Assembly (NCBI GenBank): GCA_964386185.1
Contig: CAYLRJ010000033.1
Location: 100 to 64,099, forward strand
Direction: 5' to 3'
From: an uncultured Anaerolineaceae bacterium
GTDB taxonomy: Bacteria > Chloroflexota > Anaerolineae > Anaerolineales > DRMV01
Length of the DNA: 64,000 nt
Part shown: piece by piece, positions 1 through 64,000 of the stretch
Position numbering within the stretch: position 1 is the first letter of the stretch
Layout: each line of letters starts with the position of its first letter
Position numbers and translations under genes: made by a program
The notes under the pieces: model-generated
The model's input: the letters and a program-made list of their open reading frames with translations, nothing else
What the model was told of the DNA's origin: nothing
Database searches by the model: none

Positions 1-139
1 ATTTTTTGCGTAGGGGCGAGGCGCCGCCTTGCCCTATCCCCCTTCCGTGCCCTCTGTGGCTCCGTGTGCATCCCAACGCGGAGCAGCGCTCTGCCCCTAC
101 CGCCCAAAAGGAGAGGCAAGAAGGCACCACACCAAACGA

Positions 140-205
140 CCAAGTAACCAGGCAACCAAGTAACCAATACCCAGTACCCAATACCCAATACCCAGTACCC
201 AATCC
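140..205. repeat. Short tandem repeat array: 3 x 8-nt units (CCAAGTAA/CCAGGCAA/CCAAGTAA) followed by 6 x 7-nt units CCA(A/G)TAC
   Basis: Read directly at 140-205. It lies in a non-coding stretch 3' of rsmI and no credible ORF covers it. Confidence 0.85.
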
Positions 206-267
206 CTGCACCTTTGCCCTTTGGGAGAAGGGGGAACCAGGGGGTGAGGGCGGGCAGAAATTGTGGC

Positions 268-1113
268 TTAGGCGGAGGCGGTCGGGTTGTGTTTGTGGTG
301 CAGGATGCGCTCGTAAACGGCGCTGCGTTTCCAGCCGCTTTGGGCGGCCAGGCGCCGCGCGAGGGCCGAGGGGCTTTCGCCCGCGGCCAGCCCTTGGGCG
401 ATGGCCGCGTCAAGGGCGTCGGCATCCCACACGGTGGGGGCGGGCGTTGCCGGGCCTGCGATGAGCACGAATTCGCCCCGTGGGGGGTGCTCGGCGAAGT
501 GCGCTTGCGCGTCGGCGATGGTGCCGCGGAGGAATTCCTCGTGTTGTTTGGTCAATTCCCGCGCCACTGTCAGCGGGCGCTGGGGGCCGAGCACCGCGGC
601 GAGGTCATCCAGCGCGGCCGTGAGGCGTTGGGGTGTTTCCAAGAAGATGAGGGTGTAGGGCAAATCGGCGACGGTTTGGAGGAACTGGCGCCGCGCCGCG
701 CGCTTGCGGGGCAGGTAGCCCAGGTAGAGAAACGCCTCGGTGGGCAGGCCCGAGGCCACCAGCGCGGCCAGCGCCGCGTTGGGGCCGGGCACCGGCACTA
801 CCCGATGGCCTGCTTCCCAGGCTGCCCGCACCAGCGCGGCCCCCGGGTCGTTGATGAGGGGCGTTCCCGCATCGGAAACCAGCGCGACGTCGCCTTGGGC
901 TAAGGCTTCCAGCAGGCGGGGTTCCCGACGGCGTTGGTTGTGTTCGTGGTAACTGATGAGGGGGGTGTGGATGTCGTAATGTGCGAGCAGTTTTTGCGTG
1001 CGGCGGGTGTCTTCTGCTGCAATCAGCGAGACCTCGCGCAGCACCCGCAAGGCGCGCAGGGTGATGTCTTCCAGGTTGCCGATGGGGGTGGAGACGATGT
1101 AAAGGGTGGACAT
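268..1113 (-). CDS. rsmI: 16S rRNA (cytidine1402-2'-O)-methyltransferase RsmI
   Basis: 281 aa. N-terminus MSTLYIVSTPIGNLEDITLRALRVL...AEDTR is typical of the tetrapyrrole-methylase-fold RsmI family. Confidence 0.9.
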   Translation of the reverse strand: MSTLYIVSTPIGNLEDITLRALRVLREVSLIAAEDTRRTQKLLAHYDIHTPLISYHEHNQRRREPRLLEALAQGDVALVSDAGTPLINDPGAALVRAAWEAGHRVVPVPGPNAALAALVASGLPTEAFLYLGYLPRKRAARRQFLQTVADLPYTLIFLETPQRLTAALDDLAAVLGPQRPLTVARELTKQHEEFLRGTIADAQAHFAEHPPRGEFVLIAGPATPAPTVWDADALDAAIAQGLAAGESPSALARRLAAQSGWKRSAVYERILHHKHNPTASA

Positions 1114-1120
1114 GGCTGGC

Positions 1121-1756
1121 TTAGGCCGCGACGAGGATGGTGCGCGCGGGCGCGCCTTCGCTGCCCACTAATTTGAGTGGGAGGCAGTAGAGGTGATAGC
1201 GCCCCGGCGGCACCGCGGAGAGGTCGAGGGTTTCGATGATGATGACCCCAGCGCGCAGCAGTACGCGGTGGGTGGGGCCTGGATTGTCGTAAGGGGCAAT
1301 GGAAAGGTAATCATTGCCGACCAAGCGTATCCCTCGCTGCACCAGGAAGGCCGCGCCGTCTTCGGTCAGGGCGATGTAGTCGGTGTGGAACGAAGCGTCG
1401 CCTTGGGCCCACCAGCGGGAGTTGCGGGTTTTGAAGAGCACGCGGGTGGCGTCCGCGGGCAGGGCGGCTTCCAGCGCAGCGGCGGTGATGTGGCCTTCCA
1501 GCGCGGTGAAGTCCAACACATCCACCGGGCCGGTGAGTACATCCAGCGCCAGGGTTTCCACCGGAGCTCCATCGGCCAGGAAGTGATAAGGCGCATCCAC
1601 ATGGGTGCCCAAATGCACACCGCTGGCCAAGCGCGAGACGTTGGCTTCTGCGCCTTCTTCTATTTTGAGGAAGCGCTCCAAGACCAGCTCGGGGTCGCCA
1701 GGCCAAATGGGCGTTTGCCCTGGCGCGATGGGGACGGACACGTCGTAAATTTTCAT
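1121..1756 (-). CDS. Cyclase-family metal hydrolase (kynurenine formamidase / arylformamidase-like)
   Basis: 211 aa with VHLGTHVDAPYHF, matching the HxGTHxDxPxH signature of the cyclase family. Starts 7 nt upstream of rsmI. Confidence 0.75.
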   Translation of the reverse strand: MKIYDVSVPIAPGQTPIWPGDPELVLERFLKIEEGAEANVSRLASGVHLGTHVDAPYHFLADGAPVETLALDVLTGPVDVLDFTALEGHITAAALEAALPADATRVLFKTRNSRWWAQGDASFHTDYIALTEDGAAFLVQRGIRLVGNDYLSIAPYDNPGPTHRVLLRAGVIIIETLDLSAVPPGRYHLYCLPLKLVGSEGAPARTILVAA

Positions 1757-1771
1757 CGCAGCGGCTCCTTT

Positions 1772-2902
1772 CTATGGCCGAGGGGCGGTCAGGCTGCTGG
1801 CCCGCAGGGTGTAACGGGCCAAGGCTTCGCGGTTGACGGTCACGCCCAGCCCTGGGGCTCGGGGCACGGTGATGGTGCCATCGGCGTTCAAGGTGAAGCG
1901 TTGGTGGGTGATGTCTTGGGCATAGTAGCGGTCGGTCGCCGAGATGTCGCCGGGCAGGCGAAAGTTAGGCAACGAGGCCAGAGCCAGGTTGGCCGCGCGG
2001 CCGATGCCGGTTTCCAGCATGCCGCCACACCACACAGGCACGCCTTGGGCTTGCGCCAAATCGTGGATGGCCAAGGCATTGTGTAAGCCGCCCACACGGC
2101 CTTGTTTGATGTTGATGACGCGGCAGGCGTCCATTTCCAGAGCTTGAGCGGCGTGGCGGGGCAAGCGGATGCTTTCGTCGAGGCAGAGGGGGGTCTGGAA
2201 TTGGGCTTGCAGTTTGTGGTGTTCCCAGAGGTCGTCTTCGGCCAGGGGTTGCTCGATGAGCAGCAAGTTGAGGTCGTCTAAGGGGCGGAGGGCCTGGGCG
2301 GTTTCGAGGGAGTAGGCGCTGTTGGCGTCCACTTGGAGCATGATGTGGGGGAACGCCGCGCGCACGGCTTGGGCGTCGCCGACGTCGCGGCCGGGTTTGA
2401 TTTTGATTTTGATGCGGCGGTAGCCTTGTTCCAGGAAGTGGGCGACACGGGCCACCAGGGCCTCGGGGGAGGGTTGCAGCCCAATGGAGACACCCACGGG
2501 CACGCGCTCGCGCGCTCCACCCAACAGGTCTTGCAGCGAGCGGCCGGTGCGCTTTCCTTGGAGGTCCCAGAGGGCCATTTCCAGGCCGGCTTTGGCCATG
2601 TTGTGGCCTTTGACGGCTGCCACACGGCGTTGGAAGTGGGCTGCGGGGTCGGCGTCATCAAGGGCGGCTTGGAGGGCAGCAGGCCCCAAGAACGCAGTCA
2701 GGATGTGCCAGGCTGTGCCGGTGGTTTCGTATGAAAACCCAGGGTCGCGGTCCGCGGCGCATTCGCCCCAGCCGATGCGGCCGCTTTCGTCTTCGGCTTC
2801 GATTAAGATGCACTCTCGGTGGGTGATGCGCCCAAAGGAGGTTTCGAAGGGGTGCTGGAGGGGCATGCGAACGTGGTAAAACGCAAGGCGGGTGAGTTGC
2901 AT
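1772..2902 (-). CDS. Enolase-superfamily o-succinylbenzoate synthase / N-succinylamino acid racemase-like enzyme
   Basis: 376 aa. Barrel motifs seen: KIKIKPG, MLQVDANSAY, LIEQPL, LCLDES, INIKQGRVGG. Confidence 0.85.
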   Translation of the reverse strand: MQLTRLAFYHVRMPLQHPFETSFGRITHRECILIEAEDESGRIGWGECAADRDPGFSYETTGTAWHILTAFLGPAALQAALDDADPAAHFQRRVAAVKGHNMAKAGLEMALWDLQGKRTGRSLQDLLGGARERVPVGVSIGLQPSPEALVARVAHFLEQGYRRIKIKIKPGRDVGDAQAVRAAFPHIMLQVDANSAYSLETAQALRPLDDLNLLLIEQPLAEDDLWEHHKLQAQFQTPLCLDESIRLPRHAAQALEMDACRVINIKQGRVGGLHNALAIHDLAQAQGVPVWCGGMLETGIGRAANLALASLPNFRLPGDISATDRYYAQDITHQRFTLNADGTITVPRAPGLGVTVNREALARYTLRASSLTAPRP

Positions 2903-2926
2903 GGCGGCTTCCTCTTCTATGATGGG

Positions 2927-3820
2927 TTAGCCCAAGGTGGCTTCGCTGTGGGAAAGGACATAGAAACTACGGGGTGGGTTTTCGGGGAGGTAGATGAAAT
3001 CGGTAATCATATAGCCTTTGGCAAACAAGTCTTCGAAGATTGCGCGGGCGTGCAGGCGCCAGCGGAGGGCCAAAGCGGGCGCTTGTTGCCGCATGGTTTG
3101 GAAATCGGGCGGGATTTCGACGAGCAGGAGGTCGCCGTGGGGCTGGTGGGGCGGCGGCATCGGCTCGGGGAAGCCGTGGGGGCCGCGCGCGGTGGGGTTG
3201 AGGATGGCCGCGCCCGCGCTGAGGTAGTGGGCTAAATCCAGGGGCTGGGGCGGGGGGTCTTCCAGGCGGCGAAGCACGCGCGGCGATTCGACCCACATCT
3301 CAACCAAAAAACGGTCGGAGGGGAGCCCGGCGTTGAGGCCGTCGCGCATGGTGCCATACACTTCGCGCAGGTAAGTGCGGCAGATGCCCCCCAGTTTTCG
3401 GATGTTGAGGTGGGCGTTGCGGCTGAGTAGAGGGTCGTAGGTCCAAGTAATGAGCGGAAGACCCTGGTGGCGCACCCATTGCCATTGGGCGCGTTTGAGA
3501 TGAAAACTCAAGCCAAAGTTGCGGAATTCAGGGCGCACACCCAATTGGTGAGAGCAGTGTTTGAAGCGCCAGCCTTGGGGCGTTTCGTCCATGCAGGGGA
3601 AGCCATAGACAAAGCCGGCCATTTGGCCGCTTTCCTCGTGGTAGGCTCCTAAAACGACACCGCCGTTGTGGGCGATGGTGAGGAGCAGGTGATCGGGCAC
3701 GATGTCGGTTTCAGAGCCCGGCCAGACAACGCGTTGCACGGCTTCGACCTCGGTCATGGCCTCGGGGGTTTCGAGAAAACGGATGGTGAAAATTTGTCCG
3801 CGCAGGCGAAGACGGCGCAT
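2927..3820 (-). CDS. GNAT-like acyltransferase (COG3375-type), putative
   Basis: 297 aa, no TM segment. Size and the NGGVVLGAY...GFVYGFP core resemble the GNAT family often found next to menC-like racemases. Call rests on memory. Confidence 0.5.
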   Translation of the reverse strand: MRRLRLRGQIFTIRFLETPEAMTEVEAVQRVVWPGSETDIVPDHLLLTIAHNGGVVLGAYHEESGQMAGFVYGFPCMDETPQGWRFKHCSHQLGVRPEFRNFGLSFHLKRAQWQWVRHQGLPLITWTYDPLLSRNAHLNIRKLGGICRTYLREVYGTMRDGLNAGLPSDRFLVEMWVESPRVLRRLEDPPPQPLDLAHYLSAGAAILNPTARGPHGFPEPMPPPHQPHGDLLLVEIPPDFQTMRQQAPALALRWRLHARAIFEDLFAKGYMITDFIYLPENPPRSFYVLSHSEATLG

Positions 3821-3823
3821 AGG

Positions 3824-4753
3824 TCACCTCGCAAACAGAGTGTGGAGCAGGCGGCGACGCCAAGGGATGGTTTTGAGGTAATCCAGGTGGTGGGCAAAGC
3901 GTTCGGGAAGCAAGCCGAATTCGCGAGGAAGGGTATCGGTGGCTGCGATGCGGTCGGCAGCGAAGTAGTCTAACCAGAGCGAAGAGACCGGCAGGCGAGG
4001 GAAGAGGTAGCGCAACCAGACGGTTAGATGGCGCAGGTGAGCGGGTGAAAGGCCCCAAAAGCGGCGTTTGAGCCCTAAGGCCGCGGCGACGGTTTGGCTG
4101 ATTTCCTGGAGGCTGAGGTGTTCGCCGCCGCCCAAGGGGATGGTTTGGCCTTGAGGGGCGAGGGTTTCCAGGGCCAATGTGAGCGCGGCGGCCAAATCTT
4201 CCACCCAAAGCGGCTGTAAAAGGGTGCGCCCGTGGTTGGGCAAGGGGAAAAACGGCGTGGCGTGGAGTAGCAGGGCCAGGGTGTTGGTGAAGTCGTCATC
4301 GGGGCCGAAGGGGATACCAAGGCGAAAAATGGTGTAAGGCACTTGCGCCCGTTGGAAGGCGATTTCGGCCAGTCCGTGGGCTTTGAACCACGGGTAGGCG
4401 GAAGCGGGTTCGGCACCGAGGGTGCTGAGGTGTAAAATGTGCGCGATGTGGGCCTCGCGCGCGGCTTCGCTCAAAGTTTGGGCTTGACGCACCAGCGTGA
4501 GGAGGTCTTCTCCCTGGGCGGGCATGGCCGCACCATCGGCTGAGATCACGGCTTCGATGCCCACCAGCGCGGCGCGTAAGCCTTTGGGATCGTGCGGCGC
4601 GGTGAGCACGGCCTCAACAGAAACCCCTTGGGGCAGCATGGGGCTTTGTGGTCCGGGCGGAATGAGGGCGCGCACCTGATGACCGGCCTGAACCAGATGG
4701 CGCACGATGGCCCGCCCGACGAAGTTGGTGCTGCCGATGACAAGGATGCGCAT
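3824..4753 (-). CDS. NAD(P)-binding NmrA/atypical-SDR family protein
   Basis: Start chosen at MRILVIGSTNFVGRAIVRHL (GxxGxxG Rossmann motif). The ORF-track extension to 4831 has no support. Confidence 0.75.
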   Translation of the reverse strand: MRILVIGSTNFVGRAIVRHLVQAGHQVRALIPPGPQSPMLPQGVSVEAVLTAPHDPKGLRAALVGIEAVISADGAAMPAQGEDLLTLVRQAQTLSEAAREAHIAHILHLSTLGAEPASAYPWFKAHGLAEIAFQRAQVPYTIFRLGIPFGPDDDFTNTLALLLHATPFFPLPNHGRTLLQPLWVEDLAAALTLALETLAPQGQTIPLGGGEHLSLQEISQTVAAALGLKRRFWGLSPAHLRHLTVWLRYLFPRLPVSSLWLDYFAADRIAATDTLPREFGLLPERFAHHLDYLKTIPWRRRLLHTLFAR

Positions 4754-4993
4754 GGTGTCATTATATCGCACTGGGGCGCGGCCGGGCTTTGCTACCCCCA
4801 AGACGCGCTTAGCGTTGGCGAGGCGCGGCAATTGGCCTGGGGAAAAGGAGCCCTGGCTGGGTTGAGGCCTGTTCCCTGCGTGTTTTCTGCAACGAATGGT
4901 GTTCCCTTAGCCTTCAAAGGTGACTTGAAAAAGCCGTGTAAAAGGGCGTTGTTGACAGAAATTATTTATTTTCACTTTAGTTGTTGCAAAACA

Positions 4994-5002
4994 TGTTATA
5001 AT
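4994..5002 (+). promoter_or_regulatory. Extended -10 promoter TGTTATAAT
   Basis: TGn + TATAAT at 4994-5002 inside an AT-rich island. ATG at 5012 lies 9 nt downstream. Confidence 0.5.
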
Positions 5003-5011
5003 GAAATGACA

Positions 5012-6061
5012 ATGAAACCGAAATCCTGGCAATTAGGGTTCGTAGCGGGGGTAGCAATCATTTTGGTGACTTTGCTTTCCCATCCGGTGGCGTATGCCGA
5101 CGATGGGAATGGGGCGCGCTATTTCCCTGCCACTGGGCATACGGTGCAGGGGGCTTTCCTTGCCCTGTATGAAAGCATCCCCAACGCGGCGATTGTTGTT
5201 GGAGCGCCGATTTCGGAAGCCCTCACCCGTCGAAACGGCAAAATTCAATATTTTCAAAAAGCCGTCTTTGTTCAACCGTGGGGAAGTGCCCAGGCCGAGT
5301 TGCTGCCGTTAGGGCAGGAAGTTTACCGTTTGCTGGCGCAGCGCGGCGACGTCACCTGGGCGCCCGCGGCAGGCATCGGAAGCGGCACCTTGGCGTGCCA
5401 ATATTTCCCCGCGGTGCAAGGCGACACATTGCCAGTGTGTGGTAAATTCCTGCCGACCTATGAGCGCTATCGCGGCTTCCTGGGCCGTGTGGTGAGCCAA
5501 GCGCTGGACGAAGTCGTTGGCATGCAGCGAACCACGGTGCAATATTTCGAATACGGCCGTTTGGAACTCCGCTTAGGCGCGCAAAACGATTGGCAGGCGA
5601 CTTTGAGCCCCTTGGGGGAACTGTATTTCAGTTTGCAAGGCGAAGATCCTGCCCTGCTCGACCCCCGACCGCCCAGCAACAACGCGCCCGCCTTTTCTGT
5701 GACCTCGTTGCAAGTCTTGATTAGCGTTGAGCACTTGACCTTGCATCAAAACGAATCGCAGACTATTTACATCACCGTGCTGGACCAAATCGGGCAACCA
5801 GTCACCGGGGCCGCGGTGCAGGTGGACCTTTGCTGGTTGGACGATCACGCCGATGTTTCACCCGAGGCGCAAACCGTCACCACAGTCGGCGCGCTCGGAG
5901 AAAAATGTGTGCCTGTGGGGGAAGTTTGGACGGACGCCGAAGGGAGAGGCACTGTGAAGACCGTCGCGCCCGCGACCATGGGGCACATTGAAATCGAAGT
6001 GCAAGTCGAGGCCCAAGGCGTCACCGCCCACGGAAAGAGTTCCTTCCGGGTGTGGTGGTAG
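5012..6061 (+). CDS. Secreted hypothetical protein with C-terminal Ig-like (Big-type) domain
   Basis: Signal-like N-terminus MKPKSWQLGFVAGVAIILVTLLSHPVAYA. An alternative ATG at 5006 adds MT. The C-terminal 100 aa look like a beta-sandwich (TIYITVLDQIGQPVTGAAVQV...). Confidence 0.6.
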   Translation: MKPKSWQLGFVAGVAIILVTLLSHPVAYADDGNGARYFPATGHTVQGAFLALYESIPNAAIVVGAPISEALTRRNGKIQYFQKAVFVQPWGSAQAELLPLGQEVYRLLAQRGDVTWAPAAGIGSGTLACQYFPAVQGDTLPVCGKFLPTYERYRGFLGRVVSQALDEVVGMQRTTVQYFEYGRLELRLGAQNDWQATLSPLGELYFSLQGEDPALLDPRPPSNNAPAFSVTSLQVLISVEHLTLHQNESQTIYITVLDQIGQPVTGAAVQVDLCWLDDHADVSPEAQTVTTVGALGEKCVPVGEVWTDAEGRGTVKTVAPATMGHIEIEVQVEAQGVTAHGKSSFRVWW

Positions 6062-6091
6062 GCTTGCCGGCCCAATTGGGGGGAACGTTTG

Positions 6092-6100
6092 TGCTATAAT
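6092..6100 (+). promoter_or_regulatory. Extended -10 promoter TGCTATAAT
   Basis: Read at 6092-6100. The ftsK ATG at 6111 is 10 nt downstream and there is no SD in between. Confidence 0.55.
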
Positions 6101-6110
6101 CGTTCCTACA

Positions 6111-8495
6111 ATGGCGCGGAAAACGACCACCAAAAAAGGCAAAAGCCCCAAAAAGCGCACCACGCGCAAAGCCGCGCAGGGGAAAAAGCGCGGCGCGTCA
6201 CGCGGCACACGCACAACGCGGAAAAAATCCACCTCAGCGCGGCGGCGGAAGACCTCCGCGGCCAAAAAGTCTCAACCTCGGGCGACCCAAGCCATCAGAG
6301 CGGCGCTCCCTAAGCGCTCTTTGCCCCGCCTTTCATCCGAGCGCAAGCGCGACCTCTGGGGCGTGGGCTTGCTTGTGGCGGGCTTGCTCACCCTGGCCAG
6401 CTTGATTTGGCCCGCGGGAAGCGCCCTGCACCCTTGGGCCTCGTTTTGGCAGCGGGCCCTGGGTTGGGGATTGTGGCTCTTTCCATTGTGGTTGCTGTTT
6501 TTTGGCGCGGGCATTCTCTTCCGCCGCAGCGAGCGCTTGCTACTTTTGAATTTGGAACGCACCATCGGGCTCTTGGTTGTTTACACGGGTGTGTTGGTTG
6601 GCTTGCACCTGCCGTGGAGCGCGGCTGGGCAAGAGGCCATGTGGCAAGCGGCATCTCAGGGCCGTGGCGGCGGTTATGTTGGCGCAGCCCTGCTGTGGGG
6701 TTTGCTCAAAGCCGTGGGCCTTGGCGGCGCGATGGTGCTGTGGGCGGCGTGGCTGCTCTTGGGGGTGGCGTTGACCCTCAACCGTCCGGTGGCCAATTTC
6801 TTTGGCTGGGTGCCCTTGAGCGGGCGTTGGCTGCAGCGCCAATGGGAAACCCGGCGAGCAGCCTGGCAAGCCAAACGCGCCAAACCAATTCGGGGCGTGG
6901 AAGCGGAGCCTGTTTCCCGAGAGGCATCGGCGGCCTCGCCGAACACCCCAGGAGCCGCTGGCGCGGCTTCTCCGGTGCAGGCCGCACCCAAAGCATGGGT
7001 GCTCCCCTCCGTGGCCGAAATGTTGGACGAAAGCCCCAGCGAAGCCTGGGAAGCCGAAGAGGTCGAAAGCCGCGCCCGTTTGATAGAAGAAACCCTGGCC
7101 CTCTTTGGCGCCCCGGCCAAAGTGGTCGAAGTGCAGCAGGGCCCCACGGTCACCCTCTATGGCGTGGAACCCGGCTACGTCGAAACTCGGAAAGGCCCCA
7201 TGCGGGTGCGGGTTTCGAAAATTGCTGCCCTGGCCGACGACTTGGCTCTGGCGTTGGCCGCCAAGCGGGTGCGCATTCAAGCGCCGGTGCCTGGCAAAGG
7301 CTACGTGGGCATTGAGGTGCCCAATGAGCGCACCGCCCCCGTCACCCTGCGGCAGGTCATCGAAAGCGACGCATTCCGCCGCCTGAAATCGCCTTTGCGC
7401 TTTGCCTTAGGCAAAGACGTGGCCGGCAACCCCGTGGCCGCAGACCTGGCGGCCATGCCCCACTTGCTCATCGCTGGCGCGACGGGTTCCGGGAAATCGG
7501 TCTGTGTGAACGGCATCATCACCTGCCTGCTGCTGCACAATACCCCCGCCGACTTGCGCCTCTTGTTGGTTGACCCAAAGCGGGTGGAACTGAGCGGCTA
7601 CAATGGCATCCCGCACCTGTTGGCTCCGGTGGTGGTTGATTTGGAACGCGTCGTGGGGGCTTTGCAGTGGGTGACCCGCGAAATGGAACGCCGCTATAAG
7701 CTGTTCGCCAGCGCGGGCACACGGCATATCGTGGACTACAACCGCAAAGCCCTCAAAGAAGGCAAAGAAAAACTGCCCTATTTGGTCGTGGTCATTGACG
7801 AATTGGCCGACCTGATGATGATGGCGCCGGAAACCACCGAGCGCACCATCACCCGCTTGGCGCAATTGGCCCGCGCGACGGGCATTCATCTCATCATCGC
7901 GACCCAGCGCCCCTCGGTTGATGTGGTCACTGGCATCATCAAAGCCAACTTCCCGGCCCGAATTGCCTTTGCCGTGGCCTCGAGCGTAGATAGCCGCGTG
8001 ATTTTGGATCAGCCGGGCGCGGAGCGCTTGTTGGGGCGAGGCGACATGCTTTTCATGGCCCCAGACGCGCCGGACCCCATGCGTTTGCAGGGCGTCTATG
8101 TTTCCGACGCGGAAATTCGGCGGGTGGTGCAATATTGGCGTGAGTTTGGGCAGGCTGCCGTGCCGGGCATCGGGGGTGTGGTGGACGCGCCACCGGAGCA
8201 CATCCCCCTGAAACAGAAACCCTTGTGGGAGTTGGAAGACGCCGAACCCCAGAAACCTACCGACCCCCTGTGGGATGAGGCCGTCGCGCTGGTGCGGCGC
8301 GAGGGCAAGGCTTCGGCCTCGCTGTTACAGCGGCGCTTGCGCATTGGCTACACCCGCGCGGCGCGCCTGGTTGATTTGATGGAAGACCGGGGCATCGTCG
8401 GCCCTCCGCAGGGGGGCACGGGTGTGCGCCCGGTTTTGCCCGAAGCGCAGCAACACGCTCAGGCACCTTCGTCGGATTCAGAAACCCCATCATAG
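6111..8495 (+). CDS. ftsK: DNA translocase FtsK/SpoIIIE
   Basis: Lys/Arg-rich tail, then TM segments. Walker A GATGSGKS, VVVIDELADLMM, and a C-terminal gamma winged helix LLQRRLRIGYTRAARLVDLMEDRGIVG. Confidence 0.95.
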   Translation: MARKTTTKKGKSPKKRTTRKAAQGKKRGASRGTRTTRKKSTSARRRKTSAAKKSQPRATQAIRAALPKRSLPRLSSERKRDLWGVGLLVAGLLTLASLIWPAGSALHPWASFWQRALGWGLWLFPLWLLFFGAGILFRRSERLLLLNLERTIGLLVVYTGVLVGLHLPWSAAGQEAMWQAASQGRGGGYVGAALLWGLLKAVGLGGAMVLWAAWLLLGVALTLNRPVANFFGWVPLSGRWLQRQWETRRAAWQAKRAKPIRGVEAEPVSREASAASPNTPGAAGAASPVQAAPKAWVLPSVAEMLDESPSEAWEAEEVESRARLIEETLALFGAPAKVVEVQQGPTVTLYGVEPGYVETRKGPMRVRVSKIAALADDLALALAAKRVRIQAPVPGKGYVGIEVPNERTAPVTLRQVIESDAFRRLKSPLRFALGKDVAGNPVAADLAAMPHLLIAGATGSGKSVCVNGIITCLLLHNTPADLRLLLVDPKRVELSGYNGIPHLLAPVVVDLERVVGALQWVTREMERRYKLFASAGTRHIVDYNRKALKEGKEKLPYLVVVIDELADLMMMAPETTERTITRLAQLARATGIHLIIATQRPSVDVVTGIIKANFPARIAFAVASSVDSRVILDQPGAERLLGRGDMLFMAPDAPDPMRLQGVYVSDAEIRRVVQYWREFGQAAVPGIGGVVDAPPEHIPLKQKPLWELEDAEPQKPTDPLWDEAVALVRREGKASASLLQRRLRIGYTRAARLVDLMEDRGIVGPPQGGTGVRPVLPEAQQHAQAPSSDSETPS

Positions 8496-8526
8496 CCTGC
8501 TGCAAGGCAGACGCTGGAGGTCCCCT

Positions 8527-9738
8527 GTGCAAGTCCGTTCCATCACCGTGTTTGCTCATCCTGAAGACTTAGCGGCTGCGGCCAAGGCGGCCGCTGCGAC
8601 GCGTTTGGCGTTGGAGGGGGCCGATTTTCCGGTCCAAACGGTTCGGCTGGCCACGCCGCCTTTTCCGCTGCTGGTGTCGTCTGAAGGCGAAGCCATAGCG
8701 TTGGCCCAGCGGCTGGACGGAGAAGCCGAGGCCTTTGGGCTGGATTACATTTCGTTGGGCCCGGCGCTGCCCGCGCGGCCGTCCACGTATGGTTGGGTGC
8801 CAGCAATGTTGGGCGCGACGAGCAAGGTGTTTTGTGGCGGCGTGATTGCCGACGACGAGGGCGTGCATCCTGCGGCGGTGCGCGCGTGCGGGGAAGTGAT
8901 GGCCGCGCTGGCGCCGTTGGAGCCGCAAGGGTTTGCGAATTTGCGTTTTGCTGCCTTGGCCTCGGTTGGGCCGGGGGCGCCCTTTTTCCCGGCTGCGTAC
9001 GCGCCGCCGCTGTTGCCTCGGGGGCAGGTTTTGGTTGCCTTAGCGCTGGAAGCCGCTGATGAGGCAGTGCAGGCTTTTGCGGCCGCGGAAACCGCGTCGC
9101 AAGCGCGGGAGGCATTGATTGCGCGGCTGGAAGATCTCGGCCGCCGGCTGGCTGCCTTGGCTGAAGGCGCCGCGGCGCTGCACCAGGCCCGTTTCCTGGG
9201 GTTGGATTTCTCGCTGGCGCCGTTTCCTGATGAGGCCACATCGTTGGGGCGGGCCTTGGAACAGTTGGGGGTCGCGGCTCTGGGGCTGCATGGCGCACTG
9301 GCGGCCGCAGCCTTCCTGGCCGACGCCTTGGATCGGGCGGCTTTCCCCCGAACGGGCTTCAATGGGTTGATGTTGCCGGTGTTGGAAGATGCCATTTTGG
9401 CCGCCCGTGCCGCGGAAGGTGTGTTGCACGTCAAAGATTTGTTGGCATATAGCGCGGTTTGCGGCACAGGTTTGGATACCGTGCCTTTGCCGGGGGATAC
9501 CACGGCAGACCAGTTGAGCGCCGTGCTCTTGGATGTGGCTGCTCTGGCGCGGCGTTTGCGCAAGCCGCTTACCGCCCGTTTGATGCCCATCCCGGGGAAG
9601 CAAGCGGGCGACCCCATAACCTTTGACTTCCCTTATTTTGCACCGAGCAGGGTGATGGCTTTGCAGGCGGCCCCTGTTGGGGGAGCGTTGATGGCAGAAA
9701 CCTACGATTTGCGCCCGCGCAACACGATTGAGGGGTGA
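8527..9738 (+). CDS. UPF0210/DUF711 family protein
   Basis: GTG start 7 nt after GGAGG. VQVRSITVF... and the AVCGTGLDTVPLPGDT motif recall UPF0210 proteins. Call rests on memory. Confidence 0.6.
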   Translation: MQVRSITVFAHPEDLAAAAKAAAATRLALEGADFPVQTVRLATPPFPLLVSSEGEAIALAQRLDGEAEAFGLDYISLGPALPARPSTYGWVPAMLGATSKVFCGGVIADDEGVHPAAVRACGEVMAALAPLEPQGFANLRFAALASVGPGAPFFPAAYAPPLLPRGQVLVALALEAADEAVQAFAAAETASQAREALIARLEDLGRRLAALAEGAAALHQARFLGLDFSLAPFPDEATSLGRALEQLGVAALGLHGALAAAAFLADALDRAAFPRTGFNGLMLPVLEDAILAARAAEGVLHVKDLLAYSAVCGTGLDTVPLPGDTTADQLSAVLLDVAALARRLRKPLTARLMPIPGKQAGDPITFDFPYFAPSRVMALQAAPVGGALMAETYDLRPRNTIEG

Positions 9739-10114
9739 GCCGCAGGCGCGCGATGGCTCTGCCGCGATGGGCCCCGTCAATTTGCCCAGCGGGGAAACGG
9801 CCGCGGCGGGATGTGGTTTGGGTGGGGTGAGAGAAGAAGCCCGTTTTGACCTTGCTAACCTTCTTTAAAGAAATTGTGGCTGATGCGTTAATTGCCGCCT
9901 GGCTGGAAAGCGAGGCGGTTTTGTTTATGTTTGAAAATTAGGAAAAAAGTCCTATGGAAGCGGTGCAAATGCGATTTTGTTACAGTTTTAAGGGTAGTAC
10001 TTTGGTACCTATTTTGGTAATTTTAAACTTAATTTCAGGTATAATGAAAGCAATAGCCTTCGCTTTGGTTTTATGTCAAGCGAAGACACTGGGAGAGACT
10101 GGAGAGGAGTGCTC

Positions 10115-10747
10115 ATGATGTTCCGAAGAGCCCTCACGCGCCTATGGCGGAAAAAGCGTTTGCCTTTGGGGCAGAGCTTGGTCGAAGTGGCTCTGTTTTT
10201 CCCCATTTTGTTGATTGTTTTTTCCGGCCTGATTGAGATGGGGTTTTGGCTGGTGGATTACCTGGCCGTCGTGGATGCGGCGCGGAATGCGGCTCGTTTT
10301 GCCAGCGACAACTATTATTACATCCGCGATTCCAATACCGACTGCACGACCACGCACGATTTTTATCGGCAGGCGGCGTGTGATGTTTTAACCGAGTTGA
10401 AGCAAGAGCGCCCGAAAATCGTGTTGGATACGGCCAGCGACGATATTGTGGTATCGGCGGTGTCGGTTTTGCAGAATTACGGGGTTGTGGCGCGTTTTCC
10501 GCCGCCGAATGGGTGGTGGTCTTATTACGGCCATTTTGGTTCCCAGGTCAGCAATGCAGAAATCAACAGCCGTTTGGATTTGAGCGCGCCGAGCACGGGG
10601 TTGGTGGTGGTAGAGGTGTTTTATCACTACCACCAGCGGTTGAAACTGCCGTGGATTCAAGCTTTTATTCCTGACCCGATTTTGATTCATGCCGTTGCCA
10701 TTATGCCGTTAGTTTCGGCTGAGCCAACGCCTACTCCTTCTCCGTGA
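10115..10747 (+). CDS. TadE-like pseudopilin
   Basis: SD GGAGAGGAG before the ATG. N-terminus ...LPLGQSLVEVALFFPILLIVFSGLIEMG has a G/xxxxE prepilin-type motif plus a hydrophobic helix. Ends in AEPTPTPSP. Confidence 0.75.
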   Translation: MMFRRALTRLWRKKRLPLGQSLVEVALFFPILLIVFSGLIEMGFWLVDYLAVVDAARNAARFASDNYYYIRDSNTDCTTTHDFYRQAACDVLTELKQERPKIVLDTASDDIVVSAVSVLQNYGVVARFPPPNGWWSYYGHFGSQVSNAEINSRLDLSAPSTGLVVVEVFYHYHQRLKLPWIQAFIPDPILIHAVAIMPLVSAEPTPTPSP

Positions 10748-10754
10748 GGTTATC

Positions 10755-12263
10755 ATGATGGAAAGACAGCGAAACCACGGACAAATGCTCATTATATTGG
10801 CGGCGGCCTTGGTAGGGCTGTTGGCCTTTACGGGCTTGGCCGTTGATTTAGGGCGTTACTTTGTCGCCGAGGGTCGTTTGCGCCAGGCTGCTGATGCGGC
10901 GGCGCTGGCGGCTTCAGCCCAATTCCGTGAAAACCGCGACATCTCTGCCATGCGGGCTGCCGCGCGGTCCTTTATCGAGGCGAATGGCTTTACCCCCACC
11001 CTTTTGGAAGTCAACACTTGCGACACCAAGCCGGGTGACCCTTATTTGTGCGTGCCGCCTCGGCGCAAAAAGGTCGAGGTGATCGTTGAGGCTGATCTCC
11101 CTACCGCGTTTTTGCAAATTGTCGGCATTAATACCATTCATCTGAAGGCCGAGGCGGTGAGCGAGGCCGCGTCTATGGACGTGGTGTTGGTGATTGACAC
11201 GTCAGAATCCATGACCTACGACGCACCGCCCGGTGACCCCATGCGGGATCCTTCGCATTGCAACCCCCTGCACCAGTGTCACCCCTTCGAAGAGGTGCGT
11301 AGCGCGGCCTTGAACTTTGTTTCGCGCATCTTGAATTTGCCCCCCGCAAAAGAGCAAGACCGCGTGGCCATCGTGACCTTTGCAGATGGGTGGCGGCGTG
11401 GCGATACCGCCCCGCGTTTCCCGCCGGGCACGCCTTCTACAGCGCCCATTTCAATGGCGTGGACCTACGATTATGGGACGGCGGCCAATATCGTGAACAA
11501 TATGACCGTGTATGACCCGGGCTGGGAATGCCCAGAAGATTTGGCCGATTCCGATGCGCCTGGCCCTTGCCGCCGTTACGACCCCGGCAGCCATACCTAT
11601 TTGGGCTTGGATTGTCCCCTGCTGCGCAATCCTGATTATGAAGACCCCTCAACGTGCACCACAACGGCCATCGGCGGCGGCTTGTATTGGGCTGGGCAAC
11701 TGTTGAGCACCTCGGGCCGCGACGATGCGCTGTGGGTGGTCATTTTGTTGACCGATGGCGCGGCCAATTCCACCCTGCCCTCGAGCAACGACGTTCTCGA
11801 CACCCCGGCGCATATTCGGGCCTCGCTTCCGGTGGGGTATTGCCCGCCTTCGACTTTCCATTCGCCGTTTTGCCGAGATCACAACCCTGATTCGCGCCAT
11901 CCCAGCACCAGCTCATTGTATGACGCCGACGATTATGCCCGCGACATGGCCGACTATGTGGCTTGTTCGGCCACCAACCCCGCGCCGGGGTGTGCCGTGG
12001 GCGGGCAGAGCGCGGCAATTTTTGCAATCGGCTTAGGCCAGCAGGTGCTCAACACCTATGGCGCTTCCAAACCTCACGGCGGGGCATTGCTGCGTTACGT
12101 TGCTGCCGTGGGTGACGATGGTGACCCTTCGACCGACCCCTGTGATGGCATCACCGACTACACCCAATGGTGCGGCAATTACTACTTCTCGCCGACAGGG
12201 TCGGGGCTGAATACAGTTTTTGAAGATATTGCCTCTCGTCTGTTTACTCGGCTAACGCATTAG
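10755..12263 (+). CDS. TadG-like pseudopilin with von Willebrand factor A domain
   Basis: N-terminus HGQMLIILAAALVGLLAFTGLAVDLGRYF. vWA MIDAS motif VVLVIDTSESM. Starts 8 nt after the previous stop. Confidence 0.75.
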   Translation: MMERQRNHGQMLIILAAALVGLLAFTGLAVDLGRYFVAEGRLRQAADAAALAASAQFRENRDISAMRAAARSFIEANGFTPTLLEVNTCDTKPGDPYLCVPPRRKKVEVIVEADLPTAFLQIVGINTIHLKAEAVSEAASMDVVLVIDTSESMTYDAPPGDPMRDPSHCNPLHQCHPFEEVRSAALNFVSRILNLPPAKEQDRVAIVTFADGWRRGDTAPRFPPGTPSTAPISMAWTYDYGTAANIVNNMTVYDPGWECPEDLADSDAPGPCRRYDPGSHTYLGLDCPLLRNPDYEDPSTCTTTAIGGGLYWAGQLLSTSGRDDALWVVILLTDGAANSTLPSSNDVLDTPAHIRASLPVGYCPPSTFHSPFCRDHNPDSRHPSTSSLYDADDYARDMADYVACSATNPAPGCAVGGQSAAIFAIGLGQQVLNTYGASKPHGGALLRYVAAVGDDGDPSTDPCDGITDYTQWCGNYYFSPTGSGLNTVFEDIASRLFTRLTH

Positions 12264-12288
12264 CGGCTTGTGTGAGTGAGGTAGAACG

Positions 12289-14784
12289 ATGAACAGCAAA
12301 ATTTCAAGGCGGCAACATCCATGGTTCCCCAAACGCGGCCAGGGCGCAGTAGAATTCGCTTTATTGCTTCCCGTCGTATTGATGCTGATTTTTGCCATGA
12401 TTGAAACGGCCAGGCTGTTTCAGGCCTATATGGTGGTGGAAAACGCAGCCCGCTATGGCGTGCGATATGCTCAAACTGGGGAATATGACCCTTCGTATTG
12501 CATTGACCTGGACGGCGACGGCACACCCTGCGACGGCGCACACAAAATCGAAGAGGAAGACGCAGCCCGCGTTGCCAGCATCAAAGCCGTGGTGCGGGGC
12601 GTTGCCGTGGGGATTATGCGCGATGATACCGCCGCACCCAACCAACCGGGATATTTCCACGTCACCGTGTGCAGCAGCAGCCCGGGTTTTGTGTATGACC
12701 CCGTGTCGGATACGTGCTCGCCCCACGACGATGCAGGCGACCCCACGTTAGGCCCTACCCGGGTGCTGGTGAGCGTGACCTTCTACCACCCGATGATTTT
12801 GCCCTTCATCTCTTCGATTACCCCTGCGGTGAAGCTCCATGCAGAGCGTACAGGGATTTTGGAACGCTTCCGCGTCTCCAAGGTCATTGGCTTGCCGCCT
12901 GATATTCGGCTGCCAACGCCAACGCCGGTGCCCACCAATACCCAGCCGCCGACGGCTACCGCAACCGAAACCCCGCTCCCGACCGATACCCCCACGCCCA
13001 CAATGACCCCTACCCCCAGCTGTGACAACGTCGACGTGGGTAATTTGCGGGTGCGGAAAGACGACTTAAAGATTCAAGTGATCAATTACAATGCCGATAA
13101 GATTTATTTCACCGGCGCTATCATTGACTGGACCAACGTGGCAGAAGGTGAATATCTGAACTATGCCAAGGCAAGGTGGCATAAATACTACCGAGGTGAC
13201 GCATACAGCGGCCCGGCCTTTACCCAGGCAACTCCGCCCGTGGCGTGGGGCGCAGGGGTCCAAGGCACGTGGATGGCTGACTTCAACAAAGTAAGTTACA
13301 ACGACTTCGCCTTGGGGAGCTATAGCGTCACCTTGAACTTCACCCTCTCGGATGGCACCACGTGTAGCTATACCCGCGATTACCACTATGTGCCCATCCA
13401 CGTTGAAATTGTCTGGCCGCCCGAGGGCTTTGTGGTGGATTCGGATGACGATCGCGCACAAACGCCCTTTGAGGCCGTGGCGTGGGATCCGTTGGTCGGC
13501 CAGAGCAACGGCGATGGCATCCAAAAAGTCCAATTCCGATTGGTTTTCCCCACGGGAGAATCGAAGACCCATACGGAATGGCACGCCCGCTACTGCACTT
13601 TTGGTGGTGATGCTTCCTGCCATGTGATGTGGCGCTCGTGGTGGAACATGCTGAAAGAGCAAAATGGTGTGGCCGTGTTGCAGGCGCGTGCCTACTCGCG
13701 GGAACGGGGCATTTGGTCGCCGTGGGTCGAGCGCACTTTCCTGGTCAACTTCCCGACCCCGACGCCTACCCTGACGCCCACCATCACCCCCACACCAACC
13801 ATCACTCCGACGCCGACCATCACCCCCACGCCGACCATCACCCCCACCCCCAGCAACACACCGACCCCGACCCTCTCGCCGACCCCCACCCCCACGCCAG
13901 ATTGTACGGACATCAGCATCACGTCCATGTATGTCTCGGGGCACAACGTGGTCGCGGTGGTGCGTAACAACAACCCGCAACCCATTGCCCTGACGTTCAC
14001 CAACTTCTCGTGGTCCCTGTTGGACGCTTCCAACAGCGCAGTTTACGTGGATTGGATGGACTTCAACGGTGATCGCATCACCAGCAGCGACGACTACAGC
14101 TCACCGAGCACGGCCAGCAGCCATATTTGGATGGGAAGCAGCGGCGCCACGGCGCAGTGGAAGGCGAATTTCGATGGCGTCTCATCGCCTTATGGCCCGC
14201 TGTCGGTCACGTTGACCTTTGATGGGCGTTGTACTGTGAGCCGCACCATTGACGTCCCAACGCCTACCCCCACCAATACCCCCACTCCCACCGAGACGCC
14301 CACGCCTACGCCCACGCCCGATTGTTCCCTCATCACCATTACCAACTACTACACCGCGGGCCGCGACCTGGACGTCCAGGTCAGGAACGACAACCCCATG
14401 GATATGCCGCTTACCAGCGCAACGCTCTCCTGGCCGAAAAATTACACCAGCCAATACGTGGATTCCTTCCTGTGGAATTGGAGCACATACTACGGCGGCA
14501 ACGACTATAGCTCGCCTACAACGGTGGGCTCGTCGCTGAGTTTCCCCGGTGGCACTACGCGCACTTGGACGGCTCGCTTTGGCTTGAGCCCGCTCTTCGG
14601 CACCTACACCGTGCAACTCACCTTTGGCGGCATCTGTGTGGTCTCGCGAAACATGATCTTTGCTTCGCCGACGCCATCGCCTTATCCTACAAATACCCCA
14701 ACACCGGTACCTACGACGCCTACACCGACGGTGGAACCGACCGAATCACCGACGCCTGTTCCGACCGTGTGTTTGGACTGTTGA
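12289..14784 (+). CDS. TadE-like pseudopilin fused to a large modular extracellular region (three Cys-bracketed ~110-aa modules, one Ig-like module, Pro/Thr linkers)
   Basis: N-terminus [29 protein letters not shown]. Modules begin at C245, C539 and C679 and are separated by (TP)n linkers. Ends in ...PTVCLDC. Confidence 0.75.
13774..13845 (+). repeat. In-frame 18-bp tandem repeat x4 encoding (TPTITP)4; the last two units are identical
   Basis: acgcccaccatcaccccc / acaccaaccatcactccg / acgccgaccatcaccccc x2, read directly and codon-aligned to the 12289 frame. Confidence 0.9.
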
Positions 14785-14800
14785 GTAGCACCCCTCTCCC

Positions 14801-14850
14801 CCAACGGCCCCGCCAATACTGACGGGGCCGTTGGCGTTTTCCTGTTTTCT
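14801..14850 (+). terminator. Rho-independent terminator of the pseudopilin operon
   Basis: 12-bp stem ccaacggccccg / cggggccgttgg followed by cgttttcctgttttc. Confidence 0.7.
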
Positions 14851-14899
14851 TGCTACAATGGCAGTGGGTAACCGTTTCGTGCGCGAGAGGAGGCGTGGG

Positions 14900-15376
14900 A
14901 TGGAACAGAAAACGAACTCGCAAGACCGGTTTTTTTGGGGAATGTTGTTGGGCTTGGTGCTGTTGGCCCTCCTGGCCGTCGTGATCGCGTGGGCTCGTCG
15001 CAAAGATACCGCGTATCGGACCGACAATTCTCCTTCAGCTACGGTTTACAACTACATCCTGGCTTTGCAACGGAATGATTGGGAGCGGGCCTACCAACTG
15101 CTGAGCGACGAGATGCCATGCAAGCCGTCGCTGATGGATTTCGGCACTGAAATGCAAGACTTTCAACTCTTCTCGACCGTTGACATCGTGGGAGAAACTT
15201 TTGTGGATGACAACCACGCTTGGGTGACCATCTTTTTCCGGCAAGAGGAGGCCCCCTTTAGATTTTCGATGATGGAATATCCCGCGCGGGTGACCCTGGT
15301 GCGGGAGAACGGCCAATGGAAAATCCTTGAGCTACCATCCGAATTAGAGGGCTCGTGGTACTGGCGATGCGACTAA
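14900..15376 (+). CDS. Single-pass membrane protein, hypothetical
   Basis: SD GAGGAGG before the ATG at 14900. One TM (FFWGMLLGLVLLALLAVVIAWA), then a ~120-aa soluble domain. The ORF-track start at 14831 lies inside the terminator. Confidence 0.5.
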   Translation: MEQKTNSQDRFFWGMLLGLVLLALLAVVIAWARRKDTAYRTDNSPSATVYNYILALQRNDWERAYQLLSDEMPCKPSLMDFGTEMQDFQLFSTVDIVGETFVDDNHAWVTIFFRQEEAPFRFSMMEYPARVTLVRENGQWKILELPSELEGSWYWRCD

Positions 15377-15449
15377 GCCCGCGTTACCCCGTTGTGCTCA
15401 CTTGTTAATGGATTGGCCTACTTTCCCCTGGTGCCGTTGGAGGTAAATC

Positions 15450-17318
15450 ATGGCCACTTTGCGGCGGATTTATGTGTATCTGGTGGTGATTGTCACGCTG
15501 GAGATTTGGGTTTGGGATTTGGTAGGGCTGCTCTATCGCGCCCTGCAAAATCGCTTGTGGCGTTCGCCAGAGCAGTTGGCGTTGCCGTTGGCGGGTTTCC
15601 TGATTGCGTTGCCGGTTTTTGTTCTGCACTGGCACTGGGCACAGCGTGATGCAGCAGCCGACCCCGAAGAGCGCGCCTCGGGCGTGCGGGCTGTGGCGCT
15701 GTATGTGCTTTTGGCCCTGACCTGGGGCGTTGTTTTTCATGCGGTGATGGTTTTAGTAGCCCGGGGGTTAGAGGCTGTTTTTGCCATCGAGGCCAATACC
15801 CTTTTCCCCCGGCTGACGTGGGAGCGAGGGCTGGCGCTTTTGCTGCCGCACGGCGTGCTCGGGTGGTATTTCCTGACCATTGTGCGGCGAGATGAACAGC
15901 CCCTCTGCCCGCAAGCGCACTGCCTCGCGCGGCGATGGTATCGGTGGTTGTGGCTTTCGTATAGCCTCGTGTGGGTGTTGCTGGGGGCGCAAAAATTACT
16001 GGAAGTGATTTTCCCGCCAGAGCGTAGCGTGACCTTGGTGGTCACCCCCTTGTTGGTGGAAGCCTTGCAGGGTAGTGTGTTGGTCTTGGGCGGGTTGATT
16101 ATCTGGGGATACTGGGGGCGGCGCTGGTGGCACGAAACGCTACACGACCCGCAAGAGCGTGGGGCGGGGCTTGTGGCGGCGTTCCTGATTGTGTGGGCCT
16201 TGAGCGGGTTGAGTGTGAGTTTGGCCGTGGCGGGGATGGCCCTGAATGGCGTGTTGTTGCACCTCTTGGGCGAAAATGAGCCGTTATATCGGCTCGTGCG
16301 CTTGCTTATAACCGTGGGCTTGCCGTGGATGACGGTTTGGATCGCCGCGCAAAAGGGCTTGGCGCAGTTGATTGCCGCTTGGGATGAGGCGCGACAAGCC
16401 AAAATTCACCGTTTGGTGTTGAGCATTTTGGCGGCGGCAGGGCTGCTTTTGTTGAGCAGCGGCGTGGGCGCGTTGGTGCATTTCGTCTTGACCGTTTTGT
16501 GGGGCGACGTGGTGGTCTCCTATCGGCCGCTGGCCTCTGGGATAACCCTGTTTGTGTTGGGGGGGATGCTGTGGCCGATGCCTTGGCGCGCCTTGCAGCG
16601 AGAGGCGATGGCCGACACAGCAGCGCGCGCGAGCCTGATTCGGCGGGGATATTTGTATGTGATACTCTTTTTTGCCATCCTGGCCGTGATTGGCTTTGCC
16701 ACGATGAGCGCTTACCAGGTTTTGGTCGCCTTTTTGGGCGGCGTCCCCGACGGGCAGCGCTTCCGGTTTGCCTTGGTGATGACCTTGTGGAGCGGAAGCG
16801 TTTTGGCCTATCACGCCCGATGGCTGCGGCTGGACTGGGCGGCGGTCCGCTCGCAATCTCAGCAGCAGACAGCCGATTTTCGGGTGTTGGCTTTGGGGCA
16901 GGAAAGCGCGGCCTGGTTGGCCGACTTAGAGGACCGCATGGCTTTGCCGGTCACCGTGCTTGCGCCCGCGGAAGCGACACCGCCCGAAGCGCGCTTCGAG
17001 GCTGTGGTCTGTTCAGAGACCACGTTGTTGACCCTTCCGCCGGCCTGGCAAGCGTGGCTGGCGGCCTTCGAAGGCGCGCGCTTGATTGTCTTTGGTCATA
17101 CGCCAGGCCATTGGTTCTGGCTTGATGGGCGGCAAACCAAGCCTACCCACCTGCGCGAGGCGCTCGAGGCCCTTTCCCAAGGCAGGCAGCCTCGCTCGGC
17201 CGGCGCACCTGGCCCCCTGTGGACAGCGTTGGCCTATTTGGGCATTTTCAGCCTGATTTCATGGCTTTTTGGGCTCTTGGTCCCGCTCTTGATGGGGCTG
17301 GCTTCCTTTTTCCAGTAG
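15450..17318 (+). CDS. Polytopic membrane protein, hypothetical (repeated Arg-led TM hairpins)
   Basis: 622 aa, SD GGAGGT. At least 12 hydrophobic segments, many introduced by R..Y/W motifs. C-terminal ~130-aa soluble region plus a final TM. Confidence 0.6.
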   Translation: MATLRRIYVYLVVIVTLEIWVWDLVGLLYRALQNRLWRSPEQLALPLAGFLIALPVFVLHWHWAQRDAAADPEERASGVRAVALYVLLALTWGVVFHAVMVLVARGLEAVFAIEANTLFPRLTWERGLALLLPHGVLGWYFLTIVRRDEQPLCPQAHCLARRWYRWLWLSYSLVWVLLGAQKLLEVIFPPERSVTLVVTPLLVEALQGSVLVLGGLIIWGYWGRRWWHETLHDPQERGAGLVAAFLIVWALSGLSVSLAVAGMALNGVLLHLLGENEPLYRLVRLLITVGLPWMTVWIAAQKGLAQLIAAWDEARQAKIHRLVLSILAAAGLLLLSSGVGALVHFVLTVLWGDVVVSYRPLASGITLFVLGGMLWPMPWRALQREAMADTAARASLIRRGYLYVILFFAILAVIGFATMSAYQVLVAFLGGVPDGQRFRFALVMTLWSGSVLAYHARWLRLDWAAVRSQSQQQTADFRVLALGQESAAWLADLEDRMALPVTVLAPAEATPPEARFEAVVCSETTLLTLPPAWQAWLAAFEGARLIVFGHTPGHWFWLDGRQTKPTHLREALEALSQGRQPRSAGAPGPLWTALAYLGIFSLISWLFGLLVPLLMGLASFFQ

Positions 17319-17327
17319 TAGGGCCTT

Positions 17328-18050
17328 ATGCAATGTCGTTGTTACTGGCTGGGTGAAGTGCCTTATCAAAAGGCGTGGGCGCTCCAGCGCGCGGTGGCGG
17401 CGCGGGTTGCCGCGGGCGAGCGCCCGCCGACGTTGTTGTTGCTCTCGCACCCACCCACATTCACCTTTGGCCGCCGAGGCAACCCGGCTCATTTGCTTTG
17501 GGGTGAGGAAGGCGCACGCCGCCGCGGCATTGCAGTGGTGTGGAGCGACCGAGGGGGTGATGTCACCTACCACGGCCCCGGCCAGGTGGTGGGGTATCCC
17601 ATCCTCCCTTTGGGGCAACTGCAGGTCACCCGTGAGGGACGCCTGCGCTTGCCCCAAAGGGATTACGTCGGTTACCTGCGGCGGCTGGAATCTGTCCTTA
17701 TTCGCGTGTTGGCCTATTTTGGAATCCGCGGGTTTCGGATGGAAGGCCTGACAGGCGTTTGGGTGCGCCTGCCCTCGGGGGACCCCGCAAAAATTGCAGC
17801 CATTGGCGTGCGGGTGAACGCCCAGGGCATTTCGCAACATGGTTTTGCCCTCAACGTGGATACTTCGGCGGAGCATTGGTCTGGCATCATTGGTTGTGGT
17901 TTGAGAGGCTACGCCATTGCCAACCTGGCCGATTTCCTGCAGCCGCCGCCCCCAATGCAAGATGTGGTCACGGCCGTGGCCGAAGCCTTTGCCGAAGGCT
18001 TTGGTTGCGCGGGAATGCCGTGTGTCACCGCGCCCGATGGTATAATTTGA
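17328..18050 (+). CDS. lipB: Octanoyltransferase LipB
   Basis: 240 aa. YQKAWALQ...LLLLSHPPTFTFGRRG...GGDVTYHGPGQVVGYPI...KIAAIGVRV are typical of LipB. Confidence 0.9.
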   Translation: MQCRCYWLGEVPYQKAWALQRAVAARVAAGERPPTLLLLSHPPTFTFGRRGNPAHLLWGEEGARRRGIAVVWSDRGGDVTYHGPGQVVGYPILPLGQLQVTREGRLRLPQRDYVGYLRRLESVLIRVLAYFGIRGFRMEGLTGVWVRLPSGDPAKIAAIGVRVNAQGISQHGFALNVDTSAEHWSGIIGCGLRGYAIANLADFLQPPPPMQDVVTAVAEAFAEGFGCAGMPCVTAPDGII

Positions 18051-18066
18051 GGCGCCGAGCGCACGT

Positions 18067-18139
18067 GCCCCAGTAGCTCAGAGGATAGAGCAACTGCCTC
18101 CTAAGCAGTGGGTCGCGGGTTCAAATCCCGCCTGGGGCT
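18067..18139 (+). tRNA. tRNA-Arg (anticodon CCU)
   Basis: Cloverleaf folded by hand: acceptor GCCCCAG/CTGGGGC, anticodon arm ACTGC-CTCCTAA-GCAGT, T arm GCGGG-TTCAAAT-CCCGC. No encoded CCA. Confidence 0.9.
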
Positions 18140-18151
18140 TTAAACGAAAAC

Positions 18152-18173
18152 GGCGGCCTGAGAGCCGCCTTTT

Positions 18174-18174
<1 letters not shown>
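18152..18174. terminator. Bidirectional hairpin terminator between the convergent tRNA genes
   Basis: GGCGGC-ctgaga-GCCGCC followed by TTTTT on the + strand and by GTTTTCGTTT on the - strand. Confidence 0.6.
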
Positions 18175-18262
<88 letters not shown>

Positions 18263-18273
18263 ACGCAGGCCTA

Positions 18274-18302
18274 AGTATACTCGGATTGGCGGCAGAGGTC
18301 AA
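18274..18302 (-). promoter_or_regulatory. Sigma70-type promoter of tRNA-Leu
   Basis: Minus strand reads TTGACC - 17 nt - TATACT, ending about 11 nt before the tRNA 5' end. Confidence 0.65.
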
Positions 18303-18537
18303 TAATTTTTTGCTCAGGACACAAGCCCGGCGCACGCCCGAAAGCCCTGTTTGGGCTTGCCGCAACCCCAGATTGCGCCCGGCCGGAGCAAGCCGCCTGC
18401 CGCCGTTTTACCCCCGAGCGCCAGGCAGTGGAGGATGAGAGCCTTGGCATGCTCGGCAACGCCAAGCCGAGGCCGTTTCGGCTTTTGTGGCCCCAGGGCG
18501 TCCCCTCGGGCCTGATTCCCACCCTTGAGGAGTTCCC

Positions 18538-19605
18538 ATGCGTTTAGGCATCATCGGCTTATCGCAAAGCGGCAAAACCACAGTGTTTAATGCCCTGACT
18601 CGCGGCAACGCCCCGCTCACCATGAGCGGAGGGCGTTTTGAGGTGCATACCGCGGTGGTAGATGTGCCCGACCCCCGGGTTGACGCCCTTTCCGCGATGT
18701 TCAAGCCCCGCCGCACGATTTACGCGAAGGTCACCTACGCCGACATTGCAGGCTTGGAGGGCAAAGCCAGCGGTGATATTTCCGGCCCTTTGCTCAACCA
18801 ATTGACCCAAATGGATGGCTTGGTGCATGTGGTGCGCTGTTTTGAGGACCCCAGCGTGCCCCATCCCATGGGAAGCGTGGATCCCCTGCGGGATGTGGAG
18901 GCCATGGATGCGGAGTTTTTGCTGAATGACCTCATTGCAGTGGAGCGCAAGTTGGAACGCCTGGAAGAAGAATGGAAAAAGGGCGCCCGCGAGCGCAAGC
19001 AAATCGAGCAGGAACAAGCCCTCTTCCAGAAATTGCACGAAGCCCTTTCTGCGGAAATCCCCCTGCGCGATGTGGATTTGACGCCCGATGAGGAAAAACG
19101 CCTGGCTGGTTTTGGCTTCTTGTCGCGCAAGCCGTTGCTCATCCTCTTCAACCTGGGCGAAGGGCAGGAGCCGCCCGCGCTAACATATCCGCACAAGCGG
19201 AGCGCGGTGGCTTCGCTCATGGGCAAATTGGAGATGGAAATCGCCCAGCTGCCCCCGGAAGACGCGGAGATTTTCCTGGCCGAGTATGGCATCGAAGAGC
19301 CTGGTTTGCATCGGGTCATTCGGCTCTCTTATGAGCTGTTGGGGCTGATTTCGTTCTTCACCGTGGGCGAAGATGAAGTGCGGGCGTGGACGGTGCGCCG
19401 CGGCGCCACCGCACCAGAGGCCGCGGGCGTCATCCACACTGATTTGCAAAAAGGCTTTATCCGCGCGGAGGTCGTTTCATACGACGACTTGATGGCCGCG
19501 GGGAGCATGAGCGCAGCCCGCAGCCAAGGCAAACTGCGGCTGGAAGGCAAAGACTATATCGTCCAAGATGGCGATATTTTGCACATTCGCTTCAATGTCC
19601 GCTAA
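18538..19605 (+). CDS. ychF: Ribosome-binding ATPase YchF (Obg-like GTPase family)
   Basis: 355 aa. P-loop GLSQSGKTT and a C-terminal TGS-like region WTVRRGATAPEAAGVIHTDLQKGFIRAEV. Confidence 0.85.
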   Translation: MRLGIIGLSQSGKTTVFNALTRGNAPLTMSGGRFEVHTAVVDVPDPRVDALSAMFKPRRTIYAKVTYADIAGLEGKASGDISGPLLNQLTQMDGLVHVVRCFEDPSVPHPMGSVDPLRDVEAMDAEFLLNDLIAVERKLERLEEEWKKGARERKQIEQEQALFQKLHEALSAEIPLRDVDLTPDEEKRLAGFGFLSRKPLLILFNLGEGQEPPALTYPHKRSAVASLMGKLEMEIAQLPPEDAEIFLAEYGIEEPGLHRVIRLSYELLGLISFFTVGEDEVRAWTVRRGATAPEAAGVIHTDLQKGFIRAEVVSYDDLMAAGSMSAARSQGKLRLEGKDYIVQDGDILHIRFNVR

Positions 19606-19635
19606 GCGGACTTCCCCCCTCTTTTGGAGTGTGTC

Positions 19636-21405
19636 ATGTCCACCTACACCCAAACCCGTTGGCGTTTAGACGACCTCTTCCCCTCGCAGGAAAGCGCGTG
19701 GGAGGCCTTTGATGTTTTAGAGGCGAAAGTGAAAGCCTTTGAGGCGCACCGCGCTGCTTTGCGCGCCGACATCACCACAGAGGCGTTTGTGAGCCTTTTG
19801 CACGAGCTGGAAGACATCGCCAAGCTCATTCATCGCATTTACGGTTATGCCCATTTGCGCTTTTCGGAAAACACCCAAGACGAAGAAGCCCAAAACTTCC
19901 TCGGCCAAGTGCGCCAGCGAATGGCCGAATTGGAAAATCGCCTGCTTTTCTTCGACCTTTGGTGGAAGGGCTTGGACGATGAAAACGCGGCCCGCCTGAT
20001 GGAGGCCGCCGGCGATTACCGCTACTACCTCGAAAAAATGCGCCTGTATCGCCCTTACACCCTCTCAGAAGCCGAGGAAAAAATCATCAACCTCAAAGAT
20101 ACCACCGGCACCTCGGCTTTGATAACCCTCTACAGCGCCATCACCAACCGTTACACCTTCAAGTTGGAAGTGGACGGCGAGGTGCAAGAGCTCACCCGTG
20201 GTGAATTGATGGTCTATGCCCGTCATCACGACCCTGACTTGCGGGCTGCAGCCTACCAGGAACTTTATCGCGTGTATGGCAACGATAGCAGCATCTTGGG
20301 CCAGATTTATCAAAACCGGGTGCGCGATTGGTATAACGAACACATCCTCTTGCGGAAGTTTTCCAGCCCCATTGCGGTGCGCAACTTGGCCAATCACCTC
20401 CCCGATGAGGTGGTGGCAACGCTCTTGGACGTCGTGCAGCGCAACGCAGGCGTGTTCCGCCGTTTCTTCCGCCTCAAAGCTGCTTGGTTGGGCATGGAGC
20501 GCCTCCGCCGTTACGACATCTATGCCCCGGTCGCTCAATCTGACAAGACGTATGACTTTGGCCAAGCCGTGGAAATGGTGCTGGAAGCCTACCGCCGTTT
20601 CGACCCCAAAGTTGCAAAGCTGGCCGAGCGGGTTTTGGCCGAACACCACTTGGATAGCGAAGTGCGCCCGGGCAAAAGCAGCGGTGCCTTTTGCTCGACG
20701 GTCTCGCCAGATTTCACCCCTTGGGTGCTGGTCAACTATCAGGGGCGCCCCGACGACGTCGCTACCCTGGCCCACGAACTTGGCCATGCCGTGCATGCCA
20801 TGTTGGCCGAACACCATACCGCCTTTACGCAGCATGCCATTTTGCCCCTCGCGGAAACGGCTTCGACCTTCGGCGAGATGCTGCTGGTGGATATGCTCTT
20901 AGAGCAGGAAACCGACGAGACCGTGCGCCGCGATTTGCTCTTCCGCCAGGTGGATGACAACTACGCCACCATCTTGCGGCAGGGCTATTTTGCCCTTTTT
21001 GAGCAACAAGCCCACGATATGGTGCGCCAGGGGGCTTCGGTGAGCGACTTGGCCGCCGCTTATCTGGAAAATTTGCACGACCAATTCGGCGACGCGGTGG
21101 ATATCAGCGATGAATTCCGTTGGGAATGGATTTCCATTCCGCATATTTACCACGCCCCGTTTTACGTCTACGCCTATGCCTTCGGGCAACTGTTGGTGCT
21201 CGCGCTGTATCAGCGCTACCAGCAGGAAGGGAAGGCCTTTGTGCCTCGCTATCTGGATTTGTTGGCCGCCGGAGGCTCCAAACCGCCCATGCAAATTTTG
21301 CAGGAAGCCGGCGTGGACGTCACCCAGGCAGCATTTTGGCAGGGCGGCTTTGACGTAATTGCGCAATGGGTAACCCAACTGGAAGCCCTTCCCAGGCCGG
21401 CCTAA
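19636..21405 (+). CDS. pepF: M3B family oligoendopeptidase F
   Basis: Zinc motif HELGHAVH plus a downstream E. About 590 aa, typical of PepF. ATG at 19636 follows GGAG. Confidence 0.85.
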   Translation: MSTYTQTRWRLDDLFPSQESAWEAFDVLEAKVKAFEAHRAALRADITTEAFVSLLHELEDIAKLIHRIYGYAHLRFSENTQDEEAQNFLGQVRQRMAELENRLLFFDLWWKGLDDENAARLMEAAGDYRYYLEKMRLYRPYTLSEAEEKIINLKDTTGTSALITLYSAITNRYTFKLEVDGEVQELTRGELMVYARHHDPDLRAAAYQELYRVYGNDSSILGQIYQNRVRDWYNEHILLRKFSSPIAVRNLANHLPDEVVATLLDVVQRNAGVFRRFFRLKAAWLGMERLRRYDIYAPVAQSDKTYDFGQAVEMVLEAYRRFDPKVAKLAERVLAEHHLDSEVRPGKSSGAFCSTVSPDFTPWVLVNYQGRPDDVATLAHELGHAVHAMLAEHHTAFTQHAILPLAETASTFGEMLLVDMLLEQETDETVRRDLLFRQVDDNYATILRQGYFALFEQQAHDMVRQGASVSDLAAAYLENLHDQFGDAVDISDEFRWEWISIPHIYHAPFYVYAYAFGQLLVLALYQRYQQEGKAFVPRYLDLLAAGGSKPPMQILQEAGVDVTQAAFWQGGFDVIAQWVTQLEALPRPA

Positions 21406-21480
21406 CGTTGGCTGTGCTGCGTTTGGGGCCAGATTTTGGGCGGCCCCGACATCTCACCCCTCTCGGAGGAGAACGATCAT

Positions 21481-22521
21481 ATGGATATTGTGAAAGTCGT
21501 CAAAGGGTTGAGCACGTTGCTTTGGCTCGTTTCAGGGGGGCTTTTTCTGGTGTTGATGGCTCGCTTGAGCAAAAAGCAGCCGTTGAAGCCTATCAGCACG
21601 TTGCTGCTCGTTGCGGGGGTGAGCGCGGTGGCCTTGACCACCGTCGCCGCCGGTTTGGTGTTTGTACCGCCCCAGGAGCGCGGGGTGGTGATTTCGGCCA
21701 TTGCTCCCGAAGGCTATCGTAAAGAAGCCCTGACCCCGGGCCTGCATTGGATCATCCCCTATGCGGAATACGTCGTGTACTATCCGATTTCCAAACAAAC
21801 TTATACCATGTCTTCGACGCCCGCCGAAGGCGCAGTGGAAGGCGACGATTCAATCCAAGCCCGCACCGCCGATGGTCAGTTGGTGTATATGGACGCGTCG
21901 GTCATCTTTTCCATTGACCCGAAGCGGGTGGTGGATGTGCATATTGCCTGGCAGGACCGATACGCGCATGAGCTGGTGCGCCCCTTGGTGCGCGGGGTAA
22001 TTCGCGATGCGGTGTCGCAATTCCGCATTGAAGAGGTGATTAGCACCAAGCGCTTTGACCTGGAACAGATGATTGCCACCAATTTGGCGCAACGCTTGGC
22101 CGACAACGGCCTGATTTTGGAAGACTTTGTGTTGCGCAACATTGCCTTTACCCAAGAATACGCCCAAGCCATTGAGCAGAAGCAAATTGCCGAACAGCGC
22201 GCCCTGCAGGCCAAATTCGTGGTCGAGCAAAAGAAGCAGGAAGCCGAACAGGCGCGGCAAGTGGCCCAGGGCCAAGCCGATGCCGCGGTCATCAAAGCCA
22301 AGGGCGATGCCGAAGCCCGGCTGATTCAGGCTAAAGCCGAGGCCGAGGCTTTGCAATATCTTGCCGATGTGCTTCGTGATAACCCCGATTTGTTGACGTA
22401 TCAATACATCGAGAAACTGGCGCCGGGTATCCAAGTCATGTTGGTTCCCAACGACGCCCCCTACATGTTGCCGCTGCCCGAACTGACCCCGACGCCGCAA
22501 GCAACCCCTACAGGAGAGTGA
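21481..22521 (+). CDS. SPFH/Band-7 (prohibitin/HflC-like) membrane protein
   Basis: SD GGAGGAG. N-terminal TM, an SPFH core (VVISAIAP...IQARTADGQLVYMDASVIF) and a coiled-coil tail rich in AEQ/AKA. Confidence 0.85.
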   Translation: MDIVKVVKGLSTLLWLVSGGLFLVLMARLSKKQPLKPISTLLLVAGVSAVALTTVAAGLVFVPPQERGVVISAIAPEGYRKEALTPGLHWIIPYAEYVVYYPISKQTYTMSSTPAEGAVEGDDSIQARTADGQLVYMDASVIFSIDPKRVVDVHIAWQDRYAHELVRPLVRGVIRDAVSQFRIEEVISTKRFDLEQMIATNLAQRLADNGLILEDFVLRNIAFTQEYAQAIEQKQIAEQRALQAKFVVEQKKQEAEQARQVAQGQADAAVIKAKGDAEARLIQAKAEAEALQYLADVLRDNPDLLTYQYIEKLAPGIQVMLVPNDAPYMLPLPELTPTPQATPTGE

Positions 22522-22524
22522 GAG

Positions 22525-22755
22525 ATGATGCGAGATGATCGTCCGGGATGTTTAGGCGGTTTGCTGCGTTTGGCTGCCTTGGCGTGGCTCTTTGAGTTTC
22601 TCGAGGAGCGTTTTGGCTTTGGTCAGGGCTGCTCGTGTAGTGGCATAGGGTGTGGCACATTGTTGCTGATTTTGTTCATCCTTGCTGTGTGCTATGTCTT
22701 GGCCACCACGCATTGGGGCCATCTGACCTGGGTTGTGCTGCCCGCAGTGCTTTGA
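22525..22755 (+). CDS. Small Cys-rich membrane protein, hypothetical
   Basis: 76 aa, starts 3 nt after the SPFH stop with GGAGAG upstream. GQGCSCSGIGCG followed by a TM helix. Coding status unproven. Confidence 0.4.
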   Translation: MMRDDRPGCLGGLLRLAALAWLFEFLEERFGFGQGCSCSGIGCGTLLLILFILAVCYVLATTHWGHLTWVVLPAVL

Positions 22756-22792
22756 GTGGCGCGAGGCCGCTCACCCGCCGCTGAACACCAAA

Positions 22793-22825
22793 GGCGCAGG
22801 CGATTTCGCCTGCGCCGTATCTTTT
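22793..22825 (+). terminator. Rho-independent terminator after the SPFH operon
   Basis: 10-bp stem ggcgcaggcg/cgcctgcgcc, loop attt, tail gtatctttt. Confidence 0.7.
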
Positions 22826-22963
22826 GAAGGGGGCGCTTGGTTGGCGCATGATGGGCTTGGCCGTTGGCCGTTTGGCGGCTGCGCCTCGCGCGGGGCGGGG
22901 GCTTGATGCTCTGTGTGAAGCCTCATGCTTGGGGGTGGGCTTGCGTTTTCCTGAAGTGTAAAC

Positions 22964-22992
22964 TTGACGCGCTTTAGATTTTGTGATATAGT
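22964..22992 (+). promoter_or_regulatory. Sigma70-type promoter of the DUF2089 operon
   Basis: TTGACG - 17 nt - TATAGT, preceded by an extended-10 TG. SD AAGGAGGAGG precedes the ATG at 23020. Confidence 0.65.
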
Positions 22993-23019
22993 GTTTAGGA
23001 AATCGCAAGGAGGAGGCCG

Positions 23020-23415
23020 ATGCCTAACATGCCTGCAACTTGTCCGTTTTGTGGTGGCAAACTCGTCGTCACTGGTTTGCAATGTCGCTCTTGCGGCACC
23101 ACCATCCAAGGCCGTTTCACGGCCTCTCATGGCGCAAGCGCCTTTGACCGGCTGACGCCTGAGCAATTGCACTTCCTGGAAGTGTTCATCCGTAACGAAG
23201 GCAAGTTTTCGCGCATGGAAAAGGAAATGGGGCTTTCATACCCCACCTTGCGCAACCGGTTGCGCGCGATTATCCGAGCGATGGGTTACAGCCCGGAAGA
23301 CGAGGCCTCGCGGGCCCTCTCCTCTGCAGAACGCCAGCGCATCTTAGACGACCTGGAAGCGGGCAGGATTTCCGCCTCTGAGGCCGCCCGCTTGCTCAAA
23401 GGTGAAGAGGCGTAG
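23020..23415 (+). CDS. DUF2089-type protein (zinc ribbon + HTH) with SHOCT-like C-terminal motif
   Basis: CPFCGG...CRSCG zinc ribbon, an HTH-like segment MEKEMGLSYPTLRNRL, and the C-terminus AERQRILDDLEAGRISASEAARLL. Confidence 0.7.
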   Translation: MPNMPATCPFCGGKLVVTGLQCRSCGTTIQGRFTASHGASAFDRLTPEQLHFLEVFIRNEGKFSRMEKEMGLSYPTLRNRLRAIIRAMGYSPEDEASRALSSAERQRILDDLEAGRISASEAARLLKGEEA

Positions 23416-23469
23416 CCCACCGCGTCTAATTTCATCCGACCCCTTCCATCTCATCCAAGGAGGGCTGCG

Positions 23470-24465
23470 ATGACCATCCCTAATTTTGACCCTGCCGCGC
23501 TTGAAGAGAGCATCCGCAAAGGGCTGAGCGCAGCGTTGATTCGGGAAGAAATTCCCTGGGAAGATGGCGAAACAGCGCCTTTGGTCCTTTGGGTGAATGG
23601 GCCTTTGCACGTGCAGGGCACTGATGGGCAGACGGTGCAAATTCGTGGCGTGGGGACCTCTGCGCACGAGGAGCCTCACACCATCCGCATCAATGGGCCG
23701 GTTCATGTCGTTGTGCCCCGCACCGCCCACGTCGACCTTGAAACAGTGGCTGGGCCGGTGCATGTGGGCGGGCTTGAGGGCGGGCAGGTGCGCTGGGGGA
23801 AGATCAACGGCCCCCTCAAGGTCAGCGCGACCCAAATCTGTGTGGGCGAAAACGTGGGCGGCCCGGCCAATTTCAAAAACATTGGGGAGCGCATCGAGGT
23901 TGCCAGCATCCACGGCCCTGTGCTCGTCACGCCTTGCCCGCCCCTGGTGCAATTGGCCCAAGTCCACGGCCCGGTGCGCGTGCATTGCCCTGACCCGGCA
24001 GGCAAGCGCCTCGTCATCCACAGCACCCGCAGTGTGGTGGTCAAAGTGCCTGCCGAGACGGAGGTTCAAGGCACCATCCGTAGCACAGGGCAAGTGCAGG
24101 TGGATTTGAAGCAAAACGAAAACGCCTCTCACCAAGAGGCAGAAGTTCGGCTTCACGCCGCACACCCTGAGCGTGCGCTCACTGTAGAAATCACCGCGGG
24201 CAAGCAAGTGTACATTGGTCCCAACCCTCCCGAAATCAGTGAAAGCGCCATTGGTTGGGAACTGTTGGAAAAGCTTCTCAACCTTTTTGGGGCCAAAGGG
24301 GGGCGGGGCGAAGCCAGCGCGGCTTCCGAGGCTGCCCCGCGCGCGGCCGCGGCTGGCGCCGACGACGAACTGCGGCAAGCCCGCCAGCGCATCTTACGCC
24401 TGCTGGCCGAGGGCAAAATCAGCCTCGAGGATGCCGAGCGCCTGCTGGACGCCTTAGAGCCCTAA
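23470..24465 (+). CDS. Beta-helix-like repeat protein (DUF4097-like) with SHOCT-like C-terminal motif
   Basis: Repeated (N/A/H)GP(L/V)x(V) motifs: NGPLHV, NGPVHV, AGPVHV, NGPLKV, HGPVLV, HGPVRV. C-terminus ARQRILRLLAEGKISLEDAERLL. Confidence 0.6.
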   Translation: MTIPNFDPAALEESIRKGLSAALIREEIPWEDGETAPLVLWVNGPLHVQGTDGQTVQIRGVGTSAHEEPHTIRINGPVHVVVPRTAHVDLETVAGPVHVGGLEGGQVRWGKINGPLKVSATQICVGENVGGPANFKNIGERIEVASIHGPVLVTPCPPLVQLAQVHGPVRVHCPDPAGKRLVIHSTRSVVVKVPAETEVQGTIRSTGQVQVDLKQNENASHQEAEVRLHAAHPERALTVEITAGKQVYIGPNPPEISESAIGWELLEKLLNLFGAKGGRGEASAASEAAPRAAAAGADDELRQARQRILRLLAEGKISLEDAERLLDALEP

Positions 24466-24478
24466 CCCCCTCAAAACC

Positions 24479-24518
24479 CATGCCGCCTTCTCTCGTCAGC
24501 AAGAGAGAAGGCGGCATG
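24479..24518. terminator. Perfect 16-bp hairpin between convergent genes (terminator for the minus-strand ABC operon)
   Basis: catgccgccttctctc - gtcagcaa - gagagaaggcggcatg. The U-tract (GGGTTTTGAG) is present only on the minus strand. Confidence 0.65.
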
Positions 24519-24542
24519 CAACTCGCGAAGCGGGGGGAGAAG

Positions 24543-25541
24543 CTATTCTTCTTCGAAAGGCACACCCAACGAAGCCGGTGGCACCACTTGCATCCAGCGC
24601 AAGACGCGCTGAATGAAGCGCCGCGCGTCGGGGGGCAGCCCCGCCAGTGTGCGGTCCACCCACTCGGCATTGCCGATATTGACCAAGAGCAAGGTCAAAA
24701 TCATCAGGGGGAAGGGGGCGACTTGGAGCACCTGGGAAGGCACGTTGGGCAGATAGGGCTGGAGCACCAACCCCAGCCATTGGAGCAGGGCGAAGAAGTA
24801 GGCGCCGATCGCGCCGCGAACGGGGTCCCAGCCACCAAAGATGGTCAAGGCCAGGGCAATCCACCCGATGCCATCCAAGCCTGAGATGGTGCCCTTCCAG
24901 CCAGCCTTGACGCTGAGGGAGTAGGTGGGCCCGGCCAAGCCTACCAGCGCGCCGCCCAGTGCGGTGTAAAGGTAGCGCAACTTGTTGACCGCAGCCCCTC
25001 GGGCATATGCGGCCTCGGGGCGTTCCCCAATGGCTTGCAGCGTCAGGCCCGGCCGGGTGCGGAACATCCACCACCAAGCCAGACCGATGAGGATGAAACT
25101 AAAGTAGGTGAGGGGGTCATGGCTGAAGAAGAGGGGGCCGATGACGGGAATGTCGCTCAGGATGGGGATGGGGGTGTTTTGCACCCGTGGCCCCTGGAGC
25201 CCCATGTAAGGGTTGCCCAGGAAGTAGGCCAGGTCGCGCGTCATCAGAGTGAGCACAAAACCCACCGCGACCTGCGATTGTTTCAGCGCGATGCTGGAAA
25301 AGGCCACAAGGAGCGCCACAATGGCGCCGACAGCCATGCCCATGAGAAAGCCCAGCACGATGCTCTGCGTGTTGACGGCCACGGCAAACGAGGCCATCGC
25401 TGCCAGCAAAATGGTGCCGTTGACCGAGAGGTTGATGATGCCGGAGCGTTCGGTAAAGGTCTCGCCTATGGTCGCGAAGACAATCGGCGCGGCTGCAACC
25501 AACACCCCGGCCAGACCGATCAGCAGTTCGTGGCTACTCAT
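24543..25541 (-). CDS. ABC transporter permease (BMP/nucleoside-type)
   Basis: 332 aa, about 9 TM segments. Overlaps the upstream permease stop by 8 nt. Confidence 0.85.
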   Translation of the reverse strand: MSSHELLIGLAGVLVAAAPIVFATIGETFTERSGIINLSVNGTILLAAMASFAVAVNTQSIVLGFLMGMAVGAIVALLVAFSSIALKQSQVAVGFVLTLMTRDLAYFLGNPYMGLQGPRVQNTPIPILSDIPVIGPLFFSHDPLTYFSFILIGLAWWWMFRTRPGLTLQAIGERPEAAYARGAAVNKLRYLYTALGGALVGLAGPTYSLSVKAGWKGTISGLDGIGWIALALTIFGGWDPVRGAIGAYFFALLQWLGLVLQPYLPNVPSQVLQVAPFPLMILTLLLVNIGNAEWVDRTLAGLPPDARRFIQRVLRWMQVVPPASLGVPFEEE

Positions 25542-26589
25542 CGCTTGCCTCCTGCTGGTGTTTCTTGAGCCAGCGTTGCCGCACGCCGCCCATCAGCAAG
25601 AACGAGAGCACCAACGCGCCCTGTAACACGCCAGAGAGCGATGAGTCGAGTTTGAGCACGATGGGGAGTTGGATGCTGCCGATATTGAGGGCGGCGAAGA
25701 AGAAAGTCACCGGCGCGGCCCAAGCCGGTTGGAAGTTAATCAGCATGGAGACCATCAGCCCCAACCAGCCGTAGCCGCTCGAAATGGCCGGGATTAAGCG
25801 GTGATACACCGCGGTGACCTGCACCGCCCCTGCCAGGCCGGCAAACAGCCCTGAGAGCACGAAGGCCATCATCAGGTAGCGGGTCGTCGGGATGCCCAGC
25901 AGGTACGCGGCTCGGGGGTTTTTGCCCACGGCTTTGAGTTTGAGCCCAAAGTAGGTGCCCGAGAGCAGGAAGTACACGATGGCAATGCTGACCACGCCGA
26001 TGAGTAGCGACCAGAGGCTCAGGCGGCTTCCCGGGAGCGTGGGGAGCCAGAGCTGTGGGGGGAAGGGTTCGGTCCCGCTCATGGAGCCGATGCCGGGGCG
26101 CTTCCAGGGGCCGAAGATGAGCCAGAGGGTGAGGGCGACGGCGACGAAATCCAGGCCCAGACCGCCAAAGATTTCGTTGACGCCGCCAAACACTTTCAGG
26201 AGCCCCGCCAAGGCTGCCCAGAGCGCCCCTCCCAGCGCACCGGCTGTGATGGCCAGAATGAGGATGAAGGCCGGGGAGAGGGTGCTATCTTGCAGCAGGC
26301 GCAGGACCCAGGTGGTGAAGATCCCGCCCAACACGATTTGCCCTTCGACGCCGATGTTCCACAGGCCGGCGGCAAAGGTGATGAGCAACCCGGCTGTGGC
26401 GAGCAGCAGGGGCACCCACGCTACCAGGACGTCGGAGATTTTCGCCCAAGAGCCCAAAGAGCCCTTGAGCATGTACCAGTAAGCCTCAAAGGGCGAGGCG
26501 CCCGCGGTGACCAGCACCAGCGAGGTAAACGCCAGCGCGACGAAGACCGCCGCGGTGGCAAAGGCCAGGTTTTCCCAGCGGGGTTTCAT
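25534..26589 (-). CDS. ABC transporter permease (BMP/nucleoside-type)
   Basis: 351 aa, polytopic. Its start overlaps the ATPase stop by 4 nt. Confidence 0.85.
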   Translation of the reverse strand: MKPRWENLAFATAAVFVALAFTSLVLVTAGASPFEAYWYMLKGSLGSWAKISDVLVAWVPLLLATAGLLITFAAGLWNIGVEGQIVLGGIFTTWVLRLLQDSTLSPAFILILAITAGALGGALWAALAGLLKVFGGVNEIFGGLGLDFVAVALTLWLIFGPWKRPGIGSMSGTEPFPPQLWLPTLPGSRLSLWSLLIGVVSIAIVYFLLSGTYFGLKLKAVGKNPRAAYLLGIPTTRYLMMAFVLSGLFAGLAGAVQVTAVYHRLIPAISSGYGWLGLMVSMLINFQPAWAAPVTFFFAALNIGSIQLPIVLKLDSSLSGVLQGALVLSFLLMGGVRQRWLKKHQQEASDE

Positions 26590-28076
26590 GGGGTGGCCTC
26601 CTCGGGGGTGTTGAAGCCGCGCCCGCCAATGAGTTGCCCCAGGTGTTCGATGTCGGTTTCGGTCGCGGGGATGGGCTCGGAAACCTGCCCGCTGAAGAAC
26701 ACCAGGATGCGGTCGCTGTAGTGCAAGATTTCCTCCAAATCAGATGACATGAAGAAGATGGCGGTTCTTTCTTCGCGGCAGCGGCGTTTGAGGGTTTGCC
26801 AGACCCAGATGGCCGATTCCATATCCAGGCCACGGGTGGGGTGTTCCATGAGCAAGAGGCGCAGGCCGGGCCGCAAGAGGGCCAGCAGGGCGCGCTGTTG
26901 GTTCCCGCCGGAGAGGGATTCGATGGGGGAATGGGGGCGGCCGCGGATGTTGAAGGTTTCGATGCGCTCTTTGGTCAGTTGGAGCGCGGCCTGGCGGTCA
27001 ATGATGAGCCCGCGCTGTTCGTCGGCCAAGATCATGTGTTCCAGCAGGGTGAGGTTGGGCACCAGGCCTTCTTCCAGCCGGGCCGCGGGGACGTAGGCCA
27101 CGCCGTGGCGCATGAAGTCGTGGTATGACTTGCCGGTAAGGTTGTGCCCGTCCACCCAAATTTCGCCCTCGACTGGCCGGATGAGCCCGGCGCACGCTCT
27201 GAGCAGTTGCCGTTGGCCGCTGCCTTCCATGCCGGCCAGGCCGATGACTTCGCCTTCGCGCACTTCCAGGTTGACGCCTTCGATGCGCAGGCGGTGGCTT
27301 TCAACGGCCAGGTTTTTGATTTGCAGCACGGGTTTGCCCAAGGGCGCACTGACACGCGCGCCTTTGGTCACCACTTTGCCGAACATCATTTCGACCAACG
27401 CGTCCAGGTCGTAGGGCGGCCGCGCTTCGCCGACTAATTTGCCCGCTCGCAGCACGGCCACTTGGTCGCAGAGTAGTTCGACTTCTTCTAATTTGTGGGT
27501 GACGAAGATGATGGTTTTGCCTTCGTCGGCCAGGCGATGGAGCGCGGCGAAGAGCTTTTCTTTTTGTTGGGCGCTGATGCCGGTGGTGGGTTCGTCGAAG
27601 ATGAGCACTTGAGCGCCCAGCCAAAGCAGACGGACGATTTCCAGTTGTTGGCGTTCGCCCACGGTGAGCGATTCGACGTAGGCGTCAGGATCTAACGAGA
27701 AGCCAAATTGAGCAGATAAATCCAGCAGGGCCTGCCGGGCTTCTTCACGGGGCAGGAGAAGCCCTTCGGGGTAACCGACCATGAAGTTGTCCAACACCCG
27801 CATGGGGGGGAAGTCCATCGGGTCTTGGTGCAGCATGCCGATGCCGAAGCGGATGGCGTCGGCCGGGGAGTGCATTTCAATGGGGGAGCCGTTGATGCGG
27901 ATTTCACCGGCGTCGGGACGCAGGTAGCCCGAGAGGATTTTCATCAGGGTGCTTTTGCCTGCGCCGTTTTCCCCCAGCAACCCCTGAATGGAGCCCGATG
28001 GGATGGTCAGGGTGATGTCGTCGTTGGCGTGAACCGGCCCGAAGTATTTGTGGATATGGCGGAGTTCGATTTCCAT
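26586..28076 (-). CDS. ABC transporter ATP-binding protein, duplicated ATPase
   Basis: Walker A GENGAGKST, signatures LTVGERQQLEI and LSGGNQQRALL, and a second P-loop GMEGSGQ. Start taken at MEIELRHIHKYF. A TTG at 28145 is an alternative. Confidence 0.85.
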   Translation of the reverse strand: MEIELRHIHKYFGPVHANDDITLTIPSGSIQGLLGENGAGKSTLMKILSGYLRPDAGEIRINGSPIEMHSPADAIRFGIGMLHQDPMDFPPMRVLDNFMVGYPEGLLLPREEARQALLDLSAQFGFSLDPDAYVESLTVGERQQLEIVRLLWLGAQVLIFDEPTTGISAQQKEKLFAALHRLADEGKTIIFVTHKLEEVELLCDQVAVLRAGKLVGEARPPYDLDALVEMMFGKVVTKGARVSAPLGKPVLQIKNLAVESHRLRIEGVNLEVREGEVIGLAGMEGSGQRQLLRACAGLIRPVEGEIWVDGHNLTGKSYHDFMRHGVAYVPAARLEEGLVPNLTLLEHMILADEQRGLIIDRQAALQLTKERIETFNIRGRPHSPIESLSGGNQQRALLALLRPGLRLLLMEHPTRGLDMESAIWVWQTLKRRCREERTAIFFMSSDLEEILHYSDRILVFFSGQVSEPIPATETDIEHLGQLIGGRGFNTPEEATP

Positions 28077-28182
28077 AGGGCTGGCCTGAGTTTGGAGATG
28101 AGATGATGCAGGAGGGGTAGTGGGTACGACGGTGGGGGAAGCCAAGCACGGCTTCCCCCACCGGTGAAGGGGCTAAAGGAGA

Positions 28183-29448
28183 TTACTGTTGCGGCACGCT
28201 TTGGCCTTCCATGCCTTCCAGCAGTTGCGGCAGGTACCAAATCTGCTGGTCGGTGGCTTTTTCGCCATCTTTCAGGTAGAGGGTGCCGTCTTGCAGTTTC
28301 AATGGACCGACCCAGAGGTTGAGGCCGTTGGCGAGTTCGTCAATGAAGTTGGTGACGGCGTCGGAGGCCTCGTCGCTCAGCGCCGGGCCCATTTCAAAGC
28401 CGACGGCGGAGGTGTCGGGGTTGTTGATGTCTTTCCAGTCGGGGGGCGCCCAGATGAAGGTGGATTGCCATTTGCCATCTTTGGCTTCTTGGATGAGTTT
28501 CAGGTAGAGGGGGCCCCAGTTGAAGTAAGGTACGCCCAAGCAAACATCGGGGGCTTCTTGGCAGGCGTCTTTGAAGTCGTAGGGCACGGCGTAGACTTTC
28601 TTCCCTTGGTCTGCGAATTTCTTGGCTTCGACCAGGGCTTCGGTGGTGTCAATGCCCGAGAGGACGACGTCGTAGCCGCTGTTGAAGAAGTCGTCCGCAA
28701 CCTGGGTGGGGTCAGAGGTCACACCGGGGATGTTGAACCAGAAGCCAATCCAGGTGACCTTGAATTTCAGGTCCGCGGGGTCCTTTTGGCGGTAGTGTTG
28801 CCAGCAGTATTTGGCGCCGAGGTAGGCCGAGGCGGCCAGGCGGCGGGTTTCGTCGTTGATGAGGGGCCCGAGGTAGCCGATTTGGCCGGTCTCCGTGGTC
28901 ATGGCGGCGGCGCAGCCGGCAATCATCTTGCCGTAGATCATTTTGCCCATGACGTTGGAGAAGTTGGGGATGTCTTTGTAGTCTTTGCCGTCTTTCCAGG
29001 CGTTGTCGCCCGAGGCGTGGATGACGTAGATGTCGGGGTGGGCCTGGGCGAAGGCCAGGGCGGCGTCTTTCATGTCGTCGGAGTTGAAGATGATGAGTTT
29101 TGCGCCTTTGGAGACCAGGTCTTCGGCCAATTGTTCAGGGGTGGTGCCGGGGCGGTCGGCTGGGTTGACCTTGTCCACATAGAGCATTTTGACCCCCAGT
29201 TTTTGCTCGACGTATTGCCCGGCTTCGTAGTGAGCCTGGCTCCAGCCGTGGTCGTTGTATGGGCCGACCAGCAACATGCCAAAGGTGAAGGTGCTTTCTT
29301 CTTGAGGCGGCTGGGTTGCCTGCTCTTGTGACTGCTGCTGCGATTCCTGTTGTTGCGGGGCGGGTGTTGCCTGCCCGCTGCTGCAGGCGCTCAATACAAC
29401 GGCCGCAAGCACCAGTACGGACAAAAGAAGCCACCAGATGCGTTTCAT
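28183..29448 (-). CDS. BMP-family (PnrA/Med-like) substrate-binding lipoprotein
   Basis: Lipobox LSAC after the signal peptide, a Gln/Glu-rich linker, then a BMP-like fold (GMLLVGPYNDHGW..., VTWIGFWFN). SD AAGGAGGAG. Confidence 0.85.
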   Translation of the reverse strand: MKRIWWLLLSVLVLAAVVLSACSSGQATPAPQQQESQQQSQEQATQPPQEESTFTFGMLLVGPYNDHGWSQAHYEAGQYVEQKLGVKMLYVDKVNPADRPGTTPEQLAEDLVSKGAKLIIFNSDDMKDAALAFAQAHPDIYVIHASGDNAWKDGKDYKDIPNFSNVMGKMIYGKMIAGCAAAMTTETGQIGYLGPLINDETRRLAASAYLGAKYCWQHYRQKDPADLKFKVTWIGFWFNIPGVTSDPTQVADDFFNSGYDVVLSGIDTTEALVEAKKFADQGKKVYAVPYDFKDACQEAPDVCLGVPYFNWGPLYLKLIQEAKDGKWQSTFIWAPPDWKDINNPDTSAVGFEMGPALSDEASDAVTNFIDELANGLNLWVGPLKLQDGTLYLKDGEKATDQQIWYLPQLLEGMEGQSVPQQ

Positions 29449-29675
29449 TGTTTTCTCCTCCTTGAGAAAGGCTTACACGGAGAACGAACGGACATTTGCA
29501 GAAAAGTGTAGGTGGGTCGTTCCGATAACACCTCCTTTGACAAGATGGGCTAACTAATTGTACCAAAAAAATGTCGTCTAAGGCGGAAACTTTTGGGCCC
29601 CGCCTGAATTTTTTAGGGGTTTGATAGGCTGGGCGCACGGCGGTTCGGGGGAGGGTTTTTTGCGTTGGCGAGGGG

Positions 29676-29711
29676 AAGAAAAAACGCCATCTCCGAGCCG
29701 GAGATGGCGTT
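29676..29711 (-). terminator. Rho-independent terminator of the cytochrome operon
   Basis: 13-bp perfect stem aacgccatctccg / cggagatggcgtt with a 3-nt loop, followed on the minus strand by TTTTTTCTT. Confidence 0.8.
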
Positions 29712-29733
29712 TTGGCGTTGAAGGGGTGGGGCG

Positions 29734-31065
29734 TTATGGCTTTTCGATTTCGCCGGTTTCGAGGCGATAGTTGTAGATGTCCTGCATGCGGTAGAGGTCC
29801 TGTTGCAGGATGAAGAAGCCATGCCAGTGTGCCCAGTCGGGGGCGCCCATGAGGGCACCTTGGCGGGCCCGACGGCCTTCGTGGTGCCAGAGGTGGTAGT
29901 AGAGGATTTGGAATTCGTCTGCCCAGGGGTTGTCTTTCAGCAGGCCTTTGTCGCTGAGGGTGTCCAGCATTTCTTTGGCGGGGGTGTAGTAGGCTTCGTT
30001 GTAGAGCCGGACGGCGTTGTCGGCGCTGGTGAAGTAGTCGTCCACCATTTGCGAGGAATGGCAGTTGAGGCAGACTTGTTTCATTTCAGCCCGCCCTTCT
30101 TCCGCGTGGCCTGTCAGGCTCGACATGGGGTCGTCTGAGTTGCGCGGTTTCGAGAGTTTGGCCCATGCGTTCCAGTAGAGGCGTTGGGAGATGTTGTGGG
30201 TGGGTTCCAGGTCGCCAATGCCGCTCATGTGGCAGGTGGCGCAGGTGGGGGCTCGGTAGTCGCCGGGTTCCCATTCGCCAGGCGGGCTGTCCCACTTCCA
30301 GGTTTCGCCTTCTGTTGCGTAGATTTGCCCGTGTTTGGTGTCTTCGTAGATTTCGATGTCGGGGTGGTCGGGCCCCAGGTGGCAGGATGCGCAGGCTTCG
30401 GGTTTGCGGGCTTCTTCGATGCTGAATTTGTGGCGGGTGTGGCAGACGGTGCAGTTGCCCACTTCGCCGTTGGGGTAGATGTTGCCGATGCCCGAGGCCG
30501 GATAGGTGGCCGCGGTCGGGTGCCCGGTTTCGTCCACTTCGATGCGTTTGCCGTGGCATTGTGCACAGCCGGTTTCTTCGGTGACGCCGTCAATGTCGTC
30601 GTAGTCACGGCCTTCGTGGTGGTGGATGAGGGTTTGCATGGAGTCTTTGTCTTCCACCTGGAGGGCTGCCCGGTAGTGGCCACTGGCTTGGAATTCAGCC
30701 ACTTCTTGTTCGTGGCATTTGCCGCAGGTCGAAGGCGGCACCAGCATGGAGACGGCCACGTCGAGGTCTTCATGCCCTTTGACGTCTTTGAGGGCCATGG
30801 GAGAGTTGGGGTCGGTTTCGTGGCAGTCCAGGCAGGTGACGCCGTTTTGGGCGTGGGCGCTGCTGTCCCACTCGTGGACGATGCCCGGGGTTTCGGTGGC
30901 ATGGCATTCGATGCACGCGCGCGCCTCGTCGGTCACCCCTTGGGCGTGAGGCGCAACGCTCAGGGTGGGCGGCGGGTTGCTGGCGCTGCTGCCGCCGCAC
31001 GCGGCCAGGAAGATGGCCGCCAGGACGACGATGAAGAGAATCGAGTATCGGTATTTGCTGCTCAT
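29734..31065 (-). CDS. Octahaem c-type cytochrome lipoprotein, hydroxylamine-oxidoreductase (HAO/epsilon-Hao)-like
   Basis: Eight CxxCH motifs: CIECH, CLDCH, CGKCH, CAQCH, CTVCH, CASCH, CATCH, CLNCH. Lipobox LAAC and SD GAGGAG. C-terminal LWHHEGRRARQGALMGAPDWAHWHG resembles the HAO family (from memory). Confidence 0.75.
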   Translation of the reverse strand: MSSKYRYSILFIVVLAAIFLAACGGSSASNPPPTLSVAPHAQGVTDEARACIECHATETPGIVHEWDSSAHAQNGVTCLDCHETDPNSPMALKDVKGHEDLDVAVSMLVPPSTCGKCHEQEVAEFQASGHYRAALQVEDKDSMQTLIHHHEGRDYDDIDGVTEETGCAQCHGKRIEVDETGHPTAATYPASGIGNIYPNGEVGNCTVCHTRHKFSIEEARKPEACASCHLGPDHPDIEIYEDTKHGQIYATEGETWKWDSPPGEWEPGDYRAPTCATCHMSGIGDLEPTHNISQRLYWNAWAKLSKPRNSDDPMSSLTGHAEEGRAEMKQVCLNCHSSQMVDDYFTSADNAVRLYNEAYYTPAKEMLDTLSDKGLLKDNPWADEFQILYYHLWHHEGRRARQGALMGAPDWAHWHGFFILQQDLYRMQDIYNYRLETGEIEKP

Positions 31066-31109
31066 ACACACTCCTCTGTTTGGAAGGTTACGACGGATAG
31101 GTCTGCGCC

Positions 31110-31655
31110 CTATGGGGCATATTTGTGTTGCACTTCCATGAGCAGGAGATGTTCGTTGAGGTTGGCGTGCCCCACACTCTCGTGGCAATCAACACACTGG
31201 GCGTCAATCAGCCCTGCAAAGTATTTCGCATGGGCGTCTTTCCCCGCTGAGACGTCGGCCAGGTTGCTGTGGCATTGGAGACATCCTGAGTCGTACACGA
31301 ACCGCTTTCGCTCTTCGCGTCGGGCTTGCCAGTCGATGGCAAATTCGTTGCTCGTGAGGGCAACCCAGGTATCAATGGTGCCAGAGCGGGCTTTGGAGTA
31401 GTAATAGGCGACAGGATTGCTGTGGTCAATGTGGCAGTCGCTGCATGAGGCTGCCACACCAGCGGGATTGTTCCCGCCGTGGACGGAGTCGTGATACGCG
31501 GCGACCATGGGTTGCATGACATGACACACACCGCAAAATTCTGCGTTCGATGTGGCTTCGAAGCCGGCTTCGGTCACCATCCAACCCACGGTCAGCACCA
31601 GGAAGAGGAGGGCAAGGCCGCCCAGGACATAGAGAATTTGCTTGCGTCTTTTCAT
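31110..31655 (-). CDS. NapC/NirT/NrfH-family tetrahaem cytochrome c (membrane quinol dehydrogenase)
   Basis: N-terminal TM plus four CxxCH motifs (CGVCH, CSDCH, CLQCH, CVDCH). 181 aa. SD GGAGGTG. Confidence 0.85.
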   Translation of the reverse strand: MKRRKQILYVLGGLALLFLVLTVGWMVTEAGFEATSNAEFCGVCHVMQPMVAAYHDSVHGGNNPAGVAASCSDCHIDHSNPVAYYYSKARSGTIDTWVALTSNEFAIDWQARREERKRFVYDSGCLQCHSNLADVSAGKDAHAKYFAGLIDAQCVDCHESVGHANLNEHLLLMEVQHKYAP

Positions 31656-31741
31656 TTCACCTCCGTATGGCGGGTGGCTATGAAGAGCGTGAACGTACCG
31701 ACAGGCAAGTTTCCCCTTTTATGAGAGGAGGATTAAAAACT

Positions 31742-31770
31742 ATTATAGAGTTGTTTACCGTTTTTGTCAA
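31742..31770 (-). promoter_or_regulatory. Consensus sigma70 promoter of the nrfH-hao operon
   Basis: Minus strand reads TTGACA - 17 nt - TATAAT exactly. The predicted leader is about 80 nt. Confidence 0.7.
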
Positions 31771-31776
31771 GATTAT

Positions 31777-31792
31777 TGTGCCTCCAATCACA
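31777..31792. promoter_or_regulatory. Imperfect palindrome TGTGC-N6-TCACA, candidate CRP/FNR-family site
   Basis: tgtgcctccaatcaca lies 6 nt upstream of the -35 box and matches TGTGA-N6-TCACA at 9 of 10 positions. Confidence 0.3.
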
Positions 31793-32018
31793 AACGTGCT
31801 GTGGAAAAGGATGGGTTTGTCTTGGGAAAAAGATGCGTTTTCTTAAAAAACTAAGTTATCAGTTATCAAGTGTCAGACCACTGAAAAGGGAGACGAGATG
31901 GGGCGGAGAGGCGGCAGAGCCAGGGGCGTTTCCCCGCGCTGCGGCTTTTGGCGTCAGGTGGGTGCAGCGTGGGGATTAAAGGAAGGTGATAATTTGGAAG
32001 AGGGCTACCGTGCTGTGC

Positions 32019-32047
32019 TTGACGCGGGCGGTCAAGCGGGTTATGAT
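32019..32047 (+). promoter_or_regulatory. Sigma70-type promoter of TPR gene 1
   Basis: TTGACG - 17 nt - TATGAT. The ATG at 32055 is 7 nt after the -10 box. Confidence 0.6.
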
Positions 32048-32054
32048 GGAGCGC

Positions 32055-33293
32055 ATGGAACTCAGAGGAAGCAAATGGAGTATGCGGCGGCGACGCCGGC
32101 GAAGCAACCCCTGGCGCATCGTCGTTTTGGCCTTGTTGATTGGCGCTATGATTTACGTCAATCAGGTGATTGTGCCTGAGGTGCCCAAGCCTTTTGTGCC
32201 CACGCCGACGCCCACCACCAACCCAGAGGCCTATCTCACCAAGGCCGAAGAGGCGTTCAAAGCCGGGCAGTTGACAGAGGCCATTCAGGCTTATCAACAG
32301 GCGATTTTGCACGACCCCGACAACCCTTCGTTGCACGTCGCCTTGGCGCGAGTGCAGTTGTTGGCCGGCCAGTATGAAGCCGCCCTCACCAGCGCCGAAA
32401 ACGCACTGTTGCTCAACCCCGATTACGCGATGGCCCACGCCTTGCGGGGCTATGCCCTTTACAAGTTGGGTGATACGGTACAAGCCCAAACAGCCTTGCA
32501 GCGCGCGTTGGAGTTGGACCCCAACAACGCGTTGGCTCACGCTTTCTTGGCCGAAATTTACGCGGACCAGCAACTTTACCCCAAAGCCGATGAGGAAATT
32601 CGCAAGGCGCTGAATCTGGCCCCGCGCGATTTGGAAGTCAGGCAGATTTACGGCTACATTTTGTTTGCCGAAAGTTACTACGACCGCGCCATCAAAGAAT
32701 ACAAAGCCGCGTTGGCCATCAACCCTAACATCCCGAGCCTGCATATCACGCTGGGGCTTCTCTATCGGGCGCAGGGCAAATATGGCGAAGCCATTGACGA
32801 ATTCCTCAAAGCCAACGCCCTCAACCCCACCGACCCCATGCCCGATGCTTACATCGCGACCACCTATGCCACCCAAGGTGAATATGGCCGCGCTTTGCAA
32901 TACGCGGCCAAAGCAGCCGAAGAAGCCCCGGGCGACCCATACATGCACGGCAATTATGGCCTCATGCTTTATAAAAACGGCAAATATGCGGAAGCCGTCA
33001 AGGAATTAGGCCTGGCCGTGCACGGCGGTGAAACCGACGATGGGGTGTTGGTCAAGGGGTTGCCGTTGGATTATGGCCGAGTGGCCGATTATTACAGCGT
33101 TTATGGTTTGGCTTTGGTGAAAATCGGTCGGTGTGACGAGGCAATCCCAGTGTTTCAGGCGATTTTGGCCGGCGTTCCCACCGATGAAGTGGCGGTGTAT
33201 AACGCCAATCAGGGTTTGAGCATGTGCGCTGCCCAAACCGAGGCCACACCCACGCCGGCCGAGGGCACGCCAGAGGCCACGCCCACGCCATAG
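32055..33293 (+). CDS. Membrane-anchored TPR-repeat protein (paralogue 1)
   Basis: Start set at MELRG by analogy with the paralogue. One TM, a PTPTPT linker, about 10 TPR units (AL..A+.L+P+...A), and the C-terminal tail ...EATPTP. Confidence 0.7.
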   Translation: MELRGSKWSMRRRRRRSNPWRIVVLALLIGAMIYVNQVIVPEVPKPFVPTPTPTTNPEAYLTKAEEAFKAGQLTEAIQAYQQAILHDPDNPSLHVALARVQLLAGQYEAALTSAENALLLNPDYAMAHALRGYALYKLGDTVQAQTALQRALELDPNNALAHAFLAEIYADQQLYPKADEEIRKALNLAPRDLEVRQIYGYILFAESYYDRAIKEYKAALAINPNIPSLHITLGLLYRAQGKYGEAIDEFLKANALNPTDPMPDAYIATTYATQGEYGRALQYAAKAAEEAPGDPYMHGNYGLMLYKNGKYAEAVKELGLAVHGGETDDGVLVKGLPLDYGRVADYYSVYGLALVKIGRCDEAIPVFQAILAGVPTDEVAVYNANQGLSMCAAQTEATPTPAEGTPEATPTP

Positions 33294-33353
33294 GGGGAAC
33301 GCCGCGGCCGTAAAGGCGTTTTCCTTTGCTTTGAGCATGCCGCAAATCTAACG

Positions 33354-34781
33354 ATGGAACTCCGTGGTGATGACCTTCACTTTGACGAACGCAAAGCGCG
33401 CTCCCGTCCGGGACGGGTGGCGCTGTATTTGGCGTTGATTTTGTTGGGCCTGGCGCTGGATTGGGCTTTGATGGTGGGCAAAATTCAACCGCCCGACTTG
33501 TTTGCCCCTACGCCTACGCCCACGCGTAGCGCGACCTCGTGGGCGGAAGAGGGGCAGGCGCAGTTCGTGGCCGGCAACTTGGAGGCGGCCATCGAGGCGT
33601 ATCAAATGGCCACCCGTTTGGACCCGCGCAATGGGAAACTCTGGGCGGAGCTGGCGCGCATTCAGGTGTATTCTTCGGCTTTGCTCCCCACCGATGCCCA
33701 GAAATTCGTGCGCCGTCAGGACGCCCTGAAGTCGGCCGACCGCGCGGTCGAAGCTGCCCCCAACGAAGCTTTGACTCACGCTGTGCGCGCCTTTGCCTTG
33801 GATTGGTTGGCGACATCGAATTTGGCTACGGCCGAGGAATCGGACCGTTGGCTCACCGAAGCCGAAGGAGAGGCTTCGCGGGCGTTGGTGATGTCGAAAA
33901 ACGACCCCCTGGCCCTGGCCTATTACGCGGAGGTGCTCCTCGATCAGCAAAAATGGCTCCAAGCCAACCGCTTTGCAGAGCTGGCCGTGCAATATGGCCC
34001 CGACTTGCTGGATACCCACCGCGTCTATGCCGCAGTGTTGGAGACTTTGGGGCAATATAACAACGCCATCAAAGAATACAAAGAGGCCATTCGCTTGGCG
34101 CCTAACCTGACGTTCTTGTATCTTCGCGCCGGGCTGATTTACCGCCATCTGGCCGGCTCCGCTCAGGCCAGCCCTGAGTTTCGGAAGGCGCTCTATCAGA
34201 AGGCCCTCGATTATTTCGCCCAAGCCGCGAAAATCAACCAACGGTTAGGCATTCAAGACCCCACACCTTATATTGCCATCGCGAAGACCTATTCCCAAAT
34301 GGGCGAGTTTTTCATCGCAGCCCGCAACGCGGAACGGGCATTGCTGATGGACCCGACCAACCCCAACACATATGCCGAACTCGGCATCATTTACATCAAA
34401 GCCCGCAATTATGAGGGTTCGGTGCCGGTGCTCAAGTGCGCGGTCGAAGGCTGCTCGCCTGAAGAGAGCCAGAAGATCATTGACGACATTCGCAAGCGTT
34501 TCACCGGTTTCGATGATTTGAAAGGGGTGCCGGTGCAGGCGCTCCCCCTGACGGATCGCACCGTGGGCTTTTATTATGTGAGTTACGGCTCGGTTTTGGC
34601 TGCGTTAGACCGCTGCCAGGAAGCCCTGCCGATTTTGGACAAGGTCGAGCGAGTGTTCCCTAACGACCCGGTGTTGGGCGGCATCATCCGAGAAAACCGC
34701 GCCATTTGCCGCACCTTGCAGGCCGAAAAGACCCCGCAGCCCACGGCCACACCCCTCTTGACGCCCACGCCCACCCCTTGA
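33354..34781 (+). CDS. Membrane-anchored TPR-repeat protein (paralogue 2)
   Basis: N-terminus MELRGDD..., a TM, a PTPTPT linker, TPR units, and the C-terminal tail ...LLTPTPTP. Confidence 0.75.
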   Translation: MELRGDDLHFDERKARSRPGRVALYLALILLGLALDWALMVGKIQPPDLFAPTPTPTRSATSWAEEGQAQFVAGNLEAAIEAYQMATRLDPRNGKLWAELARIQVYSSALLPTDAQKFVRRQDALKSADRAVEAAPNEALTHAVRAFALDWLATSNLATAEESDRWLTEAEGEASRALVMSKNDPLALAYYAEVLLDQQKWLQANRFAELAVQYGPDLLDTHRVYAAVLETLGQYNNAIKEYKEAIRLAPNLTFLYLRAGLIYRHLAGSAQASPEFRKALYQKALDYFAQAAKINQRLGIQDPTPYIAIAKTYSQMGEFFIAARNAERALLMDPTNPNTYAELGIIYIKARNYEGSVPVLKCAVEGCSPEESQKIIDDIRKRFTGFDDLKGVPVQALPLTDRTVGFYYVSYGSVLAALDRCQEALPILDKVERVFPNDPVLGGIIRENRAICRTLQAEKTPQPTATPLLTPTPTP

Positions 34782-34805
34782 GGCCGCCCTTCGGCGGGGT
34801 GGGGT

Positions 34806-35393
34806 TTATGTCGCCTCTGGTGGAGGCGCATTGACGAGGTTCATCGCCGCCGCGAGGCCTGCTTCCCACCAACGGAAGATGCCTTCCACCCCTTTGGCAA
34901 AGGCTATTTCCATCAATTCCATCTCGGCGGGCGAAAACGGCTGGAGGACATAGTCGGCTGCATCCATGCGCCCCGGCGGCCGACCGATGCCCAGCCGCAG
35001 GCGCGGAAATTCCTGCGTGCCCAAATGCTCAATGATAGACCGCATCCCTTTATGCCCACCATGCCCCCCCTTGGGGCGGAGCCGCAGGGCCCCTAAAGGC
35101 AAATCCAAATCGTCGTAGGCCACCAGCAAGTTGGCCGCAGGAATTTGATAAAAGCGCACCAGCGGCCGCACCGCTTGGCCTGAGAGGTTCATATACGTTT
35201 GCGGTTTGGCCAAAATGATTTTGCGGCCTTGAAAGCGGCCATCGGTGATGAGCGCTTTGAACTGCATCCGCCGAAAGCGAAGCCCCAACCGCTCGGCCAG
35301 GCGGTCCACCAACATGAACCCCGCATTGTGGCGAGTTTGAGCGTATTTGCGGCCGGGGTTGCCCAGCCCAACGATGAGATAGGGTGTGGTCAT
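34806..35393 (-). CDS. pth: Peptidyl-tRNA hydrolase
   Basis: MTTPYLIVGLGNPGRKYAQTRHNAGFM... is a canonical Pth N-terminus. Confidence 0.9.
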   Translation of the reverse strand: MTTPYLIVGLGNPGRKYAQTRHNAGFMLVDRLAERLGLRFRRMQFKALITDGRFQGRKIILAKPQTYMNLSGQAVRPLVRFYQIPAANLLVAYDDLDLPLGALRLRPKGGHGGHKGMRSIIEHLGTQEFPRLRLGIGRPPGRMDAADYVLQPFSPAEMELMEIAFAKGVEGIFRWWEAGLAAAMNLVNAPPPEAT

Positions 35394-35540
35394 CGCACCT
35401 CGCGACCTAAAACGCGCCCCAGGCAACAGGCCTACCGGCTGGTTCCTGCGTGGGCGTGATTGTGAGCGAGCGCCCGCCGTTGAGCCCGTGCTTCTGGCTG
35501 CTCACTGTGGGCAAGATGGCCTAATTTTACCAGCCGTTTG

Positions 35541-35549
35541 TGCTACAAT
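35541..35549 (+). promoter_or_regulatory. Extended -10 promoter TGCTACAAT upstream of gatC
   Basis: Read directly. SD GGTGGAGG precedes the ATG at 35580. Confidence 0.5.
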
Positions 35550-35579
35550 TGACACAACTTCTTCTGTGGTGGAGGCCCC

Positions 35580-35897
35580 ATGAGCGAAGAAATCAGCCGC
35601 GAACTGTTCGACCACTTGGTCACGTTGGCCGCGTTTGAACTTTCTGCCGAAGAGGCCGAATATCTACGGCGGGAACTCAACAAGCAATTGGATGCCATCC
35701 ACGAGCTGGAAGCCGTCCCAGTGGACGAAGATACGCCGTTGACTTCCCACGGCGTGCCTTACACCCCTGAAATCAGCGCCCCGCCTCGGGAAGACCAATG
35801 GCGGCCTTATCCCCACCCTGAAAAAATCCTCTCCCAAGCCCCAGAAACGGAAGACGGTTATATCGTCGTCCCCGACATCCCGCACGAAACCCTCTAA
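35580..35897 (+). CDS. gatC: Asp/Glu-tRNA amidotransferase subunit C
   Basis: 105 aa. ...LAAFELSAEEAEYLRRELNKQLDAIHEL... is a typical GatC pattern. Confidence 0.8.
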   Translation: MSEEISRELFDHLVTLAAFELSAEEAEYLRRELNKQLDAIHELEAVPVDEDTPLTSHGVPYTPEISAPPREDQWRPYPHPEKILSQAPETEDGYIVVPDIPHETL

Positions 35898-36003
35898 AGC
35901 TTGGGCGGTGCGCCTTGGCAGCAGGAACGCGGCCTGGGGCGGCTTGGCAGGCCCTCGCCCTGGGCAGGCGCTTTTCCTAATTGCCAATCGCTGGCTGCGC
36001 TTC

Positions 36004-36027
36004 AGGCCCCGCTGGGGCCTTTTTTTG
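36004..36027 (+). terminator. Rho-independent terminator after gatC
   Basis: aggcccc-gct-ggggcct followed by TTTTTTT. Confidence 0.7.
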
Positions 36028-36108
36028 TTGCCTTGCAGCCGCGCTGGCGGTGGCCGCGACGCCGTGGGTAATCACTTTGCTGGTAAAATATGCCCTCGGA
36101 GGTGCCCT

Positions 36109-36243
36109 ATGGCAAAAAAAGCCAAGAAAAAGCAAAAGACCATGAGCAAAGCCCAACAACGGGCCATGCGCCGTCAGCAGGTGATTATGGCCATCATTGG
36201 TGGGCTGATTATTCTTTCGTTTGTTGTGACGTTGATCAAATAA
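36109..36243 (+). CDS. 44-aa Lys-rich, single-TM microprotein, hypothetical
   Basis: MAKKAKKKQKTMSKAQQRAMRRQQVIMAIIGGLIILSFVVTLIK. SD GGAGGTG sits 8 nt upstream and TGGTAAAAT sits at 36076-36084. Confidence 0.45.
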   Translation: MAKKAKKKQKTMSKAQQRAMRRQQVIMAIIGGLIILSFVVTLIK

Positions 36244-36264
36244 GCGCCCTTTCCTTGTGACGCC

Positions 36265-37536
36265 ATGTTGCGGCGACAGTGGTGGATGATCCTTGGGCTT
36301 TTGGCCGCGCTGTTGAGCGGCGCGGCTTTCCCCGCGCGCGCCGCGGCGCCTTCCCCCACGGTATCGCCGTCGCCCTTGGCCGAGGCTTCCCCGCCCGCCC
36401 CTGCAGGCGTGTGGGTCATCAACGCCCAGACCGTGCGTTGGGTGACCGACGTCACCACGCCTGCCGAGGCCATCCGGGCTGCGGGGCAGCGGGTTTCGCC
36501 CAAAACCCTCTTTTGGGTCAATGGCCAGCCGTGGGAAGCCGACCAGCCCCTGCCGGCGGCTGCCCCGCTGGTGGTGCAATGGCGCACCCCCACCACGGTG
36601 ACCTTGCAAGTCGCGCAAGCGCCGGTGATGTTTGAAAGCGACGCGCCGACGTGGGCCGCGGCGTTGTGGGGCGAAGGCTTGATATTGCATGCCGCCGACG
36701 TCTTAGACGTGGCGCTCTCAGCCTCGCCCTCTGACCACCCCCAGGCCGAGTTGCGCCTGGCCCGACCGGTGACGGCGCAAATCGTTGACCGAAAGGTGCA
36801 TCTTTACACCGCTGCCGATACCGTCGGCGAGGCCCTGGCCCAGGGCAACCTGGCGCCGCAAGGCTTAGATACCACCTCGCCGGCCGATACCGCGGCTGTG
36901 CCAGCCCAAAAACCCGTCGCCCTGCATTGGGTGCATGAGGCCATTGTCTTGCGGCAGGTGCCGGTGGCCTTCGAGACCAAAACCCAACCCTTGCCCGACC
37001 AGCCGTTAGATACCATCAAAGTGGTGCAGGAAGGCGCTTATGGGCTGCAAGTGCAGCGGGTGAGGGTGCGTTACGTGGACGGTCAGGAAGTGGACCGCAC
37101 CATCGAGGCCGCCTGGTTGGCCAAAGAGCCCCAACCCCGCATCGTGGGCTATGGCACGAAAATCGTCGAGCGGACCTTGGATACCCCCAACGGCCCCATC
37201 ACCTACTGGCGCGCAATCAAGGTGTACGCGACTTCCTATTCCCCTTGCCGCTTGGGGGTGGATTATTGCTCCCAGTGGACGGCCAGCGGCGCGCGCTTAC
37301 ACAAGGGCATTGTGGCCGTCACCCTGGCTTGGTATCGCTACATGGCTGGGCAGAAGGTCTATATTCCCGGATACGGCTTTGCCGTCATCGCAGACACCGG
37401 AGGAGGCATTCCCGGCAAGCCGTGGGTTGACTTGGGCTTTTCAGACGACGACTATGAGCCTTGGCATCAATGGGTGACAATGTATTTTCTGGCCCCGCCG
37501 CCACCGCCGGAGAAAATCCCGTGGATTCTCCCCTAA
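36265..37536 (+). CDS. Secreted G5-domain / 3D-domain protein (YabE/RpfB-like cell-wall protein)
   Basis: Signal peptide. G5-like VVQEGAYGLQVQRVRVRYVDGQEV and a 3D-domain-like C-terminus YATSYSPC...TASGARLHKGIVAV...GFAVIADTGGGI. Confidence 0.8.
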   Translation: MLRRQWWMILGLLAALLSGAAFPARAAAPSPTVSPSPLAEASPPAPAGVWVINAQTVRWVTDVTTPAEAIRAAGQRVSPKTLFWVNGQPWEADQPLPAAAPLVVQWRTPTTVTLQVAQAPVMFESDAPTWAAALWGEGLILHAADVLDVALSASPSDHPQAELRLARPVTAQIVDRKVHLYTAADTVGEALAQGNLAPQGLDTTSPADTAAVPAQKPVALHWVHEAIVLRQVPVAFETKTQPLPDQPLDTIKVVQEGAYGLQVQRVRVRYVDGQEVDRTIEAAWLAKEPQPRIVGYGTKIVERTLDTPNGPITYWRAIKVYATSYSPCRLGVDYCSQWTASGARLHKGIVAVTLAWYRYMAGQKVYIPGYGFAVIADTGGGIPGKPWVDLGFSDDDYEPWHQWVTMYFLAPPPPPEKIPWILP

Positions 37537-38384
37537 AACTTCCCTCGGTGCCGACCTTGTTGCGGCAATATGGCCTGCGCCCTGACCGACGGTTGGGACA
37601 AAACTTCCTGGTGAGCGAGGGGGCTTTGCGGCGGGTGGTGGCCGCGGCTGACCTTTCCGCAGACGACCAGGTGTTGGAAATCGGCCCGGGGGTGGGTAGT
37701 TTAACCGTTTTGCTGGCTCAGCAGGCCCGGCGTGTGGTGGCTGTCGAGTTAGACGAACGCTTGCGCCCCGTCTTGCAGGCGGTTTTGGCCCCCTATCCGC
37801 ATGTGCAGGTGCTGTTTGGGGATATTCTGGCTCAAGACGTGGCCGCCCTCATGGAAGGCCAGCCTTATAAAGTCGTGGCCAACATTCCCTATTACATCAC
37901 CTCGGCAGTGATTCGGCATTTGCTGACGGCCGCGGTGCGGCCCGAGCAATTGGTGTTGACGGTGCAGCGCGAGGTTGCCCAGCGCATCGTCGCGCGGCCG
38001 CCGCGGATGAGCCTGCTGGCGGTGAGTGTGCAAGTGTTTGGGGAGGCGCGCCAGGTCGCCCGGTTGCCCGCAGGGGCCTTTTATCCGCGCCCTAAGGTGG
38101 ATTCGGCCGTCGTGCGTCTGGATGTGGCGCCACAGCCTAAAATTCCTGAAACGCAGTTGGAAGCGTTTTTCCGCCTGGCTCGGGCTGGCTTTGGGCAACG
38201 CCGCAAAACCCTGCGCAACGCTTTGGCCGCGGGGTTGGGCTGGTCGCCCGCACAGGTGGAATTGTTGTTGCATGAGGCCGGCCTGGATCCCCATCGCCGC
38301 GCCGAAACTTTGGACCTTGAAGCCTGGGCCAGGCTCACCGCAGCCTATTGCGCCCGCGCGGCGGACGCTGGCTGCACGGCATGA
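37521..38384 (+). CDS. rsmA: 16S rRNA (adenine1518/1519-N6)-dimethyltransferase RsmA/KsgA
   Basis: RRLGQNFLV and the SAM motif VLEIGPGVGSLT. The GTG start at 37521 (after GGAG) is uncertain. The ORF is open from 37461. Confidence 0.8.
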   Translation: MDSPLKLPSVPTLLRQYGLRPDRRLGQNFLVSEGALRRVVAAADLSADDQVLEIGPGVGSLTVLLAQQARRVVAVELDERLRPVLQAVLAPYPHVQVLFGDILAQDVAALMEGQPYKVVANIPYYITSAVIRHLLTAAVRPEQLVLTVQREVAQRIVARPPRMSLLAVSVQVFGEARQVARLPAGAFYPRPKVDSAVVRLDVAPQPKIPETQLEAFFRLARAGFGQRRKTLRNALAAGLGWSPAQVELLLHEAGLDPHRRAETLDLEAWARLTAAYCARAADAGCTA

Positions 38385-38400
38385 GCCGGCCGGCAGGGGC

Positions 38401-38979
38401 TTAAGGGCCGGTCGTAATCAGGTCGCGGATGTCATCCAAGAGGCTGGGTCCGATGCCTTTGACCGCGGTCAGCTCGTCCACCGATTGAAACGGGCCGTAT
38501 GTGGTGCGGTAATCAATAATGCGTTGGGCTAAAACCGGGCCGATGTGGGGGAGGGTTTCCAGTTCTTCCAAAGTCGCGGTGTTGATGTTGATGCGGGGCG
38601 TGTTCCCGTGGGTTACCAGAGGGGCCACGGTGGGGGTGACGGGGGTGGTGCCGAGGGTGTCGTTTTGCGAGGGAACATACACTCGCATGCCGTCTTCGAG
38701 GCGCGCGGCCAAGTTGAGCGCGGTGGTGAGGGCTTGGGGGGTGGTGCCGCCGGCGGCTTGGAGGGCGTCGCGCACGCGGCTGCCCGCAGGCAGCGCGTAC
38801 ACGCCAGGATGGACGACGGCCCCTTCCACATCAACCCACAGGGGCGCTGGCGTAGGTGTGGGAGGCGGCGGGGATAGGGCAATGGGGGTGCCGCGTGGCG
38901 GCATAGCCACCCATACGGCAAGGCCTGCCAAGGCCACGCCCAATAAGATACCCAGGGCTAAATCCATCCAGCGTTGCAT
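38401..38979 (-). CDS. comEA: ComEA-type DNA-binding protein (SLBB + helix-hairpin-helix)
   Basis: N-terminal TM and VHPGVYALPAGSRVRDAL (SLBB). HhH motifs INTATLEELETLPHIGPVLAQRII and ELTAVKGIGPSLL. Confidence 0.8.
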   Translation of the reverse strand: MQRWMDLALGILLGVALAGLAVWVAMPPRGTPIALSPPPPTPTPAPLWVDVEGAVVHPGVYALPAGSRVRDALQAAGGTTPQALTTALNLAARLEDGMRVYVPSQNDTLGTTPVTPTVAPLVTHGNTPRININTATLEELETLPHIGPVLAQRIIDYRTTYGPFQSVDELTAVKGIGPSLLDDIRDLITTGP

Positions 38980-39229
38980 CGTTTCCCCCGCGGTGCAATC
39001 CTTGCGATGGTGGTAGTACGTTGAGTTTACCCGAAACGCAGCAGAATTTCAACAACCGTGAATCGCCTCGCGAAGGGCAAATTGGGCATGGCCGCTGAGG
39101 AAGGCAGCCCCCAGCCTGCTGCCACACCCGCACATGACGTTTGACACCCCTTTTCCCCTTGGCGGGCGGCGTATAATACCTATAGAGGCTTCGTTCGGCA
39201 CCTTGCCATTCAGTGAAAGGAGGCGAGTC

Positions 39230-40525
39230 ATGTCCAAGCAATTGGCAGTGCAGGATAAGGACGTCGCCACCGCCCTGGACTTTCTGCAAGCCCTGTTCGG
39301 CGACGTTCATCCCCGAGAGTTTGCCGTGCGTTTTTGGGATGGTTCCGTTTGGGAAGCCGAGACCGAAGAGCCTCGCTTCACCTTGGTGCTCAAACATCCG
39401 GGTGCGTTGCGTTTGATGTTTCGTGACCCTTCCAGCGATTTGAGTATGGGGGAAGCCTACATCTACGACGATTTTGACATCGAAGGCGATATTTTTGGCG
39501 TCTTCCCCTTGGCTGAGCAGATTATCGAATCGTCAGATTGGAGCGTGGGCGACCGCTTGCGCTTGCTCTCGATGCTGATGCGTCTTCCCAAAGGGGAAGC
39601 AGAGCGCGAACGACGGCGCGCCGCCCAATTGCACGGCAAGCGCCATAGCATTGCCCGCGATCGGGAAGCCATCCGCTACCATTACGACGTCCCCAGCGAG
39701 TTTTATGCCCTCTGGCTGGACCGCCAAATGGTGTACTCGTGCGCGTACTTCCAGACCGGCGAAGAAGATATTGATACGGCCCAAGCCCAAAAACTGGATT
39801 ACCTGTGTCGCAAACTGCGTTTGCAGCCGGGTGAGCGTCTGTTGGATATTGGCTGCGGTTGGGGGGCTTTGGTCATCCACGCGGCCAAAACCTACGGCGT
39901 GGAAGCCCTCGGCATCACCCTGAGCGAAAACCAATATCGTTGGGCCAACGAGCGCATCAAGGAAGAGGGCCTGGAAGGCCGGGCACGAGTGGAACTTTTG
40001 GATTATCGCGAACTCAACGAGCCCGAGGGATTTGATAAATTGGTCAGCGTGGGCATGTTTGAACACGTAGGCGAGGAAATGCTGCCGGTGTATTTCCAGC
40101 AGGCCTTGAAGTTGCTCAAACCGGGGGGCGTTTTCCTCAACCACGGCATTGCCCGCAACGCCAACGTGCCTTGGGAGCGTAACACCTTTGGCGACAAATA
40201 TGTCTTCCCCGATGGTGAGTTGGTGCCCATTTGGCTGACCCTCAAAGTTGCTCAGGAAGCGGGCTTTGAGGTGCGCGATGTGGAAAGCCTGCGCGAGCAT
40301 TACGCGCTGACGCTGGAGCATTGGGTGCGCCGCCTGGAAGCCCACCACGACGAGGCCGTGCAGATTGCCGACGAAACCACCTATCGCATCTGGCGCTTGT
40401 TCATGGCTGGCTCATCGTACAATTTCTGGAGGGGGCGCCACGAAATTTACCAAACTTTGCTGGTAAAATCGGAAGGTGGCCCCAGCGGTTTGCCGTGGAC
40501 CAGAGCCGACTGGTATTGTCGGTGA
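39230..40525 (+). CDS. cfa: Cyclopropane-fatty-acyl-phospholipid synthase family SAM methyltransferase
   Basis: SD AGGAGG. HYDVPSEFYALWLD...YSCAYF and the SAM motif LLDIGCGWGAL are typical of the CFA synthase family. Confidence 0.85.
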   Translation: MSKQLAVQDKDVATALDFLQALFGDVHPREFAVRFWDGSVWEAETEEPRFTLVLKHPGALRLMFRDPSSDLSMGEAYIYDDFDIEGDIFGVFPLAEQIIESSDWSVGDRLRLLSMLMRLPKGEAERERRRAAQLHGKRHSIARDREAIRYHYDVPSEFYALWLDRQMVYSCAYFQTGEEDIDTAQAQKLDYLCRKLRLQPGERLLDIGCGWGALVIHAAKTYGVEALGITLSENQYRWANERIKEEGLEGRARVELLDYRELNEPEGFDKLVSVGMFEHVGEEMLPVYFQQALKLLKPGGVFLNHGIARNANVPWERNTFGDKYVFPDGELVPIWLTLKVAQEAGFEVRDVESLREHYALTLEHWVRRLEAHHDEAVQIADETTYRIWRLFMAGSSYNFWRGRHEIYQTLLVKSEGGPSGLPWTRADWYCR

Positions 40526-40539
40526 GCACAAGCCAGGGT

Positions 40540-40574
40540 TTCGGGGCGCCACAGAGCGCCCCGAAGTGATTTCT
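40540..40574 (+). terminator. Hairpin downstream of cfa (possible terminator)
   Basis: Perfect 10-bp stem ttcggggcgc/gcgccccgaa with only a weak U-tract (gtgatttct). Confidence 0.45.
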
Positions 40575-40691
40575 GGGCGATTGCGTCTGCATCGCCCTGG
40601 GCGGTCACCCCCGCCGGCAAACCCCGCGCCACGCGCCTCGGGGCCCAACACCCCGAGGCGGATTTCCCCAGTGATGGGTTTCAAGGTGAGC

Positions 40692-41546
40692 ATGATGCCC
40701 AAAGTGCGCATTGTCACAGATAGCACCGCAGACTTGCCCCCCGCGCTGCTGGCGCGTTACAACATTGACGTTGTCCCGGCTGTGGTGGTGGTCAATGGCC
40801 AGGAACACCTCGACGGCGCGGGCCTCTCGCGAGAGGCGTTTTATCGCCAATTGCCCACCATGTCGCCATTGCCGACCACCGCAGCCCCTTCGGTGGGGAT
40901 GTTTGAGGCCGCGTATGCGCAAGCGCTGGAAAAAGCCGAAGCGGTGGTTGCCGTGCATTGCGCCAGTAGCCTCAGCAGCATTTATCAACACGCGTGCTTG
41001 GCTGCTGAAAAATTTGCGGGGCGGGTTCACGTCGTAGATAGTGGGCAGTTGACCTTGGGCATTGGCTTTCAAGCCCTGGCAGCGGCCGAAGCGGCCGCGC
41101 GGGGCGGCGACGTCGCAGAAGCCTTGGCCGCAGTGGAAGCCATCCGCACCCGCGTGCGTTTGATCGCCATGCTCGACACCCTGGAGTTCCTGCGGCGCAG
41201 TGGGCGGGTTTCGTGGGCCAAAGCCCGTTTGGGCTCATTGTTGCGCATCAAACCTTTTTTGGAAGTGCGCCACGGCGAGGTGTTGAGCCTGCCCGCAGTG
41301 CGCACTCGCAGAAAAGGGTTGGCCCACTTGGCCGAACACCTGCGGGCTTTGGGCCCCTTGGACTATCTGGCCGTTTTGCACACCGGCGCCGAAGACGACG
41401 CGCGCGCTTTGCTCGCCGCGGCCGATACCAGCGCCCTGCGCCTGCAACCGTTGGTGGTGTTTGTGACCACCGTAATTGGCACCCACGTGGGCCCTAACGG
41501 CGTGGGCTTTGTAGCCGTGCCTCGTGAGACCGCCCAGGGGGCATGA
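40692..41546 (+). CDS. degV: DegV-family fatty-acid-binding protein
   Basis: MMPKVRIVTDSTADLP... is a canonical DegV start. SD AAGGTGA precedes it. The ORF-track extension from 40476 was rejected. Confidence 0.85.
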   Translation: MMPKVRIVTDSTADLPPALLARYNIDVVPAVVVVNGQEHLDGAGLSREAFYRQLPTMSPLPTTAAPSVGMFEAAYAQALEKAEAVVAVHCASSLSSIYQHACLAAEKFAGRVHVVDSGQLTLGIGFQALAAAEAAARGGDVAEALAAVEAIRTRVRLIAMLDTLEFLRRSGRVSWAKARLGSLLRIKPFLEVRHGEVLSLPAVRTRRKGLAHLAEHLRALGPLDYLAVLHTGAEDDARALLAAADTSALRLQPLVVFVTTVIGTHVGPNGVGFVAVPRETAQGA

Positions 41547-41583
41547 AAATATCAGAGTTTTGTTAGAAACGCCGTAAGCAGGG

Positions 41584-41612
41584 TTGACTTCCCCCTTCAA
41601 GACGGGTAAGAT
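41584..41612 (+). promoter_or_regulatory. Sigma70-type promoter of groEL
   Basis: TTGACT - 17 nt - TAAGAT. Confidence 0.6.
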
Positions 41613-41622
41613 AAAAGCGCAA

Positions 41623-41649
41623 TTAGCACTCTCGAGCAAAGAGTGCTAA
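41623..41649 (+). promoter_or_regulatory. CIRCE operator (HrcA binding site)
   Basis: Perfect TTAGCACTC-N9-GAGTGCTAA immediately downstream of the promoter. Confidence 0.9.
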
Positions 41650-41726
41650 ACCCTTTGTTTCGCAAACACGGCGTGGCTTGGTGCATTTTTGGCCGCGCCT
41701 CAAATCCCACAGCAAGGAGTGAGACC

Positions 41727-43355
41727 ATGACGGCTAAGCAAATTATTTTCGGCGATGAAGCCCGACAAAAACTCCAGCGTGGTGTGGACGTTTTGGCTCG
41801 CGCTGTCGCGACCACTTTGGGCCCCAAAGGGCGCAATGTGGCTTTAGATCGCAAATTCGGTTCCCCTTCCATCACCCACGACGGCGTTTCCGTGGCGAAG
41901 GAAATCGAACTGGAAGATCCCTTTGAAAACATGGGTGCCCAGTTGCTGAAGGAAGCCGCGACCAAAACCAATGACATCGCGGGTGACGGCACCACGACCT
42001 CCACGGTCTTGGCCCATGCCATCGTGACCGAAGGCATGAAAGCCCTGGCTGCTGGCGCCAACGCCATGCTCCTCAAGCGCGGCATCGAAAGCGCTGCCAA
42101 GGCGGTTTCCGACAAAATCGCCGACCAGGCCATCGAAATCAAGACCAAAGAAGAAATGGCCCATGTGGCTTCCATTTCGGCCCAAGACAAGGAAATCGGC
42201 GAACTCATCGCGGAAGTTTTCGACAAAGTCGGCAACGATGGCGTGATTACCGTCGAAGAATCCAAGGGCATGGAATTCGAAACCGAATACGTCGAAGGTA
42301 TGCAGTTTGACCGCGGCTACATCTCGCCCTACTTCATCACCGACCCCGAACACATGGAAGCCGTGGTCGAAGAGCCCTACATCCTCTTGCACGACAAGAA
42401 GATCTCGGCCGCACAGGATATTGTGCCCATCCTCGAGAAACTGGTGCAGATTGGGAAGCGCGACCTGGTCATCATCGCGGAAGACGTGGACGGCGAAGCC
42501 CTGGCCACCTTGGTGCTCAACAAACTGCGCGGCATGTTGAATGTGTTGGCCGTCAAAGCGCCGGGCTTTGGTGACCGCCGCAAAGCCATGCTGCAAGACA
42601 TCGCGATCTTGACCGGCGGCACGGTGATTTCCGAAGAAACCGGCCGCAAGTTGGAAAGCGCCACCATTGACGATTTGGGCCGTGCGGAAAAGGTGGTCTC
42701 CACCAAAGAAGAAACCACCATCGTGGGCGGCAAAGGTGACCCCAAGGCCATCGAAGCCCGCATTGAGCAAATTCGGGTTGAAATCGAACGCGCTACCAGC
42801 GACTACGACCGCGAAAAACTGCAGGAACGCTTGGCCAAACTGGCCGGTGGTGTGGCGGTCATCCGCGTGGGCGCAGCCACCGAAACCGAACTGAAAGAAA
42901 AGAAACATCGCGTGGAAGACGCGGTTTCCGCAACCCGCGCCGCAGTGGAAGAGGGCATCGTGCCCGGTGGCGGCGTGGCCCTGTTGAACGCCAGCAGCGT
43001 CTTGGACGACGTGAAGATGGACAACGAAGACGCACAAATGGGCGTCAACATCGTGCGCAAAGCCTTGCTGATGCCCATGCGCCTGATTGCCGAAAACGCT
43101 GGCTTGGATGGCGCGGTGATCGTTGACACGGTCCGCCGCCTGCAACAGGAAAAGAAGAACGACCACATCGGCTTCAACGTCCTGACGGGCGAATACGAAG
43201 ACATGATCAAAGCCGGTGTGATTGACCCCGCCAAGGTGACCAAGGGTGCGCTGGAGAACGCTGCTTCCATCGCGGCCATGATCCTGACCACCGAAGCCCT
43301 GATCACCGAAATTCCGGAAGAAAAACCGGCGACCCCGCCGATGCCGGAATACTAA
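41727..43355 (+). CDS. groEL: Chaperonin GroEL (60 kDa)
   Basis: [24 protein letters not shown]...AGDGTTT... with SD AAGGAG. No groES lies upstream. Confidence 0.97.
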
Positions 43356-43376
43356 ACCACCCTTGAGCGACGCTCA

Positions 43377-43412
43377 CCCCCGCAGGTCTTACGGCCTGCG
43401 GGGGTTTCTTTT
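43377..43412 (+). terminator. Rho-independent terminator after groEL
   Basis: 10-bp stem cccccgcagg/cctgcggggg followed by tttctttt. Confidence 0.8.
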
Positions 43413-43515
43413 AGCGGCTGCGCAGGTTCCCAGGGCGAGGGCAGGGCCTCATACCGCTGTGGGCGCGCTGCACCGCGCCCACGGCCGCGCGGCGCATCTG
43501 CAGAGGCCGTGCTCA

Positions 43516-43524
43516 TGGTAAAAT
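43516..43524 (+). promoter_or_regulatory. Extended -10 promoter TGGTAAAAT upstream of recG
   Basis: Read directly. The ATG at 43533 is 8 nt downstream with no SD. Confidence 0.5.
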
Positions 43525-43532
43525 ATCTTCCT

Positions 43533-46085
43533 ATGAAAACTCAACCCAGCGTGGAAAAACTGCATAAATTTTTCAGTTTGGAAGCCCAACGCGGCTACGA
43601 CAACGGCGCGGTGATGGGGGGCTTGGCTCGGATGTTGGAAAATTGGGAGGCCGAAGCCCGGGCCGACGGCATCCCCGAGGAAATCATCCGCGCGGTCAGC
43701 AGCCGTTTACGCGATTACGAACGCCTTTCGCCGGCCTCGCGGGCCGAAGTGTTGCGCGGCTTGTGGCAGCGCATCCAGCGCAGCCTGGCGTTGCCGGCTG
43801 AAATGGCGCTGCCCTCGGAAGGGGGCGCGGGGGCCAAGGCGCCCGCGCGGAGCACCGCGGCGCCGGCAGCCGCTCAGGCCAAAGCCAAGCCAACGAGCCC
43901 TCCTTCCCCCTCGCAGCGCGCAACGCCCCAGGCGACCGCAACAACCGCTCGCACCCCCCACGCGCCGGCGGCTTCCGCTTCCCCTCCGGTGGCGCCCCTG
44001 CCCCTGGAGGCCTTCCAAAAACCGGTCACCGTGGTGCCCGACGTGGGCCCTCGCCGGGCTAAAACCCTCGCCCGCTTGGGTATCACCACCCTGGAAGATT
44101 TGCTCTACCACTTCCCGCGGCGCTACGACGATTACAGCCTCTGCAAGCCCATCCGCCAATTGCGTTACGGCGAGCAGGTGACCGTGGTCGGCACGGTGGA
44201 AAAAATTGTGGTACGGCAATTGCACGGGGGAAAACGGCAAATGGTGGAAGCCTTTGTGGGCGACGGCAGCGCGACCCTGCGGGTGACATGGTTCAACCAG
44301 ACCTGGATTGCCGACCGGCTGCGCAAAGGGATGGCCGTGGCGTTGGCCGGCAAGGTGGACCAGTATCTGGGGCGGTTGGTGCTCAATAACCCAGAATGGG
44401 AGCCTCTGGACGAGGAGCAACTGAGCACCAAACGCATCGTGCCGGTCTATCCGCTGACGGCCAAGATTACCCAGCGCTGGATGCGGCGCTTGATGCACCA
44501 GGTGGTGAGCCAATGGGCTCCGCGGATGCCCGACCCCCTGCCCCCGGCAATCCGCACCGCGGCCGGCTTGCCCGATTTGCCCACCGCGCTGCAACAAATC
44601 CACTTCCCTACCTCGTGGGATGATTTGCACGCCGCCCAACGGCGTTTGGCTTTTGACGAGGTCTTCTTGTTGCAATTGGGCGTTTTGCGTCAGCGTGAGG
44701 CCTGGCGCCAACGCACAGCCCGCACCTTTACAGTGGATGACGCCTGGCTCGAAGCCCAAATGAGCCGCCTGCCCTTTACGCTTACGCGTGCCCAACGCCG
44801 CGCGCTGGAAGACATCCGCCAGGATTTGGCCTCAGGCCACCCCATGAACCGCTTGCTCCAGGGCGATGTGGGCTCGGGGAAGACCGTGGTCGCCGCCTTG
44901 GCCATGGGGATGGTGGTGAAAGCAGGCTCGCAGGCAGCCTTGATGGCCCCCACGGCCATCTTGGCCGAGCAGCATTATCGCACCCTGCGGCGTCTGCTGG
45001 CCGAAGAAAGCGGTTTGCTCGGCGAGGGGCAAATTCGCCTTTTGGTGGGCAACACCCCCGCGGCCGAGCGGCGGGAGATTTTGGCCGGCCTGGCCGCGGG
45101 CGAAGTCAAGGTTTTGGTGGGCACCCATGCCCTTTTGGAAGAGCCCGTCCAGTTTGCGGATTTGCAACTGGCTGTCATTGACGAGCAACATCGCTTTGGC
45201 GTGCGACAGCGCGCCCGCCTGCGCGCCAAAGGCGAACACACCCACATCTTGGTGATGACAGCCACGCCGATTCCTCGCTCATTGGCGCTCACCATCTACG
45301 GCGATTTGGATTTGACCGTGATGGACGAGATGCCGCCCGGGCGGCAGCCCGTGGGCACGTATTTGCTCATGCCGCGCGAGCGCGAACGGGCTTATCGGCT
45401 GATTCGGCGCGAAATCGAAGCAGGGCATCAAGCCTTCATCATCTACCCCCTCATCGAGCCCAGCGAGGCGCTGGAAAACACCCCCGCGGCCGTGCCCGCG
45501 TATCAGCGGCTTCAGGAAGAGGTCTTCCCCGATTTGCAAATCGGCTTGCTGCATGGGAAAATGAAGCCCGACGAAAAGGACGCGATCATGGCTCGCTTCC
45601 GCGATGGCGCGTTCCAGATTTTGGTCTCGACCCCGGTTGTGGAAGTGGGCGTGGATGTTCCCAACGCGACGGTGATGTTGATTGAAGGCGCCAATCGTTT
45701 TGGGCTGGCACAGCTCCACCAGTTTCGCGGGCGGGTTGGCCGTGGCGGTCACCAGGCTTATTGCATTCTCATCCCCGAAACCGAAAACGCAGCCGAAGAA
45801 AACGAGCGCCTGCGGGCTTTGGTCGAGACCAACGACGGCTTCGTCTTGGCCGAAAAAGATTTACAACAGCGCGGCCCTGGCGAATTTTTTGGCACCCGCC
45901 AATCGGGCTTTGGCTTTACCCGGCTGCGCATGGCCAATTTGTTAGACGTCCATCTGATTGAGCAAGCCCGCAACCTTTCTCAGCAGGTCATCGCCCAGGA
46001 TGCCACCCTGGAACACCCCGAACATCGCCTGCTGGCCCAGCGCCTCGAAGCGTTTTGGGCTGAAGGCCAAGGAGAGATGAGTTAA
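43533..46085 (+). CDS. recG: ATP-dependent DNA helicase RecG with ~155-aa N-terminal extension
   Basis: Wedge-region start ...VGPRRAKTLARLGITTLEDLLYHFPRRY. Helicase motifs GDVGSGKT and DEQHRFG. Start chosen at MKTQPS. Confidence 0.9.
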   Translation: MKTQPSVEKLHKFFSLEAQRGYDNGAVMGGLARMLENWEAEARADGIPEEIIRAVSSRLRDYERLSPASRAEVLRGLWQRIQRSLALPAEMALPSEGGAGAKAPARSTAAPAAAQAKAKPTSPPSPSQRATPQATATTARTPHAPAASASPPVAPLPLEAFQKPVTVVPDVGPRRAKTLARLGITTLEDLLYHFPRRYDDYSLCKPIRQLRYGEQVTVVGTVEKIVVRQLHGGKRQMVEAFVGDGSATLRVTWFNQTWIADRLRKGMAVALAGKVDQYLGRLVLNNPEWEPLDEEQLSTKRIVPVYPLTAKITQRWMRRLMHQVVSQWAPRMPDPLPPAIRTAAGLPDLPTALQQIHFPTSWDDLHAAQRRLAFDEVFLLQLGVLRQREAWRQRTARTFTVDDAWLEAQMSRLPFTLTRAQRRALEDIRQDLASGHPMNRLLQGDVGSGKTVVAALAMGMVVKAGSQAALMAPTAILAEQHYRTLRRLLAEESGLLGEGQIRLLVGNTPAAERREILAGLAAGEVKVLVGTHALLEEPVQFADLQLAVIDEQHRFGVRQRARLRAKGEHTHILVMTATPIPRSLALTIYGDLDLTVMDEMPPGRQPVGTYLLMPRERERAYRLIRREIEAGHQAFIIYPLIEPSEALENTPAAVPAYQRLQEEVFPDLQIGLLHGKMKPDEKDAIMARFRDGAFQILVSTPVVEVGVDVPNATVMLIEGANRFGLAQLHQFRGRVGRGGHQAYCILIPETENAAEENERLRALVETNDGFVLAEKDLQQRGPGEFFGTRQSGFGFTRLRMANLLDVHLIEQARNLSQQVIAQDATLEHPEHRLLAQRLEAFWAEGQGEMS

Positions 46086-46609
46086 TGGTCAAAGCCATCT
46101 TCCCCGGCAGTTTCGACCCCATTCACTATGGCCACATTGACATTGCCTTGCGGGCTGCGCAATTGTTCGATGAGGTCGTTGTGGCGGTGTATGATCGCCC
46201 CCTGAAACACCTCATCTTTTCCCCCGCGGAGCGCATTGCCCTGGTCGAAGAGGCCTTCCGGGGGCACGAGCGCATCAGTGTGATGGGCTACAGCGGCCTC
46301 ACCGTAGAGTTTTGCCATCAAATTGGCGCACAAGTGATTGTGCGAGGGCTGCGGGTGTTTTCGGACTTTGAGAACGAATTTCGGATGGCGCTGGCCAACC
46401 GCCGTTTGGCCCCCGACATTGAAATGGTCATGCTCATCACCAACGAAGAGCACACGTTCCTCTCTTCGACCACGGTGCGCGAAATCGCTTCCCTGGGTGG
46501 CGATGTCAGCACCATGGTGCCGCCCCATGTGGCCGAAGCTTTGGAAGCCCGCTTTGCCCAAATGAGCGAAAGCCAGCAGTGGAGCCATATGAAATCTCTG
46601 CGCGATTAG
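46085..46609 (+). CDS. coaD: Phosphopantetheine adenylyltransferase
   Basis: AIFPGSFDPIHYGHIDI (T/HxGH motif). TAATG overlap with the recG stop. Confidence 0.9.
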   Translation: MVKAIFPGSFDPIHYGHIDIALRAAQLFDEVVVAVYDRPLKHLIFSPAERIALVEEAFRGHERISVMGYSGLTVEFCHQIGAQVIVRGLRVFSDFENEFRMALANRRLAPDIEMVMLITNEEHTFLSSTTVREIASLGGDVSTMVPPHVAEALEARFAQMSESQQWSHMKSLRD

Positions 46610-46671
46610 CCCCCCCGCACGTCGGTGCAGGTTCCGAAACGCCCAGGTGTTTTGACTTCAGCACCACGCGC

Positions 46672-46700
46672 TTGACGAAATTTTCAAGCGCGTGTAATCT
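46672..46700 (+). promoter_or_regulatory. Sigma70-type promoter
   Basis: TTGACG - 17 nt - TAATCT, 54 nt before the ATG at 46754. Confidence 0.55.
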
Positions 46701-46753
46701 AAAGAAGAGCAAGTCAGCACGTTGCCTCGGCAACGGCAAGCGGGAGTAAAAGC

Positions 46754-47272
46754 ATGGATATTTTAGAATTAGTGGACCGGCTGGAAGAACTCTTCAACGA
46801 AAGCCGCGCGGTGCCTTTTACGCACAACGTCATCGTGGACGAAGACCGCATGCTGGATATCATTGACCAGATGCGGGTGACCATTCCCGAAGAGGTGCGC
46901 AAAGCGCGGCAGCTGCTCAACCAGCGAGAGCGCATTTTGGCGCAGGCCAAAGAAGAGGCTCGCCGCACCATTCAACTGGCCCAGCAGCAGAAAGAAGAAA
47001 TGCTCCGGCGCGATGCTATCGTGCAGGAAGCCGAAGCCATGGCGGCGGAAATCATCGCCCAGGCCCGTGCCGACGCTGAAGCCATCCGTCGCGAAGCCGA
47101 CGCGTATGCGTTGCAATCGTTGGAACGGCTGGAAATGCAGCTGGAGCGGATGATGGGTGAGGTGCACAACGGCATTGAGGCTTTGCGCCAAACGACTCAA
47201 GCCCCCGCGGCCTCCGCAGAGCCGCGGGCAGACGCGCCGCCAGAGGGTGAAATACCCCCTGCAGAAGGTTGA
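46754..47272 (+). CDS. Coiled-coil protein, hypothetical
   Basis: 172 aa, no TM. The long charged helix QAKEEARRTIQLAQQQKEEMLRRDAIVQEAEAMAAEIIAQARADAE has no motif I can place. Confidence 0.5.
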   Translation: MDILELVDRLEELFNESRAVPFTHNVIVDEDRMLDIIDQMRVTIPEEVRKARQLLNQRERILAQAKEEARRTIQLAQQQKEEMLRRDAIVQEAEAMAAEIIAQARADAEAIRREADAYALQSLERLEMQLERMMGEVHNGIEALRQTTQAPAASAEPRADAPPEGEIPPAEG

Positions 47273-47295
47273 CACGCTGTTGGTTGTGGTATAAT
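47269..47295 (+). promoter_or_regulatory. Promoter of tRNA-Arg(CCG)
   Basis: TTGACA (overlapping the upstream stop codon) - 15 nt - TATAAT with an extended-10 TGG. Ends 11 nt before the tRNA. Confidence 0.55.
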
Positions 47296-47306
47296 AGCCG
47301 CCGCTC

Positions 47307-47378
47307 GCCCCCATAGCTCAGTGGATAGAGCGTCGGCCTCCGGAGCCGAAGACCCGCGTTCGAGTCGCGGTGGGGGCA
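47307..47378 (+). tRNA. tRNA-Arg (anticodon CCG)
   Basis: Acceptor GCCCCCA/TGGGGGC, anticodon arm TCGGC-CTCCGGA-GCCGA, T arm CCGCG-TTCGAGT-CGCGG. Confidence 0.9.
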
Positions 47379-47393
47379 CACGCGAATGTTTTT

Positions 47394-47420
47394 ACCCACG
47401 GTAAAGCCGTGGGTTTTTTG
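47394..47420 (+). terminator. Rho-independent terminator after tRNA-Arg
   Basis: acccacgg-taaag-ccgtgggt followed by TTTTTTG. Confidence 0.8.
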
Positions 47421-47621
47421 TTTGCCCCCTCTTGCCATGCCCCGACTTGGGCTGCGGCAGGTGTGGGAAGCGCTCACTGATACATGGCGCGCTATCGTTT
47501 GGGCTTGGGGCAGGGGTGCTTTCTTAAGGCTTGGTGAGAATCGTGGCAATTTTTTAAAAAACATCGTGTTTTGCCCAACGTTGGGGTACAATAGGCGCTG
47601 TATAAAGAATTACTCTAAATT

Positions 47622-47627
47622 GATAAT
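47622..47627 (+). promoter_or_regulatory. Candidate -10 box GATAAT
   Basis: Lies in an AT-rich island. The ATG at 47636 is 8 nt downstream with no SD. Confidence 0.35.
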
Positions 47628-47635
47628 GTCGTCCC

Positions 47636-49780
47636 ATGAAAATTTTTGCATTGACACCTTCATTAATCTGGTTGGGCGGCTTGTTTTTGGGAATCTTGGC
47701 ATGGTGGGGTGAGCGGGCAGCGGTTTGGGGCTTGCCTCATTGGCAATGTGGGTTGGGGGTGCAGGCCTTGGGGGGGCTCTATATCCTTTGGGAGACTTAC
47801 CGCCATCGCTCGGCCAATCGGCCGACGCCGGACGAGCCTTGTTATCGCACCTTGGGCTTGGCGAACGCGCTCAGTGTGAGCCGTGGGTTGGTGTTGGCGT
47901 GGTTGGCGGGCTTCCTGTGCATTGGGTGGCCTCCAGAGGGATGGCTGCGTTGGATGCCTGGCCTTTTGTTTACCCTTGCCATCTTGGCCGATTTTGCCGA
48001 TGGTTTGTTGGCGCGGCTGACTCGGCGCGGTTCGTTGCTCGGCAAATATTTAGATTTGCACCTTGACAGTTTGGGCGTGCTCATTGCTTCGTTGCTGGTG
48101 GTGCGCTTTGGGCAAATGCCTTGGTGGTTTGCCCTGACCGGTCTTGCGCGCTATCTTTCTTTGGCGGGGGAGGCGTGGCTCAAAAAGCGTGGGGTTGCGT
48201 TGCGTCCCCTGCCGCCCAGTGCCAGCCGCCGCGCCTTTGCCGGCGTGATGATGGGGCTGCTCGCGGCTTTGCTTTACCCCATCTTTCGCCCCCCGGCCAC
48301 CGTAGTGGTGGGCACCTTGTTGTTTGTGCCGTTCATCCTTGGCTTTGGGCGCGATTTCTTAGCGCAGGCAGGGGTGCGCTGGGCTGCGGAAGCCCCCTGG
48401 ATGCGGCTGACGTTTTGGCAGCCGCGCGTGTTGCCAGGGGTGCGGGTGGCTACGGGCGGGCTGGCCATCGCCCTTGGCTGGTTGAGGCCCTTAGGAGCCG
48501 GCGCTGCCCCTTCCGCAGCCTTGGGGGTCTTGGGCGCTTTGGGGTTGCTGTTGGCTGTGGGGGTGCTGCCGCGTTTCACCGGGGCAGCGTTGTTGGCGTG
48601 GCTGGCCGCGCCTTTGGCTGCTGTTGTGACCCAAGGGCCGTTTGTGGTGCTGGCTGCAGGCGCTGCCGTGGCTTTGCTTTGGGGCGGGGGGCGATTTTGC
48701 CTCTGGGCGCCTGACGATTACCTCTTCCTCCATCGGGTGGGGGGCGCATCGGCCGCTTGTTGCGCCAGCGCCCAACGCTGGAAAGACGCCCTCGCCACCC
48801 ACCTCGCTCGCCCGCGCGTGAGGCGGGTGCTCCTCTGGGGGGTGGTGGCGGCTTTGCTGGGGTGGTCTTTGCACAATGTGCCCCTGGATGACCTGTGGCG
48901 CACGGTCACCCACCTCAGCCCGGCTGCTTTGGCCGCGCTCATCGCGTTGAATTTGCTGATTTTGTGGATGTTTGCTGGGCGAGGATGGCTCTTGCTGAGG
49001 GCGTTGGGCTATCGCATCCCTTATCGCCGCCAGGTGGCCTACCGCATCGCCGCGTTTAGCGTCAACTACTTCACGCCTGGCCCGCAATTTGGCGGCGAGC
49101 CGCTGCACATTTCCCTCCTTCACCATCACAGCGGCGTCCCTTGGGAAAGCGCCCTCACCATGGTTGCAGTGGATAAGCTGTTTGAGATGACCGTCAACAC
49201 TGCCTTCCTGCTGATGGGCACGGGCGTGTTGATGAGTATGGATTTGCTCCCCAAGGGCGCACAAAAACCTTTGTTAGGCATTGTGGTGACGCTGGTCCTG
49301 CTGCCCTTGGTTTATTTTGCTTTGTTGGCGCGGGGTTTTTCTCCCGCGCGTGCGTTGGCACAATGGCTGAAACCGCACAAAAAGACGAGCCGGATCGCAC
49401 ATCTCTTGCGCCGTGTAGCCGATGCCGAAACGCAAGCCGGCCGTTTGTTTCGTCAACATCCAAAAGTGATGGTGCAAGCCTTGGGCATTTCGTTGTTCAC
49501 TTGGGCGTTGCTGATTGCGGAATACGCCCTGATGCTCTGGGCAGTGGGTTTGCGCCTGTCGTTTTGGGAAATCATCGCCATCCTCACCGCGGCGCGATGG
49601 GCTTTTCTCTCGCCGACGCCGAGCGGTTTGGGCGCGTTGGAAGCCGGGCAAGTGCTGGCCATGCGAACTTTGGGATACGACCCGGCTTTAGGCATCACGG
49701 TGAGCCTCCTCATCCGAGCTCGCGACATCGTCGTGGGCTTGTTGGGCGTAGGGATCGCCAAGCACTTCTCTGCCGCGTAA
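47636..49780 (+). CDS. Fusion protein: CDP-alcohol phosphatidyltransferase domain + MprF-type flippase-like (LPG-synthase-TM/UPF0104) domain
   Basis: Exact DGx2ARx8Gx3Dx3D motif (DGLLARLTRRGSLLGKYLDLHLD) in the N-terminal third. The C-terminal half is polytopic with ...FAGRGWLLLRALGYRI...FSVNYFTPGPQFGGEPL, typical of the flippase-like family (from memory). Confidence 0.7.
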   Translation: MKIFALTPSLIWLGGLFLGILAWWGERAAVWGLPHWQCGLGVQALGGLYILWETYRHRSANRPTPDEPCYRTLGLANALSVSRGLVLAWLAGFLCIGWPPEGWLRWMPGLLFTLAILADFADGLLARLTRRGSLLGKYLDLHLDSLGVLIASLLVVRFGQMPWWFALTGLARYLSLAGEAWLKKRGVALRPLPPSASRRAFAGVMMGLLAALLYPIFRPPATVVVGTLLFVPFILGFGRDFLAQAGVRWAAEAPWMRLTFWQPRVLPGVRVATGGLAIALGWLRPLGAGAAPSAALGVLGALGLLLAVGVLPRFTGAALLAWLAAPLAAVVTQGPFVVLAAGAAVALLWGGGRFCLWAPDDYLFLHRVGGASAACCASAQRWKDALATHLARPRVRRVLLWGVVAALLGWSLHNVPLDDLWRTVTHLSPAALAALIALNLLILWMFAGRGWLLLRALGYRIPYRRQVAYRIAAFSVNYFTPGPQFGGEPLHISLLHHHSGVPWESALTMVAVDKLFEMTVNTAFLLMGTGVLMSMDLLPKGAQKPLLGIVVTLVLLPLVYFALLARGFSPARALAQWLKPHKKTSRIAHLLRRVADAETQAGRLFRQHPKVMVQALGISLFTWALLIAEYALMLWAVGLRLSFWEIIAILTAARWAFLSPTPSGLGALEAGQVLAMRTLGYDPALGITVSLLIRARDIVVGLLGVGIAKHFSAA

Positions 49781-49824
49781 GCGCTCATCTTTTTGTGGGA
49801 GAATCTTACCCGGGAGTGAGAACC

Positions 49825-50466
49825 ATGACGAACAATCCAGACCTCATTGTCAAACGCATGGTATGCGCCCGCATACCTACGGAAGAGGGCGAGTTTCAAC
49901 TCTGCCTTTACGACAACAACCGAGACGATAAAGAGCACCTTGCCTTGGTGATGGGCGACGTCAGCGGGCCTGACGTGTTGGTGCGCATTCATTCGGAATG
50001 TTTTACCGGTGATGTGCTTGGTTCCCGCCGCTGTGACTGCGGCGACCAATTGCACTACGCCATGAGCCTGATTGCCCGCGAAGGACGAGGGGTGGTGGTC
50101 TATCTTCGGCAGGAAGGCCGAGGCATCGGCCTGTTGGAGAAACTCAAGGCTTACAACCTGCAAGATCAAGGCTACGACACGGTAGAAGCCAACTTGGCCT
50201 TAGGCCACCAGGCCGATGAGCGCGATTACGACCTCGGCGTGGCCATTTTGCGCGACCTTGGGGTGGCGTCTGTCCGTTTGATTACCAACAACCCTTCCAA
50301 AATCAACGCCTTAGAGGAAGCCGGCATGCCCGTGGTGGCTCGGGTGCCGGCTCTGGCGCCCATTCACGAAGACAACGCGGCCTATCTCAAAACCAAGGTG
50401 GAGCGAATGCACCATTTGATTGATTTGGCCGATGTTCACCTCAAGCGCGGCTCTCAAGAGCAATGA
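49825..50466 (+). CDS. ribA: GTP cyclohydrolase II
   Basis: HSECFTGDVLGSRRCDCGDQL zinc motif, YLRQEGRGIGL and KAYNLQDQGYDTVEAN. SD GGGAGTGAG. Confidence 0.9.
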   Translation: MTNNPDLIVKRMVCARIPTEEGEFQLCLYDNNRDDKEHLALVMGDVSGPDVLVRIHSECFTGDVLGSRRCDCGDQLHYAMSLIAREGRGVVVYLRQEGRGIGLLEKLKAYNLQDQGYDTVEANLALGHQADERDYDLGVAILRDLGVASVRLITNNPSKINALEEAGMPVVARVPALAPIHEDNAAYLKTKVERMHHLIDLADVHLKRGSQEQ

Positions 50467-51191
50467 TGATGGCGAGAGACCCGGTAGCGCTCATTCGGGC
50501 GGCGCGTCCTCGGCCACCGTGTCGGCGGCCGCTGGTCACGGTGACCTTTGCCCAAAGTTTAGACGGCAGCATTGCCGTGCGCCGTGGTGAGCGGTTGGTG
50601 CTCAGTGGCCCGGAAACCAAGCATCTCACCCATCGGTTGAGGGCTGCCCACGATGCCATTTTGGTGGGCATCAACACGGTTTTGGCCGACGACCCTCGCC
50701 TGACGGCTCGCCTGGTAGGGGGGCCTCACCCTCGGCCGGTGGTGCTGGATAGCCGCTTGCGCATGCCCGCGCAGGCCCGCTTGTGGGCGCATCCTCAAGG
50801 GGTGATTTTAGCCACCGGCCCCGACGCGCCCCCCCAGCGGGTGGAAGCCCTCACCGCGCGCGGCGCACAGGTGCTCACGCTGCCGCGCCGCGCCGACGGT
50901 TTGGATTTGGAAGCCTTGCTCGTTGCCCTGGCTGAGCACGGTTTGTGTAGCCTGATGGTGGAAGGAGGCGCGCGGGTGCTGGCTTCGTTTTTGCGGCATC
51001 GGCTGGCCGATTGGCTGGTGCTCACCATCACGCCGCATCTCATCGGCGGCGTGCCATCGTTGGCTGCCCCACCCCTCCCGGACCCCGCGCCGCCTTCCGA
51101 GGCCGCACGCTTCCCGGCTTTGGAAGCCTGGCATACCGCGGTCATGGGCCGAGATTTGGTCGTTTGGGGAAGGATACAATGGCCACAATAA
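50463..51191 (+). CDS. Stand-alone RibD C-terminal-type reductase (diaminohydroxyphosphoribosylaminopyrimidine reductase family)
   Basis: VTVTFAQSLDGSIA..., ILVGINTVLADDPRLT and LMVEGGARVL. No deaminase domain. ATGA overlap with the ribA stop. Confidence 0.8.
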   Translation: MMMARDPVALIRAARPRPPCRRPLVTVTFAQSLDGSIAVRRGERLVLSGPETKHLTHRLRAAHDAILVGINTVLADDPRLTARLVGGPHPRPVVLDSRLRMPAQARLWAHPQGVILATGPDAPPQRVEALTARGAQVLTLPRRADGLDLEALLVALAEHGLCSLMVEGGARVLASFLRHRLADWLVLTITPHLIGGVPSLAAPPLPDPAPPSEAARFPALEAWHTAVMGRDLVVWGRIQWPQ

Positions 51192-52225
51192 CCCGAACAG
51201 CCCTCTACTTTACCGCACCTTATCGGGTCGAAGTGCGCACCGAGCGGTTGGATGGCCCTGCCCCAGGGCAGTTGCGGGTGCGGGTGGCCTACTCGGCCAT
51301 CAGCCCAGGCACGGAGATGCTGATTTATCGGGGGCAAATGCCCCAGGGCATGCCCACCGACGCGTCTATCGCGGCCCTGGGCGGCACCTTGGCCTACCCG
51401 CTCAAATATGGCTATGCTACCGTGGGGCAGGTCGAGGCCGTGGGCGACGGCGTGTCGCGGTCTTGGTTGGGGCGTTGGGTGTTTGCTTTCCAGCCCCACC
51501 AGAGCCATTACCTGGCCTCGCCCGACGACGTTTTGCCGTTGCCCGCGGAGGTTTCCCCCGAAGACGCGGCCTTCCTGCCCAACACTGAGACCGCGGTCAA
51601 CTTCGTGATGGATGGCCGCCCAGGGATTGGCGAGCGGGTGGTCGTTTTTGGCCAGGGTATCGTCGGGCTGTTGACCACCGCGTTGTTGGCGCGCTTCCCC
51701 CTGGAGCGCCTCGTGGTGTTAGACCGCTTCCCCCTGCGGCGGGAAACCGGCCTCTCGTTGGGCGCGCATCGGGCTCTGGACCCGGACGCGGCCGATGTAG
51801 CCACCGCGCTGACCGACCTTTTGGGCGCCCCCCAAGGAACGGGCGGCGCCGATTTGGTGTATGAGCTCAGCGGCGCGCCCGCAGCCTTAAACATGGCCAT
51901 CGCTATTACGGGTTTCGATGGCCGGGTTGTGATTGGTTCGTGGTATGGCCAAAAGCGGGCGCCTTTGGATTTGGGCGGCCACTTCCACCGGAGCCGCATG
52001 CGCCTGTTGAGCAGCCAGGTGAGCACTTTGGCCCCCCAACACACCGGCCGCTGGAACAAGGCACGACGCATGGCGTTGGCCTGGCAATCTGTGGCTGCAT
52101 TGCACCCCGCGACGCGCTTTGTGACCCATCGTTTTCCGGCTACGGATGCCCCCGCTGCTTATGCCCACATTGACCAACACCCTGAGTCTACGTTGCAGGT
52201 GCTGTTGACATGGCAAGACGCCTAA
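51179..52225 (+). CDS. Medium-chain dehydrogenase/reductase (MDR) lacking the canonical catalytic-zinc ligands
   Basis: GroES-like and Rossmann parts (VVVFGQGIVGLL). ISPGTEM replaces CGxD and GYATVG replaces GHE. 13-nt overlap with the upstream gene. Confidence 0.7.
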   Translation: MATITRTALYFTAPYRVEVRTERLDGPAPGQLRVRVAYSAISPGTEMLIYRGQMPQGMPTDASIAALGGTLAYPLKYGYATVGQVEAVGDGVSRSWLGRWVFAFQPHQSHYLASPDDVLPLPAEVSPEDAAFLPNTETAVNFVMDGRPGIGERVVVFGQGIVGLLTTALLARFPLERLVVLDRFPLRRETGLSLGAHRALDPDAADVATALTDLLGAPQGTGGADLVYELSGAPAALNMAIAITGFDGRVVIGSWYGQKRAPLDLGGHFHRSRMRLLSSQVSTLAPQHTGRWNKARRMALAWQSVAALHPATRFVTHRFPATDAPAAYAHIDQHPESTLQVLLTWQDA

Positions 52226-52246
52226 ACCCACCCGAGGAGATGCCTT

Positions 52247-52624
52247 ATGTACACCGTTGCCGTACAGCGTGATTTCATTGCCCAACATTATCTGATTGGT
52301 GGCGATTGGGGCCCCGAAAACCAACCCCACGCTCATCACTACAAGGTAGAAGTCCAACTCTCAGGCCCCAGTTTGGACCAACACGGCTATTTGGTAGATA
52401 TTGTGGACATCGAGCGCCGCCTGGACGCATTGGTGCAGCGCTATCGTAACGCCACCCTCAATGCCTTGCCCGAATTTGAAGGGCTCAACCCCAGCATTGA
52501 ACACTTTGCCCGCATCTTCTGCCAGGCCTTTGCCGAAGGTTTGACCCAACCTAACGTCACGCGCCTCACCGTCAAAATTTGGGAAAACGACATCGCGTGG
52601 GCTGCTTATCAAATGGAGCGTTGA
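52247..52624 (+). CDS. 6-pyruvoyl-tetrahydropterin synthase/QueD-like T-fold protein (divergent)
   Basis: 125 aa. By-eye alignment to E. coli QueD: FIAQHYL and PHAHHY keep the three His, and KIWEND keeps the Glu. SD GAGGAG. Confidence 0.7.
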   Translation: MYTVAVQRDFIAQHYLIGGDWGPENQPHAHHYKVEVQLSGPSLDQHGYLVDIVDIERRLDALVQRYRNATLNALPEFEGLNPSIEHFARIFCQAFAEGLTQPNVTRLTVKIWENDIAWAAYQMER

Positions 52625-53754
52625 TGCGGATTGGCCTGGTCATTTACGGCAGTTTAGATACGGTTTCTGGCGGCTATCTGTACGATCGCCATCTGGTGCG
52701 GGTGTTGAGGGCGCGCGGGCATACAGTGCAGGTTGTATCTTTGCCGTGGGAAAGCTATCCGCGGCGGCTGTGGCACAATGTGTTGCCCTCTGTGCGACAG
52801 CGGCTCGCCACCGCGGCGGTGGATCTCTGGCTGCAAGACGAGCTCAACCACCCCTCGCTCTTCTGGCTCAACGCGCAGTTGCGCAAGGTTGTAGCAGCGC
52901 CGGTGGTGTCTATTGTGCATCACCTGCGGAGCGACGAGCGTCACCCCGCGTGGTTGTTGCCGGTTTATCGGGCCGTGGAGCGGCGTTATTTGCGCAGCGT
53001 GGATGGCTTTCTCTGCAACAGCCGCACCACGTGCGCACGCGTTGCCTGGCTGCTTGGCCGCCCGCCGCGGCGAAAATGGGTGGCCTATCCGGCCGCTGAC
53101 CGCTTTGCACCGCGCGGGGTGTTGCCCGTTGCCGAGGAAACCGTCCTGGCCCGCGCCCAACAGCCAGGGCCTTTGCGGGTGCTCTTTGTCGGAAATTTGA
53201 TCCGCCGCAAAGGCTTACCAACCCTGTTGAAGGCCTTGGCGCGTGTGTCGCCGGAAACCGCGGTGTTGGACGTGGTGGGCCGAGAGGATGTGGAGCCCGC
53301 CTACGCCCGCCAGATGCACGCCTTGGCCGACCGTCTGGGGTTGGCCCAGCGGGTGCGCTTTCACGGCTATCAAGACGACGACGGCTTGGCGTCTCTGCTT
53401 CGGCAGGCTCATGTTTTGGCTGTTCCCTCGGAATATGAAGGCTTTGGCATTGTCTATCTCGAAGGGATGGCTTTTGGCCTTCCGGCGCTGGCGGGCAACC
53501 GAGGGGCAGCCCATGAAATCATCACCCCTGGCGAAAACGGCGACTTGTTGCCGCCCCACGACCCAGCCCCTTGGGCTGCTGCCCTGGCTCGTTTGCATCT
53601 GGACCGCGGCCTCTTGGCGCGGATGGGGTTGGCCGCGCAAGCCCGTTTTCGCCGCCACCCCACGTGGGATGAAAGCCTGGGCGCAGCCGAAGCCTGGCTC
53701 CGCCAGTGGGTCGCTCCGTCTTCTTCCCCCTCTTCTTCCCCTGCGTTGCGATGA
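52624..53754 (+). CDS. GT4-family glycosyltransferase
   Basis: MRIGLVIYGSLDTVSGGYLY... and the C-terminal VPSEYEGFGIVYLEGMAFGLPAL (E-x7-E region). TGATG overlap with the upstream stop. Confidence 0.85.
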   Translation: MRIGLVIYGSLDTVSGGYLYDRHLVRVLRARGHTVQVVSLPWESYPRRLWHNVLPSVRQRLATAAVDLWLQDELNHPSLFWLNAQLRKVVAAPVVSIVHHLRSDERHPAWLLPVYRAVERRYLRSVDGFLCNSRTTCARVAWLLGRPPRRKWVAYPAADRFAPRGVLPVAEETVLARAQQPGPLRVLFVGNLIRRKGLPTLLKALARVSPETAVLDVVGREDVEPAYARQMHALADRLGLAQRVRFHGYQDDDGLASLLRQAHVLAVPSEYEGFGIVYLEGMAFGLPALAGNRGAAHEIITPGENGDLLPPHDPAPWAAALARLHLDRGLLARMGLAAQARFRRHPTWDESLGAAEAWLRQWVAPSSSPSSSPALR

Positions 53755-55565
53755 TGACTCGTTTGAAAACTTTATGGCGTTACCTTTCCCCTGCTCGCCA
53801 CCCCAATGTTTGGTTTTGGGGCGTGGCGGCTTTGCTCAACGCGCTGCTCTTTTTGCCTTTTTACCTCACCCAACCCGCGGATCGCAGCCTGCTGCCCTGG
53901 CCCCCCACGCATTATGACTGGCGCGCGTGGTTGGTCTCGCGTGACCAGGCCGACCTGTTGCGTTTCCACGCCGAGTGGGTGCTTGGGCTGGCTTTGTGGG
54001 CGTGGCTGGCGCCGCGGATGCGCCCTCGCGGCCGCCGCTGGTTGGCTGGGGTGATTTCACTGGGCTTTGGCCTGGCCTTGCTCTATCAGATTTACGCCGC
54101 CGTGATGCTCAACCTTTATCACTACACCCCTAATTTTTACAACGATTATCCTTTTATCGTCGGCGGTGTGCAGTTTTTGCTCGATTCCTTGAATTTTTCG
54201 TGGGTGACTTATGCCCTGGGCGGGCTGGCTTTTTTGGCCACACTGGCCAGCATTGTGCTCTTGTTGCGGGTGCTTTTCCATGCTATCCCTGTCGAAGCCT
54301 TGGGACGGGCTACGCGCGGGGCCCTGTTGGCCCTCGCCTTGGCGGTGGGGGGGTATGGGATGGTGTACGGCGTGGGCTTGGCGGATCCTTACATGGAAGT
54401 CAACAGCCTCACCGCGGAAATCGTGGCTAACATCCGCGCCGCGCGGCAGTCCCGCCACGACGTGGCTGGCTTGGCTTCCTTCAACCCTTACGAAACCTAT
54501 GACTACACCCGCTATCGGTTGCAGAGCCACCCCAACGTCTATTTGATTTTTGTGGAATCCTACGGCAGCATCCTCTATACGCGGCCTTTTTATCAGGAGA
54601 CATACCGCACGCTCATGACCGGCTGGCAAGCAAAACTGGAAGCCGCGGGATGGCACACTGCAACCACATTGAGCATCTCGCCCATGTGGGGGGGCGGGTC
54701 GTGGATGGCCTATACCAGCGCCATGTTTGGGCTGCGGATTACCGAGCAACAACAGTTTTTGGCCCTGCGAGAGAAATATCAGTATCTGCCCTATCCAAAT
54801 TTAGGCCGTTATCTACACAGCCAGGGCTACGATTACACCTGGGTCGTGCCGATTACGCGCAAACTGCCCGAAAACATCACCGAGATGAACCGCCGCTTTT
54901 ATGGGGCCGACCGCTGGATTACGTTCAAAGATTTGCACTACACAGGCCCCATGTATGGCTGGGGCCCTTCACCGCCCGATCAATACACTTTGGGGTTCAT
55001 CCGAGACGAGGTCGTGCCTCAAGAGCAAAAGCCCCTGTTCCTGTTTTTCCTGACGCAAAGTTCGCATTACCCTTGGGCGCCCTTGCCGCCGGTGGTGGAC
55101 GATTGGCGGGCTTTGAACCAGTTGCAGATTTCGGGCGGTAGTTTGAGCAAAGAGGAAATGGCCCAATTGTCGTTCACGGCCATCAGGCAAAATTATCTCA
55201 ACGCGATTGTGTATAGCATGGATATGTTGGGCGACTTCCTGCTGCACTTGCCCGACGACGATGCGATCGTCATCCTCATTGGCGACCACCAACCCCCCAC
55301 TGTCTCCGCCCGGCGCGACGGCTACGCCACGCCCATCCATATTTTGAGCCGTGATGCAGCTTTCGTTGCCGATTTTGCGCAATATGGTTTCCGTCCAGGC
55401 CTATGGTTAGACGACCCCCAGCCCACCATGCACCACGAAGGCCTCTATTCAATGTTGGTTCGGCAGTTGGTGGCCCATTATGGCGTAGACCGGACGGATT
55501 TGCCGCCTTATCTGCCGGAAGGGATTGCAATTGCTCCCTCACCCGCGGCTGATGAGGGGCCGTGA
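53751..55565 (+). CDS. Membrane-anchored sulfatase/alkaline-phosphatase-superfamily transferase (LtaS/OpgB/EptA-like)
   Basis: About 6 N-terminal TM segments, then NVYLIFVESYGS, SSHYPWAP and ILIGDHQPP, which are typical of the sulfatase fold. ATGA overlap with the GT4 stop. Confidence 0.65.
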   Translation: MMTRLKTLWRYLSPARHPNVWFWGVAALLNALLFLPFYLTQPADRSLLPWPPTHYDWRAWLVSRDQADLLRFHAEWVLGLALWAWLAPRMRPRGRRWLAGVISLGFGLALLYQIYAAVMLNLYHYTPNFYNDYPFIVGGVQFLLDSLNFSWVTYALGGLAFLATLASIVLLLRVLFHAIPVEALGRATRGALLALALAVGGYGMVYGVGLADPYMEVNSLTAEIVANIRAARQSRHDVAGLASFNPYETYDYTRYRLQSHPNVYLIFVESYGSILYTRPFYQETYRTLMTGWQAKLEAAGWHTATTLSISPMWGGGSWMAYTSAMFGLRITEQQQFLALREKYQYLPYPNLGRYLHSQGYDYTWVVPITRKLPENITEMNRRFYGADRWITFKDLHYTGPMYGWGPSPPDQYTLGFIRDEVVPQEQKPLFLFFLTQSSHYPWAPLPPVVDDWRALNQLQISGGSLSKEEMAQLSFTAIRQNYLNAIVYSMDMLGDFLLHLPDDDAIVILIGDHQPPTVSARRDGYATPIHILSRDAAFVADFAQYGFRPGLWLDDPQPTMHHEGLYSMLVRQLVAHYGVDRTDLPPYLPEGIAIAPSPAADEGP

Positions 55566-55609
55566 GATGTTGTGCTGGCTGCGTCGCAGGGCCTCGGAAC
55601 TGGCCGGGT

Positions 55610-56830
55610 TTATGGCGCTTCTGCCCTTTCGGCGCCGGACGGCGTGGTTTGGGCGTGGCGCCAGGCGACCCACAGCACCCCCCAGAGCACCAAGGGCAAC
55701 AGGAGGTATTCCCAGCGCAGCGGCCGCAACACGCGCCAAAATACCCAGGGAAGCCCGCACACGGCCAGCCCTAACACCCACCCCCAGACCGTGTCGCGAT
55801 GCGCCCACAGCCAAAGCCAAATGACCGGCAGCCCCACCACCGCGGTGTAGTCGCCGGTTTGTGGCCACACCAGCAGAAAAACAGTCCACGCCCCGGCAAA
55901 GAGCCACAGGGTCCAGTGCTTGGCGCGTGTGCGCCACAAGGTGCCCCCCCAATGACCGGCCCAACCTAAAATGCCCAAGGCCACCATCAGACTCCACGGC
56001 CAACCCAAGAGAGCCGGGGGCCAAACCGGTCGGGCATAGTGGCGGTAAGCCCGCAGACCAGCGACGTAGGCGGGTTCCCAAAAACCAATTTGCCAGTGCG
56101 ACCAGCCCCACAGGAGCAGCGCACCTGCCAGCCAGAGCCCGACCACTTTGAGATGCCCTTCACGCCAGGCCACGGCCAAGATGAGCAAAGTGACCGGCAG
56201 AGCCATTTCGGGTTTGACCAGGGTCGCCAAAAGGGCCCCTGCGGCCCAAATAGGATGCCCTTTGTGTAGGCTCCACAATGCAAACAGCGTCCAGAAGAAC
56301 ACCCACGTCGCGAATTGCCCTAAGAGGTAGCCATTGAGAGGGTAGCGGAATATCGCGATGGAGAAGATTTCCAACAGGGCTATTTGGATGGGGGAAGGCC
56401 GCCACCGAAGCAGTTGAGCCCATAAAAGCGGCATGATGAGGAGCATTGTGAGTTGCAGGCCTCCCCACAGGCTGATGGCGATGGTAAAGGGCATCTTCCA
56501 AAAGGGCCAGAGCAAGAGGGCCAAAAAAGGTGCGTAGAGAAAGCGGTGTTGGTCTTCGGTGGGGGGCAGGGTGGTGTGGAACATGCCCTCTTGGATGCGG
56601 CGGGTGGTGGCTTCGGTGTAGGGGGATTGGCCTTGCAGCACGCTGCGCGCGCCGACCCAGCGGGGGTAAAAGTCGAAGCGATGCTCTCGGGGGCGCACCA
56701 CGCCCCAATAGGTAGCCAACGCTAAAATGAGCCATACGCCGCCGAGCACGCCCCCCGCGAGCAAAAATCTACGAATGCGTGAGGCCCGCCACCAAGTGAG
56801 GGAAGCGAAGCGGCTGTTTTTGGACTGCAT
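55610..56830 (-). CDS. GT87/DUF2029-like polytopic glycosyltransferase (PimE-like)
   Basis: 406 aa and polytopic. The first loop FDFYPRWVGARSVLQGQSPY resembles the DUF2029 signature (from memory). Confidence 0.55.
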   Translation of the reverse strand: MQSKNSRFASLTWWRASRIRRFLLAGGVLGGVWLILALATYWGVVRPREHRFDFYPRWVGARSVLQGQSPYTEATTRRIQEGMFHTTLPPTEDQHRFLYAPFLALLLWPFWKMPFTIAISLWGGLQLTMLLIMPLLWAQLLRWRPSPIQIALLEIFSIAIFRYPLNGYLLGQFATWVFFWTLFALWSLHKGHPIWAAGALLATLVKPEMALPVTLLILAVAWREGHLKVVGLWLAGALLLWGWSHWQIGFWEPAYVAGLRAYRHYARPVWPPALLGWPWSLMVALGILGWAGHWGGTLWRTRAKHWTLWLFAGAWTVFLLVWPQTGDYTAVVGLPVIWLWLWAHRDTVWGWVLGLAVCGLPWVFWRVLRPLRWEYLLLPLVLWGVLWVAWRHAQTTPSGAERAEAP

Positions 56831-56950
56831 GGGCTCATTTTACCCCACCCCACCCCTCTTTTGGGCTTTGTTTTTGGGCATGGCGTCGGCGCTTGGCTTG
56901 CCTTTGCTTGCGGGGCCGCGCCAAGATGGCTCGCCCGCCGCGAGGGGGCC

Positions 56951-56989
56951 AAAACCCACCCGCCTCTCACCTGAAGGGCGAGAGGCGGG
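56951..56989 (-). terminator. Rho-independent terminator after rnj
   Basis: 10-bp stem cccgcctctc/gagaggcggg. On the minus strand it is followed by TGGGTTTTGG. Confidence 0.6.
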
Positions 56990-57014
56990 CGTGGGGGGAA
57001 GCAGGCAAGCCGCA

Positions 57015-58691
57015 CTACACGGCTTGCGGGTGTTTGGCTTTTTCGGGTTGGCCCTCGACCTCGGTTACCGCCACAAAGATTTGCGGGCGGCGGCGGGTTT
57101 CGTTGAAGAGATACGATTTGAGCATTTGCTCGATATCGCGCCTGACGTCACCCTCTGAGGCGCGCACCGTGCGCGCAACTCGGCGCCGAATGGCCTCTTC
57201 CAGATCTTGGGCTTCGTCGCTGTGGATGAACCCGCGGGTGATGATTTCGGGGTCGTCCAACAGGTGCCCTGTGGAAGTATCCAGCGCCAGGTTGACCAGC
57301 ACCAAGCCGTCGCGGGCCAGGGCTTCGCGTTCGCGCAAAACCCGCATATCCACTTCGCCCACGCCGCTGCCATCAACAAACACCCAACCGCCGGGCACGC
57401 GTTCGCCCAGGCGCATTTCGCCGTTGTGGAATTCCACCACTTGGCCGTTTTCGACCACCGCGATGTGGTCGGCCGGCAGACCCAATTCGCGCGCCATGGC
57501 CGCGTGTTGATGGAGATGGCGCAACTCGCCATGCACGGGCACCAGATATTTGGGGCGCACCAGGTGCAACATGAGTTTCATCTCTTCTTGGCTGGCGTGC
57601 CCCGAAACATGAACCGGCGCGATGGGGTCGTAAATCACCCGTGCGCCGCGGCGGAAGAGGCGGTTGATGGTGCGGTAGACGTTTTCCTCGTTCCCCGGGA
57701 TGGGGTGCGAAGAGAGCACAATGGTGTCGCCCTCTTGGATGTCAAAAGCTCGGTTGGTGCCCATGGAAAGCCGCCCCATAATGGACGACGGCTCGCCTTG
57801 AGAGCCCGTGCACATCAGCACCACTTGCTCAGGCGGCAGTTTGAGGGCTTGGTCTAAGGGCACAATCATGGCTTCGGGGATGTCAAGATACCCCAATTGG
57901 CGGGCCATCTTCGCGTTTTCGACCATGCTGGTGCCCACAAAGGCCATCTTGCGGCCGTGTTCCAGGGCGACGTCGGCCACCTGCTGCATGCGGGAAATCA
58001 ACGAAGCAAACGTGGCCACCAAAATGCGCCCGGGGGCTTCGCGGAAGACGGCTTCCAGCGCGGGGGTGATGACTTTTTCGGAAGGAGTCCAGCCGGGTTT
58101 GTCGGCGTTGGTGGAATCCGCGAGCAGGGCCAGCACCCCGCGGCGGCCAAATTCGGCCAGCTTGCCGAAGTCGGTCGGCCAGCCGTCCACGGGCGTGTGA
58201 TCAAATTTGTAGTCGCCGGTTTGCACCACCAGCCCCGCGGGCGTGGTAATGCCGACCCCCACCGCGTCGGGGATGGAATGGCTGACGTGGAAAAATTCCA
58301 CCTTGAACGGCCCGATTTTGACCGTATCGCCCGCGTGCACAGTGTGGCGCTCCACTTGGTCTTTCAGCCCCCCACGGGCCAATTTGACCTCAATGAGCCC
58401 CATGGTGAGCGGGGTGGCGTAAATCGGCGCGTGGATTTGTTCCAGCAAGTGGCGGACGGCGCCGATGTGGTCTTCGTGCCCGTGGGTGAACACAATGCCG
58501 CGGATTTTGTGCCGTTTATCCAGCAAATATTGGAAATCGGGGATGATGTAGTCAATTCCTAACATATCGTTGGTGGGGAACATGATGCCCGCATCAACGA
58601 TGAGGATATTGTCACCATATTCGTAGGCGGTCATGTTTTTGCCGATTTCACCGGCACCGCCTAAGGGAATGATGCGTAAAGGTTTGCTCAT
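57015..58691 (-). CDS. rnj: Ribonuclease J
   Basis: MSKPLRIIPLGGAGEIGKNMT..., the metallo-beta-lactamase motif HGHEDHIG and a beta-CASP region. 558 aa. Confidence 0.9.
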   Translation of the reverse strand: MSKPLRIIPLGGAGEIGKNMTAYEYGDNILIVDAGIMFPTNDMLGIDYIIPDFQYLLDKRHKIRGIVFTHGHEDHIGAVRHLLEQIHAPIYATPLTMGLIEVKLARGGLKDQVERHTVHAGDTVKIGPFKVEFFHVSHSIPDAVGVGITTPAGLVVQTGDYKFDHTPVDGWPTDFGKLAEFGRRGVLALLADSTNADKPGWTPSEKVITPALEAVFREAPGRILVATFASLISRMQQVADVALEHGRKMAFVGTSMVENAKMARQLGYLDIPEAMIVPLDQALKLPPEQVVLMCTGSQGEPSSIMGRLSMGTNRAFDIQEGDTIVLSSHPIPGNEENVYRTINRLFRRGARVIYDPIAPVHVSGHASQEEMKLMLHLVRPKYLVPVHGELRHLHQHAAMARELGLPADHIAVVENGQVVEFHNGEMRLGERVPGGWVFVDGSGVGEVDMRVLREREALARDGLVLVNLALDTSTGHLLDDPEIITRGFIHSDEAQDLEEAIRRRVARTVRASEGDVRRDIEQMLKSYLFNETRRRPQIFVAVTEVEGQPEKAKHPQAV

Positions 58692-58936
58692 AAATCTTAC
58701 CTCTCGGTTTTGAAGTCGTCCGGCGTGAGCCGGGAAGGTTCGTGCAAAAGGGCTGCGCCCTTCAAGGTTCGTCGGAAGTTGGGCATAGGGAAGAGGTTGT
58801 GGCCGGCGGACGAACACCACAAGCCACCCCGGCCGTTTTGAGCCGGGTGGTGCTCTTGCTTCGCCTGCTTTTCAGCGCGGAAGAAACCAAATCCGGCTCA
58901 AGCCGGATAGCCCACTGCCCCCACAAAAGCGTTGCT

Positions 58937-58965
58937 ATTGTAGCATGGAACGCGTGAAGTGTAAA
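58937..58965 (-). promoter_or_regulatory. Strong sigma70 promoter of rnj
   Basis: Minus strand reads TTTACA - 17 nt - TACAAT with an extended-10 TGC. It predicts a ~240-nt leader. Confidence 0.6.
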
Positions 58966-59136
58966 GCGTGGTGCAGGCGGCGCGGGCTTTGCTGGTGGGG
59001 AAGGGGGCTTGAGAACGCCGAAGGCCGAGGTGCACCGCGCCCCGCCAGCGAGGCAGTGGGGATGGACGCCGCCCGGCCGCTTGGCGCCATCAGAGCGCAG
59101 GCCGGCTCTGCAACAGGCCCCCTCACTTCACAGACC

Positions 59137-59165
59137 TTGCCTTTCCCTTTATAAAATGCTAAACT
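59137..59165 (+). promoter_or_regulatory. Sigma70-type promoter of the phospholipid operon
   Basis: TTGCCT - 17 nt - TAAACT with an extended-10 TGC. Confidence 0.5.
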
Positions 59166-59198
59166 AACTTTGTCCTATCCTCTTTGACGGAAGACGCT

Positions 59199-59816
59199 AT
59201 GGCCAATTGGATTACATTAGCCCGTTTCCCTCTACTTTTTTTGTATATCGCGTTTCTCTACTATGGTGGTTTCAGCCTGCGTTTTTGGAGCGCGCCGTTC
59301 ATTTTGCTCATCATCGCGATGGATAGCGTGGATGGCATTGTGGCGCGCGCCCGCGGCGAAACCAGCCTCTTGGGAAGCGCCCTGGACATTGCAACCGACC
59401 GCACCCTGGAAATCATGCTTTGGGTGGTGTTTGCTCATCTGGGGTTGATTCCCATTGTCGTGCCGTTGATTGTCATCGCGCGGGGCACCACGGTCGACGC
59501 GGTGCGTGCGGTGGGAATGAGCAGCGGCTTGCCCCCCTTTGAACAGGTCAAATCGCCTTTGAGCCGCTTTTTGGTGGCTTCGAAATTCATGCGGAGCACG
59601 TATGGCTTTTTGAAAGCCGCCGCGTTTGTGACGCTGACCCTGGATTTGGCCTTCCGCACCCCAGGCGCGCCTTTGCCCAAAGTGCATGCGCCCTTGCATA
59701 CCGTGGCGTTGACCTTGACGTGGCTGGCTGTGATTTGGTGCTTGGCGCGCGGCATCCCTGTTTTGGTGGAAGGCTACGCCTTGTTGAAAAATCCCCCCCC
59801 GGCCAAAAAAGCATAA
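59199..59816 (+). CDS. CDP-alcohol phosphatidyltransferase
   Basis: Exact motif DGIVARARGETSLLGSALDIATD (DGx2ARx8Gx3Dx3D). About 5 TM segments. Confidence 0.8.
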   Translation: MANWITLARFPLLFLYIAFLYYGGFSLRFWSAPFILLIIAMDSVDGIVARARGETSLLGSALDIATDRTLEIMLWVVFAHLGLIPIVVPLIVIARGTTVDAVRAVGMSSGLPPFEQVKSPLSRFLVASKFMRSTYGFLKAAAFVTLTLDLAFRTPGAPLPKVHAPLHTVALTLTWLAVIWCLARGIPVLVEGYALLKNPPPAKKA

Positions 59817-59890
59817 CCGTGGGGGCATATGGCCCGACCGAGCCTCACGGCGTTGGCGCTCGGTCTCCTCTTTTCGCGCCCTCATAAAGG

Positions 59891-60802
59891 ATGCGCATGG
59901 ATATTCAAGATCTGACAACCAGCCGTTATGGCGTTGCCATTGCCCTGGGCCTGGCCCGAGCGCTGCCCCCGCGCGCGGGCTATCGTGTGGCTCGTCTGTT
60001 GGCAGATACCCTCGCGCTTTTCAAGCGTTCCCGCTTGGTGCAGGCCGTCCGTCTCAATCAGTGGGTCGTGCACGGCATGACGTGGGACGCCAAGCAATTA
60101 GACCAGGCCGTGCACGCCGTGCTCCGTCATGGTGGGCACTGTAATTACGACCTTTACCGCAACCTTCACGATACCGACGCCATCCGTCGTTTGGTGCATT
60201 TAGACGACCGCGTGTTAGAGGCCGTACGTGAGAGCCGAGAAGGCCGGGCGGGCTATGTGGTGGTCGGCCCGCATCTGAGCAACTTCGATTTGGCCATCAA
60301 GGCGGTTGGCATTGCCGGCGTGCGCGCCCAAATTTTGGCCATCGCGACGCCGACCAGCGGCTACTTGTGGCAAAACCGCATGCGCGCCGCCCCAGGGGTG
60401 GATATTACCCCGATTTCTCCACGGGCGTTGCTGCAGGCTGTGGACCGCCTCAAAAACGGTGGGGTCGTGGTCACAGGCGTGGACCGGCCTGTGCCCGGCA
60501 AGAAAGAAATGCTCACTTTCTTTGGCCAGCCCGCGCCTTTGCCCACAGGGCATGTGCGTTTGGCAATGGATGCCAAAGTGCCGGTGCGGGTGGTGTCGGC
60601 GCGCATGGAAGAGGATGGCCGGTATCACGTGACGCTGTCTGAGCGCATTCCCATGCAGCGCACGGGCAATCGGAAAGCCGACATCCGGGAAAACGCCCAG
60701 CGGGTGCTCACTGTGGTGGAGCGCTACATCCGTGAGCGGCCTTTGCAATGGCTGATGTTTTACCCGGTTTGGCCGCATTTGATGGACGAGGTGCCGCGAT
60801 GA
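59891..60802 (+). CDS. LpxL/HtrB/PatA-type lipid acyltransferase
   Basis: HX4D motif GPHLSNFD, about 300 aa, with a family-like C-terminal region PLQWLMFYPVWP. Confidence 0.7.
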   Translation: MRMDIQDLTTSRYGVAIALGLARALPPRAGYRVARLLADTLALFKRSRLVQAVRLNQWVVHGMTWDAKQLDQAVHAVLRHGGHCNYDLYRNLHDTDAIRRLVHLDDRVLEAVRESREGRAGYVVVGPHLSNFDLAIKAVGIAGVRAQILAIATPTSGYLWQNRMRAAPGVDITPISPRALLQAVDRLKNGGVVVTGVDRPVPGKKEMLTFFGQPAPLPTGHVRLAMDAKVPVRVVSARMEEDGRYHVTLSERIPMQRTGNRKADIRENAQRVLTVVERYIRERPLQWLMFYPVWPHLMDEVPR

Positions 60803-61374
60803 CTGTCCTCACCCCGCAGACCTTGGCCGGCGGAGGGGTTGTTTTGTTTGCGTTGGGCTGGCTGCATCGCGTGCCTCGCATTGCCCGTTGGGATGCAAAG
60901 CTCTTTTTGGCCTTGCACAAATCTTTGCGGCGGGCGTTGCCGCTCTTTCGGTGGCTGTGGCATTTGGGGCGGTTGTGGGGGCTTTTGGGCGGTGCTGTGC
61001 TCATTGCTTTGGGTTTGGGATGGCGCAAAGGGCTGGCAGTGGTGATTGCCTATGGTGTGGTGGTGTTGGGTGAAACCACCATCAAGCGCTTGGTGCGCCG
61101 GCCGCGGCCTTATCAGGTGTTGCCCGAGGCGACGATGGGGCAGCCCCTTGAGCCCGTGGATTCTTCCTTCCCCAGCGGCGACGCGTTACGCATTTGGCTG
61201 CTGGCGCTGACGCTGATGGCTTGGTTGCCGCCAGTCTGGACGGTGCCTTTGGTTGTGGTTGCGGTGGCCGTTTCGTTGGGGCGTATTGCCTTGGGCGTCC
61301 ATCACCCCCTGGACGTGATTTCCGGCACGGGGTTGGGCTTCCTCGCAGCCGCCTTGGCGCTGTGGCTGGCTTGA
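60799..61374 (+). CDS. PAP2-family lipid phosphatase
   Basis: Motifs KRLVRRPRP, SFPSGD (Asp in place of the usual His) and GRIALGVHHPLDV. ATGA overlap with the acyltransferase stop. Confidence 0.7.
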   Translation: MTVLTPQTLAGGGVVLFALGWLHRVPRIARWDAKLFLALHKSLRRALPLFRWLWHLGRLWGLLGGAVLIALGLGWRKGLAVVIAYGVVVLGETTIKRLVRRPRPYQVLPEATMGQPLEPVDSSFPSGDALRIWLLALTLMAWLPPVWTVPLVVVAVAVSLGRIALGVHHPLDVISGTGLGFLAAALALWLA

Positions 61375-61381
61375 GGGCGCG

Positions 61382-63361
61382 TTAGGGGCGCTGCGGCCGT
61401 TTGTAAACGGCAATGCGTGTGTCTTTGGTTTGACAGGGCCGCAGGGGGATGGTCACTCGGAATTCGACAAAGCCCGCGTCTCGCAGACGGCTTTGCATGG
61501 CAGGGTTGCTGGCCACTTGTTTAGAGAGCAGCACCACGTCGGCTTCTTCCAGCCATTGTTGCGCTAAGGCGTTGTTCCAGTAGCCCCACTGGTACACCGT
61601 CGCAGGATCGCCGCCTTGGCGATAGTTGAAGTGGTCGTTGTATTGCGGGGGGAAGGTGCGCACGTCATACGGCAGGTAAAGCAAGGGGGTGACCGCCTCG
61701 CCGCCTTGCCAATACACGAGGGCATGGGGCGGGATGACGGCAGCTAATTGTTGCCCAATGGTTTGGTGTATGGCCAGCGTGTCTTCCTTGGGGCAGTCAT
61801 AGACGCGGAAGCCGTTGCTGAAGAGTGGGGTAGGCGAGAGCACGCCCAATAACAAAAGCGCGGCTACAAACATCTGGTGTGGCTCGCGCAGCCACTGGCC
61901 AAGGCGGCCGCTCTGCCTGGCACGCCAGAGCCAGATGCTCCCCCCGAGGGCTATCCCGATGGCGAGGATGCCCAACACCACAGCCCCTTGGAACAGTTGA
62001 GGGTCTTGAAACGGTGCAGGCGGGGGGGCGTGCCAAGGCAGGTGCGCGGCCGTCAATGAGCCAAGGCGTTTGGCCAACGCTGCACCGCTGTCGAGCAAGA
62101 CAGATTTGTGAATGACACCCCCGGAAAGTAAAATCGCTATCGTGCTGGCGATTAGGCAGCATTTGGCTCCCAGGTGCGAGGGCAGGGCTTTGCGGTAATA
62201 CAGGGTGATTCCCCCGAGCAGCAAGAAGAGGGGGGCGAAAAAGCTCAAATAAGCCGAGAAGTTGAAAAGCAAGAGGCTGCCGCGGCCAATGGTTGCCCAG
62301 GCATGCACGACCACCAGCGCCCACGTGAGGAGCACCACGGCTTTGAGGATGCGTTGGTGAGGCTGACGCCCCTTTCGCCAGGCCCACGCCAAAAGGGTGG
62401 CGCCAACCAGGCTGAGCCACAGCAGCGGGTAAGTGCTCAAAACGCCAGCCAAGGCGCTGAGGCGTGTTCCTGCCGTGGGAACGCTGGCCACGGCTTGTTG
62501 ACGCCCTAAGCCGCTTGCCGGCATGTGGAACGGAAACCACGGCTGCTTCCGAATGACCTTGGGCAGCCACGGCAGCCACAGCCGCAGGATGTCTGGCCAG
62601 TAGGTGGCATAGACCACCAAAGGCACAATGGCAGCCCCCAACCACGCCCATTTGGCACGCCGCAGGCCATAGGCTTTCCACGTGAAGATGCCAACAAAAA
62701 CCCAAACGAAAATCAGATTGATGCGGGTGACGCTCAGCGTGCCGGCCAGCAGCCCGCCTAAAAACAGCTGCCAATTGCGGGGATGGACGGCGAGCACAAA
62801 AACCAAAGCCCAAATGAGCAACGCCGCCCCCAGCCCTTCGGTCACGGCCAGGCTATACATCCGCTGGAGGGCCGTGGTGGCCGCGGCCATCCACATGACC
62901 AGCGCGGCGGTTTTGGCGTCTGTAAAGCGGCGCAGGAGCACCCACACCCCCGCCAGCGCGAGCAGGCCGCACCCCAGCGAAAAATAGCGCCCTGTATCCA
63001 GCCCCGGATGAGAAAGCCATTGCGCCGCCCCATAAAAGAAAAAGGCCAAAGGCATTTTGTTGGTCCAAGGGCCGTAGGGCTGAAAGGGGCGGTAAACGCC
63101 GCGGATGAACAGCCAACCTTTGTAGAGGTAGGCCCCCTCATCCATGACCACTTCTTGGAAGTGGGCAAAATAAATGGCGCCCGCGGCAAAAGTCGCCCAG
63201 CCCAGCAGGGCGAGCGCATGCCATCGCAGGGCGCGGAGCGGGCGACGCAAAAACAAAGCGTGGAAAACGCGACGTCTGACCGTGTGCATAAGAGGGAAGC
63301 GGGCTTGATTGGGTTGCGCGGCCTGGTGTTTGGCCCAGGCCGCGCGCGGATGAAGCCTCAT
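61382..63361 (-). CDS. GT-C fold polytopic glycosyltransferase (PMT/ArnT-like, GT39/GT83-type)
   Basis: 659 aa with more than 10 TM segments. Has a DE motif in the first loop (VVMDEGAYLYKG) and a soluble C-terminal ~150 aa. ATGA overlap with the yjbQ stop. Confidence 0.6.
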   Translation of the reverse strand: MRLHPRAAWAKHQAAQPNQARFPLMHTVRRRVFHALFLRRPLRALRWHALALLGWATFAAGAIYFAHFQEVVMDEGAYLYKGWLFIRGVYRPFQPYGPWTNKMPLAFFFYGAAQWLSHPGLDTGRYFSLGCGLLALAGVWVLLRRFTDAKTAALVMWMAAATTALQRMYSLAVTEGLGAALLIWALVFVLAVHPRNWQLFLGGLLAGTLSVTRINLIFVWVFVGIFTWKAYGLRRAKWAWLGAAIVPLVVYATYWPDILRLWLPWLPKVIRKQPWFPFHMPASGLGRQQAVASVPTAGTRLSALAGVLSTYPLLWLSLVGATLLAWAWRKGRQPHQRILKAVVLLTWALVVVHAWATIGRGSLLLFNFSAYLSFFAPLFLLLGGITLYYRKALPSHLGAKCCLIASTIAILLSGGVIHKSVLLDSGAALAKRLGSLTAAHLPWHAPPPAPFQDPQLFQGAVVLGILAIGIALGGSIWLWRARQSGRLGQWLREPHQMFVAALLLLGVLSPTPLFSNGFRVYDCPKEDTLAIHQTIGQQLAAVIPPHALVYWQGGEAVTPLLYLPYDVRTFPPQYNDHFNYRQGGDPATVYQWGYWNNALAQQWLEEADVVLLSKQVASNPAMQSRLRDAGFVEFRVTIPLRPCQTKDTRIAVYKRPQRP

Positions 63362-63771
63362 GCCAAGATGCGCACCAGCACTTTGCGCCGATGCGGTCGG
63401 CTACGGTGTTCGAAAAGATAGACACCTTGCCAGGTGCCCAGGGTCAAGTGTCCATGCTCAATGGGAATGCACACGCTGGGCAGGGTGAGGGCCGCGCGGA
63501 TGTGCGCGGGCATGTCGTCTGCGCCTTCCAAGGTGTGGCGGAACCAGGCTTGCCCTTCAGGCACCAGATGTTCGAAGGCCTCTTCCAAGTCGGCCCGCGC
63601 GGTGGGGTCCCAATTTTCGTTGAGCACCAAGGAGGCGCTGGTGTGGGGCACGAAAAGGAAGCACATGCCCTCTTGCACCCCGCTGGCGGCGATTTGGGCT
63701 TGCACTTCGGCCGTGATGTCATAAAGCCCCTTACCGCGTGTGGCGATTTCCAAGGTGAATGTATGCCACAT
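63358..63771 (-). CDS. yjbQ: YjbQ/UPF0047 family protein (secondary thiamine-phosphate synthase-like)
   Basis: MWHTFTLEIATRGKGLYDIT...FVPHTSASLVLNEN...HLTLGTWQGVYLFEHR is typical of YjbQ. Confidence 0.8.
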   Translation of the reverse strand: MWHTFTLEIATRGKGLYDITAEVQAQIAASGVQEGMCFLFVPHTSASLVLNENWDPTARADLEEAFEHLVPEGQAWFRHTLEGADDMPAHIRAALTLPSVCIPIEHGHLTLGTWQGVYLFEHRSRPHRRKVLVRILA

Positions 63772-63835
63772 GGTTTTTGGTCCCGCAGTTTGGGTGAGGC
63801 GGGGGCGCGCAGCCCTTGCGCCCCCGCGAGAGGGT

Positions 63836-64000
63836 TTACACGCCTTCCTCAATGTCAAGCTGGGCTTTTTCCAGGAAGGCCGCCACGGGCATAGGCCCTA
63901 AGTTTTCGCCCGAGCGCAGCCGCACGGCGACTTGCTCGGCTTCCACTTCTTTGTCGCCTACGATGAGCATGTAGGGGATTTTCTGCTTCTGCGCGGCGCG
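63836..64000 (-). CDS. thrS: Threonyl-tRNA synthetase, C-terminal fragment (gene continues beyond the window)
   Basis: My translation of the reverse strand: ...[51 protein letters not shown]. This is a class-II anticodon-binding-domain tail most like ThrRS. It is not in the ORF track because it is truncated. Confidence 0.55.

Follow-up and report, generated by a model that had tools for sequence, protein, structure and literature searches.

Three consecutive plus-strand open reading frames, g1 (10115(10073)-10747), g2 (10755-12263) and g3 (12289-14784), raise the question of which surface structure their products serve. They are located within a window of 64 kb, i.e., the whole stretch of DNA that was analysed. 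In a previous sequence-only reading they were described as an orphan Tad pseudopilin operon encoding a detachable tip complex or adhesin cassette for a pilus encoded elsewhere. The answer suggested here is that the operon probably encodes the minor-pilin complex, i.e., the initiation or tip complex, of an Anaerolineae Tad (type IVc, Flp) pilus, with the motor, the platform, the major pilin and the prepilin peptidase being encoded elsewhere. The gaps of 7 nt between g1 and g2 and of 25 nt between g2 and g3 agree with those read before. The features of the locus are compiled in Table 1.

Table 1. Features of the g1-g2-g3 operon and its flanks (positions in the window)
Feature	Position	Strand	Evidence or remark
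AT-rich upstream region	9850..10110	+	GC 0.31-0.41; TATAAT; ribosome-binding site
g1, TadE-type minor pilin, 210 aa	10115..10747	+	Pfam TadE 2.5e-10
g2 pilin module, aa 1-140	10755..11174	+	Pfam Tad PF13400 6.8e-10; AF2
g2 vWA module, aa 141-502	11175..12263	+	partial Pfam VWA; MIDAS; Foldseek
g3 pilin domain, aa 1-205	12289..12903	+	Pfam TadE 3.6e-14; AF2
g3 Pro/Thr-rich linker 1, aa 206-243	12904..13017	+	predicted disordered, pLDDT <50
g3 module M1, aa 244-368, A-type beta-sandwich	13018..13392	+	bounded by conserved Cys245 and Cys359
g3 module M2, aa 369-488, B-type beta-sandwich	13393..13752	+	
g3 Pro/Thr linker 2, aa 489-537	13753..13899	+	18/36-nt tandem repeat, TPTITP units
g3 module M3, aa 538-655, A-type beta-sandwich	13900..14253	+	lower model confidence
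g3 Pro/Thr linker 3, aa 656-676	14254..14316	+	
g3 module M4, aa 677-792, A-type beta-sandwich	14317..14664	+	
g3 C-terminal Pro/Thr-rich tail and stop codon	14665..14784	+	last residues VCLDC
Intrinsic terminator	14801..14852	+	stem-loop 14801-14834, then T-rich tract

Family membership is documented by Pfam, as g1 and g3 match TadE (PF07811) with 40.8 and 53.0 bits (gathering score 22.9) and g2 matches both Tad (PF13400; 39.5 bits, gathering score 22.3) and VWA (28.8 bits, gathering score 23.8), the latter match being partial due to an insertion in the domain. All of these matches exceed the gathering scores, which bears out the assignment as Tad-type minor pilins. Next to this, g1 matches NCBIfam TadE_Rv3655c weakly, and Pfam and NCBIfam together assign the three N-termini to the TadE and Tad types only, besides a sub-threshold match of g3 to Class_IIIsignal (14.9 vs 23.7). 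A motif scan identified the class III signal peptide of g1 as MMFRRALTRLWRKKRLPLG/QSLVEV, with Glu at +5 and a cleavage site predicted from the sequence after Gly19 (codon 10169-10171), and that of g3 as a 17-residue leader that ends in Gly and is followed by QGAVEF (G/QGAVEF), likewise with Glu at +5; in the whole window, only these two were found. A G/xxxxE segment had been claimed for each of the three genes, which holds for g1 and g3 but not for g2, where the short leader MMERQRNHG/Q is followed by the hydrophobic residues MLII and Glu at +5 is absent. Within the g2 family (n=53), G9 is kept in 49 and Q10 in 52 sequences, while position +5 is occupied by Leu or Ile in 51, by Val in one and by a gap in one, and by Glu in none. 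Within the g3 family (n=121), Q+1 is found in 114 members and both E+5 and F+6 in 119, with Gly, Ala or Ser preceding the putative cleavage site; about 40% of the homologues possess Ala or Ser here, and their processing may be reduced or altered. Orthologues of g1 are located upstream of g2 in related loci and mostly carry [GA]Q..(V/I/L)E.

These N-termini bear on an alternative explanation, according to which the three products are stand-alone membrane-anchored surface proteins whose TadE/TadG helix is a signal anchor only and which assemble no pilus, whereby the Pro/Thr linkers would let the vWA and Ig-like modules reach across the thick envelope of Chloroflexota. The lack of Glu5 in g2 would suit such an anchor, but the near-invariant Q+1/E+5/F+6 of g3 and G/Q...E of g1 are hard to square with it.

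Structural modelling of g2 and g3 revealed pilin folds. The AF2 model of the TadG-like g2 (502 aa; pLDDT 92.7, pTM 0.87) shows a pilin module in which alpha-1, a long and hydrophobic helix, spans aa 2-58 and is accompanied by a small beta-sheet. It is followed by a vWA module in which about 11 cysteines are invariant and the Thr motif is set apart from the first strands by a large insertion. The MIDAS is complete (D148-x-S150-x-S152, nt 11196-11210, together with T304 and D334), and of its residues D148, S152, T304 and D334 are invariant across the 53 homologues, S150 being present in at least 90%. Foldseek identified PilB from S. sanguinis (7b7p, E 3e-8, 460 columns) as the top PDB match of the g2 model, which spans both the pilin and the vWA part at a sequence identity of about 12%; Mfa5, RrgA and GBS104, which are pilus tip adhesins, came next. 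The model hence supports the earlier view of g2 as a tip-adhesin-like protein with a vWA domain and a MIDAS, and the fact that its closest structural match is a true pilus subunit argues against the stand-alone anchors. PilB (vWA) and PilC (lectin) are modular type IV pilins in which a small pilin module is joined to a functional module (PMC8179133); unlike g2 and g3, which are of the Tad type (PF13400, PF07811), PilB is part of a type IVa pilus and carries the N-methylation motif IPR012902. The absence of Glu5 in g2 is what one would expect from a subunit that caps the tip, since in type 4 filaments the tip complex is, as a general rule, capped by a subunit without Glu5 (PMC10191384). Capping minor pilins of the GspK/PilK type share with g2 the missing Glu5 and the possession of an extra domain, and they cap the initiation complex (PMC10191384); they are, however, not related to g2 in sequence, and the extra alpha-domain of GspK is inserted in the pilin sheet, whereas the vWA domain of g2 is C-terminal.

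For g3 (831 aa), the AF2 model shows, within the TadE domain, two helices, the first being alpha-1 (aa 16-63), and a sheet of four strands (aa 123-191), with a pLDDT >90 over aa 21-190 and with conserved Cys71/81/128/143. The TadE domain is followed by about 626 further residues comprising four modules, in agreement with the roughly 600 extra residues in PT-linked modules noted before. These modules are Ig-like beta-sandwiches which yield generic Ig/FN3-like matches only, without a Pfam signature and without a recognisable ligand-binding site, and the label adhesin given to g3 previously is hence unproven. M3 and M4 are 38% identical, while M2, of the B type, shows no relation to the A type and is also present in many extracellular proteins other than pilins, among them Ser/Thr kinases. 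The latter finding would be in line with the stand-alone anchors, as would the long Pro/Thr linkers with tandem Ig-like modules, which are usual in wall-spanning surface proteins. A comparison of module number among relatives had been proposed and revealed the number of A-type modules to vary from 0 to 5, at homologue sizes between 393 and 1333 aa. Compared with L009, a syntenic relative, g3 is 55% identical as opposed to 72-77% for g1, g2, DUF711 and LplA; judged by these identities, the divergence of g3 is much larger than that of its neighbours. The claim that g3 represents a new type of modular pseudopilin adhesin went too far, as hundreds of database entries belong to the family, some of them named TadE/TadG family pilus assembly protein, and as multi-module pilins were described in the survey of Raynaud et al. 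2021 (PMC8179133). Both g2 (vWA) and g3 (four beta-sandwiches) combine a pilin with non-pilin modules in this sense.

The search for pilus machinery covered 73 kb of the 117.6-kb metagenome contig. Among about 50 large ORFs across the 64-kb window, Pfam identified no T2SSE/CpaF, T2SSF/TadBC, Peptidase_A24, RcpC or Flp, and phmmer with A24 and CpaB seeds gave no match to any window ORF of >=60 aa, as had been stated for the 64 kb before. A further 9.4 kb of the contig past the window end likewise contained no Tad machinery gene, and over this whole range no tad locus (flp, tadV, tadZABC) surrounds the triad. A ComEA homologue was identified at 38401-38979. The partner machinery would have to be encoded elsewhere in the genome, outside the region examined, as the sequence-only reading had likewise assumed.

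The lack of machinery genes within these 73 kb would be in line with stand-alone anchors; the related loci speak against them. Across species-representative genomes, 338 matches were confirmed, of which the best 80, all from Chloroflexota and mostly from Anaerolineales, were inspected. The g1-g2-g3 order is complete in 67 of these 80 loci, and such a fixed three-gene stoichiometry and order is known from minor-pilin sets. A Peptidase_A24 (prepilin peptidase) gene immediately precedes the triad, in the same orientation, in a quarter of the relatives (16/63 loci), and CpaB/RcpC is found upstream in two (L006 and L043). The triad is thus not in general isolated from pilus genes, and the anchor explanation is considered unlikely. 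A CpaF-type Walker A ATPase or a Flp-like ORF was not found within 10 kb of the triad in 86 related loci. Being conserved in Anaerolineae and normally apart from the pilus motor, the triad is hence a real but fairly ordinary feature, and terming it orphan or a detachable cassette overstated its separateness.

A further explanation, in line with the detachable cassette of the earlier reading, assumes an exchangeable accessory tip cassette, which would be one of several alternative tips of a Tad pilus whose core minor pilins are encoded elsewhere; the Myxococcus Kil system (PMC12075869) is a precedent. In some relatives, a second, smaller TadE-TadE-TadG set is located nearby (L003/L004, adjoining an ECF sigma factor, L016 and L085) or the long TadE genes are duplicated (L005, L026, L059, L068, L079), which together with the fast divergence of g3 would fit such a cassette. 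Against this, the complete triads occur mostly once per locus among the best 80, g2 is highly conserved among relatives (45-76% identity), and the 64-kb window holds no second TadE/TadG set. Moreover, a conserved and transcribed flp-cpaB-cpaE-cpaF-tadB-tadC cluster was reported for Anaerolineales in which tadE/G are not listed (PMC4877987; also PMC9942424), and in Chloroflexales rcpC-tadZABC, tadEEG and flp form separate groups (PMC7332563). As tadE/G are missing from the published Anaerolineales cluster, the triad looks like the regular minor-pilin set of the lineage rather than an accessory, and the cassette is considered quite improbable. That the triad serves another type 4 filament (a competence pseudopilus, another type IV pilus or a secretion pseudopilus) is very improbable, for although A24 peptidases act for type 4 filaments of every kind and a ComEA homologue is present, PF07811 and PF13400 are Tad-specific families and the triad adjoins the Tad-specific CpaB/RcpC in two relatives.

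The operon is thus a lineage-typical Tad minor-pilin set in which the modular TadE protein represents a modest new variant. As in TadE/TadF/TadG of known Tad pili (Aggregatibacter, Pseudomonas, Caulobacter CpaJ/K/L), one three-gene operon encodes PF07811 proteins (g1, g3) and a PF13400 protein (g2), both TadE-type proteins carry the class III signal peptide G/xxxxE, and the large TadG-type protein has a C-terminal module. Differences are the location apart from flp-tadV-rcp-tadZABC rather than at the tad locus end, the gene order E-G-E, the 831 aa of g3 with four extra beta-sandwich modules vs about 150-200 aa of classical TadE/F, and the Chloroflexota host, a lineage increasingly viewed as monoderm (10.1101/2025.08.19.671072). 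Both underlying concepts have been published, i.e., separately encoded Tad tip triads (PMC12075869) and modular pilins (PMC8179133). In Myxococcus, TadE/F/G-like triads located away from the machinery form pilus tips, for which genetic support was provided (PMC12075869). The M. xanthus KilL/KilM/KilN tip complexes, with three of four Kil sets apart from the machinery, are predicted to form a heterotrimer via their alpha-1 helices (PMC12075869), resembling the complex proposed here, and the triad likewise consists of three adjacent TadE/F/G-like genes able to lie outside machinery clusters. The Kil tips are restricted to Myxococcota according to the authors (PMC12075869). In contrast to the Kil system, where the TadG-like KilN carries the variable distal domain, it is the TadE-type g3 that carries it here while the vWA domain of g2 is conserved; furthermore, one triad is found in the window vs four in Myxococcus, and a link to predation or a T3SS is lacking.

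For the minor-pilin complex, the following mechanism is suggested. Initially, g1, g2 and g3 would insert into the membrane via their N-terminal hydrophobic helices, and an A24 prepilin peptidase would cut after the conserved Gly (or, in homologues of g3, after Gly, Ala or Ser). Next, the three alpha-1 helices would bundle, yielding a heterotrimer which primes Flp polymerisation and is hence proposed to reside at the distal tip. Since it possesses no Glu5, g2 is proposed to cap the filament, displaying its metal-dependent (MIDAS) vWA adhesion module, with g1 and g3, both having Glu5, placed below. The arm of g3, a flexible string of four Ig-like modules on Pro/Thr linkers, may serve as spacer or avidity arm, whereby the quick change of module number and sequence between species would tune the reach or binding of the tip. 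A possible target would be cell-cell aggregation in flocs and mats.

The flanks of the operon agree with the AT-rich island and the strong terminator described before. Upstream of g1, the GC content drops to 0.31 at 9925-10074 vs about 0.60 elsewhere, a perfect TATAAT is located at 10040-10045 and a ribosome-binding site, GGAGAGGAG, at 10101-10109. The AT-rich region is likely the operon promoter and 5' UTR; a sigma-70 consensus scan called no promoter in it, and a 54-aa ORF at 9954-10118, called in a Logan assembly, lacks conservation among relatives. Downstream of g3, the terminator stem consists of 12 GC-rich bp and folds with -32 kcal/mol (z = -5.6), a stability reached by none of 200 shuffled sequences.

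The three genes g1 (TadE-type minor pilin), g2 (TadG-like with a vWA domain) and g3 (TadE with additional modules), hereafter the triad, are closely packed on the plus strand with intergenic gaps of 7 and 25 nt, as had been claimed by the preceding sequence-only reading. Pfam assigns TadE (PF07811; cut-off 22.9 bits) to g1 (40.8 bits) and g3 (53.0 bits) and both Tad/TadG-like (PF13400; 39.5 bits, cut-off 22.3) and VWA (28.8 bits, cut-off 23.8) to g2; the TadE-type NCBIfam matches of the triad proteins are all sub-threshold. The AT-rich island described upstream of g1 was likewise found (GC 0.31, the window mean being approximately 0.60) and includes a perfect TATAAT, at which a simple sigma-70 scan called no promoter. 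Because a ribosome-binding site precedes the assigned g1 start, the alternative upstream ATG is less likely to be used. Downstream of g3, the proposed strong terminator was recovered as a 12-bp GC-rich hairpin followed by a T-rich tail (-32 kcal/mol, z = -5.6), with none of 200 shuffled sequences being as stable. A G/xxxxE motif had been attributed to each of the three genes, which holds true for g1 (RLPLG/QSLVEV) and g3 (PKRG/QGAVEF) but not for g2 (HG/QMLIIL), where Glu is missing from position +5 relative to the predicted cleavage site; class III signal peptide motif scans of the window identified g1 and g3 only. A 54-aa ORF overlapping the g1 start, called as gene in two Logan assemblies, was considered as Flp pilin candidate and rejected: it is AT-rich, is devoid of the class III motif and shows no conservation (tblastn recovered nothing in relatives; a 45-aa ORF at the same position of the related locus L003 is unrelated). 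It is therefore most likely a false gene call within the leader of the operon.

Coordinates of the triad, its signals and further features in the window and in related loci
Feature	Position	Strand	Remark
g1	10115-10747	+	ORF, 210 aa
g2	10755-12263	+	ORF, 502 aa
g3	12289-14784	+	ORF, 831 aa
AT-rich island	9925-10074		
TATAAT	10040-10045		
Alternative g1 start (candidate)	10073	+	ATG
Ribosome-binding site ahead of g1	10101-10109	+	GGAGAGGAG
54-aa ORF	9954-10118		
Module M2 of g3	13393-13752		B-type
18/36-nt tandem repeat	13756-13898		g3 linker 2
Terminator hairpin	14801-14834		
DUF4878-like membrane protein	14900-15376		158 aa, weak match
DUF5671 membrane protein	15450-17318		622 aa, polytopic
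Cytochrome pair	29734-31655	-	181 aa and 484 aa
Two large TPR proteins	31986-34781	opposite to cytochromes	
G5/DUF348 protein	36265-37536	+	
ComEA-like DNA receptor	38401-38979	-	SLBB + HHH_3
ORF without Pfam match	4592-6061	+	489 aa
ORF without Pfam match	55610-56830	-	406 aa
ORF without Pfam match	61382-63361	-	659 aa
Second minor-pilin set	L003:13977-18165, L004:7293-11481, L016:457-3542, L085:6269-9199		
TadE/Tad/VWA protein	L005:3466-5928		820 aa
CarboxypepD_reg-like protein	L006:12052-12939, L012, L013, L019, L020, L022, L025, L029, L043, L052, L053		~300 aa

The approximately 50 ORFs filling the window were translated and scanned against Pfam, whereby no CpaF/T2SSE ATPase, TadB/C, Peptidase_A24, RcpC/CpaB or Flp was identified. 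phmmer searches of all window ORFs of at least 60 aa with A24 and CpaB seeds from relatives gave no match, and Flp-like small ORFs sought in the window and in all related loci were out-of-frame or SecF-type noise only. The window is part of a 117,624-bp metagenome contig (ENA ERZ27262694 k141_172132), in which tad genes are also absent from the 9.4 kb past the window end and from approximately 0.4 kb before its start. Considering these scans, the earlier statement that no machinery is encoded within the 64 kb stands. The ORFs assigned by Pfam are housekeeping genes (FtsK, DUF711, DUF5671, LplA/B, YchF, M3 peptidase, ABC sugar transporter, NapC/NirT and multihaem cytochrome, TPR proteins, Pth, G5 protein, KsgA, ComEA, CMAS, DegV, GroEL, RecG, CoaD, RibA/D, GT4, sulfatase, RNase J and lipid enzymes).

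The distribution of the triad was addressed with the g2 alignment, which was scanned against a single genome for each of 185,579 species, that of the window not being among them, and yielded 338 confirmed matches with 74% identity for the best. The best 80 of these, all Chloroflexota and mostly labelled Anaerolineales or Anaerolineae, were annotated with HMMs built from alignments made here, and 67 of the 80 possess the complete g1-g2-g3 order, the remainder being interrupted at contig ends. Database searches identified at least 910 homologues of g2 (full-length identity 45-76%), many named 'Flp pilus assembly protein TadG' or 'VWA domain-containing protein', and at least 379 of g3 (470-1264 aa), mostly from Anaerolineales/Chloroflexota MAGs, nearly all of those listed carrying an N-terminal PF07811 and some already being named 'TadE/TadG family type IV pilus assembly protein'. 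The protein collection searched does not contain g3 in its exact sequence, and the g2 cluster there is without a name. Within 10 kb, none of the related loci encodes a CpaF-type Walker A protein or a Flp-like small ORF, the Walker A matches near the triad in 86 related loci being FtsY and ABC ATPases only. Of the 63 loci with sufficient upstream sequence, 16 have a Peptidase_A24 gene immediately ahead of the triad in the same orientation; counting any position within the locus, the gene is present in 22 of 80 (with Pfam confirmation for L020). CpaB/RcpC is encoded upstream of the triad in L006 and L043. The closest syntenic relative, L009, shares the order DUF711-triad-small protein-DUF5671-LplA.

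Some relatives deviate from this layout. A protein with a CarboxypepD_reg-like beta-sandwich domain, which may be a fourth operon member, follows the triad directly in 12 of the 49 relatives whose downstream sequence is long enough, and is absent from this window. Some relatives (L003/L004, L016 and L085) possess a second, smaller minor-pilin set near the main triad, consisting of two TadE-type proteins and a 420-480-aa Tad/PF13400 protein; as this set is preceded by an ECF sigma factor and a DUF5667 protein in L003 and L004, sigma-factor-controlled alternative minor pilins are suggested there. In L005, TadE, Tad and VWA Pfam matches occur together in one protein, which resembles a fusion between g1-like and g2-like portions; its gene adjoins an A24 peptidase, and a second full triad is found downstream.

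The AF2 model of g2 (pLDDT 92.7, pTM 0.87) revealed an alpha-1 helix (aa 2-58), a small pilin sheet (aa 83-138) and a vWA alpha/beta domain reaching to the C-terminus. Searching the PDB by sequence with g2 and g3 was uninformative, and matches were obtained by structure comparison alone: the best for g2 is the bimodular vWA minor pilin PilB from Streptococcus sanguinis (7b7p; E 3e-8, 460 columns), and next in rank are vWA domains from pilus tip adhesins (Mfa5, RrgA and GBS104). Among 53 homologues the residues D148, S152, T304 and D334 of the metal site (MIDAS) are invariant and S150 is present in at least 90%; approximately 11 further invariant positions are cysteines, consistent with an extracytoplasmic protein. 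G9 (49/53) and Q10 (52/53) are conserved as well, and position +5 is occupied by L or I in 51 homologues, one V and one gap accounting for the others, and never by Glu. As the initiation complex of type 4 filaments is topped by a subunit without Glu5 (PMC10191384), we infer that g2 would serve as cap subunit.

In the g3 family (n = 121), Q+1, E+5 and F+6 are nearly invariant, as are the cysteines 71, 81, 128 and 143 of the pilin domain and Cys245 and Cys359 flanking the first module; position -1 is G in 64, A in 41 and S in 9 sequences. The AF2 model (mean pLDDT 80) comprises a pilin domain of high confidence (helices aa 16-63 and 86-108, sheet aa 123-191), disordered Pro/Thr linkers and the well-modelled beta-sandwich modules M1 (aa 244-368), M2 (aa 369-488) and M4 (aa 677-792), with the fourth, M3 (aa 538-655), being modelled at lower confidence. 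M1, M3 and M4 (A-type) are mutually related (M3/M4 38% identity; M1/M4 27.5%, E 7e-12) and M2 is of a different type (B-type). Homologues possess zero to five A-type modules, the closest (P0001, 68% identity) having the architecture N-A-B-A and P0002 N-A-B-A-A-A. Since complete orthologues span 393-1333 aa (median 610), the 831-aa g3 is large but not exceptional. It is the fast-evolving member of the triad, with 55% identity to its L009 counterpart as compared to 72-77% for g1, g2 and the flanking housekeeping genes. Linker 2 (TPTITP) is encoded by a tandem repeat (approximately 3-8 copies, 67-80% matches), a possible site of length variation by slippage. The Foldseek matches of the whole model are confined to generic arrays of tandem Ig/FN3-like domains (alpha-2-macroglobulin MG domains, RTX-adhesin extender repeats, RbmA, transglutaminase barrels). 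Searched exhaustively with M1+M2 (aa 244-488), 1.84 billion representatives yielded 239 proteins. As 101 of the 142 listed representatives new to this search lack a TadE domain, among them the Ser/Thr kinase P0295 and P0247, a multi-Ig protein of 2244 aa, the modules are general-purpose extracellular domains without a recognisable binding site. M2, for which there is no Pfam model, recurs in many non-pilin proteins, among them P0247 and the C-terminal part of P0295, and with its conserved core (approximately F.A.AWDP.VG..NGDGI…YC.FGG…C) seems to represent a family of extracellular domains not yet described.

In wastewater sludge and anaerobic digesters, Anaerolineae form core filamentous populations, and their Tad pili are thought to drive aggregation. 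Tad functions are encoded in most wastewater Chloroflexota MAGs (PMC10746286) and Chloroflexales genomes hold 'rcpC-tadZABC, tadEEG, and flp' (PMC7332563); the published Anaerolineales tad cluster lists no minor pilins (no tadE/G; PMC4877987). As the operon is conserved in the lineage and the published work fits, the triad is best understood as the standard minor-pilin set of these bacteria, one that they habitually encode apart from the motor genes, and, being conserved across hundreds of species, it most likely supplies the missing Anaerolineae minor pilins. For Myxococcus, TadE/F/G-like triads apart from the machinery were reported to form interchangeable pilus tips with exposed variable domains, an idea extended to other bacteria by structure prediction (PMC12075869), and modular pilins are likewise published, among them PilB with its vWA domain and examples with several domains (PMC8179133). 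Specific to the present triad are the gene order E-G-E, the combination of a conserved vWA cap with a variable part located on a TadE-type rather than a TadG-type subunit, the tandem Ig-like modules on Pro/Thr linkers that make up this part and the wide distribution in Anaerolineae; no paper describing this family was found in the literature.

Starting from family membership, folds, MIDAS integrity, operon conservation and the linkage to A24 and CpaB, a five-step model is best supported and considered probable as a whole, with cleavage, complex formation, tip location and ligands being inferred. Initially, g1, g2 and g3 would be inserted into the membrane as prepilins, all three of which would be cleaved by an A24 peptidase encoded elsewhere. 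Next, their alpha-1 helices are proposed to bundle into a complex priming Flp polymerisation on the CpaF/TadBC machine and for this reason to end up at the pilus tip. There, g2 would cap the filament and present a metal-dependent vWA adhesion site towards a putative ligand, while g3 would add a flexible, variable Ig-like chain as spacer or avidity arm. The main rival, that g1-g3 are merely anchored surface proteins, is unlikely, as it is hard to square with the near-invariant Glu5/Phe6 and with the A24 linkage. Slightly less probable still is an exchangeable cassette (in the sequence-only reading, a detachable one), with which the smaller TadE-TadE-TadG sets (L003/L004, L016, L085) and the long TadE genes duplicated in other relatives agree, but which fits poorly with the conservation of the triad across genomes and the lack of tadE/G in the published core cluster.

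The operon provides the MIDAS vWA protein and the variable multi-Ig TadE as adhesive-tip candidates and extends the published ideas of modular pilins and of a separately encoded Tad tip to a Chloroflexota lineage regarded as monoderm. It can thus help to annotate the Tad pili of Anaerolineae and to select candidate adhesins for work on sludge flocs. It overturns nothing, would not surprise a pilus specialist and brings no new principle unless the modular TadE works in an unexpected way. Quite speculatively, the Anaerolineae Tad tip might be a distinct design, in which the conserved vWA cap is combined with the long, flexible and fast-evolving g3 chain on its Pro/Thr linkers, the number of modules (0-5) determining how far it reaches or which partner it recognises when filaments aggregate with one another in sludge flocs and mats; if true, g3 would represent a 'tethered-arm' minor pilin of a kind undescribed in any Tad system. 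Equally speculatively, g3 might instead be built into the pilus along its shaft, as a decoration.

Several other window genes deserve mention. The terminator is followed by the DUF4878-like membrane protein and by the membrane protein with three DUF5671 repeats, the latter being syntenic with the triad in L009 and L011. The three ORFs without Pfam match are coding-like in composition. A ComEA-like receptor and a G5/DUF348 protein are encoded; ComG competence pseudopilus genes are absent from the window. Finally, a NapC/NirT-type tetrahaem cytochrome lies beside a larger multihaem cytochrome (Multi-haem_cyto and MtrC-like matches), and together with the nearby TPR proteins they may constitute an extracellular or nitrite-type electron-transfer module.

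Follow-up and report, generated by a model that had tools for sequence, protein, structure and literature searches.

A syntenic cassette joining GTP cyclohydrolase II, a PTPS-like T-fold protein and a glycosyltransferase to lipid-type genes in an uncultured Anaerolineaceae bacterium

Gene content and layout of the locus

The window, a stretch of 64,000 nucleotides from an uncultured Anaerolineaceae bacterium, carries a packed run of plus-strand genes from 47636 to 55565, throughout which the ORF list and independent gene calls were concordant on every coordinate (Table 1). A preliminary description of this DNA had read the last six genes as one translationally coupled unit, and direct reading of the letters confirmed its junctions: ATGA at 50463-50466 (ribA/RibD_C), a 13-nt overlap, ATGGCCACAATAA, at 51179-51191 (RibD_C/MDR), 21 nt with GAGGAG 5′ of 52247 (MDR/T-fold), TGATG at 52622-52626 (T-fold/GT4) and ATGA at 53751-53754 (GT4/LtaS-like). 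Only 44 nt separate ribA from the fusion gene upstream, and the Pfam domains that had been predicted (GTP_cyclohydro2, RibD_C, ADH_zinc_N/ADH_N, PTPS, Glycos_transf_1 and Sulfatase) were all present.

Table 1. Features of the locus, in window positions.
Feature	Position	Strand	Evidence
tRNA	47307-47378		Rfam
Terminator-like hairpin 3′ of the tRNA	47394-47414	+	9-bp stem, 6 GC pairs, then TTTTTTGTTTG
CDP-alcohol phosphatidyltransferase~LPG_synthase_TM fusion	47636-49780	+	Pfam
GTP cyclohydrolase II (GCH II), stand-alone RibA type	49825-50466	+	PF00925, TIGR00505
RibD_C-only pyrimidine reductase	50463-51191	+	PF01872
Zinc-less MDR dehydrogenase, BchC-like	51179-52225	+	ADH_zinc_N, weak ADH_N
PTPS-like T-fold protein	52247-52624	+	PF01242
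GT4 glycosyltransferase	52624-53754	+	PF00534
Membrane-anchored alkaline-phosphatase-superfamily transferase, LtaS/EptA/GacH type	53751-55565	+	PF00884

The hairpin downstream of the tRNA is the strongest terminator-like site within 47200-56200 and is likely to be the upstream boundary of the transcription unit. Between 47636 and 55565 terminator-like sites were not commoner than in shuffled sequence, in agreement with the earlier view that no terminator lies between the fusion gene and ribA, and from the overlaps and the absence of terminators we infer that these genes are co-transcribed. The packed operon is real, and its arrangement is far beyond chance, because the gene order recurs in dozens of species. 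A GT4-conflict Pfam match prompted a check for defence functions; the PADLOC models of anti-phage defence systems gave no match to any of the 8 proteins searched.

Catalytic signatures of the cassette proteins

RibA matched GTP_cyclohydro2 at 1.8e-71 and scored 259.6 bits against the TIGR00505 ribA cutoff of 205.85. Its zinc cysteines C59, C70 and C72 and Tyr110 are kept in 40-41 of 41 orthologues, and the Tyr in KLKAYNLQDQGYDT, from which a normal diaminopyrimidine product had been expected, is indeed present and kept in 40 of the 41. The equivalog score, the zinc Cys triad and the diaminopyrimidine-product Tyr thus all identify a GTP cyclohydrolase II. The reductase encoded next matched RibD_C at 5e-42 and passed the ribD_Cterm domain cutoff (155.4 vs 150.15); it has the RibD_C fold and keeps the catalytic Thr, Asp and Glu-Gly-Gly of the riboflavin reductases, and archaeal and fungal 2,5-diamino-6-ribosylamino-pyrimidinone 5′-phosphate reductases are among its best PDB relatives. 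In bacterial-type reductases Lys at BsRibG position 151 selects the deaminated substrate, whereas the diamino-substrate reductases carry Thr (fungal) or Asn (archaeal) there (PMC3631187). The window enzyme likewise has a small residue, Thr28, at this position (BsRibG Lys151/ScRIB7 Thr35), and the 53 aligned sequences carry Ser (28), Thr (12), Ala (6), Asn (5) or Cys (2), never Lys. The predicted substrate of RibD_C is therefore the GCH II product in its 2,5-diamino, non-deaminated form.

The preliminary description had held that this is not a riboflavin operon, and that view stood. A whole-window Rfam scan at the gathering threshold yielded only 3 tRNAs and hence no FMN riboswitch, the scanned ORFs of the 64 kb contained no Pfam domain for the deaminase, DHBP synthase (ribB), lumazine synthase (ribH) or riboflavin synthase (ribE), and the reductase is never found with Lys. 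With steps 1-3 of the riboflavin pathway (RibA and RibD; the Rib7/ArfC order in archaea and fungi) the cassette has the first enzyme in common, but its genes are embedded among those for the T-fold protein, GT4, MDR and lipid functions.

The MDR matched ADH_zinc_N at 1e-11 and ADH_N weakly, and its best full-length NCBIfam model was bchC (4.9e-19, far under the bchC cutoff). As had been claimed, the Cys, His and Glu zinc ligands of Zn-dependent MDR alcohol dehydrogenases are not kept; in an alignment to 6ie0 their places are taken by Ser42, Tyr79 and Ala80. All 63 orthologues share S42-x-G-T-E46 and Y77-G-Y79 as invariant motifs, and the residue after Y-G-Y varies (A, S, C or M).

The T-fold protein matched PTPS at 1e-26, and its AF2 model (pLDDT 92.8) aligned with PTPS/QueD structures at TM 0.8-0.9, the best Foldseek match being SCO6650 (3d7j), followed by QueD and PTPS. 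SCO6650 had been named in the preliminary description and proved to be the closest solved relative, both in sequence (E 3e-9) and in fold (TM 0.90). The signature of the window protein is H14, E24-x3-H28-x-H30 and E113; H14, E24, H30 and E113 show no variation among 81 orthologues and remain strongly conserved across a diverse set of 92 representatives, and H28 is also conserved. The hallmarks of the PTPS/QueD family, namely the fold, three zinc-binding His and the ring-anchoring Glu, are thus kept, but their Cys/Asp/His catalytic triad is absent, the QueD cysteine position being taken by the invariant Glu24. At the positions aligned with the Asp-His of E. coli QueD the protein presumably has Arg and Asn/Asp. 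The signature ExxxHxH fits none of the three COG0720 subgroup motifs, CxxxHGH (PTPS-I), CxxxxxHGH (PTPS-II) and ExxHGH (PTPS-III), and a Glu at the position of the catalytic Cys is also seen in PTPS-III and Plasmodium PTPS (PMC5041015). The Foldseek listing for the model includes E37 catalytic-residue mutants of Plasmodium PTPS. Unlike SCO6650, which lacks E24 and H30, the window protein is probably catalytic, because it has the full His triad and an invariant Glu at the QueD Cys position.

GT4 matched Glycos_transf_1 at 1e-33, and its PDB relatives comprise sucrose-phosphate synthase (SPS), MshA, PimA, PimB′ and the BH4 glucosyltransferase BGluT (5ze7). To BGluT, with which it has a GT-B donor domain in common, the similarity covers the C-terminal donor domain only (E 3e-8) and ranks behind SPS, MshA and PimA. 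The known pterin glycoside pathways (cyanobacterial BGluT/PgtA, Chlorobium PGT) and that of plant vicine resemble the present proposal in that a GTP-derived heterocycle receives a sugar, and vicine, a pyrimidine glucoside, begins from GCH II (bioRxiv 10.1101/2020.02.26.966523). However, the known pterin glycosides employ GCH I and a canonical PTPS, and none of these pathways is known to involve a flippase, a CDP-alcohol transferase or an enzyme of the LtaS type. The GCH II in place of GCH I, the missing PTPS triad and the donor-domain-only BGluT match set the cassette apart from the known pterin glycoside pathways.

Gene neighbourhoods across phyla and the lipid-type genes

Synteny was compared over 80 loci from 80 species and over a subset of 49 well-flanked loci. 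The 80 loci contained GT4 (73), MDR (62), methyltransferase (54), RibD_C (53), ribA (41), flippase (28) and CDP-OH transferase (26) genes, and the well-flanked ones 48, 42, 43, 37, 28, 20 and 21 of these, respectively. The conserved cassette thus consists of GCH II, RibD_C, the zinc-less BchC-like MDR, the T-fold protein and GT4, mostly with a SAM methyltransferase, and MDR-PTPS-GT4-MT is its most conserved core; in 73 of the 80 loci the GT4 and T-fold genes are neighbours, a median of 33 nt apart. The cassette ranges over Chloroflexota, Desulfomonile and Desulfobacterales MAGs, and Streptomyces, so that orthologues are syntenic in many genomes of three phyla, as the preliminary description required. 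Of its six-gene unit, the five-gene cassette was retained; the LtaS-like gene was found at only 3 of the 80 loci, and the usual occupant of its position 3′ of GT4 is the methyltransferase gene, which the window lacks.

The Streptomyces coelicolor SCO6650-SCO6655 locus holds a gene set homologous to that of the window. Named earlier for its GCH II (SCO6655 type), it was found to carry MDR, GT4, CDP-alcohol transferase and flippase-like (LPG_synthase_TM) genes as well, and the window has the same arrangement as the SCO6650-type clusters (L083, L084), with the T-fold gene between the zinc-less MDR and GT4 genes and with GCH II and lipid genes nearby. The two MDRs are 36% identical (E 5e-46), the Streptomyces GT4 gene overlaps the T-fold gene, a methyltransferase-like ORF is present, and a creatininase-family gene adjoins GCH II. 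Unlike the window, the Streptomyces cluster lacks RibD_C and the LtaS-like gene, and its GCH II has Met at the position of the window RibA Tyr. Because the Streptomyces cluster has no RibD_C and E24 and H30 are missing from its T-fold protein, the chemistry of the cassette is, judging from these sequences, not uniform across phyla.

The fusion gene upstream of ribA contains CDP-OH_P_transf (PF01066, 7e-16, residues 75-221) and LPG_synthase_TM (PF03706, 4e-38, residues 402-703), and DFADGLLARLTRRGSLLGKYLDLHLD provides the full D-x2-D-G-x2-A-R-x8-G-x3-D-x3-D signature of a CDP-alcohol phosphatidyltransferase. The protein is proposed to attach a head-group precursor to CDP-diacylglycerol and to translocate the resulting lipid. 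Elsewhere its two halves occur as separate adjoining genes beside the cassette (21 of the 49 well-flanked loci), in two orientations in Chloroflexota and also in Streptomyces. Three gene fusions join the lipid and GTP modules: CDP-OH~flippase in the window, flippase~GCH II within one ORF (L086), and GCH II~RibD_C (L039). The transferase/flippase gene belongs to the system, beyond the six genes listed earlier.

The last gene of the operon had been assigned to an LtaS/sulfatase type from sequence. Its product matched Sulfatase at 2e-10 and is very divergent, with no PDB relative under E 0.9 in phmmer, but its AF2 model (pLDDT 92) shows helices as far as about residue 243 and then an alpha/beta domain, and the best Foldseek matches were LtaP/LtaS, full-length MCR-1, EptA, GacH, EptC and BcsG. 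It therefore shows the architecture of LtaS/EptA/OpgB, an N-terminal multi-helix membrane part followed by an extracytoplasmic alkaline-phosphatase fold. All 37 homologues keep E269 (VESYG), S317 (GGGSW), H439 and D512-H513 (GDHQP); by motif resemblance, E269, S317, D512 and H513 may correspond to LtaS E255, T300, D475 and H476, and so to the metal-binding Glu and Asp-His and the Ser/Thr nucleophile of this enzyme group. L004, L085 and L086 carry homologues linked to the cassette, at two different positions relative to it, whereas the homologue in L087 is unlinked. The gene is confined to some Chloroflexota lineages; within the system the enzyme is a lineage-specific accessory.

A proposed pathway and its alternatives

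With moderate confidence, we favour a dedicated, non-riboflavin pathway in which the GCH II product is remodelled, glycosylated and coupled to the membrane with its 2-amino-4-oxo-pyrimidine face kept. The synteny, domains and fusions support the earlier reading of a GTP-derived unit that is glycosylated and placed on a lipid or wall polymer, a destination that is still proposed. The literature searched yielded no description of a comparable system. In the first step, well supported by the family and the intact catalytic residues, RibA would convert GTP to 2,5-diamino-6-(5-phosphoribosylamino)pyrimidin-4-one. RibD_C would then reduce the ribosyl to a ribityl group with no prior deamination, as suggested by the residue at the specificity position, the lack of a deaminase and the GCH II~RibD_C fusion found elsewhere. 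All steps that follow we infer. The zinc-less MDR may oxidise a secondary alcohol of the side chain, and a 2′-keto intermediate could, in a chemically attractive option, close onto the 5-amino group to give a dihydroneopterin-phosphate-like pterin. Given its conserved residues, the T-fold protein might bind the ring via Glu113, with the His3 metal site and Glu24 working on the side chain, after which GT4 would add a sugar and, in most genomes but not in the window, the SAM methyltransferase would act. From its family membership, synteny and fusions, the transferase~flippase protein would join the unit to diacylglycerol phosphate and move the lipid to the outer leaflet. Finally, in this lineage, the fold, conserved putative catalytic residues and synteny of the LtaS/EptA-like enzyme suggest that it may pass the phospho-head group from the lipid to an extracytoplasmic acceptor, for which PG to LTA and PE to lipid A are precedents.

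This scheme follows the donor logic of PgsA, phosphatidylglycerol and LtaS/GacH/OpgB, and of PE and EptA/MCR-1/BcsG, in which the phospholipid made by a CDP-alcohol transferase gives up its phospho-head group to an acceptor in the envelope, through a membrane-anchored, outward-facing enzyme of the alkaline-phosphatase fold; the likeness is supported because the fold of the LtaS-like model matches those enzymes. It would differ from them in a GTP-derived glycoconjugate as head group, a dedicated flippase-like domain, and a very divergent LtaS-like member in few lineages.

The core product may instead be a soluble metabolite, because the Desulfomonile-type loci (RibD_C-MDR-PTPS-GT4-MT) have no lipid genes within 10 kb and more than half of the well-flanked loci (28 of 49) lack the CDP-OH/flippase pair within about 10 kb. 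A soluble pterin or pyrimidine glycoside, to which the lipid and LtaS-like genes would be mere frequent neighbours with a separate envelope function, would also agree with the stronger conservation of the MDR-PTPS-GT4-MT core, the lack of nearby lipid genes in the Desulfomonile and Desulfobacterales loci, one of which has a HAD phosphatase, the C-terminal similarity of GT4 to 5ze7, and the comparable pterin glycosides of cyanobacteria and Chlorobium and GCH II-derived pyrimidine glucosides such as vicine in plants. We nevertheless regard it as rather unlikely, since the lipid pair lies beside the cassette in two orientations in Chloroflexota and again in Streptomyces, the LtaS-like gene adjoins it at differing positions between genomes, and the flippase~GCH II fusion and that of the window operon are hard to explain unless the modules are functionally linked.

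Actinomycetota and Chloroflexota are known F420 users, and the product might be, instead of an envelope component, a specialised cofactor or secondary metabolite (deazaflavin/F420-related, or an antibiotic). For this reading, which we consider improbable, speak that F420 use, the treatment of the Streptomyces cluster as a cryptic pathway, and a COG0720 subgroup, PTPS-IV, for which a function in F420 synthesis has been stated as unpublished work (PMC5041015). Yet FO synthase and CofC/D/E-type genes were found neither in nor near the cassettes examined, a deaminase to supply the uracil intermediate for FO synthesis is lacking, no part in F420 chemistry is known for GT4, CDP-alcohol transferase, flippase-like or LtaS-like proteins, and the conservation of the T-fold protein (about 70% identity across Chloroflexota, and presence in many Streptomyces) is more in keeping with core physiology than with a strain-specific antibiotic. 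Ordinary riboflavin biosynthesis, with ribA and a split ribD reductase sitting by chance among envelope genes, is very improbable even though both proteins exceed their model cutoffs, given that the riboswitch and partner genes are missing from the 64 kb, the lack of the specificity Lys in the window reductase and all 52 aligned orthologues, the strict T-fold/GT4/MDR synteny spanning phyla, and the report, in a review (PMC13151069), that the counterpart in S. coelicolor is not connected with flavin synthesis.

Carried to its end, the membrane-coupled pathway leads us to suggest, tentatively, that Chloroflexota, many Streptomyces and possibly some Desulfobacterota make a new class of membrane lipid with a glycosylated, GTP-derived head group that is flipped outward. 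If so, the head group would be a pterin or ribitylaminopyrimidine, usually methylated, made by a GCH II route independent of GCH I, and in some lineages the lipid would be the donor for an LtaS-like enzyme decorating an envelope polymer, which would thereby gain a nitrogen-rich, redox- or UV-active group.

Layout of the operon and its predicted transcription unit

The six plus-strand genes of the operon lie where the preliminary description had placed them, as indicated by the ORFs and by a separate gene call on two metagenomic contigs with identical or near-identical copies of the operon proteins, which gave equal boundaries. The five junctions it had claimed, and the 44 nt gap between ribA and the upstream gene, were likewise found when read straight from the sequence. 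That upstream gene encodes a CDP-alcohol phosphatidyltransferase fused to a flippase-like LPG_synthase_TM domain, and the signature D-x2-D-G-x2-A-R-x8-G-x3-D-x3-D is complete in its transferase half. The sole convincing terminator-like hairpin of the area lies upstream of this fusion gene, weaker candidates within the operon did not exceed the frequency seen in shuffled sequence, and the gene downstream is convergent; together with the 44 nt gap, these features predict that a seven-gene transcription unit, 47636-55565, is likely. The convergent gene was present, among the fetched loci, only in an identical contig (L001).

Positions of features in the window and in the compared loci
Feature	Sequence	Positions	Strand	Detail
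TadE/TadG-like pilus-associated proteins	window	10073-14784	+	three in succession, 224, 502 and 831 aa; the latter two longer than is usual for the family
Multihaem cytochrome	window	29734-31655	-	matches to seven-haem and MtrC/MtrF-like domains; adjoins a NapC/NirT-type tetrahaem quinol dehydrogenase; the pair may form a module for electron transfer outside the cell or in the periplasm
Further lipid-modification pair	window	39134-41546	+	cyclopropane-fatty-acyl-phospholipid synthase (CMAS) with N-terminal DUF7884, then DegV fatty-acid-binding protein
Terminator-like hairpin	window	47394-47414		directly after tRNA
Transferase-flippase fusion gene	window	47636-49780		
ribA	window	49825-50466	+	
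Junction ribA/RibD_C	window	50463-50466	+	ATGA
RibD_C gene	window	50463-51191	+	
Junction RibD_C/MDR	window	51179-51191	+	13-nt overlap
MDR gene	window	51179-52225	+	
Junction MDR/T-fold	window	21-nt spacer before 52247	+	contains GAGGAG
T-fold gene	window	52247-52624	+	
Junction T-fold/GT4	window	52622-52626	+	TGATG
GT4 gene	window	52624-53754	+	
Junction GT4/sulfatase-like	window	53751-53754	+	ATGA
Sulfatase-like gene	window	53751-55565	+	
Convergent gene	window	55610-56830	-	406-aa polytopic membrane protein, 44 nt past last operon stop; no Pfam, NCBIfam or PADLOC match
Second, separate lipid cluster	window	59184-61374	+	CDP-alcohol transferase closest to archaetidylinositol/phosphatidylinositol phosphate synthases; phosphatidylinositol-mannoside-type acyltransferase (Lip_A_acyltrans); PAP2 phosphatase; arrangement reminiscent of the actinobacterial PI/PIM operon
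659-aa ORF	window	61382-63361	-	high GC3; nothing in Pfam at E ≤ 1e-4
Flippase-GCH II fusion	L086	8220-10106		LPG_synthase_TM and GCH II in one uninterrupted ORF
Region after cassette	L039	12400-16017		HAD phosphatase, opposite-strand membrane GT2, GCH II-RibD_C fusion
Creatininase-family gene	L084	14044-14808	-	beside GCH II

Protein families and active-site residues

Pfam and NCBIfam returned the families that had been predicted for all six operon proteins. The ribA product matched GTP_cyclohydro2, with a score above the ribA equivalog cutoff, and ortholog alignment indicated that it retains the predicted Tyr plus the three zinc cysteines. The second gene encodes a RibD_C domain alone (Pfam), in which the catalytic Thr, Asp and Glu-Gly-Gly are kept in alignments to solved reductases. 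The position that distinguishes deaminated from non-deaminated substrates in these reductases is Lys151/152 in bacteria, Thr35 in fungi and Asn in archaea, and was tested via a T35K swap in yeast RIB7 (PMC3631187). It is Thr28 in the window protein, and S, T, A, N or C, never Lys, across 53 aligned sequences. The MDR matched ADH_zinc_N and, marginally, ADH_N, and its best full-length model was BchC, at a score far below the BchC cutoff; as first described, it lacks the catalytic zinc ligands in the alignment, their place being taken by invariant S-x-G-T-E and Y-G-Y motifs.

The fourth and fifth genes belong to the PTPS and Glycos_transf_1 (GT4) families, respectively (Pfam). The T-fold protein, with ~70% identity among thousands of sequences from Chloroflexota, retains His14, His28, His30 and the ring-anchoring Glu113, and an invariant Glu24 occupies the position of the QueD catalytic Cys. 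The Asp-His relay is missing, at the position which we take to be its equivalent by alignment to E. coli QueD. This signature was kept in 92 diverse representatives, down to ~35% identity. A review of COG0720 gives the subgroup motifs CxxxHGH, CxxxxxHGH and ExxHGH (PMC5041015), whereas the T-fold motif, ExxxHxH, fits none of the three.

The sixth protein carries a Sulfatase domain (Pfam), and a sequence search of the PDB gave nothing useful for it (best E 0.93), so it was classified by an AF2 model and Foldseek. The model (pLDDT 92) begins with a helical membrane domain, followed by an alpha/beta domain, and its best structural matches were LtaP/LtaS, full-length MCR-1 and EptA, GacH, EptC and BcsG, with true sulfatases ranking lower. 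E269, S317, H439, D512 and H513 are invariant in the homologue alignment. The family is small (175 matches, the named ones being from Chloroflexota only), and the gene was linked to the cassette in three of the four homologue contexts examined (L004, L085, L086 and L087), either at the cassette 3′-end or as the immediate upstream neighbour of the CDP-alcohol transferase. These features thus mark the predicted enzyme as a divergent member of the group that takes a phospho-alcohol head group off a phospholipid and transfers it to an acceptor outside the cytoplasm.

Conservation of the cassette and its Streptomyces counterpart

Orthologues had been expected to be syntenic in related genomes, and tblastn of the window proteins, with the transferase-flippase query split into halves, indicated that they are, in the best 80 of 577 confirmed T-fold relatives (one genome per species). 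These 80 loci are mostly from Chloroflexota (Anaerolineae, Caldilineaceae, Ardenticatenaceae, Promineifilaceae and Thermoflexus), with several from Desulfomonile or Desulfobacterales MAGs.

Neighbours of the T-fold gene among the best 80 of 577 loci and in the 49 well-flanked loci (at least 7 kb either side)
Gene	All loci	Well-flanked loci
GT4	73/80	48/49
MDR	62/80	42/49
SAM methyltransferase (directly after GT4)	54/80	43/49
RibD_C	53/80	37/49
ribA	41/80	28/49
Flippase-like gene	28/80	20/49
CDP-alcohol transferase	26/80	21/49
Sulfatase-like gene	3/80	2/49

The T-fold and GT4 genes are nearly always neighbours (median gap, 33 nt). The SAM methyltransferase is missing from the window, where its slot after GT4, like that in L004, the closest relative, is taken by the sulfatase-like gene. 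In other genomes, two separate genes encode the CDP-alcohol transferase and the flippase, and these are found on the same strand upstream or, in convergent orientation, downstream. In eight loci (L005, L007, L022, L028, L045, L061, L063 and L065), a small membrane protein of ~120 aa, absent from the window and with only a faint DUF7475 match, lies between the flippase gene and ribA.

Three independent fusions join the modules: the transferase-flippase fusion of the window, the flippase-GCH II fusion of L086, and a 495-aa GCH II-RibD_C fusion in the Desulfobacterales MAG L039, the last of which argues that the RibD_C reductase would use the product of GCH II without an intervening step. In L086, the CDP-alcohol transferase and the flippase-GCH II fusion are separated by an inserted MsrAB gene.

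The best PDB match of the window T-fold protein is SCO6650 of Streptomyces coelicolor (sequence E 3e-9; structure TM 0.90). An SCO6650-type gene near GCH II in Streptomyces had been noted in the preliminary description, and the Streptomyces locus (L083 and L084) indeed contains both, together with a divergent CDP-alcohol transferase, a zinc-less MDR (36% identity to the window MDR, E 5e-46), a GT4 overlapping the T-fold gene, a weak methyltransferase-like ORF and an LPG_synthase_TM protein. Gene content and sequence make it a homologue of the cassette, which extends the system to a third phylum; it differs from the window in two ways, having no RibD_C and, in SCO6650, neither Glu24 nor His30. 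A function unrelated to flavin synthesis has been assigned to the third RibA homologue of S. coelicolor (2026 review, PMC13151069). In the GCH II of this locus, Met replaces Tyr. SCO6655 reportedly produces FAPy, and SCO6650 is said to lack zinc, in studies by Spoonamore and Bandarian. Since ArfB, the archaeal formamide hydrolase acting after GCH III, belongs to the creatininase family, the creatininase gene beside GCH II would fit, by analogy, a route in which FAPy is formed first and then deformylated to yield the same diaminopyrimidine.

A putative route from GTP to the envelope

Collectively, these comparisons establish or strongly support a conserved multi-phylum cassette with predicted GCH II activity and a diamino-type reductase, with physical and genetic ties to an enzyme that builds phospholipids and to a flippase-like protein. 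In the proposed pathway, the MDR would oxidise a side-chain alcohol, possibly permitting closure to a neopterin-phosphate-like pterin, and the T-fold protein would bind the 2-amino-4-oxo ring and act via its His3 metal site and Glu24. GT4 would add a sugar, the CDP-alcohol transferase would phosphatidylate the glycosylated unit, the flippase domain would export it, and the LtaS-like enzyme would hand on the head group.

The main rival is that the cassette product is a soluble glycoside, which is favoured by the Desulfomonile-type loci that have no lipid genes and by the many loci in which the lipid pair is not nearby. The claim that this is not a riboflavin operon was upheld: a housekeeping role was rejected on the specificity residue, on synteny, and on the 64-kb window, in which neither an FMN riboswitch nor a deaminase, ribB, ribH or ribE was found. 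A defence system, raised by a GT4-conflict Pfam match, was rejected because PADLOC was empty, and a link to F420, raised by a PTPS-IV remark, was discarded with no F420 genes found alongside the cassette.

No published description of the system was found in the open-access literature on this gene combination, on SCO6648-6655, or on COG0720 with GCH II, in line with the initial view that the system is undescribed. The question is directly testable because the genetically tractable S. coelicolor has a homologous cluster. If the lipid-linked pathway is true, it would give functions to a T-fold subfamily now mis-annotated as QueD and to a zinc-less MDR subfamily now mis-annotated as alcohol dehydrogenase, and would explain the orphans SCO6650 and SCO6655, whose structure and biochemistry were studied without a known pathway. 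Envelope or lipid chemistry would then have a new branch, supplied by GTP, in Anaerolineae and relatives, which are very abundant environmental bacteria, and in Streptomyces, and a pterin-like or diaminopyrimidine surface group would be a new redox-active or light-absorbing envelope component.
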